This document shows, piece after piece, positions 1 through 64,000 of a stretch of DNA of 64,000 nucleotides. Within the stretch, counting starts at the first letter, position 1, and each line of letters opens with the position of its first letter. Source of the DNA: Candidatus Latescibacterota bacterium (GTDB lineage Bacteria > Latescibacterota > UBA2968 > UBA8231); assembly GCA_965261395.1 (NCBI GenBank), contig OZ253462.1, positions 1,504,001-1,568,000 on the forward strand. Direction: 5' to 3'. The position numbers were made by a program, and so were the translations under genes. The notes below the pieces were generated by a model. That model was not told where the DNA came from. It worked only from the letters and a program-made list of their open reading frames with translations, and ran no database searches.

Positions 1-1168
1 AGGTCCCCGACAGCAGCTCGTAGTACACGTAGGGCTGGCGATCGGGCCGCTGCCCCCCGATAATCACCAGGGTATTGCCCCCTTCGCCAGCGGCCATGAC
101 CCGATCGGGCAGCAGTCCGGCCAGAGCCCCGAAGATCGTATCGGCCAGGCGGAAGCCGGTGATGCCGCGCATGGACGAAGCCGCGGGCATGACTCCGTTG
201 ACCACGGTGCCGGGCGGGGCGACAATATCGAGGGGGCGGAACATGCCCGCGGTGTTGGGGATATCCTCGCGCAGCACGGACCGCACGCACAGGGCCACCA
301 CCGAAGACGTGAAGGAGAGCGTGTTGTTGATGGCCCCGCTCACCTGCGGAGCAGTGCCGGTGAAGTCGGCCCGCAGCTCGTCTCCCGCCACGGTGATCTC
401 CACCTGCAAACGCACCGGCGGCCCTCCCACCCCGTCGCTGTCCATATAGTCGACAAAGGTGTGGCTGCCGTCGGGCCAGGAGGCGATTTCGGCCCGCACC
501 AGCCGCTCGGTATAGTCGATCAGATCCGCGGTGCAGCGCGCAAAGGTGTCGGGGCCGTAGCGGCCGATCAACTCGCCTATGGCCCGGGCGCCGATGTGGC
601 AGGCCGCTAGCTGGGCCCGCAAGTCTCCAATGGTCATCTGCGGTACCCGCACATTGGCGCGGATCAGGGCGAACAGGGCCTCGTCGGCCTCGCCCCGGCG
701 GTAGAGCTTGAGCCAGGGGATGCGCAAACCTTCCTGAAAAATCTCCGTATTGTCGCAGGCCGAACTCCCCGGCAAACGACCGCCCATATCTAGGTGGTGG
801 GCCGTGCTCACGGCAAAGGCCACGCGCTGGCCCTCCCAGAAGACGGGCTGGACAATGAAGATGTCCGGGATGTGCATGCCTCCTTCAAAAGGATCGTTGA
901 GGATGAAGACATCGCCCTCTTCCACATCGTCGCCGTACTTGGCCAGCAGGGTCTCCATGGCAAAGGGCACCGCGCCCAAATGCAGCGGAATGGTGACGCC
1001 TTGGGCGATCATCTGGCCCTCGGCATCGCACAGGGAAGTCGAGTAGTCCAGACAGTCCCGCACAATGGTCGAATAGGCCGTGCGGTAGAGCGCCATGGCC
1101 ATTTCGTCGGCCGCCGAAGCTAGGGCGTTGCGCACGATTTCGCGCGTGATAGGATCTATGGCTGCCAT
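1..1168 (-). CDS. Hydantoinase B / 5-oxoprolinase family subunit (runs off the window start)
   Basis: Read manually from ATG at 1168: MAAIDPITREIVRNALASAADEMAMALYRTAYSTIVRDCLDYSTSLCD...; later NDPFEGGMHIPD; directly follows hydantoinase A. Confidence 0.9.
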   Translation of the reverse strand, partial: MAAIDPITREIVRNALASAADEMAMALYRTAYSTIVRDCLDYSTSLCDAEGQMIAQGVTIPLHLGAVPFAMETLLAKYGDDVEEGDVFILNDPFEGGMHIPDIFIVQPVFWEGQRVAFAVSTAHHLDMGGRLPGSSACDNTEIFQEGLRIPWLKLYRRGEADEALFALIRANVRVPQMTIGDLRAQLAACHIGARAIGELIGRYGPDTFARCTADLIDYTERLVRAEIASWPDGSHTFVDYMDSDGVGGPPVRLQVEITVAGDELRADFTGTAPQVSGAINNTLSFTSSVVALCVRSVLREDIPNTAGMFRPLDIVAPPGTVVNGVMPAASSMRGITGFRLADTIFGALAGLLPDRVMAAGEGGNTLVIIGGQRPDRQPYVYYELLSGT

Positions 1169-1188
1169 CGCTTCACACTCTTCCCTCT

Positions 1189-3276
1189 CTAGCTGGAGCG
1201 CACTTCGATGAGGAGGTGGCCCAGATAGTGCCGCCGGGCGCGCATATCCGGCGGCACTACAATGGTGGAATCGCACTCGTCGATGAGCAGGGGTCCCTCG
1301 GCTCCCTGGTCGAGGTCCCGGCGGTCGACCAGGGGGACGGCCAAGGTCTCGCCGGCGAAATAGGCCATCCGACTGCCCCCACCCGCAACTGGCTGGACCG
1401 CTGTTTCCAAGCCATGGCCCAGACCTCGCACTCCGGCCTGGCCGACCAGACGCACGGCCACCACTTCCACGGGGTTGTCCGGGTCGGAGCGATGCCCGTA
1501 TAGGCGCTCGTGCTCGCGCACAAAGTCGGCGCGCAAGCGGGCCACTCCCTCCGGGCTTATGGGCCCGTCGGCCAGGTCGACGCCGATCTCCGAGGTCTGC
1601 CCCCTAAAGCGCACGTCGGCACTGCAGCGCAGCCCGACCTGGTCGGCCCCGAACCCCTCGGCGGCGAACTGGGCCAACTGCCGCTCCTGCATCCGGACCC
1701 GGATCTGCTCTAGGGCCGGGGCCTGAAGATCCTCCCCCCCCAGCAGGCAACTGCGCACATCGTGGTGCTCCACCCCCGAACACAAAAGCCCCAGGGCGCT
1801 GAACAGACCCGGCAGCGGCGGCACCACGACCTGACCAATGGCCAGGTCCCGAGCCAGGCCCGCGGCGTGGATGGGTCCGGCCCCGCCAAAAGCCATCAGA
1901 GCGAAGTCGCGCGGATCCCGCCCCCGCTCGGTGGACACGGCCCTCAGGGCCCGCATAGTGCGGGCGTTGGCAATGCGGTGGATGCCTTCGGCCGCCTGCA
2001 GCAAATCCAGTCCGAGGGGCGCGGCAATGCGGTCGTGCACCGCCCGCTGCGCAGCCTCCGCGTCGATCGATACCTCGCCGTCGGCCAGGTCCCCGGGGCG
2101 GATATAGCCCAGCACCACATTGGCGTCGGTGAGCGTCGGCTCGAGCCCCCCCCGCTGGTAGCAGGCCGGCCCCGGCACGGCCCCGGCGCTGCGCGGCCCC
2201 ACCCGCAAACCGCCGGCCTGGTCCAAAAAGGCGATGCTACCACCTCCTACCCCCACTTCGGCGATATCGATGCTGGGCGCCCGGATCAACTCGCCCCCGC
2301 CGCCGATGAGCCGGTTGCCCGCGGACAGCGAGGCGCCCACCTCGTACTCGGGGCTGTAGGCGATGCGGCCCTCTTCGATCATGGCGGCCTTGGCTGTGGT
2401 GCCGCCCATATCCAGGGTGATGACCTGGTCTAATCCCAGCTGGCCGGCGGCGAAACTGGCGCCTAGGACCCCGGCCGCGGGACCCGATTCGAGGGCAAAG
2501 ACCGGCCGGCTGGCCGCCTCCCAGTCCGCGGCCAGCCCGCCGGTCGACTGCATGATCAGCAGCGGCGCGTCCACGCCGCGCTGCTCCAGCCCGTGGCGCA
2601 GGGCGCCCAGATAGCGCTGCATCACGGGCTGGACATAGGCGTTGACCGCGGTGGTGGCGCTGCGCTCGTACTCGCGGCGCTCGGGCAGCACTTCCGACGA
2701 CAGCGACACCGGCACCTCGGGCAAGCGCTCGCGCAAATATTGTCCTAGGCGGAGTTCGTGCTGCGGAAAGGCGTACGCGTGCAGCAGGCATACGGCCACT
2801 GCCTCTACCCCCTCGGCCTCTACCCGCTCGGCGAGCCGCTCGAGTTCTCGCTCTTCGAGGGACACCAGGACCTCGCCGTCGGCCGCCACCCGCTCGTCCA
2901 CTTCGAGGCGCAGGCGGCGCTCGATCAGGGGCCGGGGTTTGTCGAAGAACAAATCGTAGAGCTGGGGGGCCCGGACGCGGCGCAGTTCCAGCACATCGCG
3001 GAAACCCCGGGTGGTGATCAGGGCCGTGCGTGCGCCCCGGTGTTCGAGCACCGCGTTGGTGGCCACTGTGGTGCCGTGCGCTACCTCGGACACGGCCTGG
3101 TCCGCAGCGCTGAAGCGGGGTATGAGCTGGTCGAGGGCAGCTAGCACGGCGCGCTCGAAATGGGGAGGGGTCGACGGCACTTTGTGGGTCCAGATGCCGC
3201 CCTGATCGTCGAGGGCCACCACGTCGGTGAAAGTGCCTCCCACATCGGCACCAATGCGGATAGTAGAGCGGGTCAT
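1189..3276 (-). CDS. Hydantoinase A / oxoprolinase family subunit
   Basis: GADVGGTFTD, HGTTVATNA, ESGPAAG, DMGGTT, GPRSAGAVPGPACY motifs. Confidence 0.95.
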   Translation of the reverse strand: MTRSTIRIGADVGGTFTDVVALDDQGGIWTHKVPSTPPHFERAVLAALDQLIPRFSAADQAVSEVAHGTTVATNAVLEHRGARTALITTRGFRDVLELRRVRAPQLYDLFFDKPRPLIERRLRLEVDERVAADGEVLVSLEERELERLAERVEAEGVEAVAVCLLHAYAFPQHELRLGQYLRERLPEVPVSLSSEVLPERREYERSATTAVNAYVQPVMQRYLGALRHGLEQRGVDAPLLIMQSTGGLAADWEAASRPVFALESGPAAGVLGASFAAGQLGLDQVITLDMGGTTAKAAMIEEGRIAYSPEYEVGASLSAGNRLIGGGGELIRAPSIDIAEVGVGGGSIAFLDQAGGLRVGPRSAGAVPGPACYQRGGLEPTLTDANVVLGYIRPGDLADGEVSIDAEAAQRAVHDRIAAPLGLDLLQAAEGIHRIANARTMRALRAVSTERGRDPRDFALMAFGGAGPIHAAGLARDLAIGQVVVPPLPGLFSALGLLCSGVEHHDVRSCLLGGEDLQAPALEQIRVRMQERQLAQFAAEGFGADQVGLRCSADVRFRGQTSEIGVDLADGPISPEGVARLRADFVREHERLYGHRSDPDNPVEVVAVRLVGQAGVRGLGHGLETAVQPVAGGGSRMAYFAGETLAVPLVDRRDLDQGAEGPLLIDECDSTIVVPPDMRARRHYLGHLLIEVRSS

Positions 3277-4928
3277 GGGCGCGGTATCACCGGCAGGATC
3301 AGGTAGGAGGGATGGGCTCGGTCGTGGTAGATCCGCTGCCGGGCCACTTGCATCTCGTCGTCCAAACCGTGCGGATGGCCGGTGTTGAGGTTGCGGTCAA
3401 AGCGCGGGAAATTGCTGCTGGAGACCTCCAGCCGGATGCAGTGCCCGGCCCGGAAGAGATTGCTGGTCTCCCACAGCTCGATCCGATAGACGTACACCTG
3501 ACCTGGTTCGATGGGACTGGGGTCTTGGTAGGAGTCGCGGAAGCAGGTCCGCACAATGCCCTCGCACAAGTGGATGGCCTTGCCCCCGGGGCGCACGTCG
3601 ACCAGGGCGGCGGTAAAATCGGTCTCCACCGCGCTGGAGGCTGCGTGCAGCACCAATTCCACCGGCCCGGTAACTTCCACGTCCGCGGCCAGCGGCTCGG
3701 TGGTGTAGACCAGCACGTCGTCGCGCCGCTCCACCGGCCGGCGGTCCTTGGGTCCGGTGTTGTCGATGAACATGCTCTGTCCCCCCAGGGTGGGCACTGG
3801 GTCGTCCGGATCGTAGGCATAGCCGTCGCACGGCTCGTCCCCGGGCTCCTGGTGGCTCAGCCGTCCATTGCCGTGCACCGAGTTGGCCCGCCCTCCGCTG
3901 TGCAAAAAGAAGCGGGTGTACTGGGTCCGCTTTAGGGGCCACGCCTCTTCGCCCCGCCAAACATTTTCCCCCATGACAAACAACTGCACCGGCGCCTCCC
4001 GGTCGATGCCGCTGTCCACGCCCTTGAGTCGCTGATCGTACCAGCGCAAATGCGCCTGCGGCATATCCACCCGGGCCGCGGGTCCAAAGTCCACATCGCC
4101 AAAGGGATCGTCGCTGCCGATCAGTGTATGGGTCCACGGCCCCACCATGAGGCGCGATTGCTCGCGGGCTTCCCGTCCCTTGGCCTGTTGCCGCCAGCCC
4201 TTGAAGCACTTGAAAACTTCGTGCAGCAAATTGTCGTACCAGCCCGTGATGAAATAGGCCGGCGTTTCCACCTCGCCGTACTGGCCCTTCATGCTGTGCG
4301 AAGCCCAGAACTCGTCGAAGCAGGGGTGGCGAATGATCTCCCGGTAGAAGGGCCGTTCGCCCAGGTCGTCGAGCGCCGTCAACAGCGGCAGGCGGCGGTA
4401 GACCCGATCCCAGTCGAGCAGATCCCTGGGGGCGTTCTGGTTGGTGCGCTGGCCCAGCCAGATGAAATTCATGGCGTTCTGCAGCTGCAAAACGCCGTTG
4501 TAGCGCATGTGGCCGTAGTTGTCCTCTTGGTTGGCGATAGGCACGATGGCTTTGACAAAAGGGCTGCGCAGCGGTGCCGGCAGGAGCTGGGTGAAACCCG
4601 GATAGGACACCCCAAAGGTGCCGATGGTGCCGTCGCACCAGGGCTGCTGTCCGATCCACTGCTGCGTATCGTACCCATCGTCTCGCTCGTCGACATAGGG
4701 GCGCCATTCGTCCTCCGACTCGTACCGGCCCCGGCTGTCCTGCATGAGCACGGCGTACCCTGCCGCCACAAAGCGCCGGGCCCACTCCACGTAGCGGGGA
4801 TGCTGGGTGCTGTAGGGCGAGCGGATCAGCAGCACGGGGAAGCGCTCCCCCGCGGCCGGCCGGTACAGGGCTCCGTAGAGCCGCACCCCGTCGCGCATGG
4901 GTATCGAAATATCGAGTTGAATGCGCAT
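3273..4928 (-). CDS. CocE/NonD family serine hydrolase
   Basis: IPMRDGVRL, RSPY, GVSYPG nucleophile motif, GWYD, GPWTH, SSSNFPRFDRN. Confidence 0.95.
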   Translation of the reverse strand: MRIQLDISIPMRDGVRLYGALYRPAAGERFPVLLIRSPYSTQHPRYVEWARRFVAAGYAVLMQDSRGRYESEDEWRPYVDERDDGYDTQQWIGQQPWCDGTIGTFGVSYPGFTQLLPAPLRSPFVKAIVPIANQEDNYGHMRYNGVLQLQNAMNFIWLGQRTNQNAPRDLLDWDRVYRRLPLLTALDDLGERPFYREIIRHPCFDEFWASHSMKGQYGEVETPAYFITGWYDNLLHEVFKCFKGWRQQAKGREAREQSRLMVGPWTHTLIGSDDPFGDVDFGPAARVDMPQAHLRWYDQRLKGVDSGIDREAPVQLFVMGENVWRGEEAWPLKRTQYTRFFLHSGGRANSVHGNGRLSHQEPGDEPCDGYAYDPDDPVPTLGGQSMFIDNTGPKDRRPVERRDDVLVYTTEPLAADVEVTGPVELVLHAASSAVETDFTAALVDVRPGGKAIHLCEGIVRTCFRDSYQDPSPIEPGQVYVYRIELWETSNLFRAGHCIRLEVSSSNFPRFDRNLNTGHPHGLDDEMQVARQRIYHDRAHPSYLILPVIPRP

Positions 4929-4932
4929 CCTC

Positions 4933-5069
4933 TCAGTACCCCTTGTCTTTGTCGATGAATCCCAAGAGGGGCTCGCCGGCGAGAAAGCGCCGCAGATTGT
5001 CGCAGAATACGCCCACGATTAGACCGAACCGGTTGACCAGCCGACGAGCCAACTGATGGGCGCAGTCAT
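4933..5069 (-). pseudogene. C-terminal remnant of a D-2-hydroxyacid dehydrogenase
   Basis: Minus strand reads ...VFCDNLRRFLAGEPLLGFIDKDKGY*, a typical family C-terminus; the rest of the gene is absent. Confidence 0.6.
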
Positions 5070-5174
5070 GGCGACCCTCAAAAGCTTGGGCTTTACGACC
5101 TAAAGGCTGGGAGGTAATATACAGCTAGAAAGTGTCCATCAAAACCGGGGAAATACCACCGGATCAGAATTGAT

Positions 5175-5972
5175 ATGAACCGCATACACGAAGCCAACCG
5201 TCGGGTGTGGAATGGTCAGGCCGCTAGCTGGGAAGAACGAAGCAATCGAGAAGATCGGTGGCACCGATGCCACATAGATCCTGATTTGGCGTTCGAAGGT
5301 GGAGCGCTTCAACTGATTCAGACGGTTTCTGACGGGTTAAGCAACAAAAAGGTGTGCGTTATCGGCAGCGGCGATAATATGGCAGCGTTCGCTCTTGCAG
5401 GCTTGGGTGCGCAAGTTACGTCGACGGACATTTCGGAAGAGCAATTAGCAACGGGGGCACGTAGAGCTGAGCAGCTTGGTTTGTCCATCTCATTCGTTCG
5501 CTCGGATGCCGCCTGTCAGGAATCGCTGGCCGATTCGAGCTTTGACCTCGTATGCTCGACCAACGGCTTTTTTGTGTGGATCGCCGATCTGGAAGCGGTT
5601 TTTAGTGAGGTCACGCGAATTCTAAAACCCGGTAGCTCTTACGTGTATTTCGATATCCACCCCTTTCAGCGACCCTGGAAGGATCAGGCGACCCCACTTG
5701 CAATGGAAAAGCCATATTGGTCCACAGGCCCATTTCAGTCGCAAGATCGAGACTCTTATGAATTCAACTGGACTTTGGCTGACCTCTTGAACCCAATGGC
5801 GGCGGTGGGGCTCATGTTGGTCAAGCTCTTGGAGAGTCCAGCTCGCGACACGCGGTATTGGCAGGGGTCTTCTCATAGCGATGGCATTGACGACACCTTG
5901 TTGGAGTGGAGTGAAAATTCCCGGGCTGGACTCCCCGTATGGCTGGCGGTTGCGGCGCGCAAGGTAGTTTAG
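5175..5972 (+). CDS. Class I SAM-dependent methyltransferase
   Basis: VCVIGSGD motif I, STDISEEQL, SFDLV, RILKPG. Confidence 0.85.
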   Translation: MNRIHEANRRVWNGQAASWEERSNREDRWHRCHIDPDLAFEGGALQLIQTVSDGLSNKKVCVIGSGDNMAAFALAGLGAQVTSTDISEEQLATGARRAEQLGLSISFVRSDAACQESLADSSFDLVCSTNGFFVWIADLEAVFSEVTRILKPGSSYVYFDIHPFQRPWKDQATPLAMEKPYWSTGPFQSQDRDSYEFNWTLADLLNPMAAVGLMLVKLLESPARDTRYWQGSSHSDGIDDTLLEWSENSRAGLPVWLAVAARKVV

Positions 5973-6067
5973 CGGAGAGGTCCAACCTGCTAGCGCAGGT
6001 TCGCAGCCCGAGCGAACGTTGGAGGCCAGTCAAATAGAGTCGTATGAATCGCCACTAGGAGCCTGTA

Positions 6068-6541
6068 ATGCTCAAAGTCCGTGCAGCGACTGTCGCTGAC
6101 GCCGGCACTATCTCCAGCTTGAACGATGAGGTTCAGAATGTTCATGCTGAGGCTTTGCCGCATCTTTTCAAGCCGGCATCGAGGGAGACCTTTTCGGCAG
6201 AGGAGATCACCGAAATTCTAACCGAGCCAGACAATCACATATTCTTGGCCTATTTTGGTGAGGAACCTGCGGGATATATCTATTGCGAAATTCGACATCG
6301 CGAGGAATCACCTGCTATGTATGCACGGAATCAGGTTTACATCCTCCACGTGTCGGTCAATCGCTCGCATCAGAGAAAGGGAGTTGCTACAGCACTGTTT
6401 TCTGCGGTTACGGCGCTGGCAAAGGATGTTGGTATTCGACGATTGGGGTTGGATGTCTGGTCGTTCAATGCAGATGCGATCGCCTTCTTTGAGCGCGAAG
6501 GATTCGAGATCGCCAGGCACATTATGATAAAGAATCTGTGA
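6068..6541 (+). CDS. GNAT acetyltransferase
   Basis: VNRSHQRKGVATAL acetyl-CoA motif, NADAIAFFEREGF. Confidence 0.9.
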   Translation: MLKVRAATVADAGTISSLNDEVQNVHAEALPHLFKPASRETFSAEEITEILTEPDNHIFLAYFGEEPAGYIYCEIRHREESPAMYARNQVYILHVSVNRSHQRKGVATALFSAVTALAKDVGIRRLGLDVWSFNADAIAFFEREGFEIARHIMIKNL

Positions 6542-6559
6542 CCGGTGCCTAATTAATAC

Positions 6560-6748
6560 AAGACCTTGACTCGTAAAGGAGTATCTGACATGAATGAGCG
6601 CGACTTTGACCAACTTGTATCCAGCGTCAAGCAAGCCGGAGCGATCAAGCGCGGCAAGATGAAGCCAAGGCGCAGAATCCAGATGGATGCAGCCGATATC
6701 AAGACGATCCGCAAGAAACGGTCCATTGCGCAACCGCAGCGCGGTTAG
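6560..6748 (+). pseudogene. Remnant of a RelE/HigB-HigA type toxin-antitoxin module
   Basis: Toxin-like tail LVKEYLT* overlaps (ATGA) the antitoxin start at 6590, MNERDFDQLVSSVKQAGAIKRG...DIKTIRKK, which breaks off where the HTH should begin. Confidence 0.6.
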
Positions 6749-6794
6749 GGAACGTTATCAGCGACAGCAATGAGGAGGAGAGGATTTTGTCGAG

Positions 6795-7136
6795 ATGATG
6801 TTCAGGATTCGAAGATATCAGGTCGTCCCCGGTAAGACGCAAGCGTTCAACGACTTTTTCCTGACGAGACTGTTTCCCGTTCAGAAGAGGTACGGAGCCC
6901 GTCTCGTCGGTCGTTTTCAAACAGACGATGGGCTCCAGATCGTCGCTGTATGGGTTTACCAGAGCTTCGACCACTACAAAGAAGTGCAGAGCTTGGTCGC
7001 CGAGGATACCAACTCGATTGCGGCTCAAGAGTATCGATGACAGGTGTTAGATCCGCTCTTCACAGAGACGGATGAATCCTTCATGACTTCAACGGTACCA
7101 ATGGCATTGACGGAACTTTCTCACTTGGAAACATGA
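6795..7136 (+). pseudogene. NIPSNAP-family protein with an in-frame TGA at 7038-7040
   Basis: MFRIRRYQVVPGK... N-terminus; the frame stays open 31 codons past the TGA (QVLDPLFTETDESFMTST...) to a TGA ending at 7136. Confidence 0.6.
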
Positions 7137-7161
7137 AGGCATCTCAAGATACAAAAAGAAA

Positions 7162-7716
7162 ATGGTAGTCCTAGAGCCATTCACTGAAGCAGACTTCGAT
7201 AGGTTGATTGGTTGGATACCATCCAGTGACTTTCTTTTGCAATGGGCTGGACCGGATTTTGAGTATCCGCTTGATCGTGAACAGCTAGACGAACATCTGA
7301 CTGGTACTCGGAGCGACTTGCCAAGCAAGCTGATCTACAAGGTTGTGGACAGTGAGAATGGGACAGTAATTGGGCACATTGAGCTGGCGGCGATTGATCG
7401 TCGCAACGGAAGTGCCCGTGTGTGTCGGGTGCTCGTCGGCGATCCTGCTTACAGGGGAAAGGGCATCGGAACGGTTATGATGGAGAAGATCGTTGAGGTC
7501 GGCTTTCGTCGGCTTGATCTCCATCGCATTGAGCTAGCCGTGTTCGACTTCAACACAAGCGCCATACGCTGCTACGAGAAGGTCGGGTTTGTGAAGGAAG
7601 GACACCTCAGAGAATGCCGAAAGGCCGATGATGGCTATTGGAGTTCCTATATCATGGCTATCTTGAGGCATGAATGGGAAAGCAGTAGAAACGAACTAAG
7701 GACGGAACGGGCGTGA
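7162..7716 (+). CDS. GNAT acetyltransferase, RimJ/RimL-like
   Basis: YRGKGIG, LHRIELAVFDFNTSAIRCYEKVGFVKEG. Confidence 0.9.
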   Translation: MVVLEPFTEADFDRLIGWIPSSDFLLQWAGPDFEYPLDREQLDEHLTGTRSDLPSKLIYKVVDSENGTVIGHIELAAIDRRNGSARVCRVLVGDPAYRGKGIGTVMMEKIVEVGFRRLDLHRIELAVFDFNTSAIRCYEKVGFVKEGHLRECRKADDGYWSSYIMAILRHEWESSRNELRTERA

Positions 7717-7845
7717 TGTGGATATCGGTTATATTCGATGCAGTTTGCGATGGGCAAGGATCGTGTGTAGTATCTTGATCAATGTCTCTGATAACAGCAA
7801 AGCTGGACAACAGTCTGGATTGCTTCTTGCGAAGGACGGTTCGCA

Positions 7846-9075
7846 ATGTTTAGGTCGATAGAAATACAAGACTGGCGTCAGTTTTCGTCCGTGGATATTA
7901 CGTTCCACGAAAAGCTGACAGTACTTACAGGTGCCAACGGAGCCGGCAAAACAACGATCTTGAATCTCCTCAATAGGCATTTTGGCTGGAATCTGCACCT
8001 CGTCGGCACTCCTCGTGCTGGAAAGAAGGGAGTGCTAAGATTCTTCTCAGACCTTTGGAAGTTCAAAAAACTGTCCCTTGATAGCTCGGCCCCCAGCGAG
8101 AATGTATTTGGAAAAATTGTCTATGAAGATAGTGCGGAGGCACAGCTTGCAGTTCCCCATGAAGTTTCAAGTCAATATCAAGTGGATATACATGGTCAGC
8201 AAAGTGTCTCGGGGTTATTCATCCCATCTCACCGTCCAATATATGTCTATCAGCAAGTTTCTCAGATACCGACCTCAATAAGTGCAAATGAACAACTTCT
8301 GTATGACTACTTGAGCGAGATACGAAGTCGCTACAATGCAAATGCTCGTGTTCAATCAGCAAGCTATCGAATAAAGGAAGCATTGATATCCTTAACCACG
8401 TTTGGTTACGGAAACCAAGTCGTAGCAAGAAACGAAGATGCGGTGTCGACGTTTGAAGGATTTGAGAAAATTCTCGCACGCGTACTTCCTAGCACATTGG
8501 GCTTCCGAAAGATTCTAATTCGGATGCCAGAGGTAGTCTTGGATACAAGTAGTGGAGAATTTTCTTTTGACGCGGTCTCAGGTGGTGTATCAGCGATCAT
8601 TGACTTGTCATGGCAACTTTATATGACATCAATCGTATATCCCCGTTTTGTCGCGGTCATTGATGAGCCGGAAAATCACCTACATCCAACTCTACAAAAG
8701 ACCCTTTTACCAGATTTTATTGAAGCTTTTCCTAATGTACAATTCATTATCGCAACACACAATCCTTTCATGGTTAGCTCAGTTTCCGACTCAAATGTTT
8801 ATGTTTTAGACTATAATATGGAACAACCTACACGCGTTGTTAGCACTAAACTTGATCTTGTCAACAAGGCTGCATCATCAAACGATATATTGAGAGAAGT
8901 TCTTGGGCTACCACATACTAAGCCGGTATGGGTAGAAAAAAAGATTGATGCTCTAATTGAAAAATATAGTTCACGTGAATTGACAAAGAGTGATCTTGTG
9001 GAGCTACGGAATGAAATGAAAAGCCTGCGACTGGACCATCTGTTTCCTGAAACTCTCTCGCGTATCCAGAAATAG
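7846..9075 (+). CDS. ptuA: ABC/AAA ATPase, Septu PtuA-like
   Basis: Walker A GANGAGKT, signature VSGG, Walker B VIDEPENHLHP, H-loop ATHNP; low GC; followed by an HNH gene. Confidence 0.75.
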   Translation: MFRSIEIQDWRQFSSVDITFHEKLTVLTGANGAGKTTILNLLNRHFGWNLHLVGTPRAGKKGVLRFFSDLWKFKKLSLDSSAPSENVFGKIVYEDSAEAQLAVPHEVSSQYQVDIHGQQSVSGLFIPSHRPIYVYQQVSQIPTSISANEQLLYDYLSEIRSRYNANARVQSASYRIKEALISLTTFGYGNQVVARNEDAVSTFEGFEKILARVLPSTLGFRKILIRMPEVVLDTSSGEFSFDAVSGGVSAIIDLSWQLYMTSIVYPRFVAVIDEPENHLHPTLQKTLLPDFIEAFPNVQFIIATHNPFMVSSVSDSNVYVLDYNMEQPTRVVSTKLDLVNKAASSNDILREVLGLPHTKPVWVEKKIDALIEKYSSRELTKSDLVELRNEMKSLRLDHLFPETLSRIQK

Positions 9076-9082
9076 GTTCAGC

Positions 9083-9742
9083 ATGATAAAGCTAACCAAG
9101 GGAGAGAAACCAGAAGTATTAGTCAAAAATAACCAGAGTTGGAAGACAGAATACGTCACGGGTGTGAAAACTGGTAATCTAAAGGATTCTCAAAAATACC
9201 GTTACAGAGACTCAAGTATCAAAGAGGCACTTCGTGCCGAAACTCACGAGAAATGTGCTTATTGTGAGAGCAAAATTTCTCATATACATCCAGGTGAGAC
9301 AGATCATATTTTTCCTGTCTCTCGTCGTCCTGATCTATGCGTTGATTGGGACAACCTTACTTTGGTTTGCTCAGAATGCAATAGACGTAAATCGGATTAC
9401 TATAACGAAGAAGAGCCCTTGGTAAATCCGTACGTTGACGAACCGTCAGATCATTTGATTTTTTTTGGTCCTATGGTCCTGCATTGGGATGCAATGGGCT
9501 TTCGCACGAGGAAAAAAATGGGACTTTCGCGAACCCAACTCATTGAGCGAAAACAGGAGCGGATCGAGCAGTTGAATACGTTGGTTCAGCAGTGGCGTGA
9601 AACGCCGAATGGCCCGACTCGACAGTTTCTTAAGGAAGAGATTATGAAGTATGCTGCCGATGCTGCCGAGTTCGCAGGGACATTTAGGGCATTCATTCGT
9701 GGAGAAATGGGCTGGGAAGTTACTGCGGAGAGTCAGGAGTAA
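9083..9742 (+). CDS. ptuB: HNH endonuclease, Septu PtuB-like
   Basis: MIKLTK start, KCAYCE...DHIFP...WDNLTLVCSECNRRKS, LVNPY motif. Confidence 0.75.
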   Translation: MIKLTKGEKPEVLVKNNQSWKTEYVTGVKTGNLKDSQKYRYRDSSIKEALRAETHEKCAYCESKISHIHPGETDHIFPVSRRPDLCVDWDNLTLVCSECNRRKSDYYNEEEPLVNPYVDEPSDHLIFFGPMVLHWDAMGFRTRKKMGLSRTQLIERKQERIEQLNTLVQQWRETPNGPTRQFLKEEIMKYAADAAEFAGTFRAFIRGEMGWEVTAESQE

Positions 9743-9975
9743 TCGGCTTCGATTTCCGCTCGCTCTACCTCGTATCCTGCCGATTTCACATCTGCGATGG
9801 CTGAACGAATAGCTGCTTCGAGGGAATCGCCCTCTCGGTGAAAATCAATCGAGAAGACGCCGTTGCATACACCTGGCGTTCCATCGTTGCAACCGGCCTC
9901 AAGCAATTCGTCTGCAATTTCTTCGGTCAGTTCGTATTGTCCTTTGAGAATCAAGGCAAACTCATATTTGGCCAT
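9733..9975 (-). CDS. Small HicB-like antitoxin-type protein
   Basis: MAKYEFALIL...FHREGDSLEAAIRSAIADV; lies directly downstream of a toxin-like fragment. Confidence 0.55.
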   Translation of the reverse strand: MAKYEFALILKGQYELTEEIADELLEAGCNDGTPGVCNGVFSIDFHREGDSLEAAIRSAIADVKSAGYEVERAEIEADYS

Positions 9976-10001
9976 TGGGCTTAACCCTTCCAATTTATAG
10001 C

Positions 10002-10078
10002 CTACAACAGGTGATGAGGGCAACGATCAACAGCTCGACGGATGTCTTTGGCATGGTCTTCGGGGTTCTTTGGTGTTA
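10002..10078 (-). pseudogene. C-terminal fragment of a small HicA-like toxin partner
   Basis: Minus strand reads TPKNPEDHAKDIRRAVDRCPHHLL*; no N-terminus is present. Confidence 0.5.
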
Positions 10079-10131
10079 AGTATATAGCTCTCACATAGCT
10101 CGTTCAACGACTCAATGCCCAGTACAGATAT

Positions 10132-10908
10132 ATGATTAAACGCGACCGCCGCCTCCGACTGCTCTCCTACCTGACGATCGTCTTCTGGACGGTCATTTTC
10201 CTGCAGCCACCCATTCCGCAAGACCTCGCCTATCACCAGTTCGCCGATCAGCGCACCCTGTTCGGCATCCCCCACTGCCTGAACGTGATCTCCAACCTGC
10301 CCTTTCTGTTGGTGGGGTTGTGGGGATTCAGCGTCGTGTTCCGCCTCGCCACAGACCCCGAGCAGCAGGCGTTCGTGCGTCCGGCCGATTCGCTGGCGTA
10401 TCAGATTCTCTTCCTCGCGGTGGCGCTGGTCGGCCTCGGCTCTACCTACTACCATCTGGCCCCTAGCAATGAAACGCTCCTGTGGGATCGCCTGCCGATG
10501 AGCATCGCCTTCATGGCATTTCTCGCTACTGCGATCACCGAGCGCCTGGACCGGCGCGCTGGAATCATCACCTTGCTGCCGCTGATCGCCTTCGGCCTTT
10601 TCAGCGTGTTGTACTGGCACTATACCGAGCAGGCCGGAGCCGGCGATCTCCGTTATTACATCGTCGCTCAAGCCTATCCGATTCTGTTCGTGCCCCTCAT
10701 GGTTCGCCTGCTGCCGTCGCCGTACACGCGCGGGTCTGATCTCTATGTCGCCGGCCTGTTTTATCTGCTCGCGAAAGCCGCCGAGGTGTTTGACCAAGAC
10801 CTCTACGCGGCCGGAGGATTGATCAGCGGTCATACTTGCAAGCACCTGCTCGGTGCCTTGGGTGCCTATTGGGTGCTGCGGATGATCCGGCTGCGGCGGC
10901 TGAACTGA
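10132..10908 (+). CDS. Ceramidase-domain (CREST superfamily) membrane protein
   Basis: YHQFADQR, NVISNLPF, GSTYYH, WDRLPM, SGHTCKH; multiple TM helices. Confidence 0.85.
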   Translation: MIKRDRRLRLLSYLTIVFWTVIFLQPPIPQDLAYHQFADQRTLFGIPHCLNVISNLPFLLVGLWGFSVVFRLATDPEQQAFVRPADSLAYQILFLAVALVGLGSTYYHLAPSNETLLWDRLPMSIAFMAFLATAITERLDRRAGIITLLPLIAFGLFSVLYWHYTEQAGAGDLRYYIVAQAYPILFVPLMVRLLPSPYTRGSDLYVAGLFYLLAKAAEVFDQDLYAAGGLISGHTCKHLLGALGAYWVLRMIRLRRLN

Positions 10909-10931
10909 TTGATTAGTTTGTCAGGGATACT

Positions 10932-12020
10932 ATGGAAACTATTCGCCCCATCCGCGAGTCGGAACTCGACGAACTCATCGACCTGCTCTGCGCCGTGCAC
11001 AACCCCCAAGGCCGCGAGCGCTACCAAGGCTACATCGAAGGCGATCCTACTTGGTGCCCGTCGCAGACGCCGGTCGTCGTCGTTGGAGGCCGCATCGTAT
11101 CGACGCTGCGCATCTGGGACCGCTGGGTCCACCTCGGCTCCACGCCCGTCCGCATGGGCGGCATTGGCGGCGTCACCACTCATCCCGACTACCGGCAACG
11201 CGGCCTAGCGACGCGGCTCATGGAGCATGCGGCCGAGTACCTGCGCGACGATGGCTACGATCTGGGTCTGCTGTTCACGATGATCCCGGCGCGCTTCTAC
11301 CGGCGTCTCGGCTGGTGCTGTGTGCCGCTCATGGGATTTCACGCCAAGCTGCACCGCTCTCCGCAGCCGGGGCGGTCCGCACTTGAGGTGTTGCCGTTCG
11401 ATGAGAGCCGCGACTTGGAGGAGACGGTAGCACTCTACCAACGCCACAACGCCGGTCGCAGCGGTAGCCTGTTGCGTCCGCGTCCGTACTGGGACTACAC
11501 CCCCTCCCGCGTGCGGGGCGTGCTGCCCACCGCCGTCGTCCATGGCCCGGCGGGGCTCAGCGGGTACATCAACTGGGAGAGCGACGACGACGCTCGAGTT
11601 CGTGAAGTCGCCTACGAGAGCGGCCCGGCCCTTGATTCCCTCGTGCAGTACCTGCTTGACGAGTGCGCAGCGGCTGGGGTGACGCAGATCCACGGCGAGA
11701 TCCCCCATAGCCATCCCTTTGTCGATGCCCTAGTCGCTACCGCTGACGCCGATCTGGGGCTCACGGGCGACAGCTCGATGATGGCCCTGCCCTTCGACCT
11801 CGGGGCGCTAATCGCCAAGGCCGTGCCCGAAGCGGCGGAGTTGGTCCACAGGCTGCCGGCCGATCTGATATGTCGGCTCCTGTTTGGCGAGTCCTCCGGC
11901 CGCGACATAGAACCCGTTCTCCGCGCCCGAGGGATCTCGCTGGAGGCCGGGGAAGTTCGCCGGCTCGAAGAGTGGTTCCCACGCCGCGAGGTCATATTCT
12001 GGGAGCCCGACCACTTCTGA
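10932..12020 (+). CDS. Eis-like tandem GNAT acetyltransferase
   Basis: MGGIGGVTTHPDYRQRGLA, FYRRLGW. Confidence 0.8.
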   Translation: METIRPIRESELDELIDLLCAVHNPQGRERYQGYIEGDPTWCPSQTPVVVVGGRIVSTLRIWDRWVHLGSTPVRMGGIGGVTTHPDYRQRGLATRLMEHAAEYLRDDGYDLGLLFTMIPARFYRRLGWCCVPLMGFHAKLHRSPQPGRSALEVLPFDESRDLEETVALYQRHNAGRSGSLLRPRPYWDYTPSRVRGVLPTAVVHGPAGLSGYINWESDDDARVREVAYESGPALDSLVQYLLDECAAAGVTQIHGEIPHSHPFVDALVATADADLGLTGDSSMMALPFDLGALIAKAVPEAAELVHRLPADLICRLLFGESSGRDIEPVLRARGISLEAGEVRRLEEWFPRREVIFWEPDHF

Positions 12021-14533
12021 TGCTCCCGCGCTCGACCAAGTCCTCGAAACAGACCCCGCTCCCGGTCATCCGCCGCGAGCGACCCCGACTGTTGCGGCCC
12101 CTCGACGATCCCGGTTTCCGCTTCGAGCCGCCAGACGATCCCGTGCGTCGGCGCATCCTCGCCAATCTCCTAGCCGACTGCGAGTTGTATGCCGGCCAGC
12201 GGCCGTGGTCGCGGATCCCAAGGCGACCAGATAGCCCTCATCCGTATCACCAACTCTATCTGACTTTCTACACCGCCATGCAGGCTACGGCCTTGATCGA
12301 GAACTTCGCCTTTGCTTGGCAGTTGACCGGCGACCGGCGCTGGCTCGACCGGGCTCGCGCTTGGCTGCGGGCGGCTGCTGGTTGGGACCACGACGACCGC
12401 GTGGAGGAGCACTTCTACACGGCCAACCGCTACATGCAGGCTTTTGCCTTGGCCCTTGACCTGCTGGACGGAGAGTTGCCGGCCAACGAGAAGCGTCAGG
12501 TTCGCGCCTGTCTCGTGCGGCTGTTGGAGCGCTGGTGGCCGGATGTGGACGAGCAGCGCCACTCGGAGGAAGGCGGGCACCATGCCGTCGTGGACAATGG
12601 GCACTTCGGCGTGGCCGCTCTGCACCTGCTGGGCGAGCACCCCCAGGCGGAGGCGTGGGTGCAGGCGGTCATTGATCGCTTCCGCGCCGCCATCCTGCCC
12701 CACGGCTGCGGCCCCGCTGGCGAGCCAGTGGACGGGCCTTCCTTCTGGCCTTGGGAGAACCTCTGGCTCCTGCAGTTTGCCGACGCTCTGCGCAACGTCA
12801 CTGGCATTGATCTCGGCCGCGAGGTTCCGACCCGGCTGCGACGGCCGCTGACTTGGTTCCGCGCCCATTGGGCAGCACCGCGCAAGATTCCCGACCAACT
12901 CTACTATCCCGCCAACGCCAACGTGCTCGGCACCCAACTCAACGCCTGCTCCCCCGCTCTCCTGCGGCTGGCCCAAGAGGCTGGCGACGAGATGCTGCGC
13001 GACGCCGCCCTCGCCGACCCGCGCCTAGGCCGGATCTACCGCTTCGGTGGTGGTGTCAAAGGCTCGACCGCGGAGTGCATGATCTCCTACGGGCCCTACG
13101 CCTACTGCTTTTACGATCCCGACTTCCGGGCGGCCAAGCAACATCGACCGGCTCCGCTGGCACGTCGTTTTGCGGCGCGCTCCGGCCGTTCCGCCGTGAT
13201 GCGTAGCTGTCATGGACCCGACGCGGCGATCCTTTGCGTTAGTGGGTACGACGGCGATGTGGCCCACGGCTTTATGAACTTGCACGTGCAGTGGGCGGGC
13301 AATCCCGTGCTGCGCGCGATCAGTGCCGCCGAGGCCCAGCCGGTGAGTTGCGGTAGCCTGCCCTGCGTGGGCGGTCAGAACGAGATCGTCGCCGTGCCGG
13401 GCGGTCTGGAGAGCACGCGACACTGGCAGCGGCTGCGCGTCTCTGCCCAGCGCACCGAGCACGAATACTGGCTGTTGGTTGGGGAGCACCCGGTTCTGCT
13501 TGTGGCGCTGCGGCGTCGGTCGCGCGGCCTCCGGCTCGTCGATGACGGTGGCTCCCTGTTCCGGCTGAGCGGTGGTGACGCCTTGCAGTACGAGGCCCAG
13601 CCTTGGTTTTGTTCCAACGGCGGACGCCTGCGTCTGTATTTCCGATTGCGGGAGCGCGGCGGTCCCCAAGTGTTGTTCAACACGGGGAACGGCGTCGGTG
13701 GGATTGGTGGGACGGGGGTCAACACCTTCGCCCTCGTCGCCGCATCGGCCGGTCGGCTGTGCTTCAGTGTGCAGAGCCAGAACGGTCACGAGGTGGCGGT
13801 GTGCGCGCCGGGTAGGGTGGACGCCGGAGCTTGGCACGAGGTTGAGATCGGGTGGGGTGGCTTCAACCGGCGCGCGGGTAGGCCGTGGATGGAGGTCGCT
13901 ATCGATGGCGAGGCGAAGCGTCTCGACGACCCGGCTGCCTTCGGCGAGATGGGCCGCGACTCTCAGGGACTCGCCTCGCGGCAGGAACCGCGCACCTTCT
14001 ACGTGTGGCCCCACTCCACCCTCGCCTTCGGCGGTGCTGTGCAGACGCCCGGCGTCTCCGCGGCCTGCGATTTGGCCCTCATTGACCTCCGCTGTCCGGG
14101 TCGTCGTCGGCTGACAGTGGATTCGGCTAGCGGCTGGGGACCGGAGACGGGTGGTGGTGAGCTGGCTTACAAGCTGAACCCGGTGGACCTGCGCGGCTTG
14201 GACAGAAATCGCGCTCGTCTTGGTGCTGGAGCGCGTGTGGTGGAAGTGATCGCGGCGTTTGGAAAGGATCTTCGACTGCGGACCGAGGAGGTGCCCTTCG
14301 CACCCTCCGGGCTGGCCGCTGGCAGCCTCGTCAGCTTTCTCCCGGGTGCTGCCGAGGCGTCAATGCGGCTGGTGGCGGGCACGGACGACGATGTCCTCGT
14401 CCTCGCCTTCTGCAGCCGTTCGGCAAAGGCCCGGGTCACACGGGAGGGCGACCGGTTCCGGCTGCGCGCTGGCGACCGGGAGCTTTCCTTCGACGTGCTC
14501 CGGCGGGGCGGTGCCATCCTGCGCCCCCGCTGA
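12020..14533 (+). CDS. Large hypothetical protein with a heparinase II/III-like helical N-terminus and a LamG-like insert
   Basis: Probable ATG at 12020 overlaps the upstream TGA; AFAWQLTGDRRWL, ALALDLL, DNGH and DGPSFW resemble PL12/15/17-type lyases; WHEVEIGW...IDG is LamG-like. Confidence 0.45.
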   Translation: MLPRSTKSSKQTPLPVIRRERPRLLRPLDDPGFRFEPPDDPVRRRILANLLADCELYAGQRPWSRIPRRPDSPHPYHQLYLTFYTAMQATALIENFAFAWQLTGDRRWLDRARAWLRAAAGWDHDDRVEEHFYTANRYMQAFALALDLLDGELPANEKRQVRACLVRLLERWWPDVDEQRHSEEGGHHAVVDNGHFGVAALHLLGEHPQAEAWVQAVIDRFRAAILPHGCGPAGEPVDGPSFWPWENLWLLQFADALRNVTGIDLGREVPTRLRRPLTWFRAHWAAPRKIPDQLYYPANANVLGTQLNACSPALLRLAQEAGDEMLRDAALADPRLGRIYRFGGGVKGSTAECMISYGPYAYCFYDPDFRAAKQHRPAPLARRFAARSGRSAVMRSCHGPDAAILCVSGYDGDVAHGFMNLHVQWAGNPVLRAISAAEAQPVSCGSLPCVGGQNEIVAVPGGLESTRHWQRLRVSAQRTEHEYWLLVGEHPVLLVALRRRSRGLRLVDDGGSLFRLSGGDALQYEAQPWFCSNGGRLRLYFRLRERGGPQVLFNTGNGVGGIGGTGVNTFALVAASAGRLCFSVQSQNGHEVAVCAPGRVDAGAWHEVEIGWGGFNRRAGRPWMEVAIDGEAKRLDDPAAFGEMGRDSQGLASRQEPRTFYVWPHSTLAFGGAVQTPGVSAACDLALIDLRCPGRRRLTVDSASGWGPETGGGELAYKLNPVDLRGLDRNRARLGAGARVVEVIAAFGKDLRLRTEEVPFAPSGLAAGSLVSFLPGAAEASMRLVAGTDDDVLVLAFCSRSAKARVTREGDRFRLRAGDRELSFDVLRRGGAILRPR

Positions 14534-14558
14534 GGTCCTCAGCGGAACTGTTATCCCG

Positions 14559-15245
14559 CTAATGCGTCAAACGCAGCATTTTCGAATCACCAGACCGAAA
14601 CTCAAAGGACAGTGGAACAAGCTCAACGTGTGTCGACACTCGCAGTGCCCGAATGGTGTCCTCCAAATGCGCGGAAGGTTCACCATCCATGTCAAGCAAT
14701 GGAAATACGCGAACCTCTCGACCTACGCGAAGCATTTCCCGCAGGAAGGAGAGGTGCATTTCTGAGTCGAATTCGGCAGAGTAAAGAAATAGTAGATGAG
14801 AACAAAGTACAAGATCGAAGGATTCCGACAGGAAAGGCAATTCCGGTAGGCCGGCAGATACGTAGTGACCACTCCGAGTCGCTGCCTGAAAATCGGCAAT
14901 GAAGGCCGTGAGGACGTCACGCCGGCGTTGGACGACATCTTCCGGGCTGCCGTAATAATCCCACTTAAACCTGTCCCGCGCCTTCCGCATTCCCGCGAGC
15001 ATCTGTGGCGCTGTGGAATCGAAGTCGGCTAGAAAATCTCTGGCAGAAAACCTATATATGGGGTCAACGGCGACAACGTATCGTCCATTTCTACTCCATT
15101 CCGCAACGAACGATGACGGTCCACCCCCGCAGTCCAATATTCGCGCAGATGGCGCGACGTCAGATAACGCGAAGAACGCCTCGTATTCGGCGGCGCTACG
15201 GCCCCACGGAGGGACGGCTCCGCCAAAATCAAAATCGCTTGACAT
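14559..15245 (-). CDS. SAM-dependent methyltransferase
   Basis: ILDCGGGPSSF, LPFLSESFDLVLCSHLLFLYS. Confidence 0.85.
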   Translation of the reverse strand: MSSDFDFGGAVPPWGRSAAEYEAFFALSDVAPSARILDCGGGPSSFVAEWSRNGRYVVAVDPIYRFSARDFLADFDSTAPQMLAGMRKARDRFKWDYYGSPEDVVQRRRDVLTAFIADFQAATRSGHYVSAGLPELPFLSESFDLVLCSHLLFLYSAEFDSEMHLSFLREMLRVGREVRVFPLLDMDGEPSAHLEDTIRALRVSTHVELVPLSFEFRSGDSKMLRLTH

Positions 15246-15257
15246 GAGTTCTACCGG

Positions 15258-16397
15258 TCAGGAAGCGAGTCGCGGCGGCGAGTCCCCGGCGCACCTGATT
15301 GCGGCATCCGTCATGCGCAGAATCACTATTTCTACTTCGCGTATCGCCGACTCGGCTTTGATGCCATACTCTTCTTCTAAAACTCGCCGTGTCTGATCAA
15401 AAGTTTCAAACGGCAATACAAAGTCATATTTCCCTGCCAAGTGTGTTCCGTTGAAAAATATGCGCTTTGTCGATCTCTCAAGGTAATCGGTAAGCTCATC
15501 TATCGTGAGATTGGAGCCGGTAAACTGATTATTGGACGCGCCCGTGGACATGCCGCCGCCCAAGTCAGACATATCCGTCGATTGAAAGTTAGAACAGGTT
15601 AGCGTCCATCCTTCCCGTTGTTCCACAACACGACAAATCGCGATGCCAAACATATCGCACAGCACGTCTACCACTCTTTCTTTTGCCGCCTTTGCTTTCA
15701 GGGGATGGAAAGAACGCAACTCAATGTCCAACAGCTCTTCTGGCTCTTTTCCTTTAATCCGCATCCGGGAGTGGGGATGATCCAATAGCGAGCAAATCAC
15801 ATCGACCACTCGATACCCGTAAAATTCTGCCTCGAATTGCGTATCGCCACTACTCAAACTGGCCTCTCTGCGATCGGAAGCATTTCGATCGATCTTTAGG
15901 AAAAACAGGGTGTCTGGAGTGACCACCGGCACGGTTTTTGAATAGGTGGTTGGTTCGGCTACTTCGGGTACGTTGTCTGTCTGGAGAAACTCCTCTAACA
16001 ATTCTGCGGTAAAAGAAGTTGGATGACCGTGCCAACGAAGTAGACCTTGTGAGTCGATGAGAAAGGTATGAGGGATACTTCGTATGCCATAGGCATTGAA
16101 CGTTGCACCCTCTCGATCTGTGGCGATCCCGCCCTTTATCGGCCTTTTTTCTAGGAAGCGTTCTATGGTGTGGGGCTCTTCACGGGTCAACGAGACAAAA
16201 AGGGTGTCCTTACTACCATACGTGGCGACGAGTTCATTGAGATGAGGAATGGCGGCGATACACGGTCCACAATGAGTGCTCCAGAACTCAAGGATTACAT
16301 TCTTTCCAGAAAATCCATTTTCCTTTTCTGGCTTACCGCTAATCCATTCACTGACCTCGATCGTGGGGGCCGGTTGGTCAATCGCGGGATAACCCAT
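15258..16397 (-). CDS. TlpA/redoxin domain fused to a TIGR03435-like C-terminal domain
   Basis: EFWSTHCGPC CxxC motif, YGIRSIPHTFLID; C-terminal NGTHLAGKYDF...GI pattern. Confidence 0.7.
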   Translation of the reverse strand: MGYPAIDQPAPTIEVSEWISGKPEKENGFSGKNVILEFWSTHCGPCIAAIPHLNELVATYGSKDTLFVSLTREEPHTIERFLEKRPIKGGIATDREGATFNAYGIRSIPHTFLIDSQGLLRWHGHPTSFTAELLEEFLQTDNVPEVAEPTTYSKTVPVVTPDTLFFLKIDRNASDRREASLSSGDTQFEAEFYGYRVVDVICSLLDHPHSRMRIKGKEPEELLDIELRSFHPLKAKAAKERVVDVLCDMFGIAICRVVEQREGWTLTCSNFQSTDMSDLGGGMSTGASNNQFTGSNLTIDELTDYLERSTKRIFFNGTHLAGKYDFVLPFETFDQTRRVLEEEYGIKAESAIREVEIVILRMTDAAIRCAGDSPPRLAS

Positions 16398-16479
16398 TCT
16401 GAATCCTTTTCTTTTTTGCTACTTTCAGTTAACTGCTTATATCCGAATAATTAATTCGGATAACGAGTAGAGAAATCTG

Positions 16480-17484
16480 TCAAGGGCGCGGCGTGCCCCG
16501 AACCTCGACCTGAGTCCCGTCCCGCACCGGCGTCGTCACCCGCAGCACGCCGGGCCGCACAACCTCCGCTGCCAGCTCCCGCCCGTCCACTACCACGCGG
16601 GGATCGCGGCACCAAGCCGCTGGCACGCTGGCCTCCAGCGTCAGACTGCGGTACGGCACCTGCTCGGGCAGCCCCGGAAGCTCGATGCGAAAGCGCTGCG
16701 TCTCAGCCCCGTCGCCCACGGCCTCAATCCGGGCGTGACGCCGCATCAGATGGTAGCTGAGCGCCTCTTCGGGCACCGCGCACCAGACCGCATCACCCCC
16801 CTCGGACAGCACCGTTTCAAAGCGCTGCCGTAGCTGGGCCTCGGAGCAGTCCTTGTTGGGATGCACGGCTGTTTCCAGCGGGCAGTGGCAATAGTCGATG
16901 AGCCAGCCCTGCACGGCTTGGGCCTGACGGATGTTGCGGTACGGGTCGTAGGCGCTGTAGAACGGCTCGTAGTAGTGGTCGTGCAGCGCCGTGCGGTTGA
17001 TCCAGAACAGCTCGTCCTCGGGCAGGTTGAGTGCGTCCGTTAGGCTCATGGCACCTAAGTAGCCGTAGTGGCGGCAGGCTTCGAGGACGTGATCGGCCAT
17101 GTTCGTGTTGTTGCCGGGCGAGCAGTAGAGGATTATCGGTTCGCCGAGGGCTTCCTCCAGCACTTGCTTGGCGTGGCCGATCTCCTGGTCCACCATTTCC
17201 GGCGTGATTACTTCGTGGGTCCACGAGTGGTTGCCCACGCCCCAGCCGCGAGCGAGCAGATCGCGCAACTCGCTCGCGTTCATGTGGCGGTAGCCGTTGT
17301 AGCTGGAGTTGCCGGCCTTGCGGATCTCGCCCATCTGGCCGACGAGCAGTTCGACGTGGCCGGGGATGCCGTACTCCTCGTGCATGGGGACGGCGAAGCG
17401 GTGGAGGTCGGCCAGGGCCTCGTCGTAGGTGATTGAGTAAACCCAGCGCTTGCCGTACTTCCACGGACAGATGCTCAAGCTCAT
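16480..17484 (-). CDS. Polysaccharide deacetylase (CE4-like)
   Basis: SITYDE, GNHSWTH metal-binding motifs. Confidence 0.75.
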   Translation of the reverse strand: MSLSICPWKYGKRWVYSITYDEALADLHRFAVPMHEEYGIPGHVELLVGQMGEIRKAGNSSYNGYRHMNASELRDLLARGWGVGNHSWTHEVITPEMVDQEIGHAKQVLEEALGEPIILYCSPGNNTNMADHVLEACRHYGYLGAMSLTDALNLPEDELFWINRTALHDHYYEPFYSAYDPYRNIRQAQAVQGWLIDYCHCPLETAVHPNKDCSEAQLRQRFETVLSEGGDAVWCAVPEEALSYHLMRRHARIEAVGDGAETQRFRIELPGLPEQVPYRSLTLEASVPAAWCRDPRVVVDGRELAAEVVRPGVLRVTTPVRDGTQVEVRGTPRP

Positions 17485-18257
17485 GGCTGCTCACCTCTCA
17501 TCTGATCGATGGCCTGTTGGAATTGCGCCAAGGTGCAGCCGAAGCCCAAGCTCCACTCGAAGATGTGGAGGGCGTAATTCGTCGATAACCGCTGGGGAAA
17601 CGACGCTGGTGTCTCCACTCCGACGGTCGCGTCGCGCATCACCACGCAGCGATAGCCGCGAGCCAGCATGGGCCGCGCTCCCCCCTCGGCGCCGAGCAGG
17701 CACATGTCGGCTGCGAACCCCATGTAGATGAGCGTATCCACGCCGCGGCTGCGCAGGTATTCGTCCAGCACGTCGGAGTAGAAAAAGAGAGGTTCGTCCC
17801 CAACCGGGGAGACGATTTCGGCGCGCCGCATCTGCGCCAGTGGCGAACGCTCCATGTAGCCGACGCCGTGGGCTCGTTCGAGCATCTCCTGTTGGTGTGG
17901 GTGCACAGATCCCGACTCTCCCGAGCGCCGCGACTCGATGTGGGGATACTGGTGGTCCATCCAGTCCGTCTCGACGTGGCAGACCGGCATCCCAATCGCA
18001 CGGGCCGCGTCCATGGCTGGGCGGATGACTTCGGCCATGATGCGCCCGGCCTCCTGCGTTGACTGGGGCCAACCCATGCCGACGCAGTAGTTGACGTCCA
18101 CGGGCGGGCCGTCGGGGCAGCCGATGTTCCAGCAGTGCATTCCTACTAGGGCGGTCTTGTCCACTGGCAGCGACAGGGTGACCTGTTCGTATCCAGGACG
18201 GTCAATCGGCAAGGCCCGGTAGTAACGGGCGGCGAGTTGTAGCGTGGCCTCTGTCAT
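17481..18257 (-). CDS. Isochorismatase-family cysteine hydrolase
   Basis: TALVGMHCWN, LIYMGFAADMC, RDAT. Confidence 0.75.
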   Translation of the reverse strand: MTEATLQLAARYYRALPIDRPGYEQVTLSLPVDKTALVGMHCWNIGCPDGPPVDVNYCVGMGWPQSTQEAGRIMAEVIRPAMDAARAIGMPVCHVETDWMDHQYPHIESRRSGESGSVHPHQQEMLERAHGVGYMERSPLAQMRRAEIVSPVGDEPLFFYSDVLDEYLRSRGVDTLIYMGFAADMCLLGAEGGARPMLARGYRCVVMRDATVGVETPASFPQRLSTNYALHIFEWSLGFGCTLAQFQQAIDQMRGEQP

Positions 18258-19522
18258 CGTCGGTACTCGTCGGCGACGCGGCGCACGATCGCGGCCACCT
18301 GCTCGCAGTGGTGAGGCTCGTACTTATCGCAGAAGGTGCTCCAGCGGATGAAGCGCTCCAGCAGTTCGTGCGCGTTCGGACAGCACGCTGCGTCGTAGCG
18401 GTAGGTGCGCGACGCCGGCGGCTGCGAGTACGGGAAGCGCTGTCGCTCGGCCGCCTCGGTGAGGTAGGGCAGGGCCGCTGGCAGCAGATAGTAGCGCGCT
18501 TGGCTCGCCCCTGGGATACCGGCGGCTGCTACCTGCGCGCCGAACTCCTCTGTGTCACACCGGAACTGCTCGGGATCGATGGTGAACCCCGCCATCCAGC
18601 AGGAGTACACCTCAGTCTCCGGTGGGATCGGCAATGCTGAGACGCCCGGGATTTCATTGAGGAGCGCGCTCAACAGACGGATCATGCGGTCGCGCTTCTC
18701 CACCTGCGGCTGGATGATCTCTAGCTGGGCCAAGCAGATCGCCGCGGTGGATTGGGTCATGCGATGGGCGAAGCCGTTGACCGTGTGCACGCGGCCGAAG
18801 TGCTCGACCATCTCTCCGCCGCGACTTTGGCCGACGAAGCGCGCCCGCTCGGCCAATTCGTCGTCGTTGGTGAGGATGCAGCCGCCCACGTCAGAGCCCA
18901 TGGTTTTCTCCGCGTCAAAGGAAAAGGCACCTGCCGTTGCCAAGGTGCCGGCGTAGCGGCCCTTGTAGCGGCCAAAGACCGCTTGGCAGGCGTCCTCATA
19001 GACGGCTAGGCCGTGGCGCGCGGCGACTTCGTTGATGGCGTCCATGTCGCAGATCAGGCCGGTCAGATGCACGACGAGAATCGCCCGCGTGCGTTCGGAA
19101 ATGCACGCCTCTATGGTCTCGGCGCTGACGTTGATGGTGCCGGGTGCGGCATCGGCGAACACGGGGATGTAGCCAGCGCTGATCAGGCCCTGCACGGTGC
19201 CGTAGTCGCTGACCGAGCTGACTACGATTTCGTCGCCGGGATCAAAGCCGAAGGCTGCGGCTAGTACGGCTAAGGCCGGCGTGCATCCCGGCGTGGCGAT
19301 GCAGTGTGCGACGCCGTGGGCCTCGGCGAAGGCTGCTTCAAACCGGCCCACCATATCGCATAAGAGTCCGGAATCGACGACCTCGGCTAGGTACTCCATG
19401 GCTCGCGGGCCGATCTCTCGGGGAAAGGGCTGCGGCAGCGGTCCCTCGAACTCCCGCTGAGATGCGGCCCCGTAGCGCGCGTGCTCGCGTCGTCGATGGA
19501 CGATAGCGGTATTGGATGTCAT
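18254..19522 (-). CDS. DegT/DnrJ/EryC1/StrS aminotransferase
   Basis: VHLTG, EDACQA, FSFDAEK (PLP lysine), GGCILTND. Confidence 0.9.
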   Translation of the reverse strand: MTSNTAIVHRRREHARYGAASQREFEGPLPQPFPREIGPRAMEYLAEVVDSGLLCDMVGRFEAAFAEAHGVAHCIATPGCTPALAVLAAAFGFDPGDEIVVSSVSDYGTVQGLISAGYIPVFADAAPGTINVSAETIEACISERTRAILVVHLTGLICDMDAINEVAARHGLAVYEDACQAVFGRYKGRYAGTLATAGAFSFDAEKTMGSDVGGCILTNDDELAERARFVGQSRGGEMVEHFGRVHTVNGFAHRMTQSTAAICLAQLEIIQPQVEKRDRMIRLLSALLNEIPGVSALPIPPETEVYSCWMAGFTIDPEQFRCDTEEFGAQVAAAGIPGASQARYYLLPAALPYLTEAAERQRFPYSQPPASRTYRYDAACCPNAHELLERFIRWSTFCDKYEPHHCEQVAAIVRRVADEYRR

Positions 19523-19583
19523 GGGCGGCTCCGGTTTGCGGAAAATAGGTTTGATGCAATATAGCAGGTATTAAGCTATAGAA

Positions 19584-20555
19584 CTACAGTGACGGAGCAA
19601 TGCGATTTAGCCAATCCCAACCCGCAATTTTCCGCAGCAACTCCATCCTTTTCGGGATGTGATAGTTCAATAGCAGTCGTCGCAGCACAGCTACTGTTAG
19701 AAACCACCGGAGGACGCTGTCTTCCCCAATGGGTTTAGGCTTGTCCGTTGACGCGATATACGTCTCGACAAATTGCTTGGCGAGGTCCAGCGATACTTCG
19801 GGGAAAAGACATTCCCGATCTCCGAACTGGAGTGACGCGAATGCCACATCGTAGAGCGAGTAGTCAATGACAGCCATGTCGAAGTCCCACACTGTGGCGA
19901 TCTTCGACTCCCATATCCGCAAGTTGGCAGGGCGATAGTCTTGGTGCGTGATTGACCGCATTCCCCATTCGTCGCATAGTGACTTCACAGCGGTGGCGTT
20001 GGATTGTATGAAGCGGAGTTGAGATCTGAGGAATGCTGCGTCATCCTCACTTAGCTCGTTCCATCGGAAAGCGCCAGCAATTTTTGCCGACGCTTCAGCC
20101 CATCGGGTCGAGGGTATGTAGTACCAACCCAAGTCCTCTCTTTCTGATTCGGCTCGGAGTTCATCCCCGTATCTGCGACCTGCCGAATGCAGCGCCGCTA
20201 GCGTCTGGGCTGCCTCAGTAATCAGATCACGGGAGTCCCACGGAGGGTGCTCGTCAGATGGCATGTAGGAGTTCAACACCCACCAGTCTTCCCCTCCCCA
20301 ATAGCAGTAATTTCCATCCAGTGTCTGAATCGGCAATGAAACTTGTCTAAAACCGTTGTACTTGAGGACTTCCATTAGCTGGAATTGATAGCTCTTTATC
20401 ATTCTGTCTGCTTGGAACAGAGAGCAGGATAGGACGAATTGCCCCTGAGACGATTCTATGAAGAAGTGATTGCTGAAATGCGCTCGCGATTCAACCAACC
20501 GCAAATCAGTGAGACCGTAGGCGGCGGTGGCGATGTCGTTCCAGCGGTTGTCCAT
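19584..20555 (-). CDS. Aminoglycoside phosphotransferase / homoserine kinase type II-like kinase
   Basis: LAALH, THQDYRPAN catalytic loop, WDFD. Confidence 0.8.
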   Translation of the reverse strand: MDNRWNDIATAAYGLTDLRLVESRAHFSNHFFIESSQGQFVLSCSLFQADRMIKSYQFQLMEVLKYNGFRQVSLPIQTLDGNYCYWGGEDWWVLNSYMPSDEHPPWDSRDLITEAAQTLAALHSAGRRYGDELRAESEREDLGWYYIPSTRWAEASAKIAGAFRWNELSEDDAAFLRSQLRFIQSNATAVKSLCDEWGMRSITHQDYRPANLRIWESKIATVWDFDMAVIDYSLYDVAFASLQFGDRECLFPEVSLDLAKQFVETYIASTDKPKPIGEDSVLRWFLTVAVLRRLLLNYHIPKRMELLRKIAGWDWLNRIAPSL

Positions 20556-20576
20556 AGTGGACTCGGAGAGCGCTTA

Positions 20577-21504
20577 GAAGCGGTCTGAAAACTTTTTTTA
20601 TGCGAGTCGTTTGAGTAGCAAGTGGATCATGGCGATGTGAATCAAGGCCTCGCTATGGCGTGGCAACACTTCATAATCTCTCGCATGACGGCGAAAGTTC
20701 ATCAACCACGCAAAGGTTCGTTCCACCACCCAACGACGTTTGAGCGGTGTAAATCCAGTCCCTTGTTTGGCGACGACTTCCAAGTCGATCTTATGCGTCT
20801 TTTTTAAGTCCGCTACCCAAGCTTTGAGGTCGGCCCCCGAATAGCCGCCATCAACCCACAGCTTGCGCAGCCTAGGCACACCGGGAGCCGCGTAGCGTGT
20901 CAACACGCGCTTCAGGCCGTCCCGATCGCCCACCTCGGCGGCGGTGACTTCCACCTGTCGGATCAACCCCAAGGTATCCACCAACCGATGACGCTTGCGT
21001 CCTTTGATCTTTTTGCCCGCGTCATAACCGATTGTTTCCCCTTAGGTTGCCGTCTTAATGGTCTGGCTATCGACGCAGCCGGCCGACGGGGTGGGTTGGC
21101 GGCCTTGCCGGCGGCGTTCCCGTTGGGTGAGTCGATCCAATATCGGCGGCCAGACCCCGTTTAGGCTCCAGCGACGAAAGTAGTCATACACGGTTTTCCA
21201 CGGCCCAAAACTCGGCGGCAACAAAGCCCAGGGACCGCCGGTTTTGGTCCGATACAAAAGGCCATTGATGATCTGGCGTGGATCCCGCCGTGGGCGGCCC
21301 GGCCCGCCGGGATGCCAGATGGGGGCGGGCAGTAATGGCTCGATCAGACGCCATTGCGCATCGGTTATATCGGTGGCATATTCGTCCGTCGGCGTACTCA
21401 TCATAGGGCCTTTCTGTTCAGATTTTGTGGTGAAACCTGAATATGGCCCGATGAGTACGCCGCTTCAAGCGCTCGATCCAGTATGAGAGTTTTCAGACTG
21501 CTGC
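20577..21504 (-). mobile_element. IS5-family insertion sequence (~928 bp)
   Basis: Terminal inverted repeats GAAGCGGTCTGAAAACT / AGTTTTCAGACTGCTGC, each flanked by TA; encloses a transposase. Confidence 0.85.
20598..21404 (-). pseudogene. IS5-family DDE transposase with an in-frame TAA at 21042-21044
   Basis: TDAQW, PWKTVYDYFRRW, VDSQTIKTAT*GETIGYDAGKKIKGRKRH, DGGY, RWVVERTFAW; the two ORFs share one frame. Confidence 0.85.
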
Positions 21505-22035
21505 TAAGACGTGATAGACAGCATTTGTGCGGAGAGTTTCATGCGTCTTTTGTAACGTTTTTTTGAATATAATACCTTCTTCATAAGGTTCAGTCGTTGT
21601 TCCTTTTGCCTGATCAATCTCCTCTTCTAAGCCCTGTTCGCGGGATTTCAACTCTCGTTGTAATTCATTTTTCAGATCGTTTTTGATCCGCGTAATCCAA
21701 TCCTCATAAGCCGCTTGGATGTCCTTCGCGGCATTGTGGAGAGACTTGGTCAAGTCTTCACGTAGTTGCTTAAACTGTTCGATTTCCACGCGCTCAATTT
21801 GGTGCTGTCTCGTGTTGACAAATACCAGCAGACCATCTTTCAACGCCTGAAGAGCTTGACCTTTTGCCTGGATATAATCCCTCGTCCTTTCTTGGATGAT
21901 CTCGTCTTTTTTCACCCGTACTCCCTCGACAACATTCCGCACGGCTCCTATGCTGGACAGCTTGTCCAAATTGATGTCCGACAAGTCCGCGTCCACAGCA
22001 GAAAAATAATCCGGATACATCTCCAGCAAATTGTC

Positions 22036-23141
22036 CGCGGATTCAACTCGTAAGCGCAATTTCGCCATGTTTGGGTTGAACTTCTGTTTCCTTGCATAAG
22101 ATTTCATGCGGCGTTTGAAATGCCAAGCCCTTTCGCGGTCGATGATTGAGCCGCTCCATGATGTGGTGTACCTGCGCCTGGGACAGCGTATCCAAGGCCG
22201 TCCCTTTGGGCACATACTGGCGAATCAGCCCGTTGGTGTTCTCGTTGAGTCCGCGCTCCCAGGCATGGTAGGGATGGGCAAAATACACAGCCGCGTCCAA
22301 CGCTTGGCTGATCGTGGCATGGTGGGCAAACTCCTTGCCGTTATCGGCCGTAATCGTCTGGGTATGCCCCTTATGGGCAGCGAGCAACGCAATGGTGGCC
22401 GCCGCTACGTGCTCGGCCTGTTTGGAGGGGACTTTGCCCAGCACGGTATAGCGCGAGCGACGTTCCACCACCGAGACGAGCGCCCCGGTGCGTGCACGTC
22501 CCATCACCAAGTCGATTTCCCAATCGCCGATGCGACTTTTTTCCTCCACGATGGCCGGTCGCTGGTCCATGCTGATGCGGCCTTTAATCTGCCCTCGGGC
22601 ATCGGCTTTTCCATAACGTTTCTTGCGTTTCTTCTGACTGTGGCGCAGATGGCGATACAACATCCCGCCCGCCTGGCGATCCGCCTGGATGTGCTGGTAG
22701 ATACGCTGCGGACTCAATCGAAACCCGTCGGTCGTCGCCAGCCGACCCGCAATCTGCTCTGGACTCCACTGCTGACCCAGGCCCGCTTCGATGCGCTCGA
22801 TGACCGCCGCCGTCATCTTGGTCGCCTTCGCCTTGTGGCGACGACGCGCCAACGCTTTGTGATGGGCTTGGCCGGGACGATAGCCGCGTTGCCCTTGATT
22901 GCGCCGCAACTCCCGACAAATCGTCGAGGGCGATACCGCCACCGTCGCCGCGATGGACTGCTGATCATGCCCGGCTTTCTTCAGGGCGTAAATTTGGTAT
23001 CTTTGATGCTCGGTCAACTGGTGATACGTTCCCATAAGCGCCTCCGTCGGGAGCTGCGTTTGAAATGGCCAGGGAAAATATACCAGTTGGCCTTTTCTAT
23101 GCCAGCTACCCAAGCGATTGCACTTACAAGTTGAATTCAAG
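22036..23141 (-). mobile_element. IS30-family insertion sequence (1106 bp) with a 3-bp target duplication GTC
   Basis: Inverted repeats CGCGGATTCAACTCGTAAGCGCAAT / ATTGCACTTACAAGTTGAATTCAAG; GTC at 22033-22035 and 23142-23144. Confidence 0.9.
22043..23035 (-). CDS. IS30-family transposase (intact)
   Basis: YHQLT...RELRRN, WSPEQI, GDWEID, DNGKEF, WERGLNENTNGLIRQY. Confidence 0.95.
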   Translation of the reverse strand: MGTYHQLTEHQRYQIYALKKAGHDQQSIAATVAVSPSTICRELRRNQGQRGYRPGQAHHKALARRRHKAKATKMTAAVIERIEAGLGQQWSPEQIAGRLATTDGFRLSPQRIYQHIQADRQAGGMLYRHLRHSQKKRKKRYGKADARGQIKGRISMDQRPAIVEEKSRIGDWEIDLVMGRARTGALVSVVERRSRYTVLGKVPSKQAEHVAAATIALLAAHKGHTQTITADNGKEFAHHATISQALDAAVYFAHPYHAWERGLNENTNGLIRQYVPKGTALDTLSQAQVHHIMERLNHRPRKGLAFQTPHEILCKETEVQPKHGEIALTS

Positions 23142-24342
23142 GTCCCAAGCATGTCGCATGTCCTTGTCCCACTCGTCTTGCGATCCGAAGCGTTGTTTCA
23201 GGCTTTCGCACATGCCCGAGGAGACAATGACACTTCCCTTACCTGCGAGTAATGAATCATAACTGTTCCTCACTTCGGGGTTACTCTCTTTCAGGTCCGC
23301 GATAACCTTTTTCAATTGATTACCAAGAATCTCAGATAGACGGTCCAATACGCGATCGAGTTGTCCATCATTATCGGCCTTCAGACTGCCGTAAAGTTGG
23401 GTGTCGGCCTGAGCCGCTACGACGCGCAGTTCGCGGACGCCCTCCTTGCTGGTAATCCGATCCATCAAGTTTAGATCTTCAGTCGTCATAAACTGACCCG
23501 CAGGGCTGACGATCAATACCACATCGCACTGACTCAGATGCTCGCGGGTGCGCTCCTCTCGAGACTGCACTGGATCGTTAATGCCCGGCGTGTCCACAAT
23601 CTCTATGTCCTTCAGACTTTCTTGCGGAAGCCGGATATTGACGCTCTTGGTAAACGGCATATACCGGCCCTCCACGCCGACATAATCATCCAACTGACCG
23701 CGCAAATATGCAAGGCTTGCAAACTTCAAGGTCTCTTTCCCGGAGTTCCTATTGGACCATCCGGCCTTTTGCATTTTCGCGTACTGATCATGCGCGGCTG
23801 AGAGCTCGGTTTTCTCTCGCATTTCCCTATCGGCCTTGCTCTGTGCCCGTTCCTCTGGTGTTCGAGACGCGGTGCTAGGCCGAGACGTCCGACGCTTCAC
23901 TTCGCCCAAATATGTCTCGTATAGTCTCTCCCACTCGGTCTCGTATTCCCTGTTCTTGGCTTCGATGTTAGCGAAATCTTCATCGCTAAAAAATTCCACT
24001 TCTGCCGCCAGCGTTTCCCCATGAGACAGAGTCGTCAAGGCCGCCGTCATAGGCGTCGCGGCCTTGGGCAAAAGGCTTTGCCCTTGAAAAAGAAGCGCGT
24101 TCAGCAGCGAGGATTTCCCGGCCTTGACCCGCCCCACAATGCCGATTCTGAGCAGCCGGTTTTTCTCGGCAATAGACGCCAAATCCGCCTGCAATTTTTT
24201 CGCTGGCTCAATGCCGTACTCGCGACACAGTTTGACCGCTTCATCACCGAGAAAATCATTGTACTTACTGATGACCTCATCTAGCTTTTCCCGCGCTGAG
24301 ATGATGCCGTGATCTTTCATTTCCTGTTCCTTCCTTTTATCG

Positions 24343-24509
24343 GGTAGTGTCTGAGAAGTCGTAGCGTTGTCACTCCTGCGAAGCCTGTTTCTGCGAAAGA
24401 AAGCAGGAAGCAGGAATCCAATCCAGCGCGTCAGCCTAGGGAGCGGGATCAGACGTGGAAGCAAAGGCGGCTTAGATAGGTGAGCAAGGCATACCTTTCA
24501 GACACCACC
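24343..24509. repeat. MITE-like element containing a REP-like palindrome
   Basis: Imperfect terminal IR GGTAGTGTCTGAGAAG / CCTTTCAGACACCACC; internal GTCACTCCTGCGAA...GCAGGAATCCA. Confidence 0.45.
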
Positions 24510-26247
24510 TAGGGAAAGATCGCTCGGTTTGCCAGCGAGCGGATGCGATCCCGAATGCCGGTCAGTTCGGCAATGGTCTGTTCAATACCCTGCAACTCGT
24601 TCTTCTTGGCCTGCTCGGCGGCAGCGATTTCGTCTTGTTTGGTTTTGATCTGCTCATCAATCAACGCCGCCGCCTCGTTGATCAGCGTATTCACCTGCTC
24701 AGCAAAAGAATCGCCAAGCTCGCTACGCAGTTTGGTTTTGAACGACGGAATAGCCGTTCCGATTAATTGCTCGTGAATTTGTGTCTTTTGCTGTTGCTTG
24801 CGGAAATAGCCGATAATGTCGGGGAGAAAGACAATTACGAGTTCCACAAGTGGCGCTACGAAGCCGGTCGTAATGGCTAGCGCGGTGGTAGCAACCCGAT
24901 ATAAGTTGCGATTACGGAGTGCTCCGGATACGCCCTGTGCTTCAATCGTCCTCTTCAAGCCCACCGCCACAGAGCTTGTCGCCGAACGAAGTGCTTCCCC
25001 AGTTTTGTGCCCGACGTCATCTGAGTCCCAGTTCTCCCCAGCCCTTATATATGAGGCGAGAATCGGCTCAACACCTTCGAGGCTGCTCGACAAGTCTCGC
25101 ACGATTTCTTCGTTTAGCTGATCCAGTTCGGTTTTTACGTGGCGTACGAGTGAGGCGCGGACTATTTCCGTCCAGTATCGTTGCAGCGCATCCTCGCCAC
25201 CGTTCACGGCGACATTGGTCAATTCGTCAACCGCGTTGTTCAGGTCGGTTCCCACGCCATTCACAATGCTATCGACGCGGCGCGTGGAGTACCTCGCACG
25301 AACATCCTCGACCATCTCGTTCTTCTTACGCTCCAATTCCCGCAGGCCGACGGCGAGTTCGTCAATAGCTTCCTGATTGTCGCTCTCGTCCTTTTGCAAT
25401 GCACTGATACGCGTATTCAAGCCTCCGTCTAAATCAAAAAAGTGCTCCTCTAAGCGGGGTTTCCAACGCCGGTCGAAAAGCACTTCGGGATCAATCGCCT
25501 TGAGCATCTTTGCGAGGCTCTCGCCACCCTCTAGGTCAACCACAACGACCTCATCGCCAAAATCAAAATCATCGCTGAGTTGCTCCTTAATATTCTGAGC
25601 AATGGCGACCACATCGGACTCCGAACGCAGATTCGCCTTGCTCAAGAAAACGGAAAATGCCTTGTCGAACTCGTGGAACTCCGACAACTGCCGCTGAATG
25701 GAGCGGGTAACAGTGCCCTCCTCCACGCTGATCAAAACCGCATAGTGACTCCCTCTATCGAGATAGGTCAAAACAGCTCGCTGATGGGCATCCAACGGCG
25801 AATCAAACCCTGGCATATCTACCAAAACAAGGGGCGCAATCTCGCGTAGCGGCTCGCTGTTGAGAAAGACCTCTAGGTACGTGTATTGCCGCGCTTTCTC
25901 CTTGATCGAGCCTATATCCCCGATGTCAAAACTATCCGCCTCTCCATCGGCCTTGATCGCCTCAATGTAATCGCTCGTAGAATGGCGCAATTCGGTGGCC
26001 AACGCCGTTTCCGGCGTGATGTTCACCGGTAGAAGCTCGGAATGCAAAAAGGAATTGATCAACGTGCTCTTGCCCGCGCTGAAAGCCCCCACCACCGGCA
26101 CCATCAGCTCGGCCCCGATAATGTCCTGCTTTAACTCCCCTAGCGATTGTACGCTTTTTTGATGTCCTCAAACGCATAACCGGCCTTTTCCAACTCGGCG
26201 TTCACCGCATCTAGATACTCGACAAACTGCTGTTGATTCTGAAGCAT
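24509..26247 (-). pseudogene. Dynamin-like GTPase 1, frameshifted in an A6 run near the 5' end
   Basis: GAFSAGKS, PETA, DMPG, SKAN; RBS plus ATG at 26247 (MLQNQQQF...) joins the main ORF if one A is added at 26155-26160. Confidence 0.75.
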
Positions 26248-26338
26248 ATTCGCGCTCTCCTCAGCGCTATTGTTGCATATTTTTTTGGATTTAAGCGCAC
26301 CGACTATACCTATTGCTTACCAACACGTCAACAGCTAT

Positions 26339-27319
26339 CTACCCCTCCCGCTGTCGTCGGCGGTCAACCCACGAATGCAGGGCCATCATTGCCAAGATGA
26401 TCGCGCCGATGAAAATGTTGTACGCCAGTCCGGGCACGCCAATGAGCACAATGCCGTTGCGCATCAAGCGCAAGATGAACACGCCGAGCACCGTGCCGAT
26501 GATAGTGCCGCGCCCGCCCGTCAGGGCCGTCCCCCCAATCACGACCATAGCGATGACCTCCAGCTCGTAGCCCGTGCCGCTGTTGGGATTGGCCGCGGCC
26601 GTGCGAATGGAGCTGATGATGCCGGCGAAACCCGCCATGACGGCTGAGAGGACAAACAGCTTGACCTTGGTGCGTTCTACGGCCACCCCGCGGGCGCGTG
26701 CAGCTTCGGTATTGCCGCCTGCGGCTTGGAGCCAGTTTCCCATCTTGGTCTGCGTCAGCAGATAGCCGAGCAACAGCGCAGCCGCCACAAACCAAAATAG
26801 CGACATGTACAAGCGCAGGCCGCCCACGTTGAAATCCCCGACCAGTAGCTCGGCGAGGAAGAGATCCTCGGCGTCCCAAGTCCGCTGCGGGAACCCTCTG
26901 GTCGCCACCAACGCACTGCCCCGCACGACCAGCAACATGCCGAGCGTCACCAAGAACGAGGGAATCCGCAAGCGCGTGACGAACAAGCCGCTGCACAGGC
27001 CGATAGCCGCCGCCGTGCCTAAGGCGAGGACAAAGCCGACCTCAATGGACGTGGCCTCGGTGTTGTACAGGGTCCACATGAGCACCGGACAGAACCCGAA
27101 CAACGAGCCGACCGAAAGGTCGAATTCGCCGGCCGTCATCAGCAGAGTCATGGCCAGCGCAATCAGCCCTAGCTCCACTGTGAAGGCCAGCATGTTGCCG
27201 ATGTTGCGCACTGATAGAAACGCCGGATTGATCTGCCAGAAGACGAAAATCATGGCGACCAGCAGAACGAACGGGCCGAATTCCGGCCTCGACATCATGC
27301 GCTGTACAACCGCGTTCAT
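26339..27319 (-). CDS. Sugar ABC transporter permease (RbsC-like)
   Basis: GEFDLSVGS, IPSFLVTLG, GGNTEAARARG, YELEVIAMVVIGG. Confidence 0.95.
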   Translation of the reverse strand: MNAVVQRMMSRPEFGPFVLLVAMIFVFWQINPAFLSVRNIGNMLAFTVELGLIALAMTLLMTAGEFDLSVGSLFGFCPVLMWTLYNTEATSIEVGFVLALGTAAAIGLCSGLFVTRLRIPSFLVTLGMLLVVRGSALVATRGFPQRTWDAEDLFLAELLVGDFNVGGLRLYMSLFWFVAAALLLGYLLTQTKMGNWLQAAGGNTEAARARGVAVERTKVKLFVLSAVMAGFAGIISSIRTAAANPNSGTGYELEVIAMVVIGGTALTGGRGTIIGTVLGVFILRLMRNGIVLIGVPGLAYNIFIGAIILAMMALHSWVDRRRQREG

Positions 27320-28249
27320 CTATTCGCCCGATAGAATGTCGTCGTAGAGCTGGGCCTCGTCGGCTTCGTAGAGCGCGCCAGTAATGACGTCGAAACCGGG
27401 CGGAATGCCGCTGGCAGCCATAGAGGCCAACGACAGCGCCATGTAACTAATCGCCAACGGATCTTGCCACATGGCCGCGTTGACGTAGCCGCTGAGGATT
27501 TCCTCGGTGGTGTCGAGGGAGTTGCCCCAGCCGACGACGGGAATGTCGCCGGGGGCGGAACCGGCTTGGTCAAAGACGCGCTTGATGCTGCCAGTGACTA
27601 GGTCGCCGAGGCCGATGATTGCGTCGATGTTGTCGCCGTTGGCCGTCATGTAGTCAACCATGCGGGCGATGACTTCGGCTTGGTCGAGGGTAGCGTCGGT
27701 GACTTCCCAGGTGATGCCCAACGGCTCAAAGACGCTGGCGACGCCTTGTTCCTCTTGGACGCCATAGGTCGCACCTGGCACTTCCACTGGCATCCAGACG
27801 AAATCGCCGGGTTTGACGTGCCCCTTATCGACCAGATACTGCGCCCACTGCCGGCCCACCGCCACCAAGTTGCCCCCGACATACGCGTCGAAACTGGCGG
27901 TGGGATCGGGCGTATTCATGTTGATGATGGGAATGTTTGCGTCGTTGGCTTCCTTGGCCACTTGCACCAAGCTGCCCGGGTCGGGGCTGCTGGTGACGAT
28001 GCCGTCGGCCCCAGCGGCAAGGGCAGCGCGCACAGCCTCCTGATGAGAAGCCACGTCGCCGTTGTGGAAGGACGTGTTGACTTGATGACCGGTATCCTGA
28101 CTCCACTGTTGCGCCCCGGCTAGGAAATACGTCCATACCGGATCGGCGGGCGAGCCGTGCGAAATCCAGTAAAAGGTCTTGGCCTCGGCCAAGGGCGCGT
28201 TCAAGGCCAGCAGCGCGCTGGCAAGCGCAACAATCCTCGTCTTAAACAT
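27320..28249 (-). CDS. Sugar ABC transporter substrate-binding protein
   Basis: Signal peptide; HGSPADPVW, GADGIV and WQDP motifs of periplasmic binding protein type 1. Confidence 0.9.
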   Translation of the reverse strand: MFKTRIVALASALLALNAPLAEAKTFYWISHGSPADPVWTYFLAGAQQWSQDTGHQVNTSFHNGDVASHQEAVRAALAAGADGIVTSSPDPGSLVQVAKEANDANIPIINMNTPDPTASFDAYVGGNLVAVGRQWAQYLVDKGHVKPGDFVWMPVEVPGATYGVQEEQGVASVFEPLGITWEVTDATLDQAEVIARMVDYMTANGDNIDAIIGLGDLVTGSIKRVFDQAGSAPGDIPVVGWGNSLDTTEEILSGYVNAAMWQDPLAISYMALSLASMAASGIPPGFDVITGALYEADEAQLYDDILSGE

Positions 28250-28270
28250 CGGCGTTCCTCTCTAATTAAG

Positions 28271-29938
28271 TTACAATTCCAGATCCACGAGATTCTCCTC
28301 AAACACCTCCACTTGCGCCGCGTATTGCTCCCGTAGTCTGACGATCAATTCCTCGAAGTACTTGTTCTCCTCGGACTTTCTCAGCCAGTACTTGGCCCGC
28401 CGCACCGTCTGCGGAAAAGGCTCGGGCCGGTCGGGGATGCGCTCCTCGACCTTGAAGATGGAAAAGCCTTCCTCTAGCACTAAGGGGCCTTGCAACTCGC
28501 CAATGGGGGCCTTTTCCATGGCCTCGTCGTGGAGTGGGCCGAATCTGGCCCGCTCGTACGCATGCAGGTGGATCCGCCCTTGTTGCTGTTTGGCGAACTG
28601 CCGCGTGGTGTGGCGCACGGCGAGCATCTCCATATCCGCTCCGCCCTCGATTTCCTTCAGCAGCGAATCGGCCACGGCCCGGATGGGAACCAAAATCTCC
28701 AAAATCACGGTCGCGCGCGGCTCCATGAACTTGTGCAGGTTGTTCTCGTAATAGCGGCGCGCCGAAGCGTCGGTAGTATCGATGAGGGCCTGAACTTCGC
28801 GCTCTTTGAGCGCTTCGAGCAGCAGGGCCTCTTTCCTGTTGTGCAGCCAAGCCACGACCGCCGGGTCCTCGTCCAAGCCCTCCTCAAGGGCTTCGAGGTA
28901 AAACAGTTGGACCGACAGGATGTGCGTATCGATGAAATCGGCGATGCCCTCGCGGCTGAATTCGAGCCGGTACTGGAAGCGGGCCTTCCAGTGCGCATTC
29001 ATCAAGTCCTCGATGGTGAAGTGCCCGCGGTCGTAGCGGCCCAGAATCCGCTCTCGGTCTGCAGGCGCAATGTCCCACAAGGCGGTACTGCCCTTGGTAC
29101 CCTCGACAATGAGGAACGCGACGGCTGCCGTATCCACCTCAACCTTGTACTTGGGCTTGAGTTCGGCCACCCGCTCCTGCTGGGCGCGCTCGTAATTCTG
29201 CCGGAAGAGCCACTGAGCGAATACTTGGAGGTAGTAGTCGGGCGCGCGGGCTTCGTCCAGTACCTTGAAAATCTCGTACGCGCCCCGCACCTGAAAGGGC
29301 TGGCTGACCTCGCCCTTCGGCACCTCGAACAGGACGTGGGCGATAGACAACGGGAGCTGCACATCCCGCAAGTTTTCTCGGCCTATAAAGTTATCGCTCA
29401 GAAGGCCGCCGTTGGCTGCCGTGGTTTGATTCACCGAGCGTTCCGCAGCTACTTCTGCGAATGGGCGTCCCTGCTCCAGCTCTTGGACGACTCGTTGGGC
29501 TTGCTCTTGGGTCTCCACCCGAATGTGCGCTAGCTTTAGCAGGCGGCTCCACTTGCTCTTGGCGAATTGCTCCCGGACTTCCTGCTCCGAGGGCTGGCTC
29601 TCGGGCAGCACGTGTCGATCTATGTACTCCTTGACGATCCTGTGCTGCTGCTCCTGCTCCCATTGCGCGGCGAATTGCGCCTCCTTATCCAAGCCTTTGG
29701 CGCGGGCGGCCACGAGCATCAATTCCATGTCGATCAGGGTCTGGAGATAATCCTTGGCCGCGTCAATGCCGGTAGCTTCCGATCTCAGCAGGGCCGGCGT
29801 CTCCGCGGCGAAAAGGGTTAGGTCCTCGCGGGTAATTTCTTTGTCGGCGACTCGGGCGGCGACATGGTCGGCGACATCGCTAGGACTGCCGCACTGAATC
29901 AAGACGAGTGCGGCGAGAGTCGAGATATTTCTGCGCAT
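28271..29938 (-). CDS. Lipoprotein peptidyl-prolyl isomerase with two parvulin domains
   Basis: LIQC lipobox-like segment; AHIRV...FAEVAAERS...NGG; second domain with EILV...GFSIFKV. Confidence 0.85.
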   Translation of the reverse strand: MRRNISTLAALVLIQCGSPSDVADHVAARVADKEITREDLTLFAAETPALLRSEATGIDAAKDYLQTLIDMELMLVAARAKGLDKEAQFAAQWEQEQQHRIVKEYIDRHVLPESQPSEQEVREQFAKSKWSRLLKLAHIRVETQEQAQRVVQELEQGRPFAEVAAERSVNQTTAANGGLLSDNFIGRENLRDVQLPLSIAHVLFEVPKGEVSQPFQVRGAYEIFKVLDEARAPDYYLQVFAQWLFRQNYERAQQERVAELKPKYKVEVDTAAVAFLIVEGTKGSTALWDIAPADRERILGRYDRGHFTIEDLMNAHWKARFQYRLEFSREGIADFIDTHILSVQLFYLEALEEGLDEDPAVVAWLHNRKEALLLEALKEREVQALIDTTDASARRYYENNLHKFMEPRATVILEILVPIRAVADSLLKEIEGGADMEMLAVRHTTRQFAKQQQGRIHLHAYERARFGPLHDEAMEKAPIGELQGPLVLEEGFSIFKVEERIPDRPEPFPQTVRRAKYWLRKSEENKYFEELIVRLREQYAAQVEVFEENLVDLEL

Positions 29939-29980
29939 TAGAGGTCTCCGGTAGCGGCAAATAGGCGAACAAAGGCCAAC

Positions 29981-30862
29981 TTAGGTGGTAATCCCAAGGG
30001 CCTCCACCTGCGCCAACAGCGTCTCGCGCTCGTCGGGTCGCACGGGTCGCAACGGACGTCGGGGATCGCCGCACTCTATCCCTATGCGCTGACTGACCAC
30101 GGCCAAGACACTGCCGAAATAGCCGAATTGCGCCACCGTGCGGTGAAAGGCAGTGGCCCGTTCCTGGGCCTGTTTTGCCGCGGCCAGATCGCCTGCCTGA
30201 TAGGCATTCCAAATGGCCATCCACAGTTCCGGGGCCGCGCACAAAGGACCATCCACAGACCCAACGGCCCCGACAGTCATGGCCGGCAACATCAGCTTGC
30301 CGCTGCCGATAAAGGCGTCTAGCCCCATGCGGACGAATTCGAGCAGGTTGGCGAATACCGGCGACGAGTGTTTTAAACCAACTGTCTGGGGTACTTCCTC
30401 AACTAGGCGCTGCATCAGGGCCGGACTGACATCGAGACCGGTGCAGCCAGGCAAGTTGTAGATGAACAGCGGCCGGTCGGCCGCAGCCCCCACGGCTCGA
30501 TAGTATTCTACCACGCCGTCGTCGTCGCCTTGGTAGAAAAAGGGGGGCACCGCGCAGATGGCTTCCACTCCGGCTTGGGCTGCGTGAGCCGCCAATTTTT
30601 CGGCCCGCGCCGTGGTGTTGGCCCCCACGTGCATGATGACCTGGGTGCGTCCCGCATTCTGGTCGGCGGAGATTTCGGCGATGCGCTGGTTCTCCTCGTC
30701 GTCGAGCAGGACGCTCTCGCCGGTGCCGCCGGCGACCCAAAAGCCGTGTACGCCAGCTTGTATATTGAACTCCATTGTGGCGCGGAAGGCCTCTTCGTTT
30801 AAGGTGCCATCCTCGTTTTTTGGACTGATAATCGCCGGCACTACCCCGTGGAATTGTCCCAT
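29981..30862 (-). CDS. DapA/NanA-family class I aldolase
   Basis: GGTGES, IYNLP, GLKHSS Schiff-base lysine. Confidence 0.9.
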   Translation of the reverse strand: MGQFHGVVPAIISPKNEDGTLNEEAFRATMEFNIQAGVHGFWVAGGTGESVLLDDEENQRIAEISADQNAGRTQVIMHVGANTTARAEKLAAHAAQAGVEAICAVPPFFYQGDDDGVVEYYRAVGAAADRPLFIYNLPGCTGLDVSPALMQRLVEEVPQTVGLKHSSPVFANLLEFVRMGLDAFIGSGKLMLPAMTVGAVGSVDGPLCAAPELWMAIWNAYQAGDLAAAKQAQERATAFHRTVAQFGYFGSVLAVVSQRIGIECGDPRRPLRPVRPDERETLLAQVEALGITT

Positions 30863-30985
30863 GTTTTCCTCCTTAGTATCACTATTTGTTATAATACCTC
30901 AGCACTCTTTCGCGCCGAGGCGGACCACGCTCAATATAGGCGTCGATTTCTCGGCTTCCAACACTCAGACCGCTAGGAGGATGGT

Positions 30986-32158
30986 ATGAAAAGCTATCGC
31001 GTGGCCATATTGGGTTGCCGGGGCCGCGGCGCGGCCGCAGCACGCGCGTACCACGCCCACCCCCGCACGGAAATCGTCGCCCTTTGCGACCTCGTGCAAG
31101 ACCGGCTCGACACCCTAGGCGACGAACTCGGAGTCGCGGCCCGCTACACCGACCTAGACTCGATGATCGGACAGCACCAACCCGACATAGTCGCCATTCC
31201 CACCGGCACGGAATTCCACCACGCGCTAGCGCTGCGCACACTCGAATACGGCGTCCACATCGACATTGAAAAACCGCTGTGCGTCGATTGCCAACAGGCC
31301 GACGAGGTGCTAGCCAAGGCCCGTGAAAAAGACGCGCGCATCGCCGTGCATCACCAAGGGCGCGTCGGCGTCTATATGAAAGCCGTGGCCAAAGCCCTTG
31401 CCGAGGGGCGCATTGGCCAGTTGCGCCACATCCACGCTCACGGCAAGAACTACTACGGCGGCTACAACCTAATGAATATCGGTACGCACATAATCAACAA
31501 CCTGCTCAAGGTCGCCGGTCCGTGCCACAGCGTCGTGGCCACCGCCACCACCGATGGCCGCCCCATCGCCCCGACGGATGTGGTGCCCTCTCCGCAAGGC
31601 ATGGGCACCATCGCCGGCGAACACATCACTGCGACGCTCAGTTTCGCCGACGGCGTCACCGCAACCCTCCTGCAACACCGCTTTCCCGCCCCGGTCAATC
31701 CGGTGATAGAATTCTGCGGCAGCGAAGGCCGCTTAGTCCTCTCACAGCTCGTCTGGAAAAGGGACTTCGGCGCGTTCCTGCTATCGCAGCCCCACTACGC
31801 CCTCAACGACCAAAGAGAACCCTATGAAGTGCTCCCACCCATCTACTGCGAGAGCTACGATCCGCAGAGTTCGGCCCACCCAGACGACTACGCCTATGTA
31901 GAGGAGTACGTCGCGGCTCTCGATGAGGGCCGCGAGCACGAGTGCAGTGGCCCAGTCGGCCATCACATCGTGGAAATCATGATGGGCATCTTCGAGTCCG
32001 CCGCGTACGGCAAACGGGTGGACTTACCCCAGCAGGACCGCACCCACCCCCTCCTGCGCTGGCGGCGCGAAAACGGCCTGCCCCCACCCGATCCCATGCC
32101 GCGTCCGTACGCCGAGTGGCTGGCGGCAGAGGACGTGCGCTTGGGGCGGAGTGGGTGA
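30986..32158 (+). CDS. Gfo/Idh/MocA oxidoreductase
   Basis: ILGCRGRG, IEKPL, NIGTH. Confidence 0.9.
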   Translation: MKSYRVAILGCRGRGAAAARAYHAHPRTEIVALCDLVQDRLDTLGDELGVAARYTDLDSMIGQHQPDIVAIPTGTEFHHALALRTLEYGVHIDIEKPLCVDCQQADEVLAKAREKDARIAVHHQGRVGVYMKAVAKALAEGRIGQLRHIHAHGKNYYGGYNLMNIGTHIINNLLKVAGPCHSVVATATTDGRPIAPTDVVPSPQGMGTIAGEHITATLSFADGVTATLLQHRFPAPVNPVIEFCGSEGRLVLSQLVWKRDFGAFLLSQPHYALNDQREPYEVLPPIYCESYDPQSSAHPDDYAYVEEYVAALDEGREHECSGPVGHHIVEIMMGIFESAAYGKRVDLPQQDRTHPLLRWRRENGLPPPDPMPRPYAEWLAAEDVRLGRSG

Positions 32159-32188
32159 TTCCACAACTGACGGGAGGTCAGAATCGAC

Positions 32189-33025
32189 ATGAACGACACT
32201 GAAAAATTCCTCTTCGACCTGCAGGGCTTCATCGTCGTCCGCGAGTTCCTCTCGCAGGGCGAAGTCAAAGCGCTCAACGACGCTTTCGACGCCAACTGGG
32301 ACCAGCGCCGCGAAGACCCAATCGGCGACCCCAGCGGCAACATGGCTGGGACGGACAAGCGCGGCCTTTTCACCGACATGCTCACCTGGGAGCAGCCCCA
32401 TTGCCAGCCATTCCGCGACCTGCTCGCGCACCGCAAGCTCCTGCCCTACCTCGACACCCTGCACGGACGCGGCTGGAAGCTCGACCACGAGCCGTTAATG
32501 ATTAACGGTCCCAAGGGTATCGAAGGCCTGCGCATCCACGGAACCACCAACGTCCTCTTCAATGGCTCCCGCTTCTACGCGTACTCCAACGGCCAGATGC
32601 GCTGTGGCCTTTTGGTCGTCCAGTACACTTTGCACGACCAAAACCCCGGCGACGGCGGCCTCTGCGTCATTCCGGGCAGCCACAAGGCGAACTTTAGCTG
32701 CCCGCCAAAAATCACGACTTGGGAGGAGCACCAAGAGGTCGTTTACCAAGTGCCCCTAAAGGCCGGCGACATGGTCATCTTTAGCGAGAACACCTTGCAC
32801 GGCACCCTGCCGTGGCAGGCGGACCACGACCGCCGCGCCCTGCTCTACCGGTACACGCCAAAGTACCTGCACTACGACGGCGGCACGTACGAGGTCGCGC
32901 AGCCAGAATGGGTGTCGGAGTTGACCGAGGCGCAGCAGGCGGTGCTCGAACCGCCCTACATCTACCATCACCCTCTCATCGAACCGGATGGTGAGACCGT
33001 AGTCCGTCCACGCCGCGAGGATTAG
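32189..33025 (+). CDS. PhyH-family Fe(II)/2OG oxygenase (H-G-T at the HxD position)
   Basis: FLFDLQGF, RIHGT, GGLCVIPGSHK, KAGD, LHGTLPW, RR. Confidence 0.85.
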   Translation: MNDTEKFLFDLQGFIVVREFLSQGEVKALNDAFDANWDQRREDPIGDPSGNMAGTDKRGLFTDMLTWEQPHCQPFRDLLAHRKLLPYLDTLHGRGWKLDHEPLMINGPKGIEGLRIHGTTNVLFNGSRFYAYSNGQMRCGLLVVQYTLHDQNPGDGGLCVIPGSHKANFSCPPKITTWEEHQEVVYQVPLKAGDMVIFSENTLHGTLPWQADHDRRALLYRYTPKYLHYDGGTYEVAQPEWVSELTEAQQAVLEPPYIYHHPLIEPDGETVVRPRRED

Positions 33026-33035
33026 CCCTAGTCAG

Positions 33036-33905
33036 TCACCCCTGCCACTCCAAATTGATGCTCGTGTACCCGTCCGTATAGCGGCGCAAATGCTCGGGTA
33101 GGTTGGCCAAAAACCACTGGCCTTCCTCTGGGATTTCCCAGGGAATGTCGATGCGGTGGTTGCGGGGGCGGAAGCCGATGCCGCAAGAGAGGCGCGTTTC
33201 TTCAATTCGGTTGGGGAACGCGCCGTGATACGTGCGATGGGCGAAGACGATCATGTCGCCGCCGTTGGTGAAGAAGGGGACGAGGCCGGGAATGTCGAAG
33301 CCGTTGTAGCCGCGTTCCTCCGTGCCCTCCGGGTAGAAGGAGCGCCGGTCGGCCGTCATGCTGAATCCCTCCGGCCCCTCCCAATCTTCGACGTGGGAAT
33401 CCTCAATGACGCACAGGCCGCCGTGCTCGGGCCGCGAACCGGTCAGGTAAAACCACTTGCCCGACGGCCACAGTCCGCGGTTGAGGACGTCGCCCGAATG
33501 CTTGATCTCGGTCGAGTAGCCGCACCAATCGGTGTGCCACCCCACGGGAGCTGAGCCAGTCCGGCGGATGATGGCGGCCGAGCGGTGGAGCGTCAGTTCG
33601 TCGGTGCCGATCAGGTGCCGGTGCATGTCCATGAAGGGCGCGTAGTCGAGCACCTCCCAAGCGCCCGGGCCGGACTCAATCCAAGCGTGCCGCGTGCGGC
33701 TCTCGCCTGGTTGCAACGCGTGCTCCGGGTCCGTGCCGTCCCACACCGCCTGCTTGAGCTTGGCGACGATCTCCGGCGGCAGCGCGTCTTTGATCACCGC
33801 GAAGCCGTGCGCCTCCAAGCATTCATCCATCGCGTCGAGCTCGTCGGTGGCAAACTCATAGCGGTAGCCCAAGTCCGGCTTTTGAATGTGCGAATAGTCT
33901 TCCAT
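33036..33905 (-). CDS. PhyH-family Fe(II)/2OG dioxygenase (canonical HxD)
   Basis: Start MEDYSHIQ at 33905; WHTD, GGLCVIEDSH, TYHGA, R. Confidence 0.85.
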   Translation of the reverse strand: MEDYSHIQKPDLGYRYEFATDELDAMDECLEAHGFAVIKDALPPEIVAKLKQAVWDGTDPEHALQPGESRTRHAWIESGPGAWEVLDYAPFMDMHRHLIGTDELTLHRSAAIIRRTGSAPVGWHTDWCGYSTEIKHSGDVLNRGLWPSGKWFYLTGSRPEHGGLCVIEDSHVEDWEGPEGFSMTADRRSFYPEGTEERGYNGFDIPGLVPFFTNGGDMIVFAHRTYHGAFPNRIEETRLSCGIGFRPRNHRIDIPWEIPEEGQWFLANLPEHLRRYTDGYTSINLEWQG

Positions 33906-33976
33906 GACTTTCCTCCTTACAAGTGCCCGGTTATTAGAGTCGCGATCACAGAGTAGCGGGCAGATCCATGACCCTA

Positions 33977-35521
33977 TTAGAAGCGCTGCGCCTGGGCACC
34001 GTCTGTAAGCGCCAGTTCGTAGCAGGCGGCCTCGCTGTCCGTGCGCACTAACAGATAGGGTGTGGCAAAGGCCGGGGGATTCCAAGTTTTGCCGTCGAAG
34101 GCCGTCATTCGCGCTAGTTCTACGTGGCGGTCGGGGCGAGCCTCGACCAGTAACACGTCGCCCGATTCGCTCATTATCAGCAGGATATCGTCTATCAGGA
34201 TGAGTTGGCCGTGGCCGTAGCGCCCGCGCTTCCAGCGCCGCTTGCCGTCTTGCGGGTCGAGGCAGACCAGCACCCCATCGTCGAGGCCATAGACAAAACC
34301 ATCGCGATAGACCATGTTGGCAAATTTGGCCTTGATCCGAGGGCTTTTCCAGAGGATATCGGTCGTCAACTCGCCGTTGGGCGCGGCATTCACTTGATAC
34401 AGCTTGGCTCCAATGCCGTAGCCGGTGGAGACCAGAACCCGGTCCCCGGGCAAGGGCAGGGGGTTGGCAATGCATTCAGCCCGATCCCAAGGCTGGTGCC
34501 AGAGGGGCACTCCGCTCTGCGGATCGTGCGCGACGACGCTGTGGTTGTTGAAGATCAGGATCTGCTCGCGTCCAGCTAAAGTGACCAGACGCGGTGAACT
34601 GAAGCCGGCCTTGTCTGTGCCCCCGCCCCACACAAACGCGCCGTTTTGGCGGTGATAGGCCACTAGCGAGCGCTCATCCGGGCCTCCGGCACTGACCACG
34701 ACCAAGGTGTCGAGAACCAGCGGCGAACAGCTAATGCCCCACATATGGGCCTTAGCTTGGTTGTCGGCGAGAATGTCCCGCGACCAAATCAGCGCCCCGC
34801 TGGCCAGATCTAAGCAATTGAGGATGCCAGTAGCGCCCAGCGTGAAAACCCGGTCTCCAGCGATGGTGGGCGTAGCGCGCGGGCCGATGCCGGCTACGGC
34901 GGTCTCGTAGCGAGTCGAGTCGGCGTGTTGCCAGAGCTTGCGGCCCGTTGCCAAGTCGTAGCAGACGACCTGCTCCTCGGGGCCGTGTTGCTCTTGGGTT
35001 ACGGCCCGGCCGCCGACAATGGCAAAGGAGGACCAAGCTGCGCCGACGGGGCGACGCCAGATTTCGCGCGGCGGGTGCTTGGCCCAGTCGCGCTCGAGGT
35101 GGACGCCGAGGAGGCGGTTGTTGCGCTCGGGGCCGAGAAATTGCGGCCAATCGCGGGCGTCGAGCGCGGTGGCGTCCCCTCCTTCGACAGCGGTGGCTTC
35201 GTCCTCAGTACTCCAACGCCATTCGAGGATCGGTGCGAAATCGCCGCTCATACCCTTAACGCGAAAAGACCCGATCCCAAGCGCAATGACGAGGACGATA
35301 CCGCCGAAATAGCGCAGGCGCTGTCCCCAGGCCAGCCGCGACGCGAAGAGCAACCAGAGCAAAGCAAAGAAAATCGCGAGCATGAAGGTGGCCATGGTGC
35401 GCATGACCTGTTGCTGGCGATGGGGGGCTTCGGGCAACCAGATCAGCAGGAGCGCCAGGACGACGCCTCCTCCGAGCAAATAGAGAGGCCATAAGCGAGG
35501 GCCGGCCGAGGACATGGGCAT
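33977..35521 (-). CDS. Membrane-anchored PQQ-like (BamB-type) beta-propeller protein
   Basis: Three N-terminal TM segments, DWPQFLGP, repeated CLDLASG..W motifs. Confidence 0.9.
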   Translation of the reverse strand: MPMSSAGPRLWPLYLLGGGVVLALLLIWLPEAPHRQQQVMRTMATFMLAIFFALLWLLFASRLAWGQRLRYFGGIVLVIALGIGSFRVKGMSGDFAPILEWRWSTEDEATAVEGGDATALDARDWPQFLGPERNNRLLGVHLERDWAKHPPREIWRRPVGAAWSSFAIVGGRAVTQEQHGPEEQVVCYDLATGRKLWQHADSTRYETAVAGIGPRATPTIAGDRVFTLGATGILNCLDLASGALIWSRDILADNQAKAHMWGISCSPLVLDTLVVVSAGGPDERSLVAYHRQNGAFVWGGGTDKAGFSSPRLVTLAGREQILIFNNHSVVAHDPQSGVPLWHQPWDRAECIANPLPLPGDRVLVSTGYGIGAKLYQVNAAPNGELTTDILWKSPRIKAKFANMVYRDGFVYGLDDGVLVCLDPQDGKRRWKRGRYGHGQLILIDDILLIMSESGDVLLVEARPDRHVELARMTAFDGKTWNPPAFATPYLLVRTDSEAACYELALTDGAQAQRF

Positions 35522-35533
35522 TGATCCGCTGTG

Positions 35534-36607
35534 TTAGACGCCGCCGGTGGCGGTCTCCAAGCGGACCCAATCGCCGCTTGCGACCGAGCGGGCAGTGGCG
35601 GCCATCGCCCGCATCGCTTGGGTTCCATCCTCCACATCGGCCCCCATTTGGGGCGCGCCGTGCAGGACTGCATCGGCAAAACCTTCGAGTTGGAGTCGGT
35701 AGAAATGCGCGTCGGCTCCTAAAGGCCGGTGGTACTGACCGTCTCGCGTGGAGAAGCACTCGACATCGCTGGATTTCAAAAACCACGGCAGATAGGTTTT
35801 GCCGACGACGCTGCCGTGCTCGCCGTAGATGTGAAAGCCCTCGTGGTAGTCCATGCGCACGGCCACCGTCAGATCGAGATGTCCCTGGCCGCCATTGGCG
35901 AACTCCACTTCGACGAACCAAGAATACGCCCCGAACATCTCCTTGCACCGGCCGCGCACGGCCGTGAGCGGGCCGCCCAAAAAGCGGGCTAGGTCGATGA
36001 GATGCGAGCCGTGGGTCAGCATGAAGTAGCGCCGCTTGTCGCCCTTGGGATCGCCCGCTGGTTTGCGCGCCTGATCGCTGTGCAGAGGCAAGGGCTGGAG
36101 GTTGTCGGTCATGGTGTAGCGATAGGTCGAATCGCAGTACCAAGCCTTCAGGGCCAACAGCGACCCCATCTCCTCGCGGATAAACTGCCGGGCAAAAGCA
36201 ATGCCGGGATCGAAGCGCTTCATGTGGCCGACCTGGAGCGTACAGCCCGAGTCGGCAACGGCCTGACGCAGAGCTTCGCACTCTTCCACGCTTGTTCCCA
36301 ACGGCTTTTCCACGAAGACGTGTTTACCAGCAGCCAGCGCCTGCAAGCTGAGCGGGACGTGGAACGCATCGGCCGTGGCGATGATGACCGCTTCCACCTG
36401 CGGGTCCGCGAGCATGTCGGCAAAGTCGGCGTAGGTTTTCTCCGGCTGGTGAATGGCGGCCATGCGCTCGACTAAGTCCGGTGCTTGGTCGCAGAGCGCA
36501 TAAAGGCGCGTATTGCGGGCCTTGATGCACGACTCAAAGTGGGCGAATTGGGCGATGGGGCCGCAGCCCAAGACGCCGATGGACAAAAGCTGGCGGTCTT
36601 TGTTCAC
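35534..36607 (-). CDS. Gfo/Idh/MocA oxidoreductase
   Basis: GCGPIA, GKHVFVEKP, GHMKRFDP, HGSH. Confidence 0.9.
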   Translation of the reverse strand: MNKDRQLLSIGVLGCGPIAQFAHFESCIKARNTRLYALCDQAPDLVERMAAIHQPEKTYADFADMLADPQVEAVIIATADAFHVPLSLQALAAGKHVFVEKPLGTSVEECEALRQAVADSGCTLQVGHMKRFDPGIAFARQFIREEMGSLLALKAWYCDSTYRYTMTDNLQPLPLHSDQARKPAGDPKGDKRRYFMLTHGSHLIDLARFLGGPLTAVRGRCKEMFGAYSWFVEVEFANGGQGHLDLTVAVRMDYHEGFHIYGEHGSVVGKTYLPWFLKSSDVECFSTRDGQYHRPLGADAHFYRLQLEGFADAVLHGAPQMGADVEDGTQAMRAMAATARSVASGDWVRLETATGGV

Positions 36608-36986
36608 GCGCCTTCTGCGGGCAAAATGGCGTAGGCTTCGATCTCGACGACCAGATGCGGTTTTAGCAACGCGGCTATGACGACCAAGGTCGAGGCCGGC
36701 AAAATCTCGCCAAACACCTCCTGGTGAGCGCGGGTGACGCCAGCGGCATGGGGCACATCGGTGATGTACACGACCGTTCGCACCACGTCGTCGAGGCTGG
36801 CACCGGTTTCGGTGAGAGCTTTGGCGATGATCTGCAACGCGCCCTTGGCCTGCTCGTAGGCATCGCCCTGGTCATGCGGCGGCTGGGCGCAGGTGCCAGC
36901 GACGTGGATATGCCGGTCCACGCGCACGGCGCGCGAATAACCGAATTCCGCGCCAAATGCGCTGCTGGTAGCTATGTTTCTGCGTT

Positions 36987-36990
<4 letters not shown>
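36604..36990 (-). CDS. RidA/YjgF family protein
   Basis: GYSRAVR, DVVRT, PASTLV, VEIEA. Confidence 0.9.
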
Positions 36991-38920
<1,930 letters not shown>

Positions 38921-39016
38921 AACTCACAATAATTACGGCAAATCAGCGATAATGGGCTACTCTGCTGCTCGCTAATTTGCCATCTTCTCAGCCTACCTTT
39001 CTCCAAAGGAGCCCCC

Positions 39017-39805
39017 ATGAACGAAGACGACAAATACCTCTTTGACCTGACGGGCTATTTGGTCCTCAGAGACGTGCTGACCGCCGAGGAGGTGGCCCAA
39101 CTAAACGCCGGCATCGACCGCCACCGCGACCTTATGAGCGAGATAGACCGCTCGCTGTCCGGAGACGCGCAGGCGCTGCAAGGCACTTCGCGGCGCAAGG
39201 ATTTAGGTGGTATGCTCGCTTGGGAACAGCCTTGGTGCGAGCCGTTTCGCAAGTTGCTGGCGCATCCCAAAGTCAAACCCTATCTCGAAGAAATCTTGGG
39301 CCAGGGGTATCGCCTCGACCATGGGCCAGGGCTGATCGCCATGGACGAGGGCTGCGAGGGCGGGCTTTTGCACGGCGGTGGGGTGGAGCGCAAGGATATA
39401 TCGGAAGTGTACTTCTTTAAGAACGGTCGCATTTTCACCGGGCTGACCGTGGTCGAATATCTGCTGGCCGACGAGGGGCCGGGCGACGGGGGCGTGGCGG
39501 TGATCCCGGGTAGCCACAAGGCCAACTTAGCCTGTCCGCAGAGCATGATTAAGTGGGAAAAGCACCAAGAGCACGTGCTCGAAGTAAATGGCAAGGCCGG
39601 CGACGCAGTGATCTTCACCGAGACCTTGACGCACGGCACGCTGCCGTGGACGGCCGCACACGAGCGGCGGGCGCTGCTGTACAAGTTCAGCCCAGGTACT
39701 CTGTCCTATGGCTCGGGACCGCACGAGACGACGTATTCCGAGTACATCGAGGATATGACCGAGGAAGAGCGAGCCGTGATGGAGGCACCGCATATCCGCC
39801 GTTAA
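39017..39805 (+). CDS. PhyH-family Fe(II)/2OG oxygenase (H-G-G at the HxD position)
   Basis: YLFDLTGY, LLHGGG, IPGSHK, KAGD, THGTLPW, RR. Confidence 0.85.
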   Translation: MNEDDKYLFDLTGYLVLRDVLTAEEVAQLNAGIDRHRDLMSEIDRSLSGDAQALQGTSRRKDLGGMLAWEQPWCEPFRKLLAHPKVKPYLEEILGQGYRLDHGPGLIAMDEGCEGGLLHGGGVERKDISEVYFFKNGRIFTGLTVVEYLLADEGPGDGGVAVIPGSHKANLACPQSMIKWEKHQEHVLEVNGKAGDAVIFTETLTHGTLPWTAAHERRALLYKFSPGTLSYGSGPHETTYSEYIEDMTEEERAVMEAPHIRR

Positions 39806-39876
39806 AAATAGTCCAAGTAAGTTACGTGAAAAGGTGAATATTCGGTTCCGCCGTAATCCTGAAAGGAGTTTTTGCA

Positions 39877-40779
39877 ATGACTGACAATATCAATAGAGAT
39901 AGTGTTCCAAAACGCGCTGATCTACTAAATCCGACACTTACTGCGCTCCACGCGCTTGGAGGTAGTGCTTCCAATAGAGAAATCAACAACCGAGTAAGTG
40001 AAGATATGGGACTGTCCGCTGCTATTACCCAAGTCCCGCACAGGACAAAAAGTATTACAGAGCTGGAAGACCGATTGCAGTGGGATAGAACCTACCTCAA
40101 AACGTACGGTTTGATTGATAATTCGGAGAGAGGCGTGTGGTCTCTTACTGCTAAAGGGCGGGAAACCCAGCGTGTTGACGACCCCGAAGGAGTTATAAAT
40201 TTTTACCGTCAACGGAAGCGAAAGAAGCAAGCTCGTAAACAAGCCAAAACTGAAGAAGACGCCCCCACTGAGAACCTTGAAAACCCAGCCGAGGATTCCG
40301 CAGGTGAAACCGCTGCCTGGCGTGAGGATTTGCTGGACACCCTCCAGAACATGCCTCCCGACGCATTCGAACGCTTGTGCCAAAGGCTGTTGCGGGAATC
40401 GGGCTGTATCGAGGTTGAGGTCACGGGAAGATCGGGCGATGGCGGAATTGACGGGCATGGAATAATCCGCCTCGTAGGGCTGATTAGCTTTCCCGTGCTG
40501 TTCCAGTGCAAGCGCTACAGCGGCAGTGTTAGTCCGAGCGTGGTCAGGGACTTTCGCGGCGCGATGATGGGACGGGCGGAAAAGGGCGTTATCTTGACGA
40601 CAGGTGGCTTCACAAGAGAGGCGCAACGAGAAGCCACCCGGGACGGCGTGCCGCTGATAGACTTGATTGATGGCGAATTGCTAATCGACAAAATAAAAGA
40701 GCTCGAACTCGGCGTGAGCGTAAGAAAGAAGATGGTCGAGGTCGTGGAAGTGGATAGGGACTGGTTCGCGTCGATTTAG
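39877..40779 (+). CDS. mrr: Mrr-family type IV restriction endonuclease
   Basis: N-terminal winged helix (GGSAS...YLKTYGLI..RGVWSLT); catalytic DGGIDG...QCKRY, IDLIDG. Confidence 0.9.
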   Translation: MTDNINRDSVPKRADLLNPTLTALHALGGSASNREINNRVSEDMGLSAAITQVPHRTKSITELEDRLQWDRTYLKTYGLIDNSERGVWSLTAKGRETQRVDDPEGVINFYRQRKRKKQARKQAKTEEDAPTENLENPAEDSAGETAAWREDLLDTLQNMPPDAFERLCQRLLRESGCIEVEVTGRSGDGGIDGHGIIRLVGLISFPVLFQCKRYSGSVSPSVVRDFRGAMMGRAEKGVILTTGGFTREAQREATRDGVPLIDLIDGELLIDKIKELELGVSVRKKMVEVVEVDRDWFASI

Positions 40780-40791
40780 CAAGCGCAGCGC

Positions 40792-41052
40792 ATGGAATTC
40801 GACATCAGAGTGCAGCCAAAGGCCGGGCGCAACAGCGTCGAGATTGACGGCGACAAAGTGACAGCGCGGGTAACAGCGGCCCCGGAGGGCGGCAAGGCCA
40901 ACGACGCGGTGGTGGCCCTGCTGGCGAAGCGGCTCAAGGTCGCCAAGGGCAGGGTGCATATTGTGCGGGGGCACAAGGCGCGGGACAAACGACTGCGTAT
41001 TGAGGACATGACGGCAGGCGAAGTCTTTGCCCGCCTGTCGGAGTCGAAGTGA
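40792..41052 (+). CDS. DUF167 / YggU family protein
   Basis: VQPKA, VTAAPEGGKAN, RGHKARDK. Confidence 0.9.
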   Translation: MEFDIRVQPKAGRNSVEIDGDKVTARVTAAPEGGKANDAVVALLAKRLKVAKGRVHIVRGHKARDKRLRIEDMTAGEVFARLSESK

Positions 41053-41082
41053 CAAAGGCAAAAAAACTGAAAGGAGCAGCAG

Positions 41083-42546
41083 ATGCGCGTAGCCATCGGA
41101 GGCATTTCCCACGAGAGCAGTACCTTCACGAACGTAGCTACCACGTTGGACAGTTTCCGGGAGCGCAGCTATCTCCACGGAGCGGAAATTGTCGAGCGCT
41201 TTACTGGGGTCAATACGCCCATCGGCGGGTTTCTCGAAGGGGCCGAGGCGCACGGCTTTGAAGTAGTGCCGACGATGTTAGCCGAGGCCCATCCCAGCGC
41301 CCCGACGCCCCGCTCCATTTTCGATAGGCTAGTGGGCGAACTGGTCGACGGCATCGAGGCGGGGGGGGCTATCGACGGGGTTTTATTGGAATTGCACGGG
41401 GCCATGGTGGCCGAGGGCATTGACGACGCCGAAGGGCATATCCTAGCAGCAGTACGCCGGTTGGTCGGTCCGGATATGCCCATCGTCGGGCAACTGGACA
41501 TCCACTCCAATGTCTCCCAAGGCATGATCGAAGCCGCCGATGTGCTGATTGGGCGGGAGACCTATCCAGAGATCGATATGGCACCAAGGGGCCGCGAGTG
41601 CGCCGATGTGCTGGTGCGCATGGTACGGGAAGGCGTGCGGCCGACCATGGCCTTGCACCAACTGCCGCTAGTCTGGGGCATGAACCAAGTGACGGCCCAT
41701 CCACCCATGCGCCAGGCCATCGAATACCTGCACCAAATTGAAGCGCGGCCCAGCGTGATCTGCGGCTCCATAGCCACCTGTTTCCCCCTAGCCGATATCC
41801 CCGATATGGGGGCCTCGGTGTACATAGCGACCGACAACGATCCCGCCCTAGCCCAATCCTGCGCCGACGAGTTAGCCGCTTGGCTGTGGGAGCGCCGGGC
41901 CGATTGGCAGTTGGCCATGCCCTCTACCGCAGAAGCACTGCAAGCGGCCGCAGGGACGGGGCGTTTCCCCGTGATCTTCGCCGATCGCAACGACAATACC
42001 GGCGGCGGTTCGCCCGGCGACAGCACTGGGCTGTTGCAAGCTTTTTTGGCGGCCGATCTGCAAGACGCCTGCGTGCTGTACATCGTCGATCCCGCAGCCG
42101 TGGCTGCTTGCCACCAAGCAGGCGTTGGTGCAGTGCTCGATTTAGAGGTGGGCGGCAAGGCGTCTCCGTTGCAAGGCGAGCCTTGCTCCATGCGGGCCGA
42201 GGTGGTGGCCTTGACCGATGGCCGCTTTCTCTACGACGGGCCTATGTACGCCGGCCTAGATGGCACCATGGGGCCTTCGGCTCACATCCGCCAAGGCGGG
42301 GTACACGTGCTGTTGGTGAACAAGCGCGAGCAACCCTTTTGCACGGCGTTTTCCCGCACTTTGGGTTTGGACCCAAAGCAGATGCGCTATGTCGGCGTCA
42401 AGTCCGCAGCTCATTTCCGCGCTGGTTTTGAGTCGTGGGCCGGCCAGATCCAAGTGATTTCCGAGCCGTCGGTACACGATCCGGCCGATGCCAAGCTGGC
42501 CTTTAAGCGGTTGGGCCGGAAACTGTATCCTTTTGACGACATTTAG
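41083..42546 (+). CDS. MlrC-like M81 metallopeptidase
   Basis: HESSTF, LHGAM, LDIHSN, DNTGGG, VKSAAHFRA. Confidence 0.9.
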   Translation: MRVAIGGISHESSTFTNVATTLDSFRERSYLHGAEIVERFTGVNTPIGGFLEGAEAHGFEVVPTMLAEAHPSAPTPRSIFDRLVGELVDGIEAGGAIDGVLLELHGAMVAEGIDDAEGHILAAVRRLVGPDMPIVGQLDIHSNVSQGMIEAADVLIGRETYPEIDMAPRGRECADVLVRMVREGVRPTMALHQLPLVWGMNQVTAHPPMRQAIEYLHQIEARPSVICGSIATCFPLADIPDMGASVYIATDNDPALAQSCADELAAWLWERRADWQLAMPSTAEALQAAAGTGRFPVIFADRNDNTGGGSPGDSTGLLQAFLAADLQDACVLYIVDPAAVAACHQAGVGAVLDLEVGGKASPLQGEPCSMRAEVVALTDGRFLYDGPMYAGLDGTMGPSAHIRQGGVHVLLVNKREQPFCTAFSRTLGLDPKQMRYVGVKSAAHFRAGFESWAGQIQVISEPSVHDPADAKLAFKRLGRKLYPFDDI

Positions 42547-42549
42547 CGA

Positions 42550-43149
42550 TTGGAAGCGGTCGTGGATATAGGCGCTTGGGCTGCGGTGCAGACGGGTCTC
42601 GCCCAGCACCGGCCCTGCTTGGTAGGCTCTACGGACAAGACGCGGGCCGCCGTGGCCGTGGTCTTGGGGCCGACGTCGGAGGGCTTGCAGTTGCTTTTTA
42701 TCGAACGCGCCCAGCACCTGGACGATCCTTGGTCGGGGCACATCGCCTTTCCCGGTGGCCGCATTGAGGCAGACGACCCATCGCCACGGGCTGCGGCCGA
42801 GCGCGAGACCTTGGAGGAAGTCGGGCTCGATCTGTCCGGTGCCGAGTATTGGGGCCGGGTCGACGATTTGACCGGGCATATGCTGCCGGTGGTGGTATCT
42901 GGTTTCGTCTATCGCTTGGCGACGCCAGCAGCCTTGACCCTCAACCACGAGATCGAGTCGGCCTTTTGGGCGGGGGCCGACCAATTGCGCGATCCCGGTA
43001 AGCGGACTCAGTACCGACTGCGACGCCGCAGCGCAGAACAGGCATTTCCAGCACTCGACCTGTTGGGACCGAACCGCCCGCTGTTGTGGGGGCTAACCTT
43101 TCGCATTGTGCGCCAATTAGTCGCTTGGATGGAGCCAGACAAAATATGA
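42550..43149 (+). CDS. Nudix CoA pyrophosphatase
   Basis: AAVAV, WSGHIAFPGG, AAERETLEEVG, LWGLT. Confidence 0.9.
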   Translation: MEAVVDIGAWAAVQTGLAQHRPCLVGSTDKTRAAVAVVLGPTSEGLQLLFIERAQHLDDPWSGHIAFPGGRIEADDPSPRAAAERETLEEVGLDLSGAEYWGRVDDLTGHMLPVVVSGFVYRLATPAALTLNHEIESAFWAGADQLRDPGKRTQYRLRRRSAEQAFPALDLLGPNRPLLWGLTFRIVRQLVAWMEPDKI

Positions 43150-44504
43150 CGTCCACTCATAAATCTCGCCGCATCTGGTTTTGCCAGACAGAATATGTGG
43201 CCCAGCATCCCGAGTCCCTGCAAAAGCTCAAGGACGCTGTCGGCCTGACGACGATTATGCCCGAAAGTCCGGTGTGCCATACCTCGGGTTTTAGCGCCTC
43301 GGCGGAGTTGGCCAAGCGGGGGCCTTTTGAGGACTGGCGTCAGCGCATTGATGCTTGGCCGAGCGGTTCGGAGGGCATCTACCCACCAGTGGCGGGGATT
43401 ATCAGTGGCTTTGACGATGCGCCCTTGCAGCGCGTCATCGAAGCGTGCAAAAGCACGGGGATCGAGGTGTGGGGGCACATCGGCTTGTGGAGCTACGGCG
43501 GCGAGGTCTATCCCGAATTTGCCCTGCGCGATTTGGAGGGGCGGCCATTGGATCGGCGCTATCAGGAGTGGGGCATTGGCCTGTGTCCGAGCCGCAAGGC
43601 AATCAACGAGTGGACGCGCGACTGCTTGGTCGAAGCGGTGCAGCGCTACGCTATTGACGGCTTTGACGTGGACCACGCCCGCTATCCGGCTCCGGCCAAT
43701 GTACACAGTCTGATGGCCTGCGGCTGTGCTAGCTGCCAAGACGAAGCCGCCCGCTTGGGCTACGATTTCGCGGCCATGCGGCGCAGCGTACTGGCTCTGC
43801 GCCAGCGCCTAGCGCAATTGACTTTGGCCGAAGTGCGGGCTTTGGCTGTGGGGCGTCCGGGTTTGATGGAATTTTTGGGCTTGTTGGCTCAGGATGGGGC
43901 CGTGCTCGATTGGGTGCAGTTTCGCGCCCATATACTGGCCGAGCGCATGGGGGAATTTCGCGCGGCCGTGCAGGAGACCAGGGGGCGCGATAAGGTCTTT
44001 GGCAGCGATGTGTTTCCCGCCTCCACAGGGCTGTTGGGCGGGCATTGGTACGGCAAGTGGGAAGAGGCGACGGATTTTCTCACCGGGGGGAGTTCGCACG
44101 GAGGCGTGGTGGGTTGGGCGACCGGGGTGACCAACTTGGCGCGGGAGTGGACTGCGGCTTTGTGTCGGCACGCTCAAGGGCTGGACGAACGCGAGGTATT
44201 GGCTCTGGTGTGGCGCATGTTCGGGGTGGAGGATCTGGATTTGCCGGAGACTACGGCGGGGGTGGCGGAAGGACCTTTGCCGATCGCCGCCCTATACGAG
44301 CGGGAAGTGGCTCGCTTAAAAGCGCAGACTAGTGGGACGGTGCCGCTGTATCCGCCCCTTTCAGCGGGAGCGGCCCCCGAGTTGGTTCGAGCTTTGGGTG
44401 AGGCGGTGGCCGGGCACGGGTGCGACGGGTGTTTGTTTACGGTCAATGCCGAGGACGAGGAGCAGGTGCGGGTATTGGGGGAGGCTTTGGCGGGCGTGGG
44501 GTGA
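43146..44504 (+). CDS. Hypothetical glycoside-hydrolase-like TIM-barrel protein
   Basis: ATG at 43146; LCPS, YAIDGFDVDHARYP, CGCASC pattern like GHL/DUF187 proteins. Confidence 0.45.
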   Translation: MTSTHKSRRIWFCQTEYVAQHPESLQKLKDAVGLTTIMPESPVCHTSGFSASAELAKRGPFEDWRQRIDAWPSGSEGIYPPVAGIISGFDDAPLQRVIEACKSTGIEVWGHIGLWSYGGEVYPEFALRDLEGRPLDRRYQEWGIGLCPSRKAINEWTRDCLVEAVQRYAIDGFDVDHARYPAPANVHSLMACGCASCQDEAARLGYDFAAMRRSVLALRQRLAQLTLAEVRALAVGRPGLMEFLGLLAQDGAVLDWVQFRAHILAERMGEFRAAVQETRGRDKVFGSDVFPASTGLLGGHWYGKWEEATDFLTGGSSHGGVVGWATGVTNLAREWTAALCRHAQGLDEREVLALVWRMFGVEDLDLPETTAGVAEGPLPIAALYEREVARLKAQTSGTVPLYPPLSAGAAPELVRALGEAVAGHGCDGCLFTVNAEDEEQVRVLGEALAGVG

Positions 44505-44564
44505 GTTGGAAGTACAGGACCATAGCTTTTATTAGGGAATTATATACTTAAGTAGGCACTGCTA

Positions 44565-44780
44565 TTAGTCTTGGCTTTTCCATTCAGAAACACACGCGAT
44601 CCGCCCGTTCTTATTTTCATATACCCAACGGCCCGGCTCATCAGAAAGTATCCAGTTACATAAGGAGTCGTTGAAGGCTTGATCATTTAATTGATTCCCG
44701 TCCATACCTATGTACATATCTTCTGCTTTGGTCTGTCCCACAACGAGAACGAAGCAACCGTGTTGATAGGTCTGATCCAT
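44565..44780 (-). CDS. Small hypothetical ORF or gene fragment in a low-GC patch
   Basis: 71-aa ORF, no recognisable motif. Confidence 0.25.
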   Translation of the reverse strand: MDQTYQHGCFVLVVGQTKAEDMYIGMDGNQLNDQAFNDSLCNWILSDEPGRWVYENKNGRIACVSEWKSQD

Positions 44781-44854
44781 TTTCAGACTTCCAGCATTTC
44801 CTGTAATTTCCGGTTTAGCTGGACAATTTTTGCTTAGTTAGATATATAATTCCC

Positions 44855-44871
44855 CTTGTAAAGTGGTGGGC
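44855..44871 (-). repeat. att-like copy of the tRNA-Val 3' end (17 bp)
   Basis: CTTGTAAAGTGGTGGGC is identical to 51577-51593. Confidence 0.85.
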
Positions 44872-44890
44872 CGAGTGCATCCCTATTTCA

Positions 44891-45799
44891 TTAGCGCAAT
44901 TGACTGTCCAGATGTCTCTTGATCTGGCCCCAAGAGGTGGACCTTACCGCAGTCTCATCCGCTTCCAGCAAAATCCAGTCGGGATGATACTGGCCCTTCT
45001 GGCCTGCCTGGGGTTGAGCACCAATCATGACCATTCCATGTTTCAACCCACCTTCTCCGTCGCCGTCGCCAACTCGCGCCCCAAAGTGAATAATCTTATC
45101 GGGTTGGAGGATATGCCTTACGCTTGTCTCCGGGCTTGTACTATGAATATCCCATAAAGCAGCGCGGAACTCTATGGTCCAGGTAATATTGGTCGATAGA
45201 TGACCGGCCCCTGCCGGCAGCAACGTCCAGGCGACTTCGAACCACTCTGTGGGCTCGCCATTGTACAGGTCCGAACTCCAGCCTATTTCCGGGAGGTCGA
45301 TATACTCAAGCAGGCTATTGTAGGCTACCGGCTGGCCGGGAAGCGGCTTGACGCGGAGATGGTAGCGCTGCCCATTGTAAACCTGGTCGAGATTTTCCCC
45401 TAAGAAGTTCCCGCTTGAGTGGTCGGCGTCAATGTAGATTTGCAGATGGTCATCGCTCCACCAGCGTTTCTGATCCTCCTCGACGATACGCAGGGTATCG
45501 TCCTGAACTCTGATGAAGAAATATACTCGATTGTCCGGCGGCGCACTCCACCCAGCGAACCAAGAGAAATCTAAGTCGTCCCTTTGAACATCCCCTTCAC
45601 GCATGTCCCACGTCTGCTCCAACCCTATCTTGAAATCCTCCTCCATCCAGCCCCAATCGTCCTCGTTTCCATCGATCGTAATCGCGCTGGGGTCGGGCAC
45701 CTGGGGCATGAAGTATTCTACATTTGTATGCCCTGAGACCGACGTGTTTAGTCCGAGGGACAGCGCGCACCCTAAAAGCATCAACGTGAATTTCTTCAT
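44891..45799 (-). CDS. Secreted CBM9/DOMON-like protein with an SWGQIK tail
   Basis: Signal peptide, ITIDGNEDDW, VQDD, DHLQIYIDAD; C-terminus ETAVRSTSWGQIK. Confidence 0.65.
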   Translation of the reverse strand: MKKFTLMLLGCALSLGLNTSVSGHTNVEYFMPQVPDPSAITIDGNEDDWGWMEEDFKIGLEQTWDMREGDVQRDDLDFSWFAGWSAPPDNRVYFFIRVQDDTLRIVEEDQKRWWSDDHLQIYIDADHSSGNFLGENLDQVYNGQRYHLRVKPLPGQPVAYNSLLEYIDLPEIGWSSDLYNGEPTEWFEVAWTLLPAGAGHLSTNITWTIEFRAALWDIHSTSPETSVRHILQPDKIIHFGARVGDGDGEGGLKHGMVMIGAQPQAGQKGQYHPDWILLEADETAVRSTSWGQIKRHLDSQLR

Positions 45800-46000
45800 T
45801 AGTAGTATGTCCTCCTAATGTAGAGTGTTAGAGACTATTTATTACTTCCTCCACGTGAATCCACCTCAAGCTCTTGCGCAGGGGCCTCCTTTCAGGCAAT
45901 AAATCAGGAATGTTTACATTTACCTAGCAAGTTAACTCTACATTCCCAATTTGACAAGTGAATATTCCTATGCTTTGGAACGAGTTTGATACCCTACACA

Positions 46001-48001
46001 TCATCCCCAGAAGATCACATTGCCGATCATTCCGGTGAAGTGATCGATGATGAGATAGAAGCCTCCCGGTGAGATGTGTCCCAGGATCATGCCAAAGAAA
46101 AAGGGACGGGTTTTCATGTAGAGTCCCACCCCCCCATACTTGAGTACCAGCACCTTGATTAGCCAGGCCAAAAACATGTTGAACCACAGGGCGGTCATGA
46201 TCCATATCGGACCGATCGGATACCCCAGGGGATGGAGCGGCCACCACACATAGCGCCAGCGGGCGATCATCAAGCCCGACATGATCACGGCCCCGATCCC
46301 AGTGTTGATCCAGCCCCACAGGTGCGGCGCTTTCGGCGAGTGAATCAAATTCCCCATGTAGTCGTAGGCGTCCCTCTGCGACCATATCTTCAGATTGAGA
46401 GCCCCGTACTCGTGGCTGAGGATCATGATCACCCAGACCGACCCGGCCAAGGCCACCACCACACCTAGGACCAAAGCCCAGAACAGCGGCCGTTTGTCGC
46501 TTTCCAACTCCTCCCCCAACCTGAGGCCGTTAGCGCACGAAGTCATCACAAAACTGCGCACTCCGGCCGTCCAGAAATAGGTTGTCGCCAAAATGACCAA
46601 GCCCTGCGACCCCACCGCCGACGAGCCCACCGCCGACACTAAGATGCCGGCTGGCACTACCGGCGGCGCGCCATCCGACAGCCCGCCCTCGGCCACCACC
46701 CGGGTGTAGCCGTAGATAATCACTGCCGCTAAGCAGAGCAAGCTCAGCGCCACCCACAAAGGCATGCCCGCCAGCCACAACCATCCCACCAGTACTAGGT
46801 TGCCGGTAATCAGGACAATCACCGCCGTCCGATAGGAGAGGACCTCTCCGGAATCATCCACCGTCGGATCCCCAGTAAAGGCCTTGCGGAAAACCTCCTT
46901 CAGATGCTTGCGTGCCGTCCACAGGCCGCCTAAAAACAGCACCAGCATCGCCCCCATCGACTGGTGTGCCAGAATCGGATCCTGTACCGCGTGACCGCCT
47001 CCGAGGGTCTCCGAGCTAGTGATACCAAAGACTCCGAAAATTCCCCGCACTATGTTGAACAACAGGTTGAAAAACCACAGGCTGAAGGCGACCTCCGTCT
47101 TGAGGAAGTAGAAAAATCCCAGGATATTGGGCCGCAACTTGATGTGCAACTCCGAAGTGTCGCGAAAGATGGGCACGATCAAACGGACCATGTCTATGTC
47201 CTCGGCGATGAGGAACACATCCGGGAAGTAGTTGTAGAGCCCGTGCAGCGTACCCCAGAGAAACGGTACTGCAAAGCCGGCCCACATCACCGGATTCTTA
47301 AAGAAAGGGGGGATGCGCTCGCTCTCCCCGCCTTGCTCGGTCATGGCCAGGGGCACCTGTACCAAGGGATAGACCAACCGTTCGTTCTCGACCCACTGCT
47401 TGCGCAGCACGACCATGCTGGCAATCATCACCAAAAACAGCGCCCAGACGAAAGGGGTCCAAGCCAAAAACGTCGGCACCCAAGCTTCCCAGGGAATCGG
47501 CTGCCCTTGCTCTACCCCTTCGTAGAACGGGTTCAGGACCTTGGCGTCGTGCGGCATCAACCAGTGGGGTATGTATGACTGGATCAGGTTGCGCCAATCG
47601 TTCTCGGGGGTGGCGTAGTAGAAGGGCGCGGTGATCTGGGAGAGGAAGCGGGCGCAGAAGAGGGTGGGAATCGGGGAGGCCATGACCATCATGATGTAGA
47701 TCACCAGCAGTTCCTGCTGGTTCAGGCCCGCCCGCGGATGGACCAGTCTGAGCAAGGGATTCACCAAGCCGGTGAGGAGAGCCAGAAGGAACACTGCGCC
47801 CACCGTGCTGGTCCCCAAGGCCATGAACGACCCCTGCAGGTAGAGGGTCCCATATGTAGACCCAGCTGAGACGAAGAAGGCGAAGACGCAGCCCAGCAGG
47901 AACGCCCTGAGCGTGAACGCCGAGGTCTCTAAAGGGGGGGGAACTTCAGTGCCACGGCTCCCAGACATCCCTTTCGTGGAACGAAAGCCCAGCGACATCA
48001 C
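46001..48001 (-). CDS. DUF6785/DUF6784-like polytopic membrane protein (putative transporter)
   Basis: Many TM helices; LRKQWVENERLVYPL and WWPLHPLGY motifs. Confidence 0.75.
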   Translation of the reverse strand: MMSLGFRSTKGMSGSRGTEVPPPLETSAFTLRAFLLGCVFAFFVSAGSTYGTLYLQGSFMALGTSTVGAVFLLALLTGLVNPLLRLVHPRAGLNQQELLVIYIMMVMASPIPTLFCARFLSQITAPFYYATPENDWRNLIQSYIPHWLMPHDAKVLNPFYEGVEQGQPIPWEAWVPTFLAWTPFVWALFLVMIASMVVLRKQWVENERLVYPLVQVPLAMTEQGGESERIPPFFKNPVMWAGFAVPFLWGTLHGLYNYFPDVFLIAEDIDMVRLIVPIFRDTSELHIKLRPNILGFFYFLKTEVAFSLWFFNLLFNIVRGIFGVFGITSSETLGGGHAVQDPILAHQSMGAMLVLFLGGLWTARKHLKEVFRKAFTGDPTVDDSGEVLSYRTAVIVLITGNLVLVGWLWLAGMPLWVALSLLCLAAVIIYGYTRVVAEGGLSDGAPPVVPAGILVSAVGSSAVGSQGLVILATTYFWTAGVRSFVMTSCANGLRLGEELESDKRPLFWALVLGVVVALAGSVWVIMILSHEYGALNLKIWSQRDAYDYMGNLIHSPKAPHLWGWINTGIGAVIMSGLMIARWRYVWWPLHPLGYPIGPIWIMTALWFNMFLAWLIKVLVLKYGGVGLYMKTRPFFFGMILGHISPGGFYLIIDHFTGMIGNVIFWG

Positions 48002-48036
48002 CCTCTCACGGTTCCTCTGTTATCCGACCGCCAGAT

Positions 48037-49608
48037 TCATCGACGGCGACGGGAAGCTCTGCGCTGCTGCGGGCAGTCACTGAAGTCCCGGCGCGGGTCC
48101 TGGCTGACCACATCTGGATAATAGAGCGGTTGGTCTGCTTCTACTAGCATCCCGTCTCCACGCATGATCTGGTTAGACGTTCGGGGCTTTATCCGGCTCG
48201 GATACTGCTTGCGATATTGCGCGCTTTCCCGCCTAGTCGACTCGATGGCTTTCTCAAAGTCAAAGCCATCGAAGAGCGCGGACCTGAGTTTCTCCAGTTC
48301 GGCGGCCATCTCCCCTGTGGCGCGGCCTACCAGATTGCGCTGCTCGTCCGGATCGTCCATCAGGTCGAAGGCCAGATCCTCGCAGGCACGGAAGGCGATG
48401 TACTTGTAGCGCTGCGAGCGGATCATGCGGTATCCTTTGCCCAAGTGCCCGACGATGACGCCGGGGCGCGCTGCCAGAGCCGGGCAGGCATCGCCCCGCA
48501 CCGCCGGTGCCAGGTCGATACCGTCTAGATCGTCGAGCAGGGGCGCATCGGTCAGGCCACAGAGCGTGGGGAAGATATCGGCCAGGCTCACCGGCGCGGC
48601 GATTTCAGCCGGCGAGAGCTGACCCCTGCGATGCTCCGGCAGGGAGACGATCAGCGGCACCCGAACAGAAGCTTCGTGCCAAGTCTGTTTCCACCACAGG
48701 CCGTGCTCTCCAGCCAGTTCGCCGTGGTCCGAGGTGTAGACGATGACGGTATTGTCGAGCAGCCCGTCGCGCTCCAGGACCGCTAAAAAGTCCCCTATGA
48801 TCTCGTCCAACTGGTCTACGCAGGCAATGTATGCCGCCCGGGCGCGCAGGGTCTGCTCCGCAGTGATCTCTTCGGCGGGATGACCCTGAGACTCGCCGCC
48901 ATCCGACCTCAGAGCTTCCAAGGTCATGGGGTGGTCCTGGGCGTCCCCGCTGCGGCCCACCCGCGGTGGGGTGACCCCTTCGGGGTAGTAGCGCTCGAAA
49001 AAGCGGCGGGGTGCGTTCATCGGGAAGTGCGGGTGGACGAACGAGGTGTACATCAACCAAGGCTGGTCCGGGTGGGCGTGGCGGTGTTCGCGCAGCCAAG
49101 CCGTGGCCTCGCGCACGACAAACTGCTCCTGGAGCAGGGATTCGGGGATATCGCTGAGACCAGCATCCTCGATGATGGAGGGCATGAAGATGTGATCCTG
49201 GATCCCGGGCAGAAAAAGTGGGTCTTTCTGATGGCCTGGCGAGGGCGCGTCAAAGTCGCCGTAGGGGCGGGCCCCGAAGCCGGCGTACTGCCGGGAGCCC
49301 TGCAGGTGCATCTTGCCGACGGCGGCCGTGGCGTAGCCGTGCTGCCCCAGGTGCGAAGCAAAGGTAGGGGTTTCGGGCCACAGGACCGGGCAGCGGTGCG
49401 GGTGCCGGCCGGACAGCATCGACATTCGGCTGGGCGTACACAGGGGCATCTGGCAATAGGCGGTTTCGAAGTGGACGCCCTGCTGGATGAGGCGATCGAG
49501 CGTCGGAGTGCGGCAGGGTTCGCCGCCGCGCTCCGGAGAGCGAGCCGAGAGGAAGCGAAAACTGTGTTCATCGCTGAGGAGAAAGAGGATATTGGGGCGC
49601 TTGGGCAT
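48037..49608 (-). CDS. Sulfatase (choline-sulfatase-like)
   Basis: PNILFLLSDEH, CTPSRMSMLSG formylglycine motif, GKMH, SDHGE. Confidence 0.9.
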   Translation of the reverse strand: MPKRPNILFLLSDEHSFRFLSARSPERGGEPCRTPTLDRLIQQGVHFETAYCQMPLCTPSRMSMLSGRHPHRCPVLWPETPTFASHLGQHGYATAAVGKMHLQGSRQYAGFGARPYGDFDAPSPGHQKDPLFLPGIQDHIFMPSIIEDAGLSDIPESLLQEQFVVREATAWLREHRHAHPDQPWLMYTSFVHPHFPMNAPRRFFERYYPEGVTPPRVGRSGDAQDHPMTLEALRSDGGESQGHPAEEITAEQTLRARAAYIACVDQLDEIIGDFLAVLERDGLLDNTVIVYTSDHGELAGEHGLWWKQTWHEASVRVPLIVSLPEHRRGQLSPAEIAAPVSLADIFPTLCGLTDAPLLDDLDGIDLAPAVRGDACPALAARPGVIVGHLGKGYRMIRSQRYKYIAFRACEDLAFDLMDDPDEQRNLVGRATGEMAAELEKLRSALFDGFDFEKAIESTRRESAQYRKQYPSRIKPRTSNQIMRGDGMLVEADQPLYYPDVVSQDPRRDFSDCPQQRRASRRRR

Positions 49609-49859
49609 GGGTATAGCTCCTGTAGAAGTTAGATCATCGCTTGGGCAAAACTCCATTTTCTCAGGGTGTAATAGCGCAAAAAATATTTCGCACCGCCGAC
49701 ACCCATAAATGGATGCGCCGATTTATTCTTTCCGCTTTCCAGCGGTTGAATAAGAGAGTGTGCAAAGATTTCGGTAGCGGCCACTGGTAGTGCAGAGCCG
49801 CAACAGCTCAAACCTTACAGAGACTCCGAACCACCAATCTACAAGAGTTCACTCGGCGG

Positions 49860-51353
49860 CTATTCCGTCAATAGCTCGGGCGCGACGCCTGCTCCGGCAT
49901 TGGGGTCGGCGCCCTCTTTGGCCCGGTCCAAAAGCTCGGACAGTTCCCCGACCACCCCAGGGTATTCCCCATAGCGGTTGTGCCGCTCCGAAATGTCGTC
50001 TCTCAAGTTGAAAAGCTCTCCCGGAAAATCATGGTCTGCGTAGCCGCGTTCCTCTCTGTACCAATCCGGCTCCCGGGCGTCGCCGCCGCTGGGGGCATCA
50101 ATGAAGACCCAGTCGCCGCAGCGGATGGCGAACTTGCCGTTGAGGCTGTGATGCACGGCAAAGCGGCGGGTCGGTGGCGTGGCGTCCCCGTGTAACAGGA
50201 GAGGCAGCATACTGACGCTGTCTTCACCGGCATCCGACGGCAGCGGGACCCCTAGTATTTCTGCACAGGTCGCCATCAGATCGCTAAGGCTGAATAGCTG
50301 GCTGCACACTTTGCCAGTCGGCACCTTTCCCGGCCAGCGGGCGATGAAGGGGACGCGATGGCCGCCCTCCCAAGCATCGTACTTGATGCCGCGGAGATGG
50401 CCGTTACTAAAGTGGCGGTAATCGGGCATGATAGAGCTGTAGGCGAAGACTTCGGGGCCGTTATCGCTGGCGAAGATGAGTAGGGTGTCTTCGGCGATAC
50501 CTTTGCGATCGAGCGCCTCCACGACTTGGCCGACGCACCAGTCCACTTCGCAGACGAAGTCCCCGTACTCGCCGGCCTGACTCATGCCGCGAAACTGCTC
50601 GGTGGGCACGATGGGGGTGTGGGGGGCGGTCATGGGGAAGTAAAGAAAAAAGGGAGCTTCCCCCGACTCCTCAATGTAGCGCACCACGCGCCGGGTCAAC
50701 TCGGGTATCACCTCCTCTAGACTCCATCCGGGAGCCATGGCACCGGGACGACACGTGGATGGATACGGCAAGCCTTCTATGTCTTCCGGCTTTTCCTCCG
50801 TTGGCTGCACCTGCACGCGGTCCTGTTCGAGCCAAGTATAGGGTGGGAAATTGGGCAGGTCCTGTCCGAAGTAGTAGTCGAAGCCCCGGTCAACAGGCCC
50901 GCCTTTGATGGGCCGGGTGAAGTCGATGTTCTTGCCCAATTCGATCCGTGCTTGGTCGTAGACTCCCAGTTCCACCCCCTTGTTGGCCGGTCCTGCGTCC
51001 ATAGTGGGCCAGTCCCAGCCTAGGTGCCACTTTCCGATGCAGGCGGTTCGGTAGCCCTGTTCGCGGAGGAAGCCGGCCACCGTCGGCCGGTCCGGCTCGA
51101 TCAGCGCCGGGTCCCACTCCCAAAGTACCCCCTGTTTCAAGGGCGAGCGCCAGCAGTAGCGGCCGGTAAGCAGAGCGTAGCGGCTGGGAGTGCAGATACT
51201 GGAGGGGGCGTGGACGTCGGTAAAGCGCATGCCTTGGGTGGCCAGCCGGTCCAAGTTGGGGGTCGGTATTCTAGAATCGGGGTTGTTGCAGGCCATGTCT
51301 CCGTAGCCCATGTCGTCCGCAAAAATGTAGACGATGTTGGGGGGGGATTTCAC
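49860..51353 (-). CDS. Arylsulfatase
   Basis: GTG start; PNIVYIFADDMGYGD, CTPSRYALLTG, GKWHLG, SDNG, EGGHRVP. Confidence 0.9.
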   Translation of the reverse strand: MKSPPNIVYIFADDMGYGDMACNNPDSRIPTPNLDRLATQGMRFTDVHAPSSICTPSRYALLTGRYCWRSPLKQGVLWEWDPALIEPDRPTVAGFLREQGYRTACIGKWHLGWDWPTMDAGPANKGVELGVYDQARIELGKNIDFTRPIKGGPVDRGFDYYFGQDLPNFPPYTWLEQDRVQVQPTEEKPEDIEGLPYPSTCRPGAMAPGWSLEEVIPELTRRVVRYIEESGEAPFFLYFPMTAPHTPIVPTEQFRGMSQAGEYGDFVCEVDWCVGQVVEALDRKGIAEDTLLIFASDNGPEVFAYSSIMPDYRHFSNGHLRGIKYDAWEGGHRVPFIARWPGKVPTGKVCSQLFSLSDLMATCAEILGVPLPSDAGEDSVSMLPLLLHGDATPPTRRFAVHHSLNGKFAIRCGDWVFIDAPSGGDAREPDWYREERGYADHDFPGELFNLRDDISERHNRYGEYPGVVGELSELLDRAKEGADPNAGAGVAPELLTE

Positions 51354-51451
51354 GATGCGGCCTCGCCCTCGTCTGGGTCTTCGAGGTTGTGGAGGCAGTG
51401 CAACTCGATGCCATCGCATCCGTACTCGGCGAATGTGACAGTCAGTTTCAT
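51350..51451 (-). pseudogene. 33-codon collapsed gene, possibly a sugar-phosphate isomerase/epimerase remnant
   Basis: Strong RBS GAGGAGG; MKLTVTFAEYGCDGIELHC...; its stop overlaps the sulfatase start (GTGA). Confidence 0.4.
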
Positions 51452-51548
51452 GAATACCTCCTCTATCTCGCCTCTTGTAGTGTAGGCTCGATGATCGATG
51501 ATAATGTAAGAAAAATGCAGCCCGAGGCCACGTATGATCTTGATGCGA

Positions 51549-51579
51549 AAAAGTAAAGCCCCTGAGCAATCAGGGGCTT
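51549..51579 (-). terminator. Intrinsic terminator after tRNA-Val
   Basis: AAGCCCCTGA-TTGC-TCAGGGGCTT stem followed by TACTTTTT on the minus strand. Confidence 0.8.
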
Positions 51580-51585
51580 GTAAAG

Positions 51586-51662
51586 TGGTGGGCGATCCCA
51601 GACTCGAACTGGGGACATCCTGCTTGTAAGGCAGGCGCTCTGACCAACTGAGCTAACCGCCC
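51586..51662 (-). tRNA. tRNA-Val(TAC)
   Basis: GGGCGGTTAGCTCAGTTGG...CCTGC-CTTACAA-GCAGG...GTTCGAG...CGCCCACCA cloverleaf with encoded CCA. Confidence 0.97.
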
Positions 51663-51775
51663 GGCCTCTAAGCATAGTTATTCCGACCCTTACACGCAAA
51701 AACGAGCACCGTCCATTTGGCACTGTTGATCTCCTGCCCTAGAATTAGAATTCGCACAATGGACGATGAGAATTA

Positions 51776-52762
51776 GTGAAAAACACCATGACCAATGCCA
51801 CGCACGCCCTACTACTCCCCAACCAAGTTGACGAAGACCTCGCCGCGCACTTTGCCGCGCTCGGCGTTGGCACGATCTCGGCCTATAAGCTCTGGTGCCA
51901 TCGGCACAGCCTGGGCACAGCACTGGACAAAACGCCGCAAGAGCGGGCCACAGAACGGTCGCTTTTCGCCGCGTTGCAGCCCTCGGTAGATCCAGCAGCC
52001 AGCAAAGAGCACGACCCACGCCGCGCTGCGCTGATCAGTCGGCTGTTCAGCGGCGAGCTAGCGGACGAAAAGCTCAACGACCTGCTCTCGCGACTGCGAG
52101 TCGAACGCAACGCGCTGGCCAGCGACCCAGACGCCCAAAAGGCCCTAGGGCGGCTGGTGCTGCACGTCGAAAAATACGGCCACTTGCTGCGGCCCATGCC
52201 AGTGCTCAAGCGCCTCGGTGCCAACCGCGCCAATACCTATATCGCCGCCCTCGGACAGCTAGCGCGGCACCATCTCGACTGGCTGCGCCCAGTGGAGGCG
52301 TGGCGGCCCGATACGGTCAAGGAGCGACCGCAGTTCCAGTCACTGTCGCGGCATCTGCTCGCCCGCTACGAGGTCCCCGCGCCCATGGACACCGCTCTCG
52401 TCTGGACCATCTACGAACTCTGTACCTCGCAGCAGCTCCAGACCGAAGGCCGCATCATGGGCCACTGCGTCTTTTCTTACACCGAGCGGTGCCTTGCTGG
52501 CGACACCTCGATTTGGTCCCTGCGGGCGCTCAACGCCGACGCCGAAGAGGCTCTCGAAAAGCGCGTCCTCACCATCGCCGTTGACAACCGCCAGCGGGCC
52601 GTCACCCAAGCCCGAGGCAAGTTTAACATGGCGCTCAATCAGCGGGAGCGGCTAGAGAAGAGACGCCGGGCGGGATCCTTATACGTGCATCTGTTGCGCG
52701 AATCGGCGCGAATTTTGCGCTTGTGGAGCGATAAGGTGGGGTTGGTGCAGAAAGGCACGTAG
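51776..52762 (+). CDS. PcfJ-like domain protein, probably internally deleted
   Basis: WLRPVEAW, RHLLARYEVP, then directly WTIYEL...EGRIMGHCVFSY...SIWSL...QARGKFN. Confidence 0.6.
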   Translation: MKNTMTNATHALLLPNQVDEDLAAHFAALGVGTISAYKLWCHRHSLGTALDKTPQERATERSLFAALQPSVDPAASKEHDPRRAALISRLFSGELADEKLNDLLSRLRVERNALASDPDAQKALGRLVLHVEKYGHLLRPMPVLKRLGANRANTYIAALGQLARHHLDWLRPVEAWRPDTVKERPQFQSLSRHLLARYEVPAPMDTALVWTIYELCTSQQLQTEGRIMGHCVFSYTERCLAGDTSIWSLRALNADAEEALEKRVLTIAVDNRQRAVTQARGKFNMALNQRERLEKRRRAGSLYVHLLRESARILRLWSDKVGLVQKGT

Positions 52763-52800
52763 GGGCGGCTTGCAAACCGCCCCTACGCACGAGGCGCGAT
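52733..52800. repeat. 68-bp repeat copy 1, containing a GTAG-type REP palindrome
   Basis: GTAGGGGCGG-CTTGCAAA-CCGCCCCTAC at 52759-52786; near-identical to 53402-53469. Confidence 0.85.
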
Positions 52801-52810
52801 GTCAGATCGT

Positions 52811-53383
52811 CTATTCGAGCTTGACCATCTTTCGGGTGCGCAACTGATCGCCCACGCGTAGCTGATACAAATAGGCTCCAGAAGCGACGGGTTGGCCCTT
52901 ATCATCTCGGCCATCCCAAGTCAGCCGGTGTTCGCCCGCCGCCAACGGACCCGACCACACTTGGCGCACAAGCTGTCCCAAGAGGTTGTAGATGGCTACG
53001 TCCACAGCCTCGGCACCGGCAGGCACCGATAGGGGGATGGTCGTGGCCGGATTAAACGGATTGGGATAGTTCGCACCCAAGACAAAGTCCGACGGCGTAG
53101 CCTGCTCAATGGCGACGGCTGTGGGCGGACTGCTCTGGTTGATAAAGACGAAAGCCCCACCAGGAACCCCTAAAGCCCCTAAAGGACCGCCTTCCTCATT
53201 CCGCCCCAGCACGACCAGATCGGCGGCCCCATCGCCGTTGAGGTCGCCGGTATCATCAAGGAACCCCAAGCCGATGCCCGGGCCAAGGGTGAAAAAGTCG
53301 GGTTCTACGAACAACGTGCCGGGCGAGGCAAAAGCCCCGTATGGAGCCGCCAGCAGCAAAATAGCTACGATAAAGCGGTGCAT
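52811..53383 (-). CDS. Short secreted protein: one FG-GAP repeat plus a FlgD-Ig/T9SS-like C-terminal domain
   Basis: Signal peptide MHRFIVAILL, GDLNGDGAADLVV, NYPNPFNPATTI...IYNLLGQLVR...WDGRD...SGAYLY. Confidence 0.8.
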   Translation of the reverse strand: MHRFIVAILLLAAPYGAFASPGTLFVEPDFFTLGPGIGLGFLDDTGDLNGDGAADLVVLGRNEEGGPLGALGVPGGAFVFINQSSPPTAVAIEQATPSDFVLGANYPNPFNPATTIPLSVPAGAEAVDVAIYNLLGQLVRQVWSGPLAAGEHRLTWDGRDDKGQPVASGAYLYQLRVGDQLRTRKMVKLE

Positions 53384-53401
53384 AGTTACCTCCCTAAGTC
53401 G

Positions 53402-53469
53402 AAGGGTGGGTTGGTGCAGAAGGGCACGTAGGGACGGCTTGCGAACCGCCCCTAAGCACGAGGCGCGAT
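53402..53469. repeat. 68-bp repeat copy 2, containing a REP palindrome
   Basis: AAGGGTGGGTTGGTGCAGAAGGGCACGTAGGGACGG...CCGCCCCTAAGCACGAGGCGCGAT. Confidence 0.85.
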
Positions 53470-54404
53470 TAATGAGTGCCCGTTGAAAGCAGCGATTTGA
53501 TCTGTCCCCACGACTGGGCTTCGACGCTCGTAGCAGCAGGGAGCGCCGGTCGCCAAGCGGGCGAGTGTCCACCTAAGCCGTTGGTCAGATTGAACAAGTG
53601 GCTCCCGTCTATATCAACGGCCCATACCTCCCTAAAGCCGTCGCTAGTGGTAAAAGAAGTGAAGGCTACCCTCGTGCTGTTGGGTGCCCAAGTGAAGTCT
53701 TCGTATGGGACCATTACGCTGATGTCGGGATGCCAGAAAGGTTGATCGGGGTTAGGCAGATCGGGCAGGGGAATGATCCGAAAGAACGAGGCCCCATGAA
53801 TGAACGAAGACTCATCTTCCCTGACATCGCGGATATAGAGGCGGGCGATATTCTCTTCGTCCCCTTTTTCCCGCAGCACGATGCCTGCTTCTTTGTTCCC
53901 ATCCGGGGAAAGACTGGTGCGTGGCACCTCTCTCCAGTCCACGGGCGAGGAGTCACTTCCGTCCAGCGCCATAACGAAATATACACCTGTATCAGGACCG
54001 TCCCACTCGTCTGGAATCGGCCCGGTCGGGACGGCGGTATAGTAAAGGCTACGCCCGTCTTCAGACCACCAAAGCCTCAATTTTTCGACTGAATCGTCTG
54101 TCACCTGTTGCGGATTACTGCCGTCGGCGTCCATCAACCAAATCTCCCCGCCATACGGCCAAGTCTCATCGTCGTCAACGTCAATATAGGCGATCTTCGT
54201 TCCATCCGGGGACCAAACCGGGCTAGCGCAATACCGTCCTTGGGTCAGGTTTACGGGGTCGCTCCCGTCCGCATTCATAATCCACACGTCATCGTACCCG
54301 TCGCGGTGGGAGATAAATGCTATTTTACCGTCGGCTTGTCCCCAGCCAGCGACGGCCAATCCCAGCGTTGCCAAGCAGGCGATCAGTAGAGACCGATAGT
54401 TCAT
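53469..54404 (-). CDS. Secreted TolB-like (PD40) beta-propeller, paralog B, SWGQIK tail
   Basis: Signal peptide, KIAFIS, WIMNADGS, WSPDGTKIAY. Confidence 0.85.
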   Translation of the reverse strand: MNYRSLLIACLATLGLAVAGWGQADGKIAFISHRDGYDDVWIMNADGSDPVNLTQGRYCASPVWSPDGTKIAYIDVDDDETWPYGGEIWLMDADGSNPQQVTDDSVEKLRLWWSEDGRSLYYTAVPTGPIPDEWDGPDTGVYFVMALDGSDSSPVDWREVPRTSLSPDGNKEAGIVLREKGDEENIARLYIRDVREDESSFIHGASFFRIIPLPDLPNPDQPFWHPDISVMVPYEDFTWAPNSTRVAFTSFTTSDGFREVWAVDIDGSHLFNLTNGLGGHSPAWRPALPAATSVEAQSWGQIKSLLSTGTH

Positions 54405-54449
54405 AACGTGGCTCTTTTCAGAAGGATGAATGGGACGGTTAGATGTATG

Positions 54450-55316
54450 TCATGGGGCTGAAAGTAGCGATTTGATCCGTCCCCACGACTGGGCTTCGAC
54501 GCTCGTAGCAGCAGGAAGCGCCGGTCGCCAAGCGGGAGAGTGTCCACCTAAGCCGTTGGTCAATTCGACCCAGTTGTCCCCGTCTGTATCAGCCGCCCAA
54601 ATCTCAGACTGACCCATGAAATCGAGAAAACCAGAAAAGGCTATTCTCAGCCCGTCGGGCGACCAAGTAGGAAACGTTCGCCAATTTTCGTAGGGTTCGG
54701 TGTATATCAGTTTATTCTGGAGTGATTCAGGTAGGAGATAACCTGGGTGCATGTGATCACTGGCACTGGTGCGGATGTAGAAATTGACATGCTTATGGCC
54801 CCCTCCATCCCACAACGAGACGGTTGCTAGTAGGGTTCCGTCTGGAGAAACACCAGGGAGGAAGCGGCTATATACCTCTCTCCAGTCCACAGGCGACGCG
54901 CCACTGCCGTCCAGCGCCGTAACAAACGCATCAGGGCCGTCCCACTCGTCCGGAAGCGGCAAAGTCACGACGGCTACATAGTAAATGCCCCTCCCGTCTT
55001 CAGACCAAAAAAGCCGCGCTTTATCGACCGAACCGTCTGTCACCTGTTGCGGATTACTGCCATCGGCGTCCATCAACCAGATTTCGCCACTGGCAATATA
55101 GGCGATCTGCGTGCCATCTGGAGACCAAGCCGGGCTAGCGCAATCCCGTCCTTGGGTTAGGTTTATGGGATTGCTCCCATCCGCATTCATAATCCACACA
55201 TCACCGTACCCTGCGCGGTCGGAGATAAATGCGATTTTATCGCCGGCTTGCCCCCAGCCAGCGACAGCCAGTCCTAGCGTTGCCAAGCAGACGATCAGTA
55301 TGGATCGATAGTTCAT
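54450..55316 (-). CDS. Secreted TolB-like (PD40) beta-propeller, paralog A, SWGRIK tail
   Basis: Same N- and C-termini as paralog B; WSPDG repeats. Confidence 0.85.
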   Translation of the reverse strand: MNYRSILIVCLATLGLAVAGWGQAGDKIAFISDRAGYGDVWIMNADGSNPINLTQGRDCASPAWSPDGTQIAYIASGEIWLMDADGSNPQQVTDGSVDKARLFWSEDGRGIYYVAVVTLPLPDEWDGPDAFVTALDGSGASPVDWREVYSRFLPGVSPDGTLLATVSLWDGGGHKHVNFYIRTSASDHMHPGYLLPESLQNKLIYTEPYENWRTFPTWSPDGLRIAFSGFLDFMGQSEIWAADTDGDNWVELTNGLGGHSPAWRPALPAATSVEAQSWGRIKSLLSAP

Positions 55317-55472
55317 AACGCGGCTCCTTTCGCATGGCGGGATTGAGTAAGAAGAGTTCATAACACATCTCCTTTCAGATGGAGGGATTGGGTAAGAGTC
55401 TCTAACAAACCCTTTTTATGACGTTTAGGCTGATCTATATTCGATTCTTCGATGACGAATCAATTAGATATA

Positions 55473-55488
55473 AGCATACTTCGTGCCA
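55473..55488 (-). promoter_or_regulatory. Sigma54 (-24/-12) promoter
   Basis: TGGCAC-GAAGT-ATGCT on the minus strand, with correct GG-N10-GC spacing. Confidence 0.8.
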
Positions 55489-55504
55489 CACAGCAGACCC
55501 CGCA

Positions 55505-55538
55505 CAAAAAAATCCTTTGGGATATACCCTAAAGGATT
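55505..55538 (-). terminator. Probable intrinsic terminator of the activator gene
   Basis: AATCCTTTAGGG-TATAT-CCCAAAGGATT followed by a T run on the minus strand. Confidence 0.55.
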
Positions 55539-55622
55539 GGAAAACATAGCGGTTATATAGCGTGAAACTTCTTTTTATTAGGCGTGACGTCCGTCGTCGT
55601 TACAAGTTGATCTAAAAGATTC

Positions 55623-55677
55623 CGTATTTAATACGACTTTTTCCGTATTTAATACGATTCTCTTCGTATTTAATACG
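55623..55677. promoter_or_regulatory. Three phased palindromes, putative upstream activator sequences
   Basis: CGTATTTAATACG at 55623, 55644 and 55665 (exact 21-bp period). Confidence 0.75.
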
Positions 55678-55725
55678 ACTTTTCACCAACAGCGCAATGG
55701 TCCTAGTAGGTCGCGGCTTTCCCCT

Positions 55726-58700
55726 TTAAAGCCCTTTCTTCGGTCGTTGCAACCCGAACACGCGCATGCGGGAACGCAGTCGCTCCGGGTTCATGCCCAA
55801 CAAGTGCGCCGCGCCCCGCTCTCCATAGATCTTCCCCTCGGTAGCTTGGAGCGCCTCCACGATTTGCTGTTTCTCGTCTTTGAATTTGGCTGCAACCGGC
55901 GGCTCAAACGGCCTTTCTTTGGCCTCGTCTTCAGCAGCCAGCGGCACATCCTCCACCTGAATAACCTCCTCTTGGCATAGCACCACCGCCCGCCGGATCA
56001 AATGCTCCAACTCGCGCACATTCCCCGGCCACGCGTATGCCTGCAAATGCTTCACTACTCCGTCGCCCAAAGCGGGCACCGGTCGCTGCAGACTTTGGGC
56101 ATACCGACGCGCAAAATGCGCCGCCAAGACCGGGATGTCCTCCCGACGCTCCCGTAGCGGCGGCAGCTTCACTGGCCACACGCTCAAGCGGTAGAACAGA
56201 TCTTCCCGGAACGTTCCCGCCCGGATCTCCTGTTTCAGATCCTTGTTGGTCGCCGCAATCACCCGCACATCCACCGGGATGGACTGCTCGCCGCCGACGC
56301 GCGTCAGGTAGCGATTCTCCAGAATGCGGAGCAGTGCCTGTTGGACTTCTAACGACAGATCGCCGATTTCATCGAGGAACAAGGTGCCGTAGTTAGCTCG
56401 TTCAAAACAGCCGATATGCCGCTTCACGGCACCAGTAAAGGCCCCTCGCTCGTGGCCGAACAGCTCGCTCTCGATCAGCCCAGCGGGCAGGGAGCCGCAA
56501 TTGAGCGCGACAAAGGGCTGCCCTCGGCGCCGGCTCAGGTTGTGGATCCTCTGAGCCAGCACCCCCTTGCCCACCCCGGTCTCACCTAGCACCAGCATCG
56601 TCATATCGGTCTCGGCCATCTGTGCGACCTCCTCTAAGAGCTGGGTCATGACTTGGCTCTGGCTGAGAAAATCCTGATCCGAAGCCCGCAGCATGTGCAT
56701 GTGTTCTAGGCGCTGGAGGCGTGCGCTCTTCTCGTCGGGGAACACCTGCACATCGAGGCTGGCGACATCCGACATGAGGCCATCCCGATCTAAGGCCCGC
56801 ACCTCAAAGCAGAATTGGCCAACCGGTACGCGGTGGTACGACACTCTGTTGGAAGGGGTGAACGCACTCCACTCTTCCGCCGGGTCGTAGCCGACGAGCC
56901 GGTGACTATAGCGCATCTGCTCGGCCCCGCTCCTGAAGCTGAGGCCCTGGAAGTGGAACTGAATCTCGGGAGTGCTATCCGAGCAGGACACGGCTTGGGG
57001 CATCTCCAAGAGTCTTCCTGCCATGACTTGGCGGATCACGACACCTGGGGGTGTATCCCCAGGCTGGTATGCAATCAGCCCCGCCCTCGTCCCGAACCAC
57101 AACCGGCCCCGGCTATCGCGCAGGATGGCCTCGACAATATTCTCGAGGGTGGACTTGCCCAAACGGATGCTCTGAAACACTCGACCATCGTACTTCAGCA
57201 CGCCCCCACCGCTCGTCCCAATCCACAGACACTCCTGCTGGGGGTCAGCTACCAGAGCCAAGATGCTATTGACGGACAGATCGCCTTGGTCTGCCGTAAA
57301 CCGACGCACCTGCTGAGCGCGGTAGTCAAAGGCGAAAAGGCCGTTGGCCGTCCCGATCCAAAGCGTGCCCTCGTAGTCGCACAACGCGCTCACATAAGCG
57401 ACAGTTTCTATCCCGGCCATGTCAGACGCGTGGAAATGGCCGTCTTTGTAATAGTACAGAGCCGGCGTTGTCCCATAGCTACCGATCCACAAGGTGCCTT
57501 CGCGATCCTGCAACGCGACTCGGCAACAATCAGGTCCCTGCTTCTCGGCTATAAAGCGGTCGTCTTCTATCCTGCCCAAGCATCCCCCGGAAGTGCCGAC
57601 CCTTATGCACCCTTCCCGGTCTGGGTATAGATTGATTTCTTCGTAGCCGTTGTCTTTTGCCACCTCGATCACTTGGGCCTCTTTCCCCACCCCTTTAATT
57701 ACTTTGCCCTCGGGACTCCCGCGCCAGACTTGCCCCTCGCGATCTATCGCCAACGCCGTGACCTTGTGCCCGGTATCCACCGGGCGAATCCGGTCGTCTT
57801 CAAGACAGGCTAGCCCTCCCATCGTGCCGATCCAGACCCGGCCTTGGTGGTCTTCCCTTAGCTGTTGGACCTCGCGGTCAGGTAGGCCGTCGGCTTCGGT
57901 GTATAGCTGGACGCTGACCGGATCGCAAAAAACCAGCCCGCCGCCCCACAGTCCCACCCAGATATTTCCTTCGCGGTCCGCGTAGGTCAGCCGCGCATCC
58001 GAAAAGTGAATATCCGGCAAGCCGGCTGAAAAAGGATGCCATTCCTTCCCGTCGTACACTAGCACTCCCCGGCGAGTCATCCACAGCCAACCTCTATCGT
58101 CCAAGCGCACATGGCGCGTGCCGTGATTTACAGCCTCCGTCCCTTCGATAGCTGCGTCCGCATTGATCAGGTCGAGTTGTTGGCTGTCTGGATCATAGCG
58201 GCCGATAACGGCTTCGGTACCAACGTAGCGAAAAGCGATCCACAGAGGGCCGGAGGCGTCTTGGGCGAATTTCCACGGCCACTGCATTGCGCCGTTCTCC
58301 GCGCTCATGCGTCGACCGTCTAGGCTAATGACTCCCCACTTCAGCGTCGCCAGCCACGTCGTACCCGTCGCGTCGGTCGCCATATCGAACACCCGCCCTA
58401 GCGGCTGATCCACAATTTCTGTCACGCGCTCTACGCATCGCCCCTCGACAAACCAGCCTATCCCTGCGTCGGTCAGAACCCGTATCGAACCATCGGCTTG
58501 GGATTGCATGCCCAATATGTCGTTGGAGGGCAGCCCGTGCTCGGTGGTGTACACCTGAAAACCACGCCCGTCGTATGCAGCTAGCCCGCCTCCCAGCGTA
58601 CCGAAGAGCAGCCGCCCGTCCGCGTCCTCGGCAATGGTCATTACCGTGAGACTGGGTAGCCCGTCCGACAGGCCAAAGGTATCGAAATGTGCTCCGTCGA

Positions 58701-58875
58701 ACCGACTTACGCCGCCGTCGGCCGTGGCGATCCAGAGCAGGCCGAGCTGATCTTGATAGATGTCTTCCACCTGCATCCCAGCCAGCCCGTCGAAAACCGT
58801 GTACTGGTGCCCTATGATGCGATCAAAGGGGCTTCTCTGTCTTGGGGTTCTTGCGGGTCCGCTCGCGTCGTTCAC
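55726..58875 (-). CDS. Sigma54 enhancer-binding protein with an N-terminal Reg_prop beta-propeller/Y_Y_Y sensor
   Basis: Probable GTG at 58875; many DGL...D..G.LWIGT repeats, YSHRLVG..W..FEVRA; GETGVGK, ESELFGHERGAFTGA, LFLDEIG, FREDLFYRL, WPGNVREL, C-terminal HTH. Confidence 0.9.
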   Translation of the reverse strand: MNDASGPARTPRQRSPFDRIIGHQYTVFDGLAGMQVEDIYQDQLGLLWIATADGGVSRFDGAHFDTFGLSDGLPSLTVMTIAEDADGRLLFGTLGGGLAAYDGRGFQVYTTEHGLPSNDILGMQSQADGSIRVLTDAGIGWFVEGRCVERVTEIVDQPLGRVFDMATDATGTTWLATLKWGVISLDGRRMSAENGAMQWPWKFAQDASGPLWIAFRYVGTEAVIGRYDPDSQQLDLINADAAIEGTEAVNHGTRHVRLDDRGWLWMTRRGVLVYDGKEWHPFSAGLPDIHFSDARLTYADREGNIWVGLWGGGLVFCDPVSVQLYTEADGLPDREVQQLREDHQGRVWIGTMGGLACLEDDRIRPVDTGHKVTALAIDREGQVWRGSPEGKVIKGVGKEAQVIEVAKDNGYEEINLYPDREGCIRVGTSGGCLGRIEDDRFIAEKQGPDCCRVALQDREGTLWIGSYGTTPALYYYKDGHFHASDMAGIETVAYVSALCDYEGTLWIGTANGLFAFDYRAQQVRRFTADQGDLSVNSILALVADPQQECLWIGTSGGGVLKYDGRVFQSIRLGKSTLENIVEAILRDSRGRLWFGTRAGLIAYQPGDTPPGVVIRQVMAGRLLEMPQAVSCSDSTPEIQFHFQGLSFRSGAEQMRYSHRLVGYDPAEEWSAFTPSNRVSYHRVPVGQFCFEVRALDRDGLMSDVASLDVQVFPDEKSARLQRLEHMHMLRASDQDFLSQSQVMTQLLEEVAQMAETDMTMLVLGETGVGKGVLAQRIHNLSRRRGQPFVALNCGSLPAGLIESELFGHERGAFTGAVKRHIGCFERANYGTLFLDEIGDLSLEVQQALLRILENRYLTRVGGEQSIPVDVRVIAATNKDLKQEIRAGTFREDLFYRLSVWPVKLPPLRERREDIPVLAAHFARRYAQSLQRPVPALGDGVVKHLQAYAWPGNVRELEHLIRRAVVLCQEEVIQVEDVPLAAEDEAKERPFEPPVAAKFKDEKQQIVEALQATEGKIYGERGAAHLLGMNPERLRSRMRVFGLQRPKKGL

Positions 58876-59151
58876 CTCCGCCCTTTCTTTTCTAAAATTA
58901 TGATCGATTTGATCCATCCCCACGACTGGGCCTCGACGCTCGTAGCGGAAGGGGAGGCTGGTCGCCAAGCGGGCCATCTTCCGCCCGAGCCGTTGGTCAA
59001 ATTGACCAAGTTGCTCCCGTCTATATCAACTACCCAAATATCAAACGGGCCGACCCTACTGGGACCAGAAGCGAAGGCTATTCTCATGCCGTCCGGTGCC
59101 GGCCTGCCCCAGTGTTGCCAAGCAGACGATCAGTATGGACCGATAGTTCAT
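58872..59151 (-). pseudogene. Collapsed third TolB-like paralog
   Basis: MNYRSILIVCLATLG joined out of frame to PDGMRIAF...NLTNG...ATSVEAQSWGWIKS. Confidence 0.85.
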
Positions 59152-59203
59152 GATGTGGCTCCTTGCAAATGAGCGGATTGGGCAGGGCGTTAATAGTTGC
59201 TAG

Positions 59204-59233
59204 ATTATACAAGAAACCACGATTGCGCTGCAA
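59204..59233 (-). promoter_or_regulatory. Sigma70-like promoter for the remnant + activator operon
   Basis: TTGCAG-N18-TATAAT on the minus strand. Confidence 0.5.
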
Positions 59234-59373
59234 TAAGGTAGGTTATGATCCCCATGCGAAAGCGACCCGTGGGCAAGAGGCCCTCGATTCCACGTTATTT
59301 TTTGCATACAAGGGGCGGCTCTCCGAATTTTCAGACAGTTTCTCAAGGCATTCACTGCCACGAAAGGCATTCC

Positions 59374-60486
59374 ATGCACATCACCAAAGTCGAAATACGC
59401 ACCGTAGCCCCGCCGGTTGACCGCTTCACCTGGTCGGACGATCTACCGGATCAGTACTCGACCAACACGGTCGTCAGGATCTATACAGACGAGGGCGTCG
59501 AGGGCGTAGCTGGCGTCTGGAACGCGACCTCGTATGACTTCGAGCGCTATACCGCCGAATCCATACGCCATCTAGCCCCCATCCTGCTGGGCAAGGACCC
59601 GCTCCTGCGGGAGCATATCTGGCACGAGATCAGGCCGCGCGTCTTTCCGCTGCCGCCCCAGTCGTTGGCCGCCATCGACATCGCCCTGTGGGATTTGGCC
59701 GGCAAGGTAGCGGGACTGCCGCTCTACCGGCTGTTGGGCGGAGCGCGCGACAAAATCCCTGCCTATGCCAGCACCCCGCTCTTTGAGGATGTTGAATCCT
59801 ATCTGAAGAATGCCGAGGAGTTCATCGCCCAAGGCTTCAAGGCCATCAAGTTCCACACTTGGTGCATTCCCGAGCTGGATCTCGAACTCGCCCGCGCCGT
59901 CAGAAAGCAGTACCCCGGCAACGACGTCGCCTTCATGCTCGACGCCGAGAACAACTACGACCGCGACGGCGCCCTGCGAGTCGCTCAAGAACTCGAAGCA
60001 ATGGGCTTTACGTGGTTTGAGGCCCCGCTGCACGACTCGGACCTCGACGGCTACCGAGAGCTGACGAGCCGGGTAACCATACCCATCCTCCCGTCCGGCA
60101 ACTGGTTTCAGGACCTCCACACCTTTGCCGAAGCCCTTCATTCAAAAGCGTGGGGACGCGCCCGCACCGACGCGGCCATGATGGGCGGGATAACGCAGAC
60201 CAACAAAGCAATCGCCCTCACCGAAGCGGCTGGCATGAAATGCGAGATCATGTCGTGGGGATACAGCCTAGTGTCGGCAGCCAACCTGCACCTGATGCTG
60301 GCTCACGACAACTGCTCCTATTTCGAGCAGTCGGTTCCCTGCGAACCCTACGAATACGGAATGCAGGACGTCATCCGCGCCCAACCCGACGGCTATGCCT
60401 ATGCGCCCGCCGGGCCGGGCCTCGGCCTCGCCGTGGACTGGGAGGCCATGGAAGCGGCCACCATCCACTCGATTGTCGTCGAGTGA
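59374..60486 (+). CDS. Mandelate racemase / muconate lactonizing enzyme family protein
   Basis: AIDIALWDLAGK, PAYAS, KAIKFH, MLDAE, WFEAP, GPGLG. Confidence 0.9.
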   Translation: MHITKVEIRTVAPPVDRFTWSDDLPDQYSTNTVVRIYTDEGVEGVAGVWNATSYDFERYTAESIRHLAPILLGKDPLLREHIWHEIRPRVFPLPPQSLAAIDIALWDLAGKVAGLPLYRLLGGARDKIPAYASTPLFEDVESYLKNAEEFIAQGFKAIKFHTWCIPELDLELARAVRKQYPGNDVAFMLDAENNYDRDGALRVAQELEAMGFTWFEAPLHDSDLDGYRELTSRVTIPILPSGNWFQDLHTFAEALHSKAWGRARTDAAMMGGITQTNKAIALTEAAGMKCEIMSWGYSLVSAANLHLMLAHDNCSYFEQSVPCEPYEYGMQDVIRAQPDGYAYAPAGPGLGLAVDWEAMEAATIHSIVVE

Positions 60487-60490
60487 ACGG

Positions 60491-61483
60491 CTACTCGCCG
60501 ATCATGGCAGCAGTAAGACGATCCAGAAGCGCATCGTCTGCTGGCAGCAGGCCGGAAGCCGGCAAACGCCGCAGTAAGTCGGCCCAGCGGTCGTGCTGCC
60601 CCTGCGCCCGTCGCAGGTAGGGCACGGCCTCCTCCTCACGGCCCTCGGAGGCCAAAGTCACCCCCACCCAGAAGGGAGCCTCGCCGCCCGTTGCCTCATC
60701 GGGCACCAGTTCCGTCGCTTCGCGGTAGGCGTCCATAGCTGCCGCCATGTCCCCCGCCGTCACCCATTCGTCGCCTTCGTTCAGCTTGTGGTAGGCCCGT
60801 GCCAGCCGCACCAAGCGGCGCAGTTCCTCCACCGGCTCGGGATGATCTTCCACGCGCAGGTCGAACACGCGATCAACCCACGGCCTGCCCGTATCCTCGG
60901 CGGAGACCACGAGGATGGCCGCGGACTGCCGACCGCGCAGATCTCCCCCCTCGGCCTCGGCTACCTCCAAAGCCACGAGCAGCCGCTCCGCCAAATCGCC
61001 TTCGGCGTTCTCGTAGGCGTGCGCCATGGCCGGCCACACGCTATCTCGGTCCATCAGATTCGCCTGAACGCTGTACTGGGCACCGGTCTGGTGGCCGGCA
61101 GCGGCGATGGCCCGCTCGCCCGTGTGGACGGCCACGTTCCCCTCGGCATCGACCATGGCCACTTGCCGCACCGCAGCATCGGCATCCCCTGCGAGCAGGG
61201 CGGTAAGCGCTGCCGACGCCGTCTTGCCCATGGCCATCAATTCGAGACCGAGCGGACCGTAGGCTGGGTCAACGAGGGATTGAGTGGCCACCGCGCCGAC
61301 GCCGGACCGGGCCCACGGAACGATAGGACCCACGGAAAACCAGTGGGACTGAACGGCGACGCCAAGCTGGCCGCTGAGAGAGTCGCGTGCGACGATGGAA
61401 TAGGTAGCCACGGGTCGCCGCCAGTCGGGTGCATCGGCCGCGGCTAGCTGGGCCGTGACGAGGATTAGGATGAGTAGGCGCAT
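60491..61483 (-). CDS. DUF1028 (Ntn-hydrolase-like) protein with signal peptide and TPR-like tail
   Basis: TYSIVARD, GAVATQS, GGDLRGRQSAA, DLRVEDHPEP. Confidence 0.9.
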   Translation of the reverse strand: MRLLILILVTAQLAAADAPDWRRPVATYSIVARDSLSGQLGVAVQSHWFSVGPIVPWARSGVGAVATQSLVDPAYGPLGLELMAMGKTASAALTALLAGDADAAVRQVAMVDAEGNVAVHTGERAIAAAGHQTGAQYSVQANLMDRDSVWPAMAHAYENAEGDLAERLLVALEVAEAEGGDLRGRQSAAILVVSAEDTGRPWVDRVFDLRVEDHPEPVEELRRLVRLARAYHKLNEGDEWVTAGDMAAAMDAYREATELVPDEATGGEAPFWVGVTLASEGREEEAVPYLRRAQGQHDRWADLLRRLPASGLLPADDALLDRLTAAMIGE

Positions 61484-61512
61484 GATTCCTCCCAAGTGTC
61501 GATAGATGGGGA

Positions 61513-63261
61513 TTAACTTTTCTTGTCGTTTGCCAACGGCCCGGTCGGTGCTTCCTTGCTGTAGAGCGACGATCCCCGCTCGTACGACACGTTTACCTCG
61601 CCATTGGCCACGTCCAATCGCGGCACATTGCTGTGGAACACATCGCGGTCCGGGCCGCGCATCACCGCCAACTGGGTGTCGCTCATCCCCTCGACCAATT
61701 CGCCCCAGCGGTTTTCCGGGTGGGCCATCTCGCCGCCACTGCGGTTGAAGTTGCGCGATGAATACTTGATCAGGATGCCCCGTCGCGCAATCTCGCTCTT
61801 CCAAGCCAACGCTCCGTGAGTCGTGCCGCCGTCGCCGAAAAACAGCACATCGCCGGCCTGCATCTCGACGTGTTTGACCAGCCCCATATCGCGGTCGCAG
61901 GTGCGCACGCCGGGAGGCAATTTGTAGTAGGCCTTGTGGCTGCCCGGCACGCAGGCAAAACCTCCGTCGCCCGCCCGCACGTCCCTGAGCTGCCAAGTCA
62001 CGGTGACCGCCTCGCAATAGCTGCGGCCGTTGTGGTACACATAGCCGCGGCCGGGATTGAGCGGCTCGTTGGCGTCGTGTAGCGAGTGGCCGCTGGTTCC
62101 CTGGACCGAGACAAAACCCGTCGCTCCACCCATCCGCCCACCGCTGCCACCCATCCAATTCAGCCGGTGCTCGACCGCCGGATGCGCGACCATCTGCCGG
62201 AACGGTTCGCAATAGGGCTGGGGCAGTTCCAGCAGTCCATTCAACAAGGGCCGCCCGGTTCCCGCCAGACTTTTGGACCCCCGCGCCAGCTCTTCGCCGA
62301 CTTTGATCTGGTCCTCAAAGCGGTCCACCGCCTCGTTGGCCGCGGCCAACCACTCCCCGTCCATCACCCCGCGCAAGACCAAATAGCCGTTTAGATCCCA
62401 GAAGTAAAATTCCCGGTAGTCGATGTCGCTGTCGGGATCCACCTGTAAAAGCGACGGGTGAAATACCCCGGACTCCATCCGCGTCGTCTTGCCATCGGTC
62501 ACAATCGTCGGCGGCGGTGACGTGGCTTGGTAGCTCGGCTTGTAGAGCGAGGCCCGCTGTACCTCACTCAAGTCGGCGTGCCATTCCGGGCGCGGCTCCA
62601 CTGCGGTCTTCGGCCCAGTCCCCGCGCTGCGGATCACGCCGCGCCCCACAAATTCGTAACTCAACAGCCGCTGACGCCCTGCTCCCTTCCACGGCCGCAT
62701 CCCCTGCACCGTCGCCAGCCCCACGATCAGCAAGTCCCCCGCTTTGAGCACCGGCTGGAAAACAAGCCCCATATCGTCGGCCCCGGTCGCCAGCTCCTCC
62801 GGCGTCGCCACATTGCCCTTGTGGCTGCACGGCACCAGCACAAAGCCGCCGTCCCCTTCCTCGACATCCTCCAGCGCCCACAGCACCCGCACCCCCTCGC
62901 TGAAGCGCCGCCCGTTCTGGAAGTAGTACGCAATGGCAGGGTCCCGAGGCTCATTGCCGCCGACCAGCGGCGCGGTCGTGTCGCTGGTTTCCTCACACCA
63001 GACTTCTGGTGCGCGGTCGAGGATAAACCCCTGGCCGACAAGCTGGTTGAGATACCACACCAACGCCGGCTGCACCAACAGGTCGCGGAACGGCTCCCGC
63101 GCCTTCCCCGGCCAACCCAGCATTCCCTCCGTCGCCCCCACGGCGTCGATCTTCCCATTGAGCCGCTCGACCTGCTGACGAGTCAACGTCCCCGGCACGT
63201 GCAAATACCCGGCTACGTCGAAACAGTAATTCTCTTCGTTGGTCATTGTTTCGCGGTCCAT
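61513..63261 (-). CDS. Tandem two-domain PhyH-family protein
   Basis: Two FD..GY...GGF..VP.SHK...AGD units; domain 1 lacks both His ligands, domain 2 has HDA and THG. Confidence 0.85.
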   Translation of the reverse strand: MDRETMTNEENYCFDVAGYLHVPGTLTRQQVERLNGKIDAVGATEGMLGWPGKAREPFRDLLVQPALVWYLNQLVGQGFILDRAPEVWCEETSDTTAPLVGGNEPRDPAIAYYFQNGRRFSEGVRVLWALEDVEEGDGGFVLVPCSHKGNVATPEELATGADDMGLVFQPVLKAGDLLIVGLATVQGMRPWKGAGRQRLLSYEFVGRGVIRSAGTGPKTAVEPRPEWHADLSEVQRASLYKPSYQATSPPPTIVTDGKTTRMESGVFHPSLLQVDPDSDIDYREFYFWDLNGYLVLRGVMDGEWLAAANEAVDRFEDQIKVGEELARGSKSLAGTGRPLLNGLLELPQPYCEPFRQMVAHPAVEHRLNWMGGSGGRMGGATGFVSVQGTSGHSLHDANEPLNPGRGYVYHNGRSYCEAVTVTWQLRDVRAGDGGFACVPGSHKAYYKLPPGVRTCDRDMGLVKHVEMQAGDVLFFGDGGTTHGALAWKSEIARRGILIKYSSRNFNRSGGEMAHPENRWGELVEGMSDTQLAVMRGPDRDVFHSNVPRLDVANGEVNVSYERGSSLYSKEAPTGPLANDKKS

Positions 63262-63288
63262 TTGGCACCTCCTTTGTCTAGTTTGGTG

Positions 63289-63594
63289 TTAGGCAGCCAC
63301 GGGATCGCTGACCTCAACTGCAAGGCGTAAGCCCAACTCGCGCAGAACTGCGGTCAAACTTAAGAGTTGGGGATTACCTTGGTCGGACAGCATTCGATAC
63401 ATCGACTCGCGATTGAGCTGAGCGCCCTCTGCGAGTCGCTTCATGCCGTGAGCTTCGGCTACATCGCGCAGCGCAAGGAGGAACACGTCAGGGGAGCCAT
63501 CCTCAAGAGCAGCAGTCAGATACGCAGCCGCTTCGCTAGGATCTCTGAGATCTTCTAGTAGCCCTTCTTTATACGGTCGAGATGCTTTGCTCAT
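63289..63594 (-). CDS. Addiction module antidote protein (HTH antitoxin)
   Basis: AAAYLTAALE...ALRDVAEAHGM...RESMYRMLS..GNP. Confidence 0.9.
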   Translation of the reverse strand: MSKASRPYKEGLLEDLRDPSEAAAYLTAALEDGSPDVFLLALRDVAEAHGMKRLAEGAQLNRESMYRMLSDQGNPQLLSLTAVLRELGLRLAVEVSDPVAA

Positions 63595-63929
63595 AATGAC
63601 CTTCTTCTGTAGTCGCGCCAGAAAATCCGAGCCTGTTCAATGTCCCGTGATTGGGTTCTTTTACTGCCGCCGCAAAGCAACAACACAAGGCGGTCACCTG
63701 CCCGCCCGAAATAGACCCGATAACCGGGACCGTGGTCAATGCGTAGCTCGTGGAGGCCACCACCGAGCGAGTTGGTGTCGCCGAAGTTACCCAATCGCAA
63801 CCGCGCCAGTCGAGTGCGAATACGGGCCCTAGCAGTACGATCCCTCAAGTTGCGAATCCATTCCGAGAAGGGTGGCCGGCCTTCCTCTGTCTGATATACC
63901 TCGACCTCGTGTGATACCGCCTCTGACAT
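63591..63929 (-). CDS. Addiction module killer protein (RelE/ParE superfamily toxin)
   Basis: GNFGD, ELRIDHGPGYRVYF, LLLCGGSK..Q.RDI; toxin precedes antitoxin. Confidence 0.9.
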   Translation of the reverse strand: MSEAVSHEVEVYQTEEGRPPFSEWIRNLRDRTARARIRTRLARLRLGNFGDTNSLGGGLHELRIDHGPGYRVYFGRAGDRLVLLLCGGSKRTQSRDIEQARIFWRDYRRRSL

Positions 63930-64000
63930 GGGAAAAGTGTAGCCGAAAAGCTACAACGCCGCAAGGATAGCTGATAGCAAGAATAAGCCCAACGTGAGAA

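Follow-up and report, generated by a model that had tools for sequence, protein, structure and literature searches.

A putative one-component sigma54 cassette joining a double-propeller activator to a variable array of secreted-protein genes in Candidatus Latescibacterota

Layout of the locus

The window, a stretch of 64,000 nt from a Candidatus Latescibacterota bacterium (OZ253462.1:1,504,001-1,568,000; GCA_965261395.1; host genome 6.55-Mb), carries a set of genes and promoter elements that all lie on the minus strand (Table 1). A first-pass annotation had described a sigma70-like promoter, a collapsed TolB-like gene, a sigma54 activator of about 1050 aa with a propeller sensor, three phased palindromes, a terminator-like hairpin, a -24/-12 promoter, two TolB-like paralogs and an FG-GAP/FlgD gene. 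The activator, the palindromes (three perfect copies), the hairpin, the -24/-12 promoter, the two paralogs, the collapsed gene and the FG-GAP/FlgD gene were confirmed in our analysis; the sigma70-like promoter is the weak point, as described below.

Table 1. Features of the cassette and its borders in window coordinates
Feature	Position	Strand	Description
Sigma70-like promoter, weak	59204..59233	minus	perfect -10 (59204-59209), 3-of-6 -35, 18-nt spacer
Collapsed TolB-like pseudogene	58872..59151	minus	first ~15 codons joined, out of frame, with last ~75
Activator, 1049 aa, GTG start	55726-58875	minus	two Reg_prop beta-propellers, Y_Y_Y, Sigma54_activat, AAA lid (Pfam); C-terminal HTH with Ser-type recognition helix
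Enhancer array (putative)	55623..55677		three CGTAT-N3-ATACG units, 21-nt period
Hairpin and T tract	55504..55545	minus	stem 55511-55538; likely intrinsic terminator insulating the promoter; IHF-like core overlapped on 5' arm
Sigma54 -24/-12 box	55474-55488	minus	TGGCAC[AG]N4[TA]TGC pattern; predicted start near 55462
Cargo 1, 288 aa	54450-55316	minus	secreted PD40/TolB-like propeller; signal-peptide-like start; SWG-x-IK tail
Cargo 2, 311 aa	53469-54404	minus	paralog of cargo 1; PD40; signal-peptide-like start
68-nt hairpin repeat, copy 1	53402..53469		related copies behind cargo genes of other loci
Cargo 3, 190 aa	52811-53383	minus	FG-GAP/FlgD, T9SS-type tail; TIGR04183 39 bits vs cut-off 23
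68-nt hairpin repeat, copy 2	52733..52800		overlaps 3' end of convergent PcfJ-like gene; right edge of insert

A single contig of DNA run X2 matches 55468-56476 with 0 differences, so the regulatory block is no assembly artefact. As to expression, the RNA runs gave small shares only (0.05-0.14), and the X16 and X18 contigs, which carry neither strand nor start, cover pieces of the activator, cargo and flanking genes alike, are mostly relatives' sequence and give no sign of habitat. An Rfam search over 51.5-60 kb returned a tRNA-Val and one chance match. Sulfatases are present in the neighbourhood of the window.

The cargo 1 and cargo 2 proteins are 59% identical, with conserved ends and a divergent middle, and both genes have the full length seen in their family. 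They share PD40 repeats with TolB of the Tol-Pal system, which is also their best fold match (E 7e-13, TM 0.44-0.53), but they score only 82.5 and 68 bits against TolB TIGR02800 (cut-off 343) and differ from TolB in their length (~290-310 aa), SWG-x-IK tail, tandem variable paralogs and lack of tol-pal neighbours. The FG-GAP/FlgD gene is present but internally deleted, being an in-frame derivative of a gene of about 525 aa. By a crude hydropathy rule, signal-peptide-like starts were found in 151 of 194 cargo proteins compared with 1052 of 3896 proteins genome-wide. Cargo arrays differ in 9/9 closest copies, and redoxins, an A24 peptidase, cysteine-rich peptides and subtilases occur as cargo elsewhere. 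The array, proposed to consist of variable secreted propellers, is thus secreted and variable but is not confined to propellers. Among 11 ORFs scanned in 48-63 kb for programmed diversification (shufflon, DGR, phase variation), no recombinase or reverse transcriptase was identified.

The activator and its likely input

Analysis of the activator revealed a strong Sigma54_activat match (PF00158, 227.8 bits vs cut-off 20.2) with an exact GAFTGA and intact Walker A/B and sensor II motifs. Among the AAA+ domains of relatives GAFTGA is exact in 57 of 103; the other 46 comprise GAFTSA (27), GAFTNA (9), GSFTGA (4), GSFTDA (1) and five unparsed sequences, most of them still accompanied by the box. The best NCBIfam matches are NifA and NorR, both below cut-off. 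At the C-terminus, the predicted model contains three helices; Pfam HTH_8 was not reported for the window protein at E 0.01, and it is on record for many relatives. A PDB search with the HTH gave chance propeller matches and one weak match (E 0.07), so the putative base-contacting role of the Ser/Tyr position in the recognition helix rests on general HTH geometry.

The sensor half matches the periplasmic domains of Bacteroides hybrid two-component sensors (HTCS) in sequence (3v9f, E 5.6e-58; 4a2l, E 4.7e-50), and a fold search places it with them too. The full-length model (mean pLDDT 64, pTM 0.45), which is poor in Y_Y_Y and AAA+, was used for the propellers only. Tandem Reg_prop propellers and Y_Y_Y are shared with BT4663, BT3049 and BT4673, whereas the window activator has a hydrophilic N-terminus and neither signal peptide nor membrane helix, and its 12 Pfam families at E 0.01 include no HisKA, HATPase, receiver or AraC domain. 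A hydrophobic linker is likewise absent from 72/72 full-length activator proteins (hydropathy maximum 1.11). Unlike that of the hybrid sensors, the predicted output is sigma54 activation, and the targets are not polysaccharide-utilisation loci. By its domains and motifs, the protein couples a soluble double-propeller/Y_Y_Y sensor with a sigma54 AAA+/HTH module that is intact.

The double propeller would be expected to bind a ligand in the cytoplasm, most probably an oligosaccharide taken up by the cell or a polar molecule of similar kind. One of the nearest solved HTCS sensors is annotated as heparin/heparan-sulphate sensing, BguR is reported in a preprint to sense beta-glucan with the same sensor (bioRxiv 10.64898/2026.01.10.698779), and the sulfatases nearby fit such a ligand. 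The sugar assignment is weakened by the cargo, since no glycoside-hydrolase or transporter family appeared among 33 cargo proteins sampled. A rather unlikely alternative, though the strongest of those considered here, is that the propellers respond to proteins or phosphopeptides of host, phage or stress origin and that the cassettes form a stress- or host-response system; it would suit cargo made of surface and eukaryote-like repeat proteins, redoxins, cysteine-rich peptides and proteases with no sugar catabolism, and a cytoplasmic sensor freed from periplasmic glycan sensing.

Recurrence, resident locus and promoter region

The first-pass annotation had proposed a check on related genomes for the same neighbourhood. 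Of 73 full-length relatives, 60 have a strict -24/-12 box within 400 nt downstream of the activator stop, where 0.0038 are expected per 400 nt (0.4%). An array of repeats and a hairpin with a covarying stem typically come before the box. The layout occurs at five loci of the host genome and in 13/18 distant homologs from another family. The full module is missing in 12/73 activators, and in several relatives without enhancer and promoter the cargo lies directly behind the activator.

Two upstream features do not belong to this recurrent unit. The sigma70-like promoter has its perfect -10, but its -35 is poor and the site was not called by the promoter scan (3 sites found, 3.8 expected); 59100-59225 aligns at 72-79% with the DNA in front of activator-less TolB-like genes (L176, L181 and L185). 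The promoter belongs to a resident TolB-like locus and probably now drives the activator. The collapsed TolB-like gene is a real fusion whose stop overlaps the activator start, and P0001, a database protein that represents 92 sequences, reads across this junction as well; the collapsed gene too lies outside the cassette, as different genes precede the activator in the closest copies. The slot is empty of the activator in 14/14 relatives' loci holding both flanks, six of which carry TolB-like genes or remnants. A box-like match on the opposite strand was seen in 8/20 slot loci. The upstream promoter and the collapsed gene thus look like relics of a resident locus that the cassette entered. Of the self-contained circuit proposed earlier, the activator, downstream enhancer, hairpin, -24/-12 promoter and secreted array stand as a recurring unit, without these two features.

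Three internal deletions lie near the window cassette, and this copy may be decaying. We consider it improbable that it is already a relic, silent or constitutive after moving, in a family that works elsewhere: the TolB-like gene has collapsed, the FG-GAP and PcfJ-like (328 vs 518 aa) genes beside it are shortened, one hairpin pair has been lost and several relatives have shed enhancer and promoter, but the activator frame, catalytic motifs, three palindromes and box are intact and 86-98% identical throughout to those of L005, and both TolB-like genes keep their length.

The palindrome CGTATTTAATACG (13 nt; copies at 55623, 55644 and 55665) has only these three matches in the genome at 0 or 1 mismatch, and a trans regulon of the window activator was accordingly rejected. 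The array, which is alternatively readable as two ATACG-N8-CGTAT units, lies 135 nt from the -24 box. The box pattern occurs 26 times genome-wide; beyond about 20 nt of the 190 nt that follow the box, sequences differ by eye among the 10 closest copies, and a conserved structured leader behind the box was set aside.

The window hairpin (-12.5 kcal/mol, z -2.3; 4/200 shuffles equally good) was not listed by the terminator scan. Across 67 distinct copies the stem comprises 667 reference pairs, 13 compensatory changes, 35 G-U pairs and 22 mismatches, and a covarying stem followed by a T/U tract is the form of an intrinsic terminator. The hairpin is therefore likely to be a terminator insulating the sigma54 promoter. 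That it serves mainly as a DNA site, an IHF-like bend or a protein dyad, is doubtful: its end lies 25-28 nt from the box in 70/70 cases measured, the stem is preceded on its 5' side by conserved unpaired bases and an IHF-like core, on the 5' arm in the window, is present in 45/67 copies, but G-U pairs outnumber mismatches, the T tract is on the transcribed strand and the other family has a different hairpin with a T tract in the corresponding region. Terminator and DNA-site roles can coexist, and the host genome holds three IHF/HU-family genes.

Recognition helix, enhancer and proposed working

Comparative analysis revealed that a single recognition-helix residue predicts the repeat half-site, a relation newly seen here. 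A Ser helix is paired with a CGTA half-site in 29/29 cases and a Tyr helix in 0/46; no mismatched pair occurs in 75. Mapped on the sensor tree, the trait shows 13 changes, and 11/11 independent pairs agree (p about 0.001). Since helix and enhancer are physically linked, co-transfer alone could yield this covariation, and the 11 pairs do not amount to independent co-evolution; with linkage as a confounder, we infer rather than observe binding. Near-identical activators differ only in a patch of about 150 nt spanning helix and repeats, as judged from aligned copies: L084 and L104 share 96-99% identity in their first 2.7 kb, but 56-68% from -50 to +100 nt of the stop and again 92-98% thereafter. 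The DNA-reading tip and its landing site thus appear to have been exchanged together, as one patch because no more than 100-250 nt separate the helix codons from the enhancer.

The spacing of half-sites in Ser types varies (reverse-forward gap 5-8 nt, forward-reverse 2-7 nt) and both registers occur, which is odd for a rigid dimer. Least probable of all is that every paralog reads every array and gene conversion merely carries a linked patch without selection for specificity: the short linkage, this variable spacing and register, the shared enhancer class of paralogs in one genome (two CGTGG types in the host) and the (C/T)GT core common to all half-sites suit it, but it sits poorly with the lack of mismatches despite 13 changes on the tree of the 111 nt that immediately precede the helix and nine on that of 120 nt before the box (short alignments, weak trees), with the several unrelated sequences that separate the stop codon from the array in Ser-type loci, with three proteins that combine Ser with the Lys typical of Tyr types and carry CGTAT, and with further helices paired with further arrays (TGTTC, TATGC).

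Our preferred reading, a one-component sigma54 cassette, is probable. The features by which sigma54 enhancer-binding proteins are recognised were found together: AAA+ motifs, GAFTGA, a Fis-type HTH, a -24/-12 box with sites lying upstream of it, and an rpoN gene in the host genome. The activator transcript would be made from the upstream promoter and end at the hairpin, while the HTH domains would keep the activator on the repeat array. Ligand binding to the double propeller would release the AAA+ module, which, reaching over a bend in the DNA, would open the sigma54 promoter, so that the secreted-protein array is transcribed. Helix and enhancer would be traded among paralogs as one short patch, with sensors and cargo arrays traded on either side, and the window copy would have moved into the resident TolB-like locus and later lost internal pieces. 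More tentatively, at somewhat short of an even chance, recombination under selection may work as a plug-board in which sensor, address (helix and enhancer, one patch of ~150-250 nt) and payload (secreted repeat proteins and cysteine-rich peptides) are reassorted independently.

The mechanism is judged to be the classical enhancer mechanism. An AAA+ GAFTGA module and C-terminal HTH are common to NorR, NifA, FhlA and XylR/DmpR, but the input here is a ~700-aa double propeller/Y_Y_Y in place of their GAF/PAS/V4R, the HTH codons are followed immediately by enhancer and promoter, and five close paralog loci show exchanged helix-enhancer patches and variable cargo. The norVW work reports three enhancer sites, as in the window array (PMC2831303). 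BguR, according to the preprint, likewise couples this sensor architecture to a DNA-binding output without phosphorelay, and its binding motif lies, as here, between the regulator gene and the first of its targets; it has a signal peptide, a single membrane helix, a GerE HTH and no ATPase, whereas the window activator is soluble and, by its motifs, ATP/sigma54 dependent. The earlier statement that no described system has this layout needs qualifying: the full layout was not found in the literature searched, supplements aside, but activators next to their targets are known, the Desulfovibrio study giving 10/13 co-localised with target promoters, and one downstream (PMC4641369).

If the plug-board is true, each strain would connect cytoplasmic signals to its surface repertoire in its own way, and a naturally occurring code would come to light in which one residue sets specificity for sigma54 enhancers. 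Naturally varied activator-enhancer pairs are of use both in explaining orthogonal sigma54 switches and in engineering them. The sensor fold, which has been described as periplasmic, is here placed, with no membrane anchor, directly on an AAA+ ring. In a paper on sponge Latescibacterota the words 'sigma' and 'regulator' have 0 occurrences and the control of repeat-rich secreted proteins is not discussed (PMC12993501); the putative cassette offers a concrete regulatory route for these proteins of the lineage.

Recurrence of the cassette

Analysis of the source genome, which is closed (6.55 Mb) and encodes rpoN, recovered every element of the layout described by the first-pass annotation. The -24/-12 box agrees with the sigma54 consensus. 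The sigma70-like promoter alone is weak: its -10 is perfect, the -35 matched at only three of six positions, and the promoter scan made no call.

Positions of cassette features, neighbouring genes and related sites (window positions unless a contig or locus is named; G000:C1, the source genome's own contig; L002, a locus of a relative)
Feature	Position	Remark
tRNA-Val(TAC)	51586-51662	immediately past the PcfJ-like gene; adjoining region highly variable among relatives
PcfJ-like gene	51776-52762	328 aa vs 518 aa in relatives, about 580 nt being missing in frame
68-nt hairpin repeats	52733-52800, 53402-53469	
FG-GAP/FlgD gene	52811-53383	fusion of residues 1-46 with the final 150 of a 525-aa relative
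TolB-like paralogs	53469-54404, 54450-55316	
SWG-x-IK C-terminal tails	53469-53520, 54450-54500	shared by 34 of the genome's 3896 long ORFs
-24/-12 box	55474-55488	
Hairpin with T tract	55504-55545	fold -12.5 kcal/mol; 4 of 200 shuffles equally good
Enhancer array	55623-55677	three 13-nt palindromes, CGTAT-N3-ATACG, sole matches genome-wide at 0-1 mismatch; two ATACG-N8-CGTAT units are an alternative reading
Activator gene, 1049 aa	55726-58875	minus strand
Collapsed TolB-like gene	58872-59151	
Sigma70-like promoter	59204-59233	
Further hairpin core	G000:C1 2207158	follows the 2.21-Mb locus; has array and box
Further hairpin core	G000:C1 4679326	without box
Distant propeller/Y_Y_Y protein, 824 aa	G000:C1 5897239-5899600	HTH at end; no match in AAA+ search
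Second, independent TolB-like gene collapse	L002:11390-11600	directly 3' of a sigma54 box

The source genome holds five close loci, at 1.03, 1.56, 2.21, 2.47 and 4.64 Mb, with propellers 60-71% identical; the 2.21-Mb copy is broken. The hairpin pattern matched five times genome-wide, always behind these five activator loci. Taxon labels at 31 loci encoding close activator relatives were mostly Candidatus Latescibacterota, with some Gemmatimonadota and two other labels, and the activator's ESM Atlas cluster (70 members; phylum known for eight) was commonest in Latescibacterota. Naming conventions hint at a possible association with sponges. The AAA+-HTH end was matched in 23 of 24 other genomes drawn from the genus. 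A total of 130 distinct HTH ends were extracted from the 31 loci, 60 fetched regions (chosen among the matches listed, identity about 48% or more), 10 genus loci and the source genome's own.

Among 73 frames of at least 1000 aa with this clade's helix, a strict box lay within 400 nt in 60 (0.0038 expected per 400 nt), and a looser box pattern at more than 120 nt was found in 61. Of the 12 remaining activators, which lack the full module, three form a separate branch, one has a box with the array lost, and eight have cargo or a second activator directly 3'. Comparison of 67 distinct hairpin copies revealed covariation in the stem, with 13 compensatory and 35 G-U cases against 22 mismatches, and the hairpin ends 25-28 nt ahead of the box. 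Another family of the same class has dyads with a different hairpin and box downstream in 13 of 18 full-length homologs, the first gene being signal-like in 12 of these 13; the other five have only a divergent upstream box. In this family (L193-L210) one enhancer dyad lies within the loop of a long hairpin ahead of a T tract. Overall, the cassette is real and non-random. Tandem arrangements (activator-promoter-cargo-activator, or paired activators) occur at relatives' loci L002, L003, L064, L067, L073, L081 and L083, where, from gene order, one activator may drive the next.

The activator and its proposed mode of action

Pfam analysis of the activator identified Reg_prop, Y_Y_Y, Sigma54_activat and lid domains. 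Its N-terminal 700 residues resemble the periplasmic sensors found in hybrid two-component systems of Bacteroides, both by profile search and by the fold of the predicted structure (4a2m, E 1e-34). Neither signal peptide nor membrane helix was found in it, and the 19-residue hydropathy maximum of the Y_Y_Y-to-AAA+ linker was 1.11 over 72 full-length relatives. Among the best 150 matches in a 50%-representative library, the sensor-AAA+ fusion was recognised by motif in 74; a hydrophobic linker occurs in 20 and a signal-like start in 24, hence soluble and membrane-anchored versions both exist. An extra N-terminal segment of about 110-150 aa, unannotated and similar in sequence, is present in six soluble propeller activators (database proteins P0125, P0133, P0142, P0148, P0154 and P0168). 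GAFTGA is exact in the window's activator and kept in 57 of 103 related AAA+ domains, the others having mostly GAFTSA or GAFTNA. The distant 824-aa protein is possibly an activator that has lost its ATPase.

Classical enhancer-dependent activation is the likely mechanism. The activator would be bound at phased sites about 135 nt upstream of the promoter, a ligand would free the AAA+ module from restraint, and DNA looping would probably be aided by an IHF-like protein; the genome has three members of that family, and an IHF-like core occurs in 45 of 67 hairpin copies. The hairpin, a probable terminator, would shield the silent promoter from activator read-through. Several sites may be required for ring assembly, as they are for NorR (PMC2831303). 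A saccharide is the best guess for the ligand, at about an even chance, because of the sensor's ancestry; the cargo content advises caution.

One-component activators beside sigma54 promoters are already known (PMC4641369). The literature also has the theme of a cell exterior governed by sigma54 (PMC3162934, with no occurrence of 'propeller'). The nearest one-component use of the same sensor is BguR (bioRxiv 10.64898/2026.01.10.698779). A soluble Reg_prop/Y_Y_Y sigma54 activator, the cassette and helix-enhancer exchange were not found described in the portion of the full-text literature covered, subscription papers and supplements lying outside it, nor by term look-ups in PMC12316311 and PMC12993501.

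Cargo genes and history of the window's copy

Co-oriented ORFs behind 89 boxes (279 ORFs, 76 single-linkage groups; array ends set by a gap rule, so that unrelated genes may be included) were taken as cargo. By a crude rule 151 of the 194 cargo proteins of at least 200 aa looked secreted, against a genome background of 1052 of 3896. This signal-peptide enrichment, together with the box frequency, bears out the expectation that relatives of the sensor-sigma54 fusion share its neighbourhood. Pfam analysis of 33 cargo proteins revealed FG-GAP/FlgD, PD40, WD40, LRR and LDL-receptor repeats, redoxins, A24 peptidase, subtilases and a metallopeptidase; eight of the 33 had no Pfam family. The window and its eight closest copies with visible cargo carry nine different arrays. 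The proposed array of variable secreted propellers is variable and mostly secreted-looking, and not confined to propellers.

Identity among the 25 TolB-like paralogs ranges from 49 to 92%; their ends are conserved (0.82-0.88) and their middle is variable (0.51-0.74). The predicted structure is a TolB-like propeller (pLDDT 75), but the score lies far under the TolB family cut-off. The SWG-x-IK tail is a probable lineage-specific sorting signal. In a secreted-peptide family of about 90 aa (15 copies) the leader hardly varies and the cysteine-rich mature part is hypervariable; the single member tried had no Pfam match. It occurs at G000:C1 ~4.634 Mb and at L067, L068, L076, L084, L088, L098, L101, L104, L106 and L108, in arrays often including A24 peptidase, redoxin and FG-GAP/FlgD genes.

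Ahead of the cassette, seven of its closest copies have a different gene, which is purM-like. Between the enolase-family and PcfJ-like genes the activator is absent in 14 relatives' loci with both flanks, six having TolB-like genes or remnants and three being nearly empty; the window's upstream region is common to three of the loci at 72-79% identity. Entry of the cassette into a resident TolB-like locus, via shared gene ends and the 68-nt hairpin repeat, would be the simplest explanation. The sigma70-like promoter and collapsed gene, earlier counted as cassette parts, would then be resident leftovers ahead of the activator, as the activator-less slot suggests. The second collapse, at L002, indicates that deletions between the two ends of TolB-like genes are recurrent.

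Recognition helix and enhancer

Analysis of 75 ends having a box and readable array revealed that Ser at one recognition-helix position is always accompanied by a CGTA half-site (29 of 29), and Tyr never (0 of 46; CGTG 22, CGTT 16, TGTG 4, TGTT 4). On a quick IQ-TREE of 72 sensor domains, with 11 rows lacking an array left uncounted, helix residue and half-site changed 13 times each; independent pairs agreed in 11 of 11, a sign test that overstates independence given helix-enhancer linkage. Identity between L084 and L104 is 96-99% in the first 2.7 kb, falls to 56-68% between 50 nt before and 100 nt after the stop, and is 92-98% farther on. A similar profile was found for L013 against L009 and L072 against L073, and it points to joint transfer of helix and enhancer as a patch. 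As judged from these alignments, the helix-enhancer agreement is linkage.

In one clade, 11 loci carry orphan copies of the activator's last ~158 nt 3' of the cargo, and at one of them array and box are retained. The boundary that these copies share suggests that a single ancient event duplicated the same block.

Since helix and enhancer are physically linked and move together, their match could reflect pure hitch-hiking of the patch. We regard this as improbable: flank trees, from short alignments, gave 13 changes before the helix and nine before the box, Ser-type loci have several unrelated spacers, and no mismatched helix/half-site pair occurs among the 75 ends. Selected combinatorial rewiring of cassettes is a tentative reading to which we give somewhat less than an even chance.

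Follow-up and report, generated by a model that had tools for sequence, protein, structure and literature searches.

A probable sigma-54 activator with a predicted cytoplasmic double-propeller and Y_Y_Y sensor in an uncultured Latescibacterota bacterium

Reg_prop propellers with a Y_Y_Y domain are the main glycan sensor of gut Bacteroidota, and enhancer-binding proteins are the textbook case of modular signal input. To our knowledge, the propeller and Y_Y_Y module has until now been studied only as a periplasmic domain that signals across the membrane. The HTCS sensors BT4663 (PDB 4A2L/4A2M), BT3049 (3V9F) and BT4673 (3OTT/3VA6) of Bacteroides thetaiotaomicron consist of two Reg_prop propellers and then Y_Y_Y; they are exported and joined through a transmembrane (TM) helix to HisKA, HATPase, receiver and AraC domains. 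According to its PDB title, BT4663 binds a heparin or heparan sulphate fragment, and the review PMC8534201, citing Lowe et al. 2012, reports that a scissor-like movement of this sensor carries the signal. For BguR of marine Bacteroidota, a preprint (bioRxiv 10.64898/2026.01.10.698779) describes a signal peptide, a periplasmic tandem-propeller and Y_Y_Y sensor, one TM helix and a GerE helix-turn-helix (HTH), the protein acting from the membrane with its sensor joined directly to the DNA-binding output and no phosphorelay.

Here we describe a gene in which the module stands on an AAA+ domain. It lies in a stretch of 64,000 nt of contig OZ253462.1 from a Candidatus Latescibacterota bacterium, the whole of which is called the window below. 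We think it likely that the gene encodes a one-component, enhancer-dependent sigma-54 activator (bEBP) whose input is a cytoplasmic copy of the HTCS double-propeller and Y_Y_Y sensor. Our literature search found no description of an architecture that combines the double propeller and Y_Y_Y with a sigma-54 AAA+ domain. The features of the gene, with residues numbered in the 1049-aa model, are:

55726..58875, minus strand: whole gene of the propeller-sensor sigma-54 activator, 1049 aa, GTG start (ORF, homolog N-termini, Pfam, AF2)
57046..58818, minus strand: two tandem Reg_prop beta-propellers, residues about 20-610 (Pfam, AF2, Foldseek, phmmer)
56740..57045, minus strand: Y_Y_Y Ig-like domain, residues about 611-712 (Pfam, 29.0 bits; beta-sandwich strands at 611-712 in the AF2 model)
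56665..56739, minus strand: hydrophilic linker of about 25 residues, 713-737 (PDEKSARLQRLEHMHMLRASDQDF...) (hydropathy, AF2)
55915..56664, minus strand: sigma-54 AAA+ domain with lid (Sigma54_activat 8.2e-68, AAA_lid_14 4.1e-26, Foldseek)
55759..55890, minus strand: predicted C-terminal Fis-type HTH (HTH_8, 13.7 bits, sub-threshold; helices at 996-1039 in the AF2 model)

A single open reading frame on the minus strand spans 55726-58977 (at most 1083 aa). Close homologs start with MNDAS..., and this aligns to the GTG codon at 58875 (VNDASGPART...), so the best gene model is 55726-58875, and its reading frame is intact. Pfam coordinates are given in the numbering of the 1083-aa frame, which matches Reg_prop (2.6e-34), Y_Y_Y at 684-745 (cut-off 26.6 bits), Sigma54_activat at 772-936, AAA_lid_14 at 942-1021 and HTH_8 at 1035-1072. 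The HTH_8 score is under the 22-bit cut-off in this protein; homologs and paralogs of the activator pass that model. Pfam detected no HisKA, HATPase_c or Response_reg domain in the activator at E up to 0.1, nor an AraC-type HTH or GerE. The AF2 model of the 1049-aa protein has a mean pLDDT of 84.1. Pfam architecture search and structure prediction, two of the checks proposed in the initial annotation, both give a propeller and Y_Y_Y sensor ahead of AAA+, and its central claim, an HTCS-type sensor fused to a bEBP with neither kinase nor receiver in between, holds in the Pfam order of Reg_prop, Y_Y_Y and Sigma54_activat. Sequence comparison confirms the predicted propeller-sensor activator as real and conserved. 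Contigs from RNA libraries (three studies) match stretches of 170-270 nt within the gene and differ there at 1-3 positions, which is a weak hint of expression, given that such libraries can contain DNA. Over all contigs of four runs, most of the RNA-library pieces are 90-95% alike and therefore come from relatives. They leave a gap over the hairpin and promoter described below, to which we attach no weight, as contigs of this kind do not reveal where transcripts end.

The propeller region is all-beta in the AF2 model, with pLDDT mostly 85-96. Foldseek aligns the sensor with BT4663 (4A2L/4A2M) at E 1e-42 and with BT3049 (3V9F) at E 8e-41, the range over BT4663, BT3049 and BT4673 being 1e-42 to 3.5e-35 across about 775 aligned columns, and phmmer matches it to the PDB chains of the BT4663/BT3049 sensors at 2e-40 to 1e-30. 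In seven full-length orthologs, omega (dN/dS) is 0.13-0.19 for the sensor, close to the 0.10-0.19 of the AAA+ domain, which indicates that the sensor is under purifying selection. Between paralogs, dS is 0.4-1.4, so there has been no recent gene conversion.

The propellers could instead be a constitutive scaffold or oligomerisation domain, with control exerted elsewhere, through an anti-activator or the amount of activator. Protein contacts are a common role of beta-propellers. Comparison of the paralogs gives 66-79% identity in propeller 1, almost the level of the AAA+ core (64-81%), and the sensor holds few residues specific to a paralog group (0-8 group-specific conserved residues per 50, vs 8-13 per 50 in the linker plus AAA+ domain). 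A common input or a structural role would explain the conservation of propeller 1 no less well than ligands particular to each paralog. However, a scaffold seems to us an unlikely use for a 700-residue module that is homologous to proven ligand sensors and under selection as strong as that on the ATPase. Among relatives the Reg_prop/Y_Y_Y module is joined to interchangeable outputs (bEBP, histidine kinase, SpoIIE phosphatase), as is typical of input domains, and no conserved neighbouring candidate anti-activator was seen when orthologous loci were compared.

The reading of the propellers as a cytoplasmic receptor depends on the absence of a membrane segment. The initial annotation had proposed that the protein lacks a signal peptide and TM helix, and that a hydrophilic linker leads from Y_Y_Y into AAA+. 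Both points are borne out by hydropathy, which was the sole measure of topology and is a crude TM test: the Kyte-Doolittle maximum over 19 residues is 1.13 for the whole protein (1.6 is the usual threshold for a TM helix), neither candidate N-terminus has a hydrophobic stretch, and the linker contains no hydrophobic window. In the AF2 model the linker has a predicted helix at 715-730 and low pLDDT at 720-734; among paralogs it is the most divergent segment (30-63% identity). With no membrane segment between the sensor and a DNA-binding ATPase, we infer that the sensor must be cytoplasmic, which supports the earlier picture of a cytoplasmic propeller of ~700 aa.

The same architecture recurs in relatives. 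All 120 of the best homologs (781-1081 aa) carry Reg_prop and Sigma54_activat, and none has HisKA, HATPase_c or Response_reg; the initial annotation had allowed that homologs might all hold a TM or kinase block here, and they are instead without kinase or receiver. A 19-residue window of 1.6 or more occurs in one of the 120, within a propeller blade. The TM-less activators form a clade of 8 rows (SH-aLRT 100), all below 1.5 in hydropathy behind Y_Y_Y, two of them borderline (1.2-1.5). Among the best 150 matches, those spanning the junction come from at least 20 of 21 same-genus, at least 14 of 42 same-family, at least 19 of 51 same-class and at least 1 of 36 other-class genomes. Orthologs are 87-93% identical and have differing flanks, so they are not assembly copies of one sequence. 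The predicted activator family is conserved in this uncultured sponge-associated bacterial lineage. More distant TM-less activators (P0161, P0165, P0180) also occur among the relatives.

The linker motif 'V-x-P-D...R-(I/L)-x-x-L-E' recurs in histidine kinases that likewise lack a TM helix, and the description of Reg_prop/Y_Y_Y as a periplasmic sensor, given in the initial annotation, therefore reflects the members studied rather than the whole family. We regard it as highly improbable that the gene arose by a recent deletion from a membrane-bound sensor kinase or membrane-anchored activator, or is what decay has left of one, with no working sensor. Two relatives (P0247, P0250) do have a TM helix exactly at the linker position of the TM-less activator, and the genome holds truncated relatives, one without the AAA+ core (L004) and one without any AAA+ domain (L036), but the TM-less architecture and length are common to all 120 best homologs and extend to dozens of genomes spread over a class-level clade, the reading frame is unbroken, the sensor omega is 0.13-0.19 and the 8-row TM-less clade is supported at SH-aLRT 100. 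Just as improbably, the sensor might be exported or membrane-associated by a route invisible to hydropathy and sense an extracytoplasmic glycan as HTCS do, which would suit the periplasmic location of the only characterised relatives (PDB titles and the BguR preprint) and target genes that encode exported proteins, but a hydrophobic segment is absent throughout (maximum 1.13), the first propeller strand of the AF2 model starts after only about 20 residues, no segment able to cross a membrane lies between the two halves, and the polypeptide is needed in the cytoplasm, where it must hydrolyse ATP, bind DNA and reach RNA polymerase.

The output half of the predicted one-component activator contains Walker A (GETGVGKG), Walker B (LFLDEIG) and the loop ERGAFTGAV with the sigma-54 contact GAFTGA; among the 120 best homologs the loop reads GAFTGA in 75 and GAFTSA in 39. 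Foldseek gives TM scores of 0.9 or more against FlrC, FleQ, ZraR and NtrC1, and sequence-level PDB matches concur. The top NCBIfam matches, to NifA, NorR and the like, are all under cut-off and cover the AAA+ part only. The genome has one rpoN gene. Behind the stop codon lies a compact cassette:

55620..55682, minus strand: putative enhancer (UAS) of three 21-nt units at exact 21-nt spacing, with the palindrome CGTATTTAATACG in each (repeat search; one direct, two inverted families)
55598..55613, minus strand: AGATCAACTTGTAACG box just behind the enhancer (conserved; recurs as AGATCA(A/G)YTTGYRACG in most cassettes of two paralog types)
55504..55538, minus strand: hairpin AATCCTTTAGGG-loop-CCCAAAGGATT followed by T7, candidate terminator (inverted repeat; RNA fold -18.1 kcal/mol)
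55474..55488, minus strand: predicted sigma-54 promoter TGGCACGAAGTATGC, -24 GG / -12 GC (pattern match, 1 mismatch)

The order of enhancer, hairpin and promoter is found behind all 4 intact paralogs and behind 18 of 25 related loci. The cassette is missing downstream in the other 7 (57-64% identity), so not every family member has the layout; the counts over 22 cassettes given here refer to the 4 paralogs and 18 loci, with these 7 set aside. Three copies of GTCGTATTWAATACG are present in nine of the ten loci of the activator's own type, and L008 has one. The paralogs have another palindrome at the same position, and the recognition helix varies together with it: RSRMRVFG occurs with CGTAT..ATACG, RYRMRKHG with CGTTCA..TGAACG and RYRMQKYG with CGTGGA..TCCACG. 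We do not claim the box as an IHF/HU bend site, as it has two mismatches from the IHF consensus; the genome has three HU/IHF-family genes.

Taken singly, neither hairpin nor promoter stands out: the fold energy has a z of -1.79 (12 of 200 shuffles fold as well), and a single promoter match is not significant, with 10 found in the window vs 5.2 expected. The case for both is therefore one of conservation. All 22 cassettes have the hairpin, with 18 different loops of 4-6 nt and stem changes that include one compensatory C-G to T-A and two G-U, and in all 22 the promoter lies 23-25 nt behind the stem. The 6.55-Mb genome holds the hairpin motif at only four places, each behind a paralog. On purely comparative grounds, the hairpin is probably the intrinsic terminator of the activator gene. 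A simple terminator scan did not flag it, probably owing to a bulged A, and the only Rfam hit over 55300-55800, RUF4 (E 0.75), is at chance level.

Downstream of the promoter are the presumed target genes:

54450..55361, minus strand: first target gene, an exported PD40 (TolB-like) propeller protein (PD40 3.5e-15; likely start MNYRSIL at 55315)
53469..54404, minus strand: second PD40 paralog (PD40 4e-9)
52811..53572, minus strand: small FG-GAP protein with a FlgD_ig / Por_Secre_tail-like C-terminal domain (FlgD_ig 6.7e-14, Por_Secre_tail 1.6e-4; likely start MHRFIV at ~53386)

The first PD40 protein has a hydrophobic N-terminal leader, and a PD40 gene is directly behind the cassette in the orthologous loci L012, L014 and L015. 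In L009 the FG-GAP gene is first behind the promoter, and in L007 and L010 tblastn places matches to the FG-GAP protein downstream of the activator. Synteny with orthologs covers only downstream exported-protein genes and no upstream neighbour. We accordingly discarded the upstream MR_MLE enolase-superfamily gene, DUF1028, PhyH and sulfatases as hints to the ligand, none being conserved beside orthologs. Exported redoxin proteins would also be among those under these switches, and exported Cys-rich peptides are the predicted targets of one paralog's switch.

These features suggest how the switch might work. Each of the three palindromes would be bound by an activator dimer via its C-terminal HTH, and three such dimers would provide an AAA+ ring with its six subunits; NorR has three enhancer sites, which would fit three dimers forming a hexamer. 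The propellers would bind the signal, which could be a small molecule, an oligosaccharide or a protein, and relay it via the Y_Y_Y domain and then the short linker helix. The signal would thereby release or promote assembly of the ring, comparable to the role of the N-terminal domains in NtrC1, DctD, XylR and NorR. Looping of the DNA could then bring the ring to sigma-54 RNA polymerase, about 165 bp downstream, where it would open the promoter, and the hairpin would most likely end the activator transcript, keeping read-through off the target genes. Since each of the four intact switches has its own palindrome and a matching HTH, they would be insulated from one another at the DNA end.

A conserved soluble module on an AAA+ motor would show that membrane-free signalling by these sensors is possible, and would offer a simpler system in which to study the transmission of its movement. 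The cassettes with distinct enhancer/HTH pairs may be a natural set of probably non-interfering switches, and apart from them no regulatory handle has yet been found for the exported PD40, FG-GAP and redoxin proteins that this uncultured sponge-associated phylum encodes. We see a small chance that the implications are wider still. The TM-less double propeller could represent a previously undescribed class of cytoplasmic receptor, whose ligand might be a glycan fragment taken up by the cell, some other molecule from the host, or a product of the exported Cys-rich peptides that has been re-imported. Symbiotic Latescibacterota would have multiplied it into plug-in sigma-54 switches, each with a private enhancer, that jointly choose which adhesin-like or redox surface proteins are displayed. 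As histidine kinases of other lineages receive input from it too, the cytoplasmic module would then be a general and overlooked input domain.

Set beside known systems, the activator resembles the B. thetaiotaomicron HTCS sensors in sequence (E 2e-40 to 1e-30) and predicted fold (TM 0.60-0.66 on the target), whereas sequence identity is only about 20%, there is no export, TM helix, HisKA, HATPase, receiver or AraC domain, and the predicted output is an AAA+ sigma-54 activator. With one-component bEBPs (XylR/DmpR with V4R; NorR/NifA/FhlA with GAF; NtrC1/DctD as structural models) it shares the AAA+ domain with Walker A/B and GAFTGA, tandem upstream palindromes, a predicted -24/-12 promoter and, by prediction, the Fis-type HTH. 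Unlike known bEBPs, in which the input is a GAF, PAS, V4R, ACT or receiver domain, it has a double propeller and Ig domain of ~700 residues; its enhancer lies directly behind its own stop codon, a terminator-like hairpin stands between enhancer and promoter, and the whole cassette has been duplicated with private binding sites. Like BguR, the activator joins its sensor directly to a DNA-binding output with no phosphorelay; in contrast to BguR, it has no TM helix, and its predicted output is an ATP-driven sigma-54 activator.

The activator (window 55726–58875, minus strand) joins a double-propeller sensor, predicted to be cytoplasmic, directly to the domains of a sigma-54 activator; the reading given in the initial annotation stands. 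The frame is open from 55726 to 58977 (1083 codons). Because the GTG at 58875 aligns with the MNDAS... start of close homologs, the 1049-residue protein proposed initially is the best gene model; the additional 34 upstream codons are due to a PD40 gene remnant at 58978–59152 (minus strand) that adjoins the activator start. This remnant comprises a signal-peptide start (MNYRSIL...), a frameshift, then the last PD40 blade and a SVEAQSWG... tail that is also present in both intact downstream PD40 genes.

Pfam recognizes Reg_prop repeats, Y_Y_Y, Sigma54_activat and AAA_lid_14, with HTH_8 below threshold, and no kinase, receiver or other output domain. Activator models of NCBIfam, among them NifA, NorR and NtrC, align with the AAA+ part only, and all score below cut-off. 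We judged topology from hydropathy only: over the entire protein the 19-residue Kyte-Doolittle mean peaks at 1.13 (usual threshold 1.6), neither candidate start gives a hydrophobic N-terminus, and the stretch from Y_Y_Y to the ATPase is hydrophilic. By this measure the protein has neither signal peptide nor transmembrane (TM) helix, as first claimed, and hydropathy and Pfam agree with the further claim that a hydrophilic linker leads from Y_Y_Y straight to the AAA+ domain, with no kinase or receiver. The output end of the mechanism is classical.

An AlphaFold2 model from a 42-sequence alignment (mean pLDDT 84.1, pTM 0.65) is all-beta over residues 21–712, has a helix at 715–730 with low confidence at 720–734, and continues into an AAA+ fold and C-terminal helices (996–1039). 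Its top Foldseek matches, over approximately 775 alignment columns, are the periplasmic domains of the Bacteroides hybrid two-component sensors BT4663 (4A2L/4A2M, E 1e-42), BT3049 (3V9F) and BT4673 (3OTT/3VA6); the next, to the C-terminal half, are the sigma-54 ATPases FlrC, FleQ, ZraR and NtrC1. A PDB sequence search with the sensor alone (both propellers and Y_Y_Y) found only the same three hybrid sensors (E 2e-40 to 1e-30), so that the proposed homology to their Reg_prop/Y_Y_Y modules is real by both structure and sequence.

It could be argued that the activator is a remnant left by deletion of a TM, kinase or receiver block. Of 8000 candidates scored after word seeding, 6567 proteins reached E ≤0.001, and the best 120 (62–97% identity, 781–1081 aa) all list Reg_prop and Sigma54_activat, while none lists HisKA, HATPase_c or Response_reg. 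A hydropathy window of at least 1.6 occurs in one of them (1.62), inside a propeller blade. Against seven full-frame orthologs, dN/dS is 0.13–0.19 for the sensor and 0.10–0.19 for the AAA+ domain; constraint on the sensor is therefore as strict as on the motor. The shared architecture and the sensor dN/dS exclude a deletion remnant. The sigma-54 contact loop reads GAFTGA in 75 of these 120, GAFTSA in 39 and another variant in three, with the pattern unmatched in the remaining three; GAFTSA marks one paralog group, which comprises the 39 and an own-genome copy (L001, 8615–11761, minus strand).

When only the sensor was used as query, an exhaustive search returned 90468 proteins at E ≤0.001. The closest representatives (P0122, P0123, P0125, P0128) are activators that share the build and have no TM helix; most of the other hits are histidine kinases, hybrid kinases or SpoIIE phosphatases in which Y_Y_Y is followed by a TM helix. 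Four kinases (P0132, P0148, P0182, P0219) are TM-less as well, with hydropathy of at most 0.4 between Y_Y_Y and HisKA, and the linker of P0148 shares the activator's 'V-x-P-D...R-I-x-x-L'. In P0247 and P0250 a TM helix is inserted exactly at the activator's linker position. These two metagenomic proteins run from an N-terminal hydrophobic segment through propellers, Y_Y_Y and one TM helix to a sigma-54-type ATPase without HTH; a 9-residue insert interrupts this ATPase, and its degenerate loop reads DAFPGA or GAFAGA where GAFTGA would stand. In a quickly built tree of the last blades and Y_Y_Y (86 rows, many branches weak), the activator family forms an 8-row clade (SH-aLRT 100) in which no row has a TM-grade window behind Y_Y_Y and two are borderline (1.2–1.5); in a second TM-less clade (support 98) the activators P0165 and P0180 are mixed with kinases. 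The TM-less kinases and the two clades argue that cytoplasmic Reg_prop/Y_Y_Y modules are a wider, so far unstudied class with exchangeable outputs.

Behind the activator stop we find, in order, palindromes, a conserved box, a hairpin, a promoter and the target genes.

Elements behind the activator stop
55620–55682, minus strand: enhancer of three 21-nt units at exact 21-nt spacing, each with the palindrome CGTATTTAATACG (repeat search)
between palindromes and hairpin: conserved box AGATCAACTTGTAACG
55504–55538, minus strand: hairpin followed by seven T (fold −18.1 kcal/mol)
55474–55488, minus strand: −24/−12 promoter TGGCACGAAGTATGC, 24 nt beyond the hairpin (pattern match)

Neither the promoter match (10 in the window vs 5.2 expected) nor the fold energy (z −1.79) is significant by itself; the reading of this cassette rests on comparison across loci. 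In the 6.55-Mb genome, which has one rpoN gene and three HU/IHF-family genes, 23 frames encode a sigma-54-type ATPase and seven of these also match the sensor. All four intact close paralogs have the same order of parts downstream, and the genome has no further occurrence of the hairpin motif. Among related loci whose downstream sequence is long enough, 18 of 25 have the cassette; the other seven (57–64% identity) have a convergent gene in its place. Over the resulting 22 cassettes the stem is nearly invariant and lies 23–25 nt from the −24 element in every case. A compensatory change turns one C-G pair into T-A (L017/L018), G-U pairing replaces the original at two pairs, and an A-C mismatch is seen in two copies. 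The loops comprise 18 different sequences of 4–6 nt, and this variable length favours a hairpin over a rigid protein site. Most simply, it would be the activator's terminator, perhaps with a second role in addition. Three palindrome copies are kept in nine of 10 loci of the window type (L008 has one), and palindromes differ among paralogs, tracking the HTH recognition helix: CGTAT..ATACG with RSRMRVFG, CGTTCA..TGAACG with RYRMRKHG, and CGTGGA..TCCACG with RYRMQKYG.

Behind the window promoter come two genes encoding exported PD40 proteins and one encoding a small FG-GAP protein whose end resembles FlgD_ig/Por_Secre_tail. Targets of the own-genome paralogs differ. L001 drives four redoxin-family proteins encoded in tandem; L002 drives a redoxin protein of 702 aa and an FG-GAP/FlgD_ig protein; and L003 drives two exported Cys-rich peptides of 93 aa, behind which lie FG-GAP/FlgD_ig proteins. 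The tandem peptide genes of L003 (7353–7634 and 7780–8061, minus strand) encode a hydrophobic leader and are the first behind that paralog's sigma-54 promoter. All paralog target proteins look exported. The activator thus appears as half of a compact, duplicated enhancer-promoter cassette driving predicted exported proteins. Synteny with the activator is restricted to downstream genes, and none of the window's upstream neighbours recurs. A DUF6785/DUF6784 protein (666 aa, 9.7e-132) followed by two sulfatases (46001–51569, minus strand) shows no synteny with the activator in relatives. Two small overlapping genes at 63289–63929 (minus strand), for an HI1420-type antidote (dnstrm_HI1420, 6.6e-17) and a Gp49/HigB-like protein, are likely a toxin-antitoxin pair.

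Among own-genome paralogs, identity is 66–79% in propeller 1, 64–81% in the AAA+ core, 54–73% in propeller 2 and 30–63% in the linker. Gene conversion as the cause of propeller 1 conservation is ruled out by its synonymous divergence of 0.4–1.4. When three homolog groups are compared, few sensor residues are fixed within groups yet different between them, and the linker and ATPase have more of these. The pattern fits a role of propeller 1 that is shared among paralogs (for example the same ligand moiety, the same partner, or dimerisation), and any specificity would then sit in propeller 2.

Some own-genome copies are atypical. L036 (1–2538, plus strand; C1:5897071–5899608) encodes Reg_prop and Y_Y_Y, approximately 25 residues and then HTH_8, with no AAA+ domain and no cassette downstream; the copy may have decayed, or its product may naturally compete for enhancer sites. 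The L004 locus (5999–10563, minus strand) is rearranged: a sensor of 618 aa that has AAA_lid and HTH and lacks the ATPase core is followed by a weak Reg_prop frame of 439 aa and then by a sigma-54 activator of 368 aa that has no sensor. The distant propeller/Y_Y_Y/Sigma54_activat/HTH_8 paralogs L005 (8187–11462, minus strand) and L006 (3429–6704, plus strand), both 1091-aa frames, lack any GAFTGA loop (LFGYWENDHKSI and LFGHASAVSHKV), and their products may be inactive on sigma-54.

A 301-residue query (last blades, Y_Y_Y, linker, ATPase start) matched every one of the 151 genomes searched in the phylum at E 1e-20, a result for which the ATPase part is enough. Only three of the best 150 matches (E up to 2.8e-64) fail to span the junction; the others cover at least 20 of 21 same-genus, 14 of 42 same-family, 19 of 51 same-class and one of 36 other-class genomes, and some genomes have ten or more copies. 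Homolog-bearing organisms are labelled Latescibacterota or, in older records, Gemmatimonadota MAGs, and the closest ESM Atlas cluster (score 0.96, 70 members) agrees in both families and in its phylum label. RNA-library contigs from four runs in three studies map to parts of the activator gene, some with 1–3 differences in 170–270 nt. This is only a hint of transcription, since RNA libraries can contain DNA and the contigs show no transcript ends.

In the literature searched, whose coverage leaves out most subscription journals, no propeller-sensor enhancer-binding protein is described; one match concerned unrelated Leptospira proteins. Pfam/InterPro list such architectures under the general label 'sigma-54 interacting regulators', without a name of their own. 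The closest analogue in print is BguR, a propeller/Y_Y_Y/GerE regulator (bioRxiv 10.64898/2026.01.10.698779); unlike the activator, BguR spans the membrane and has GerE as its output.
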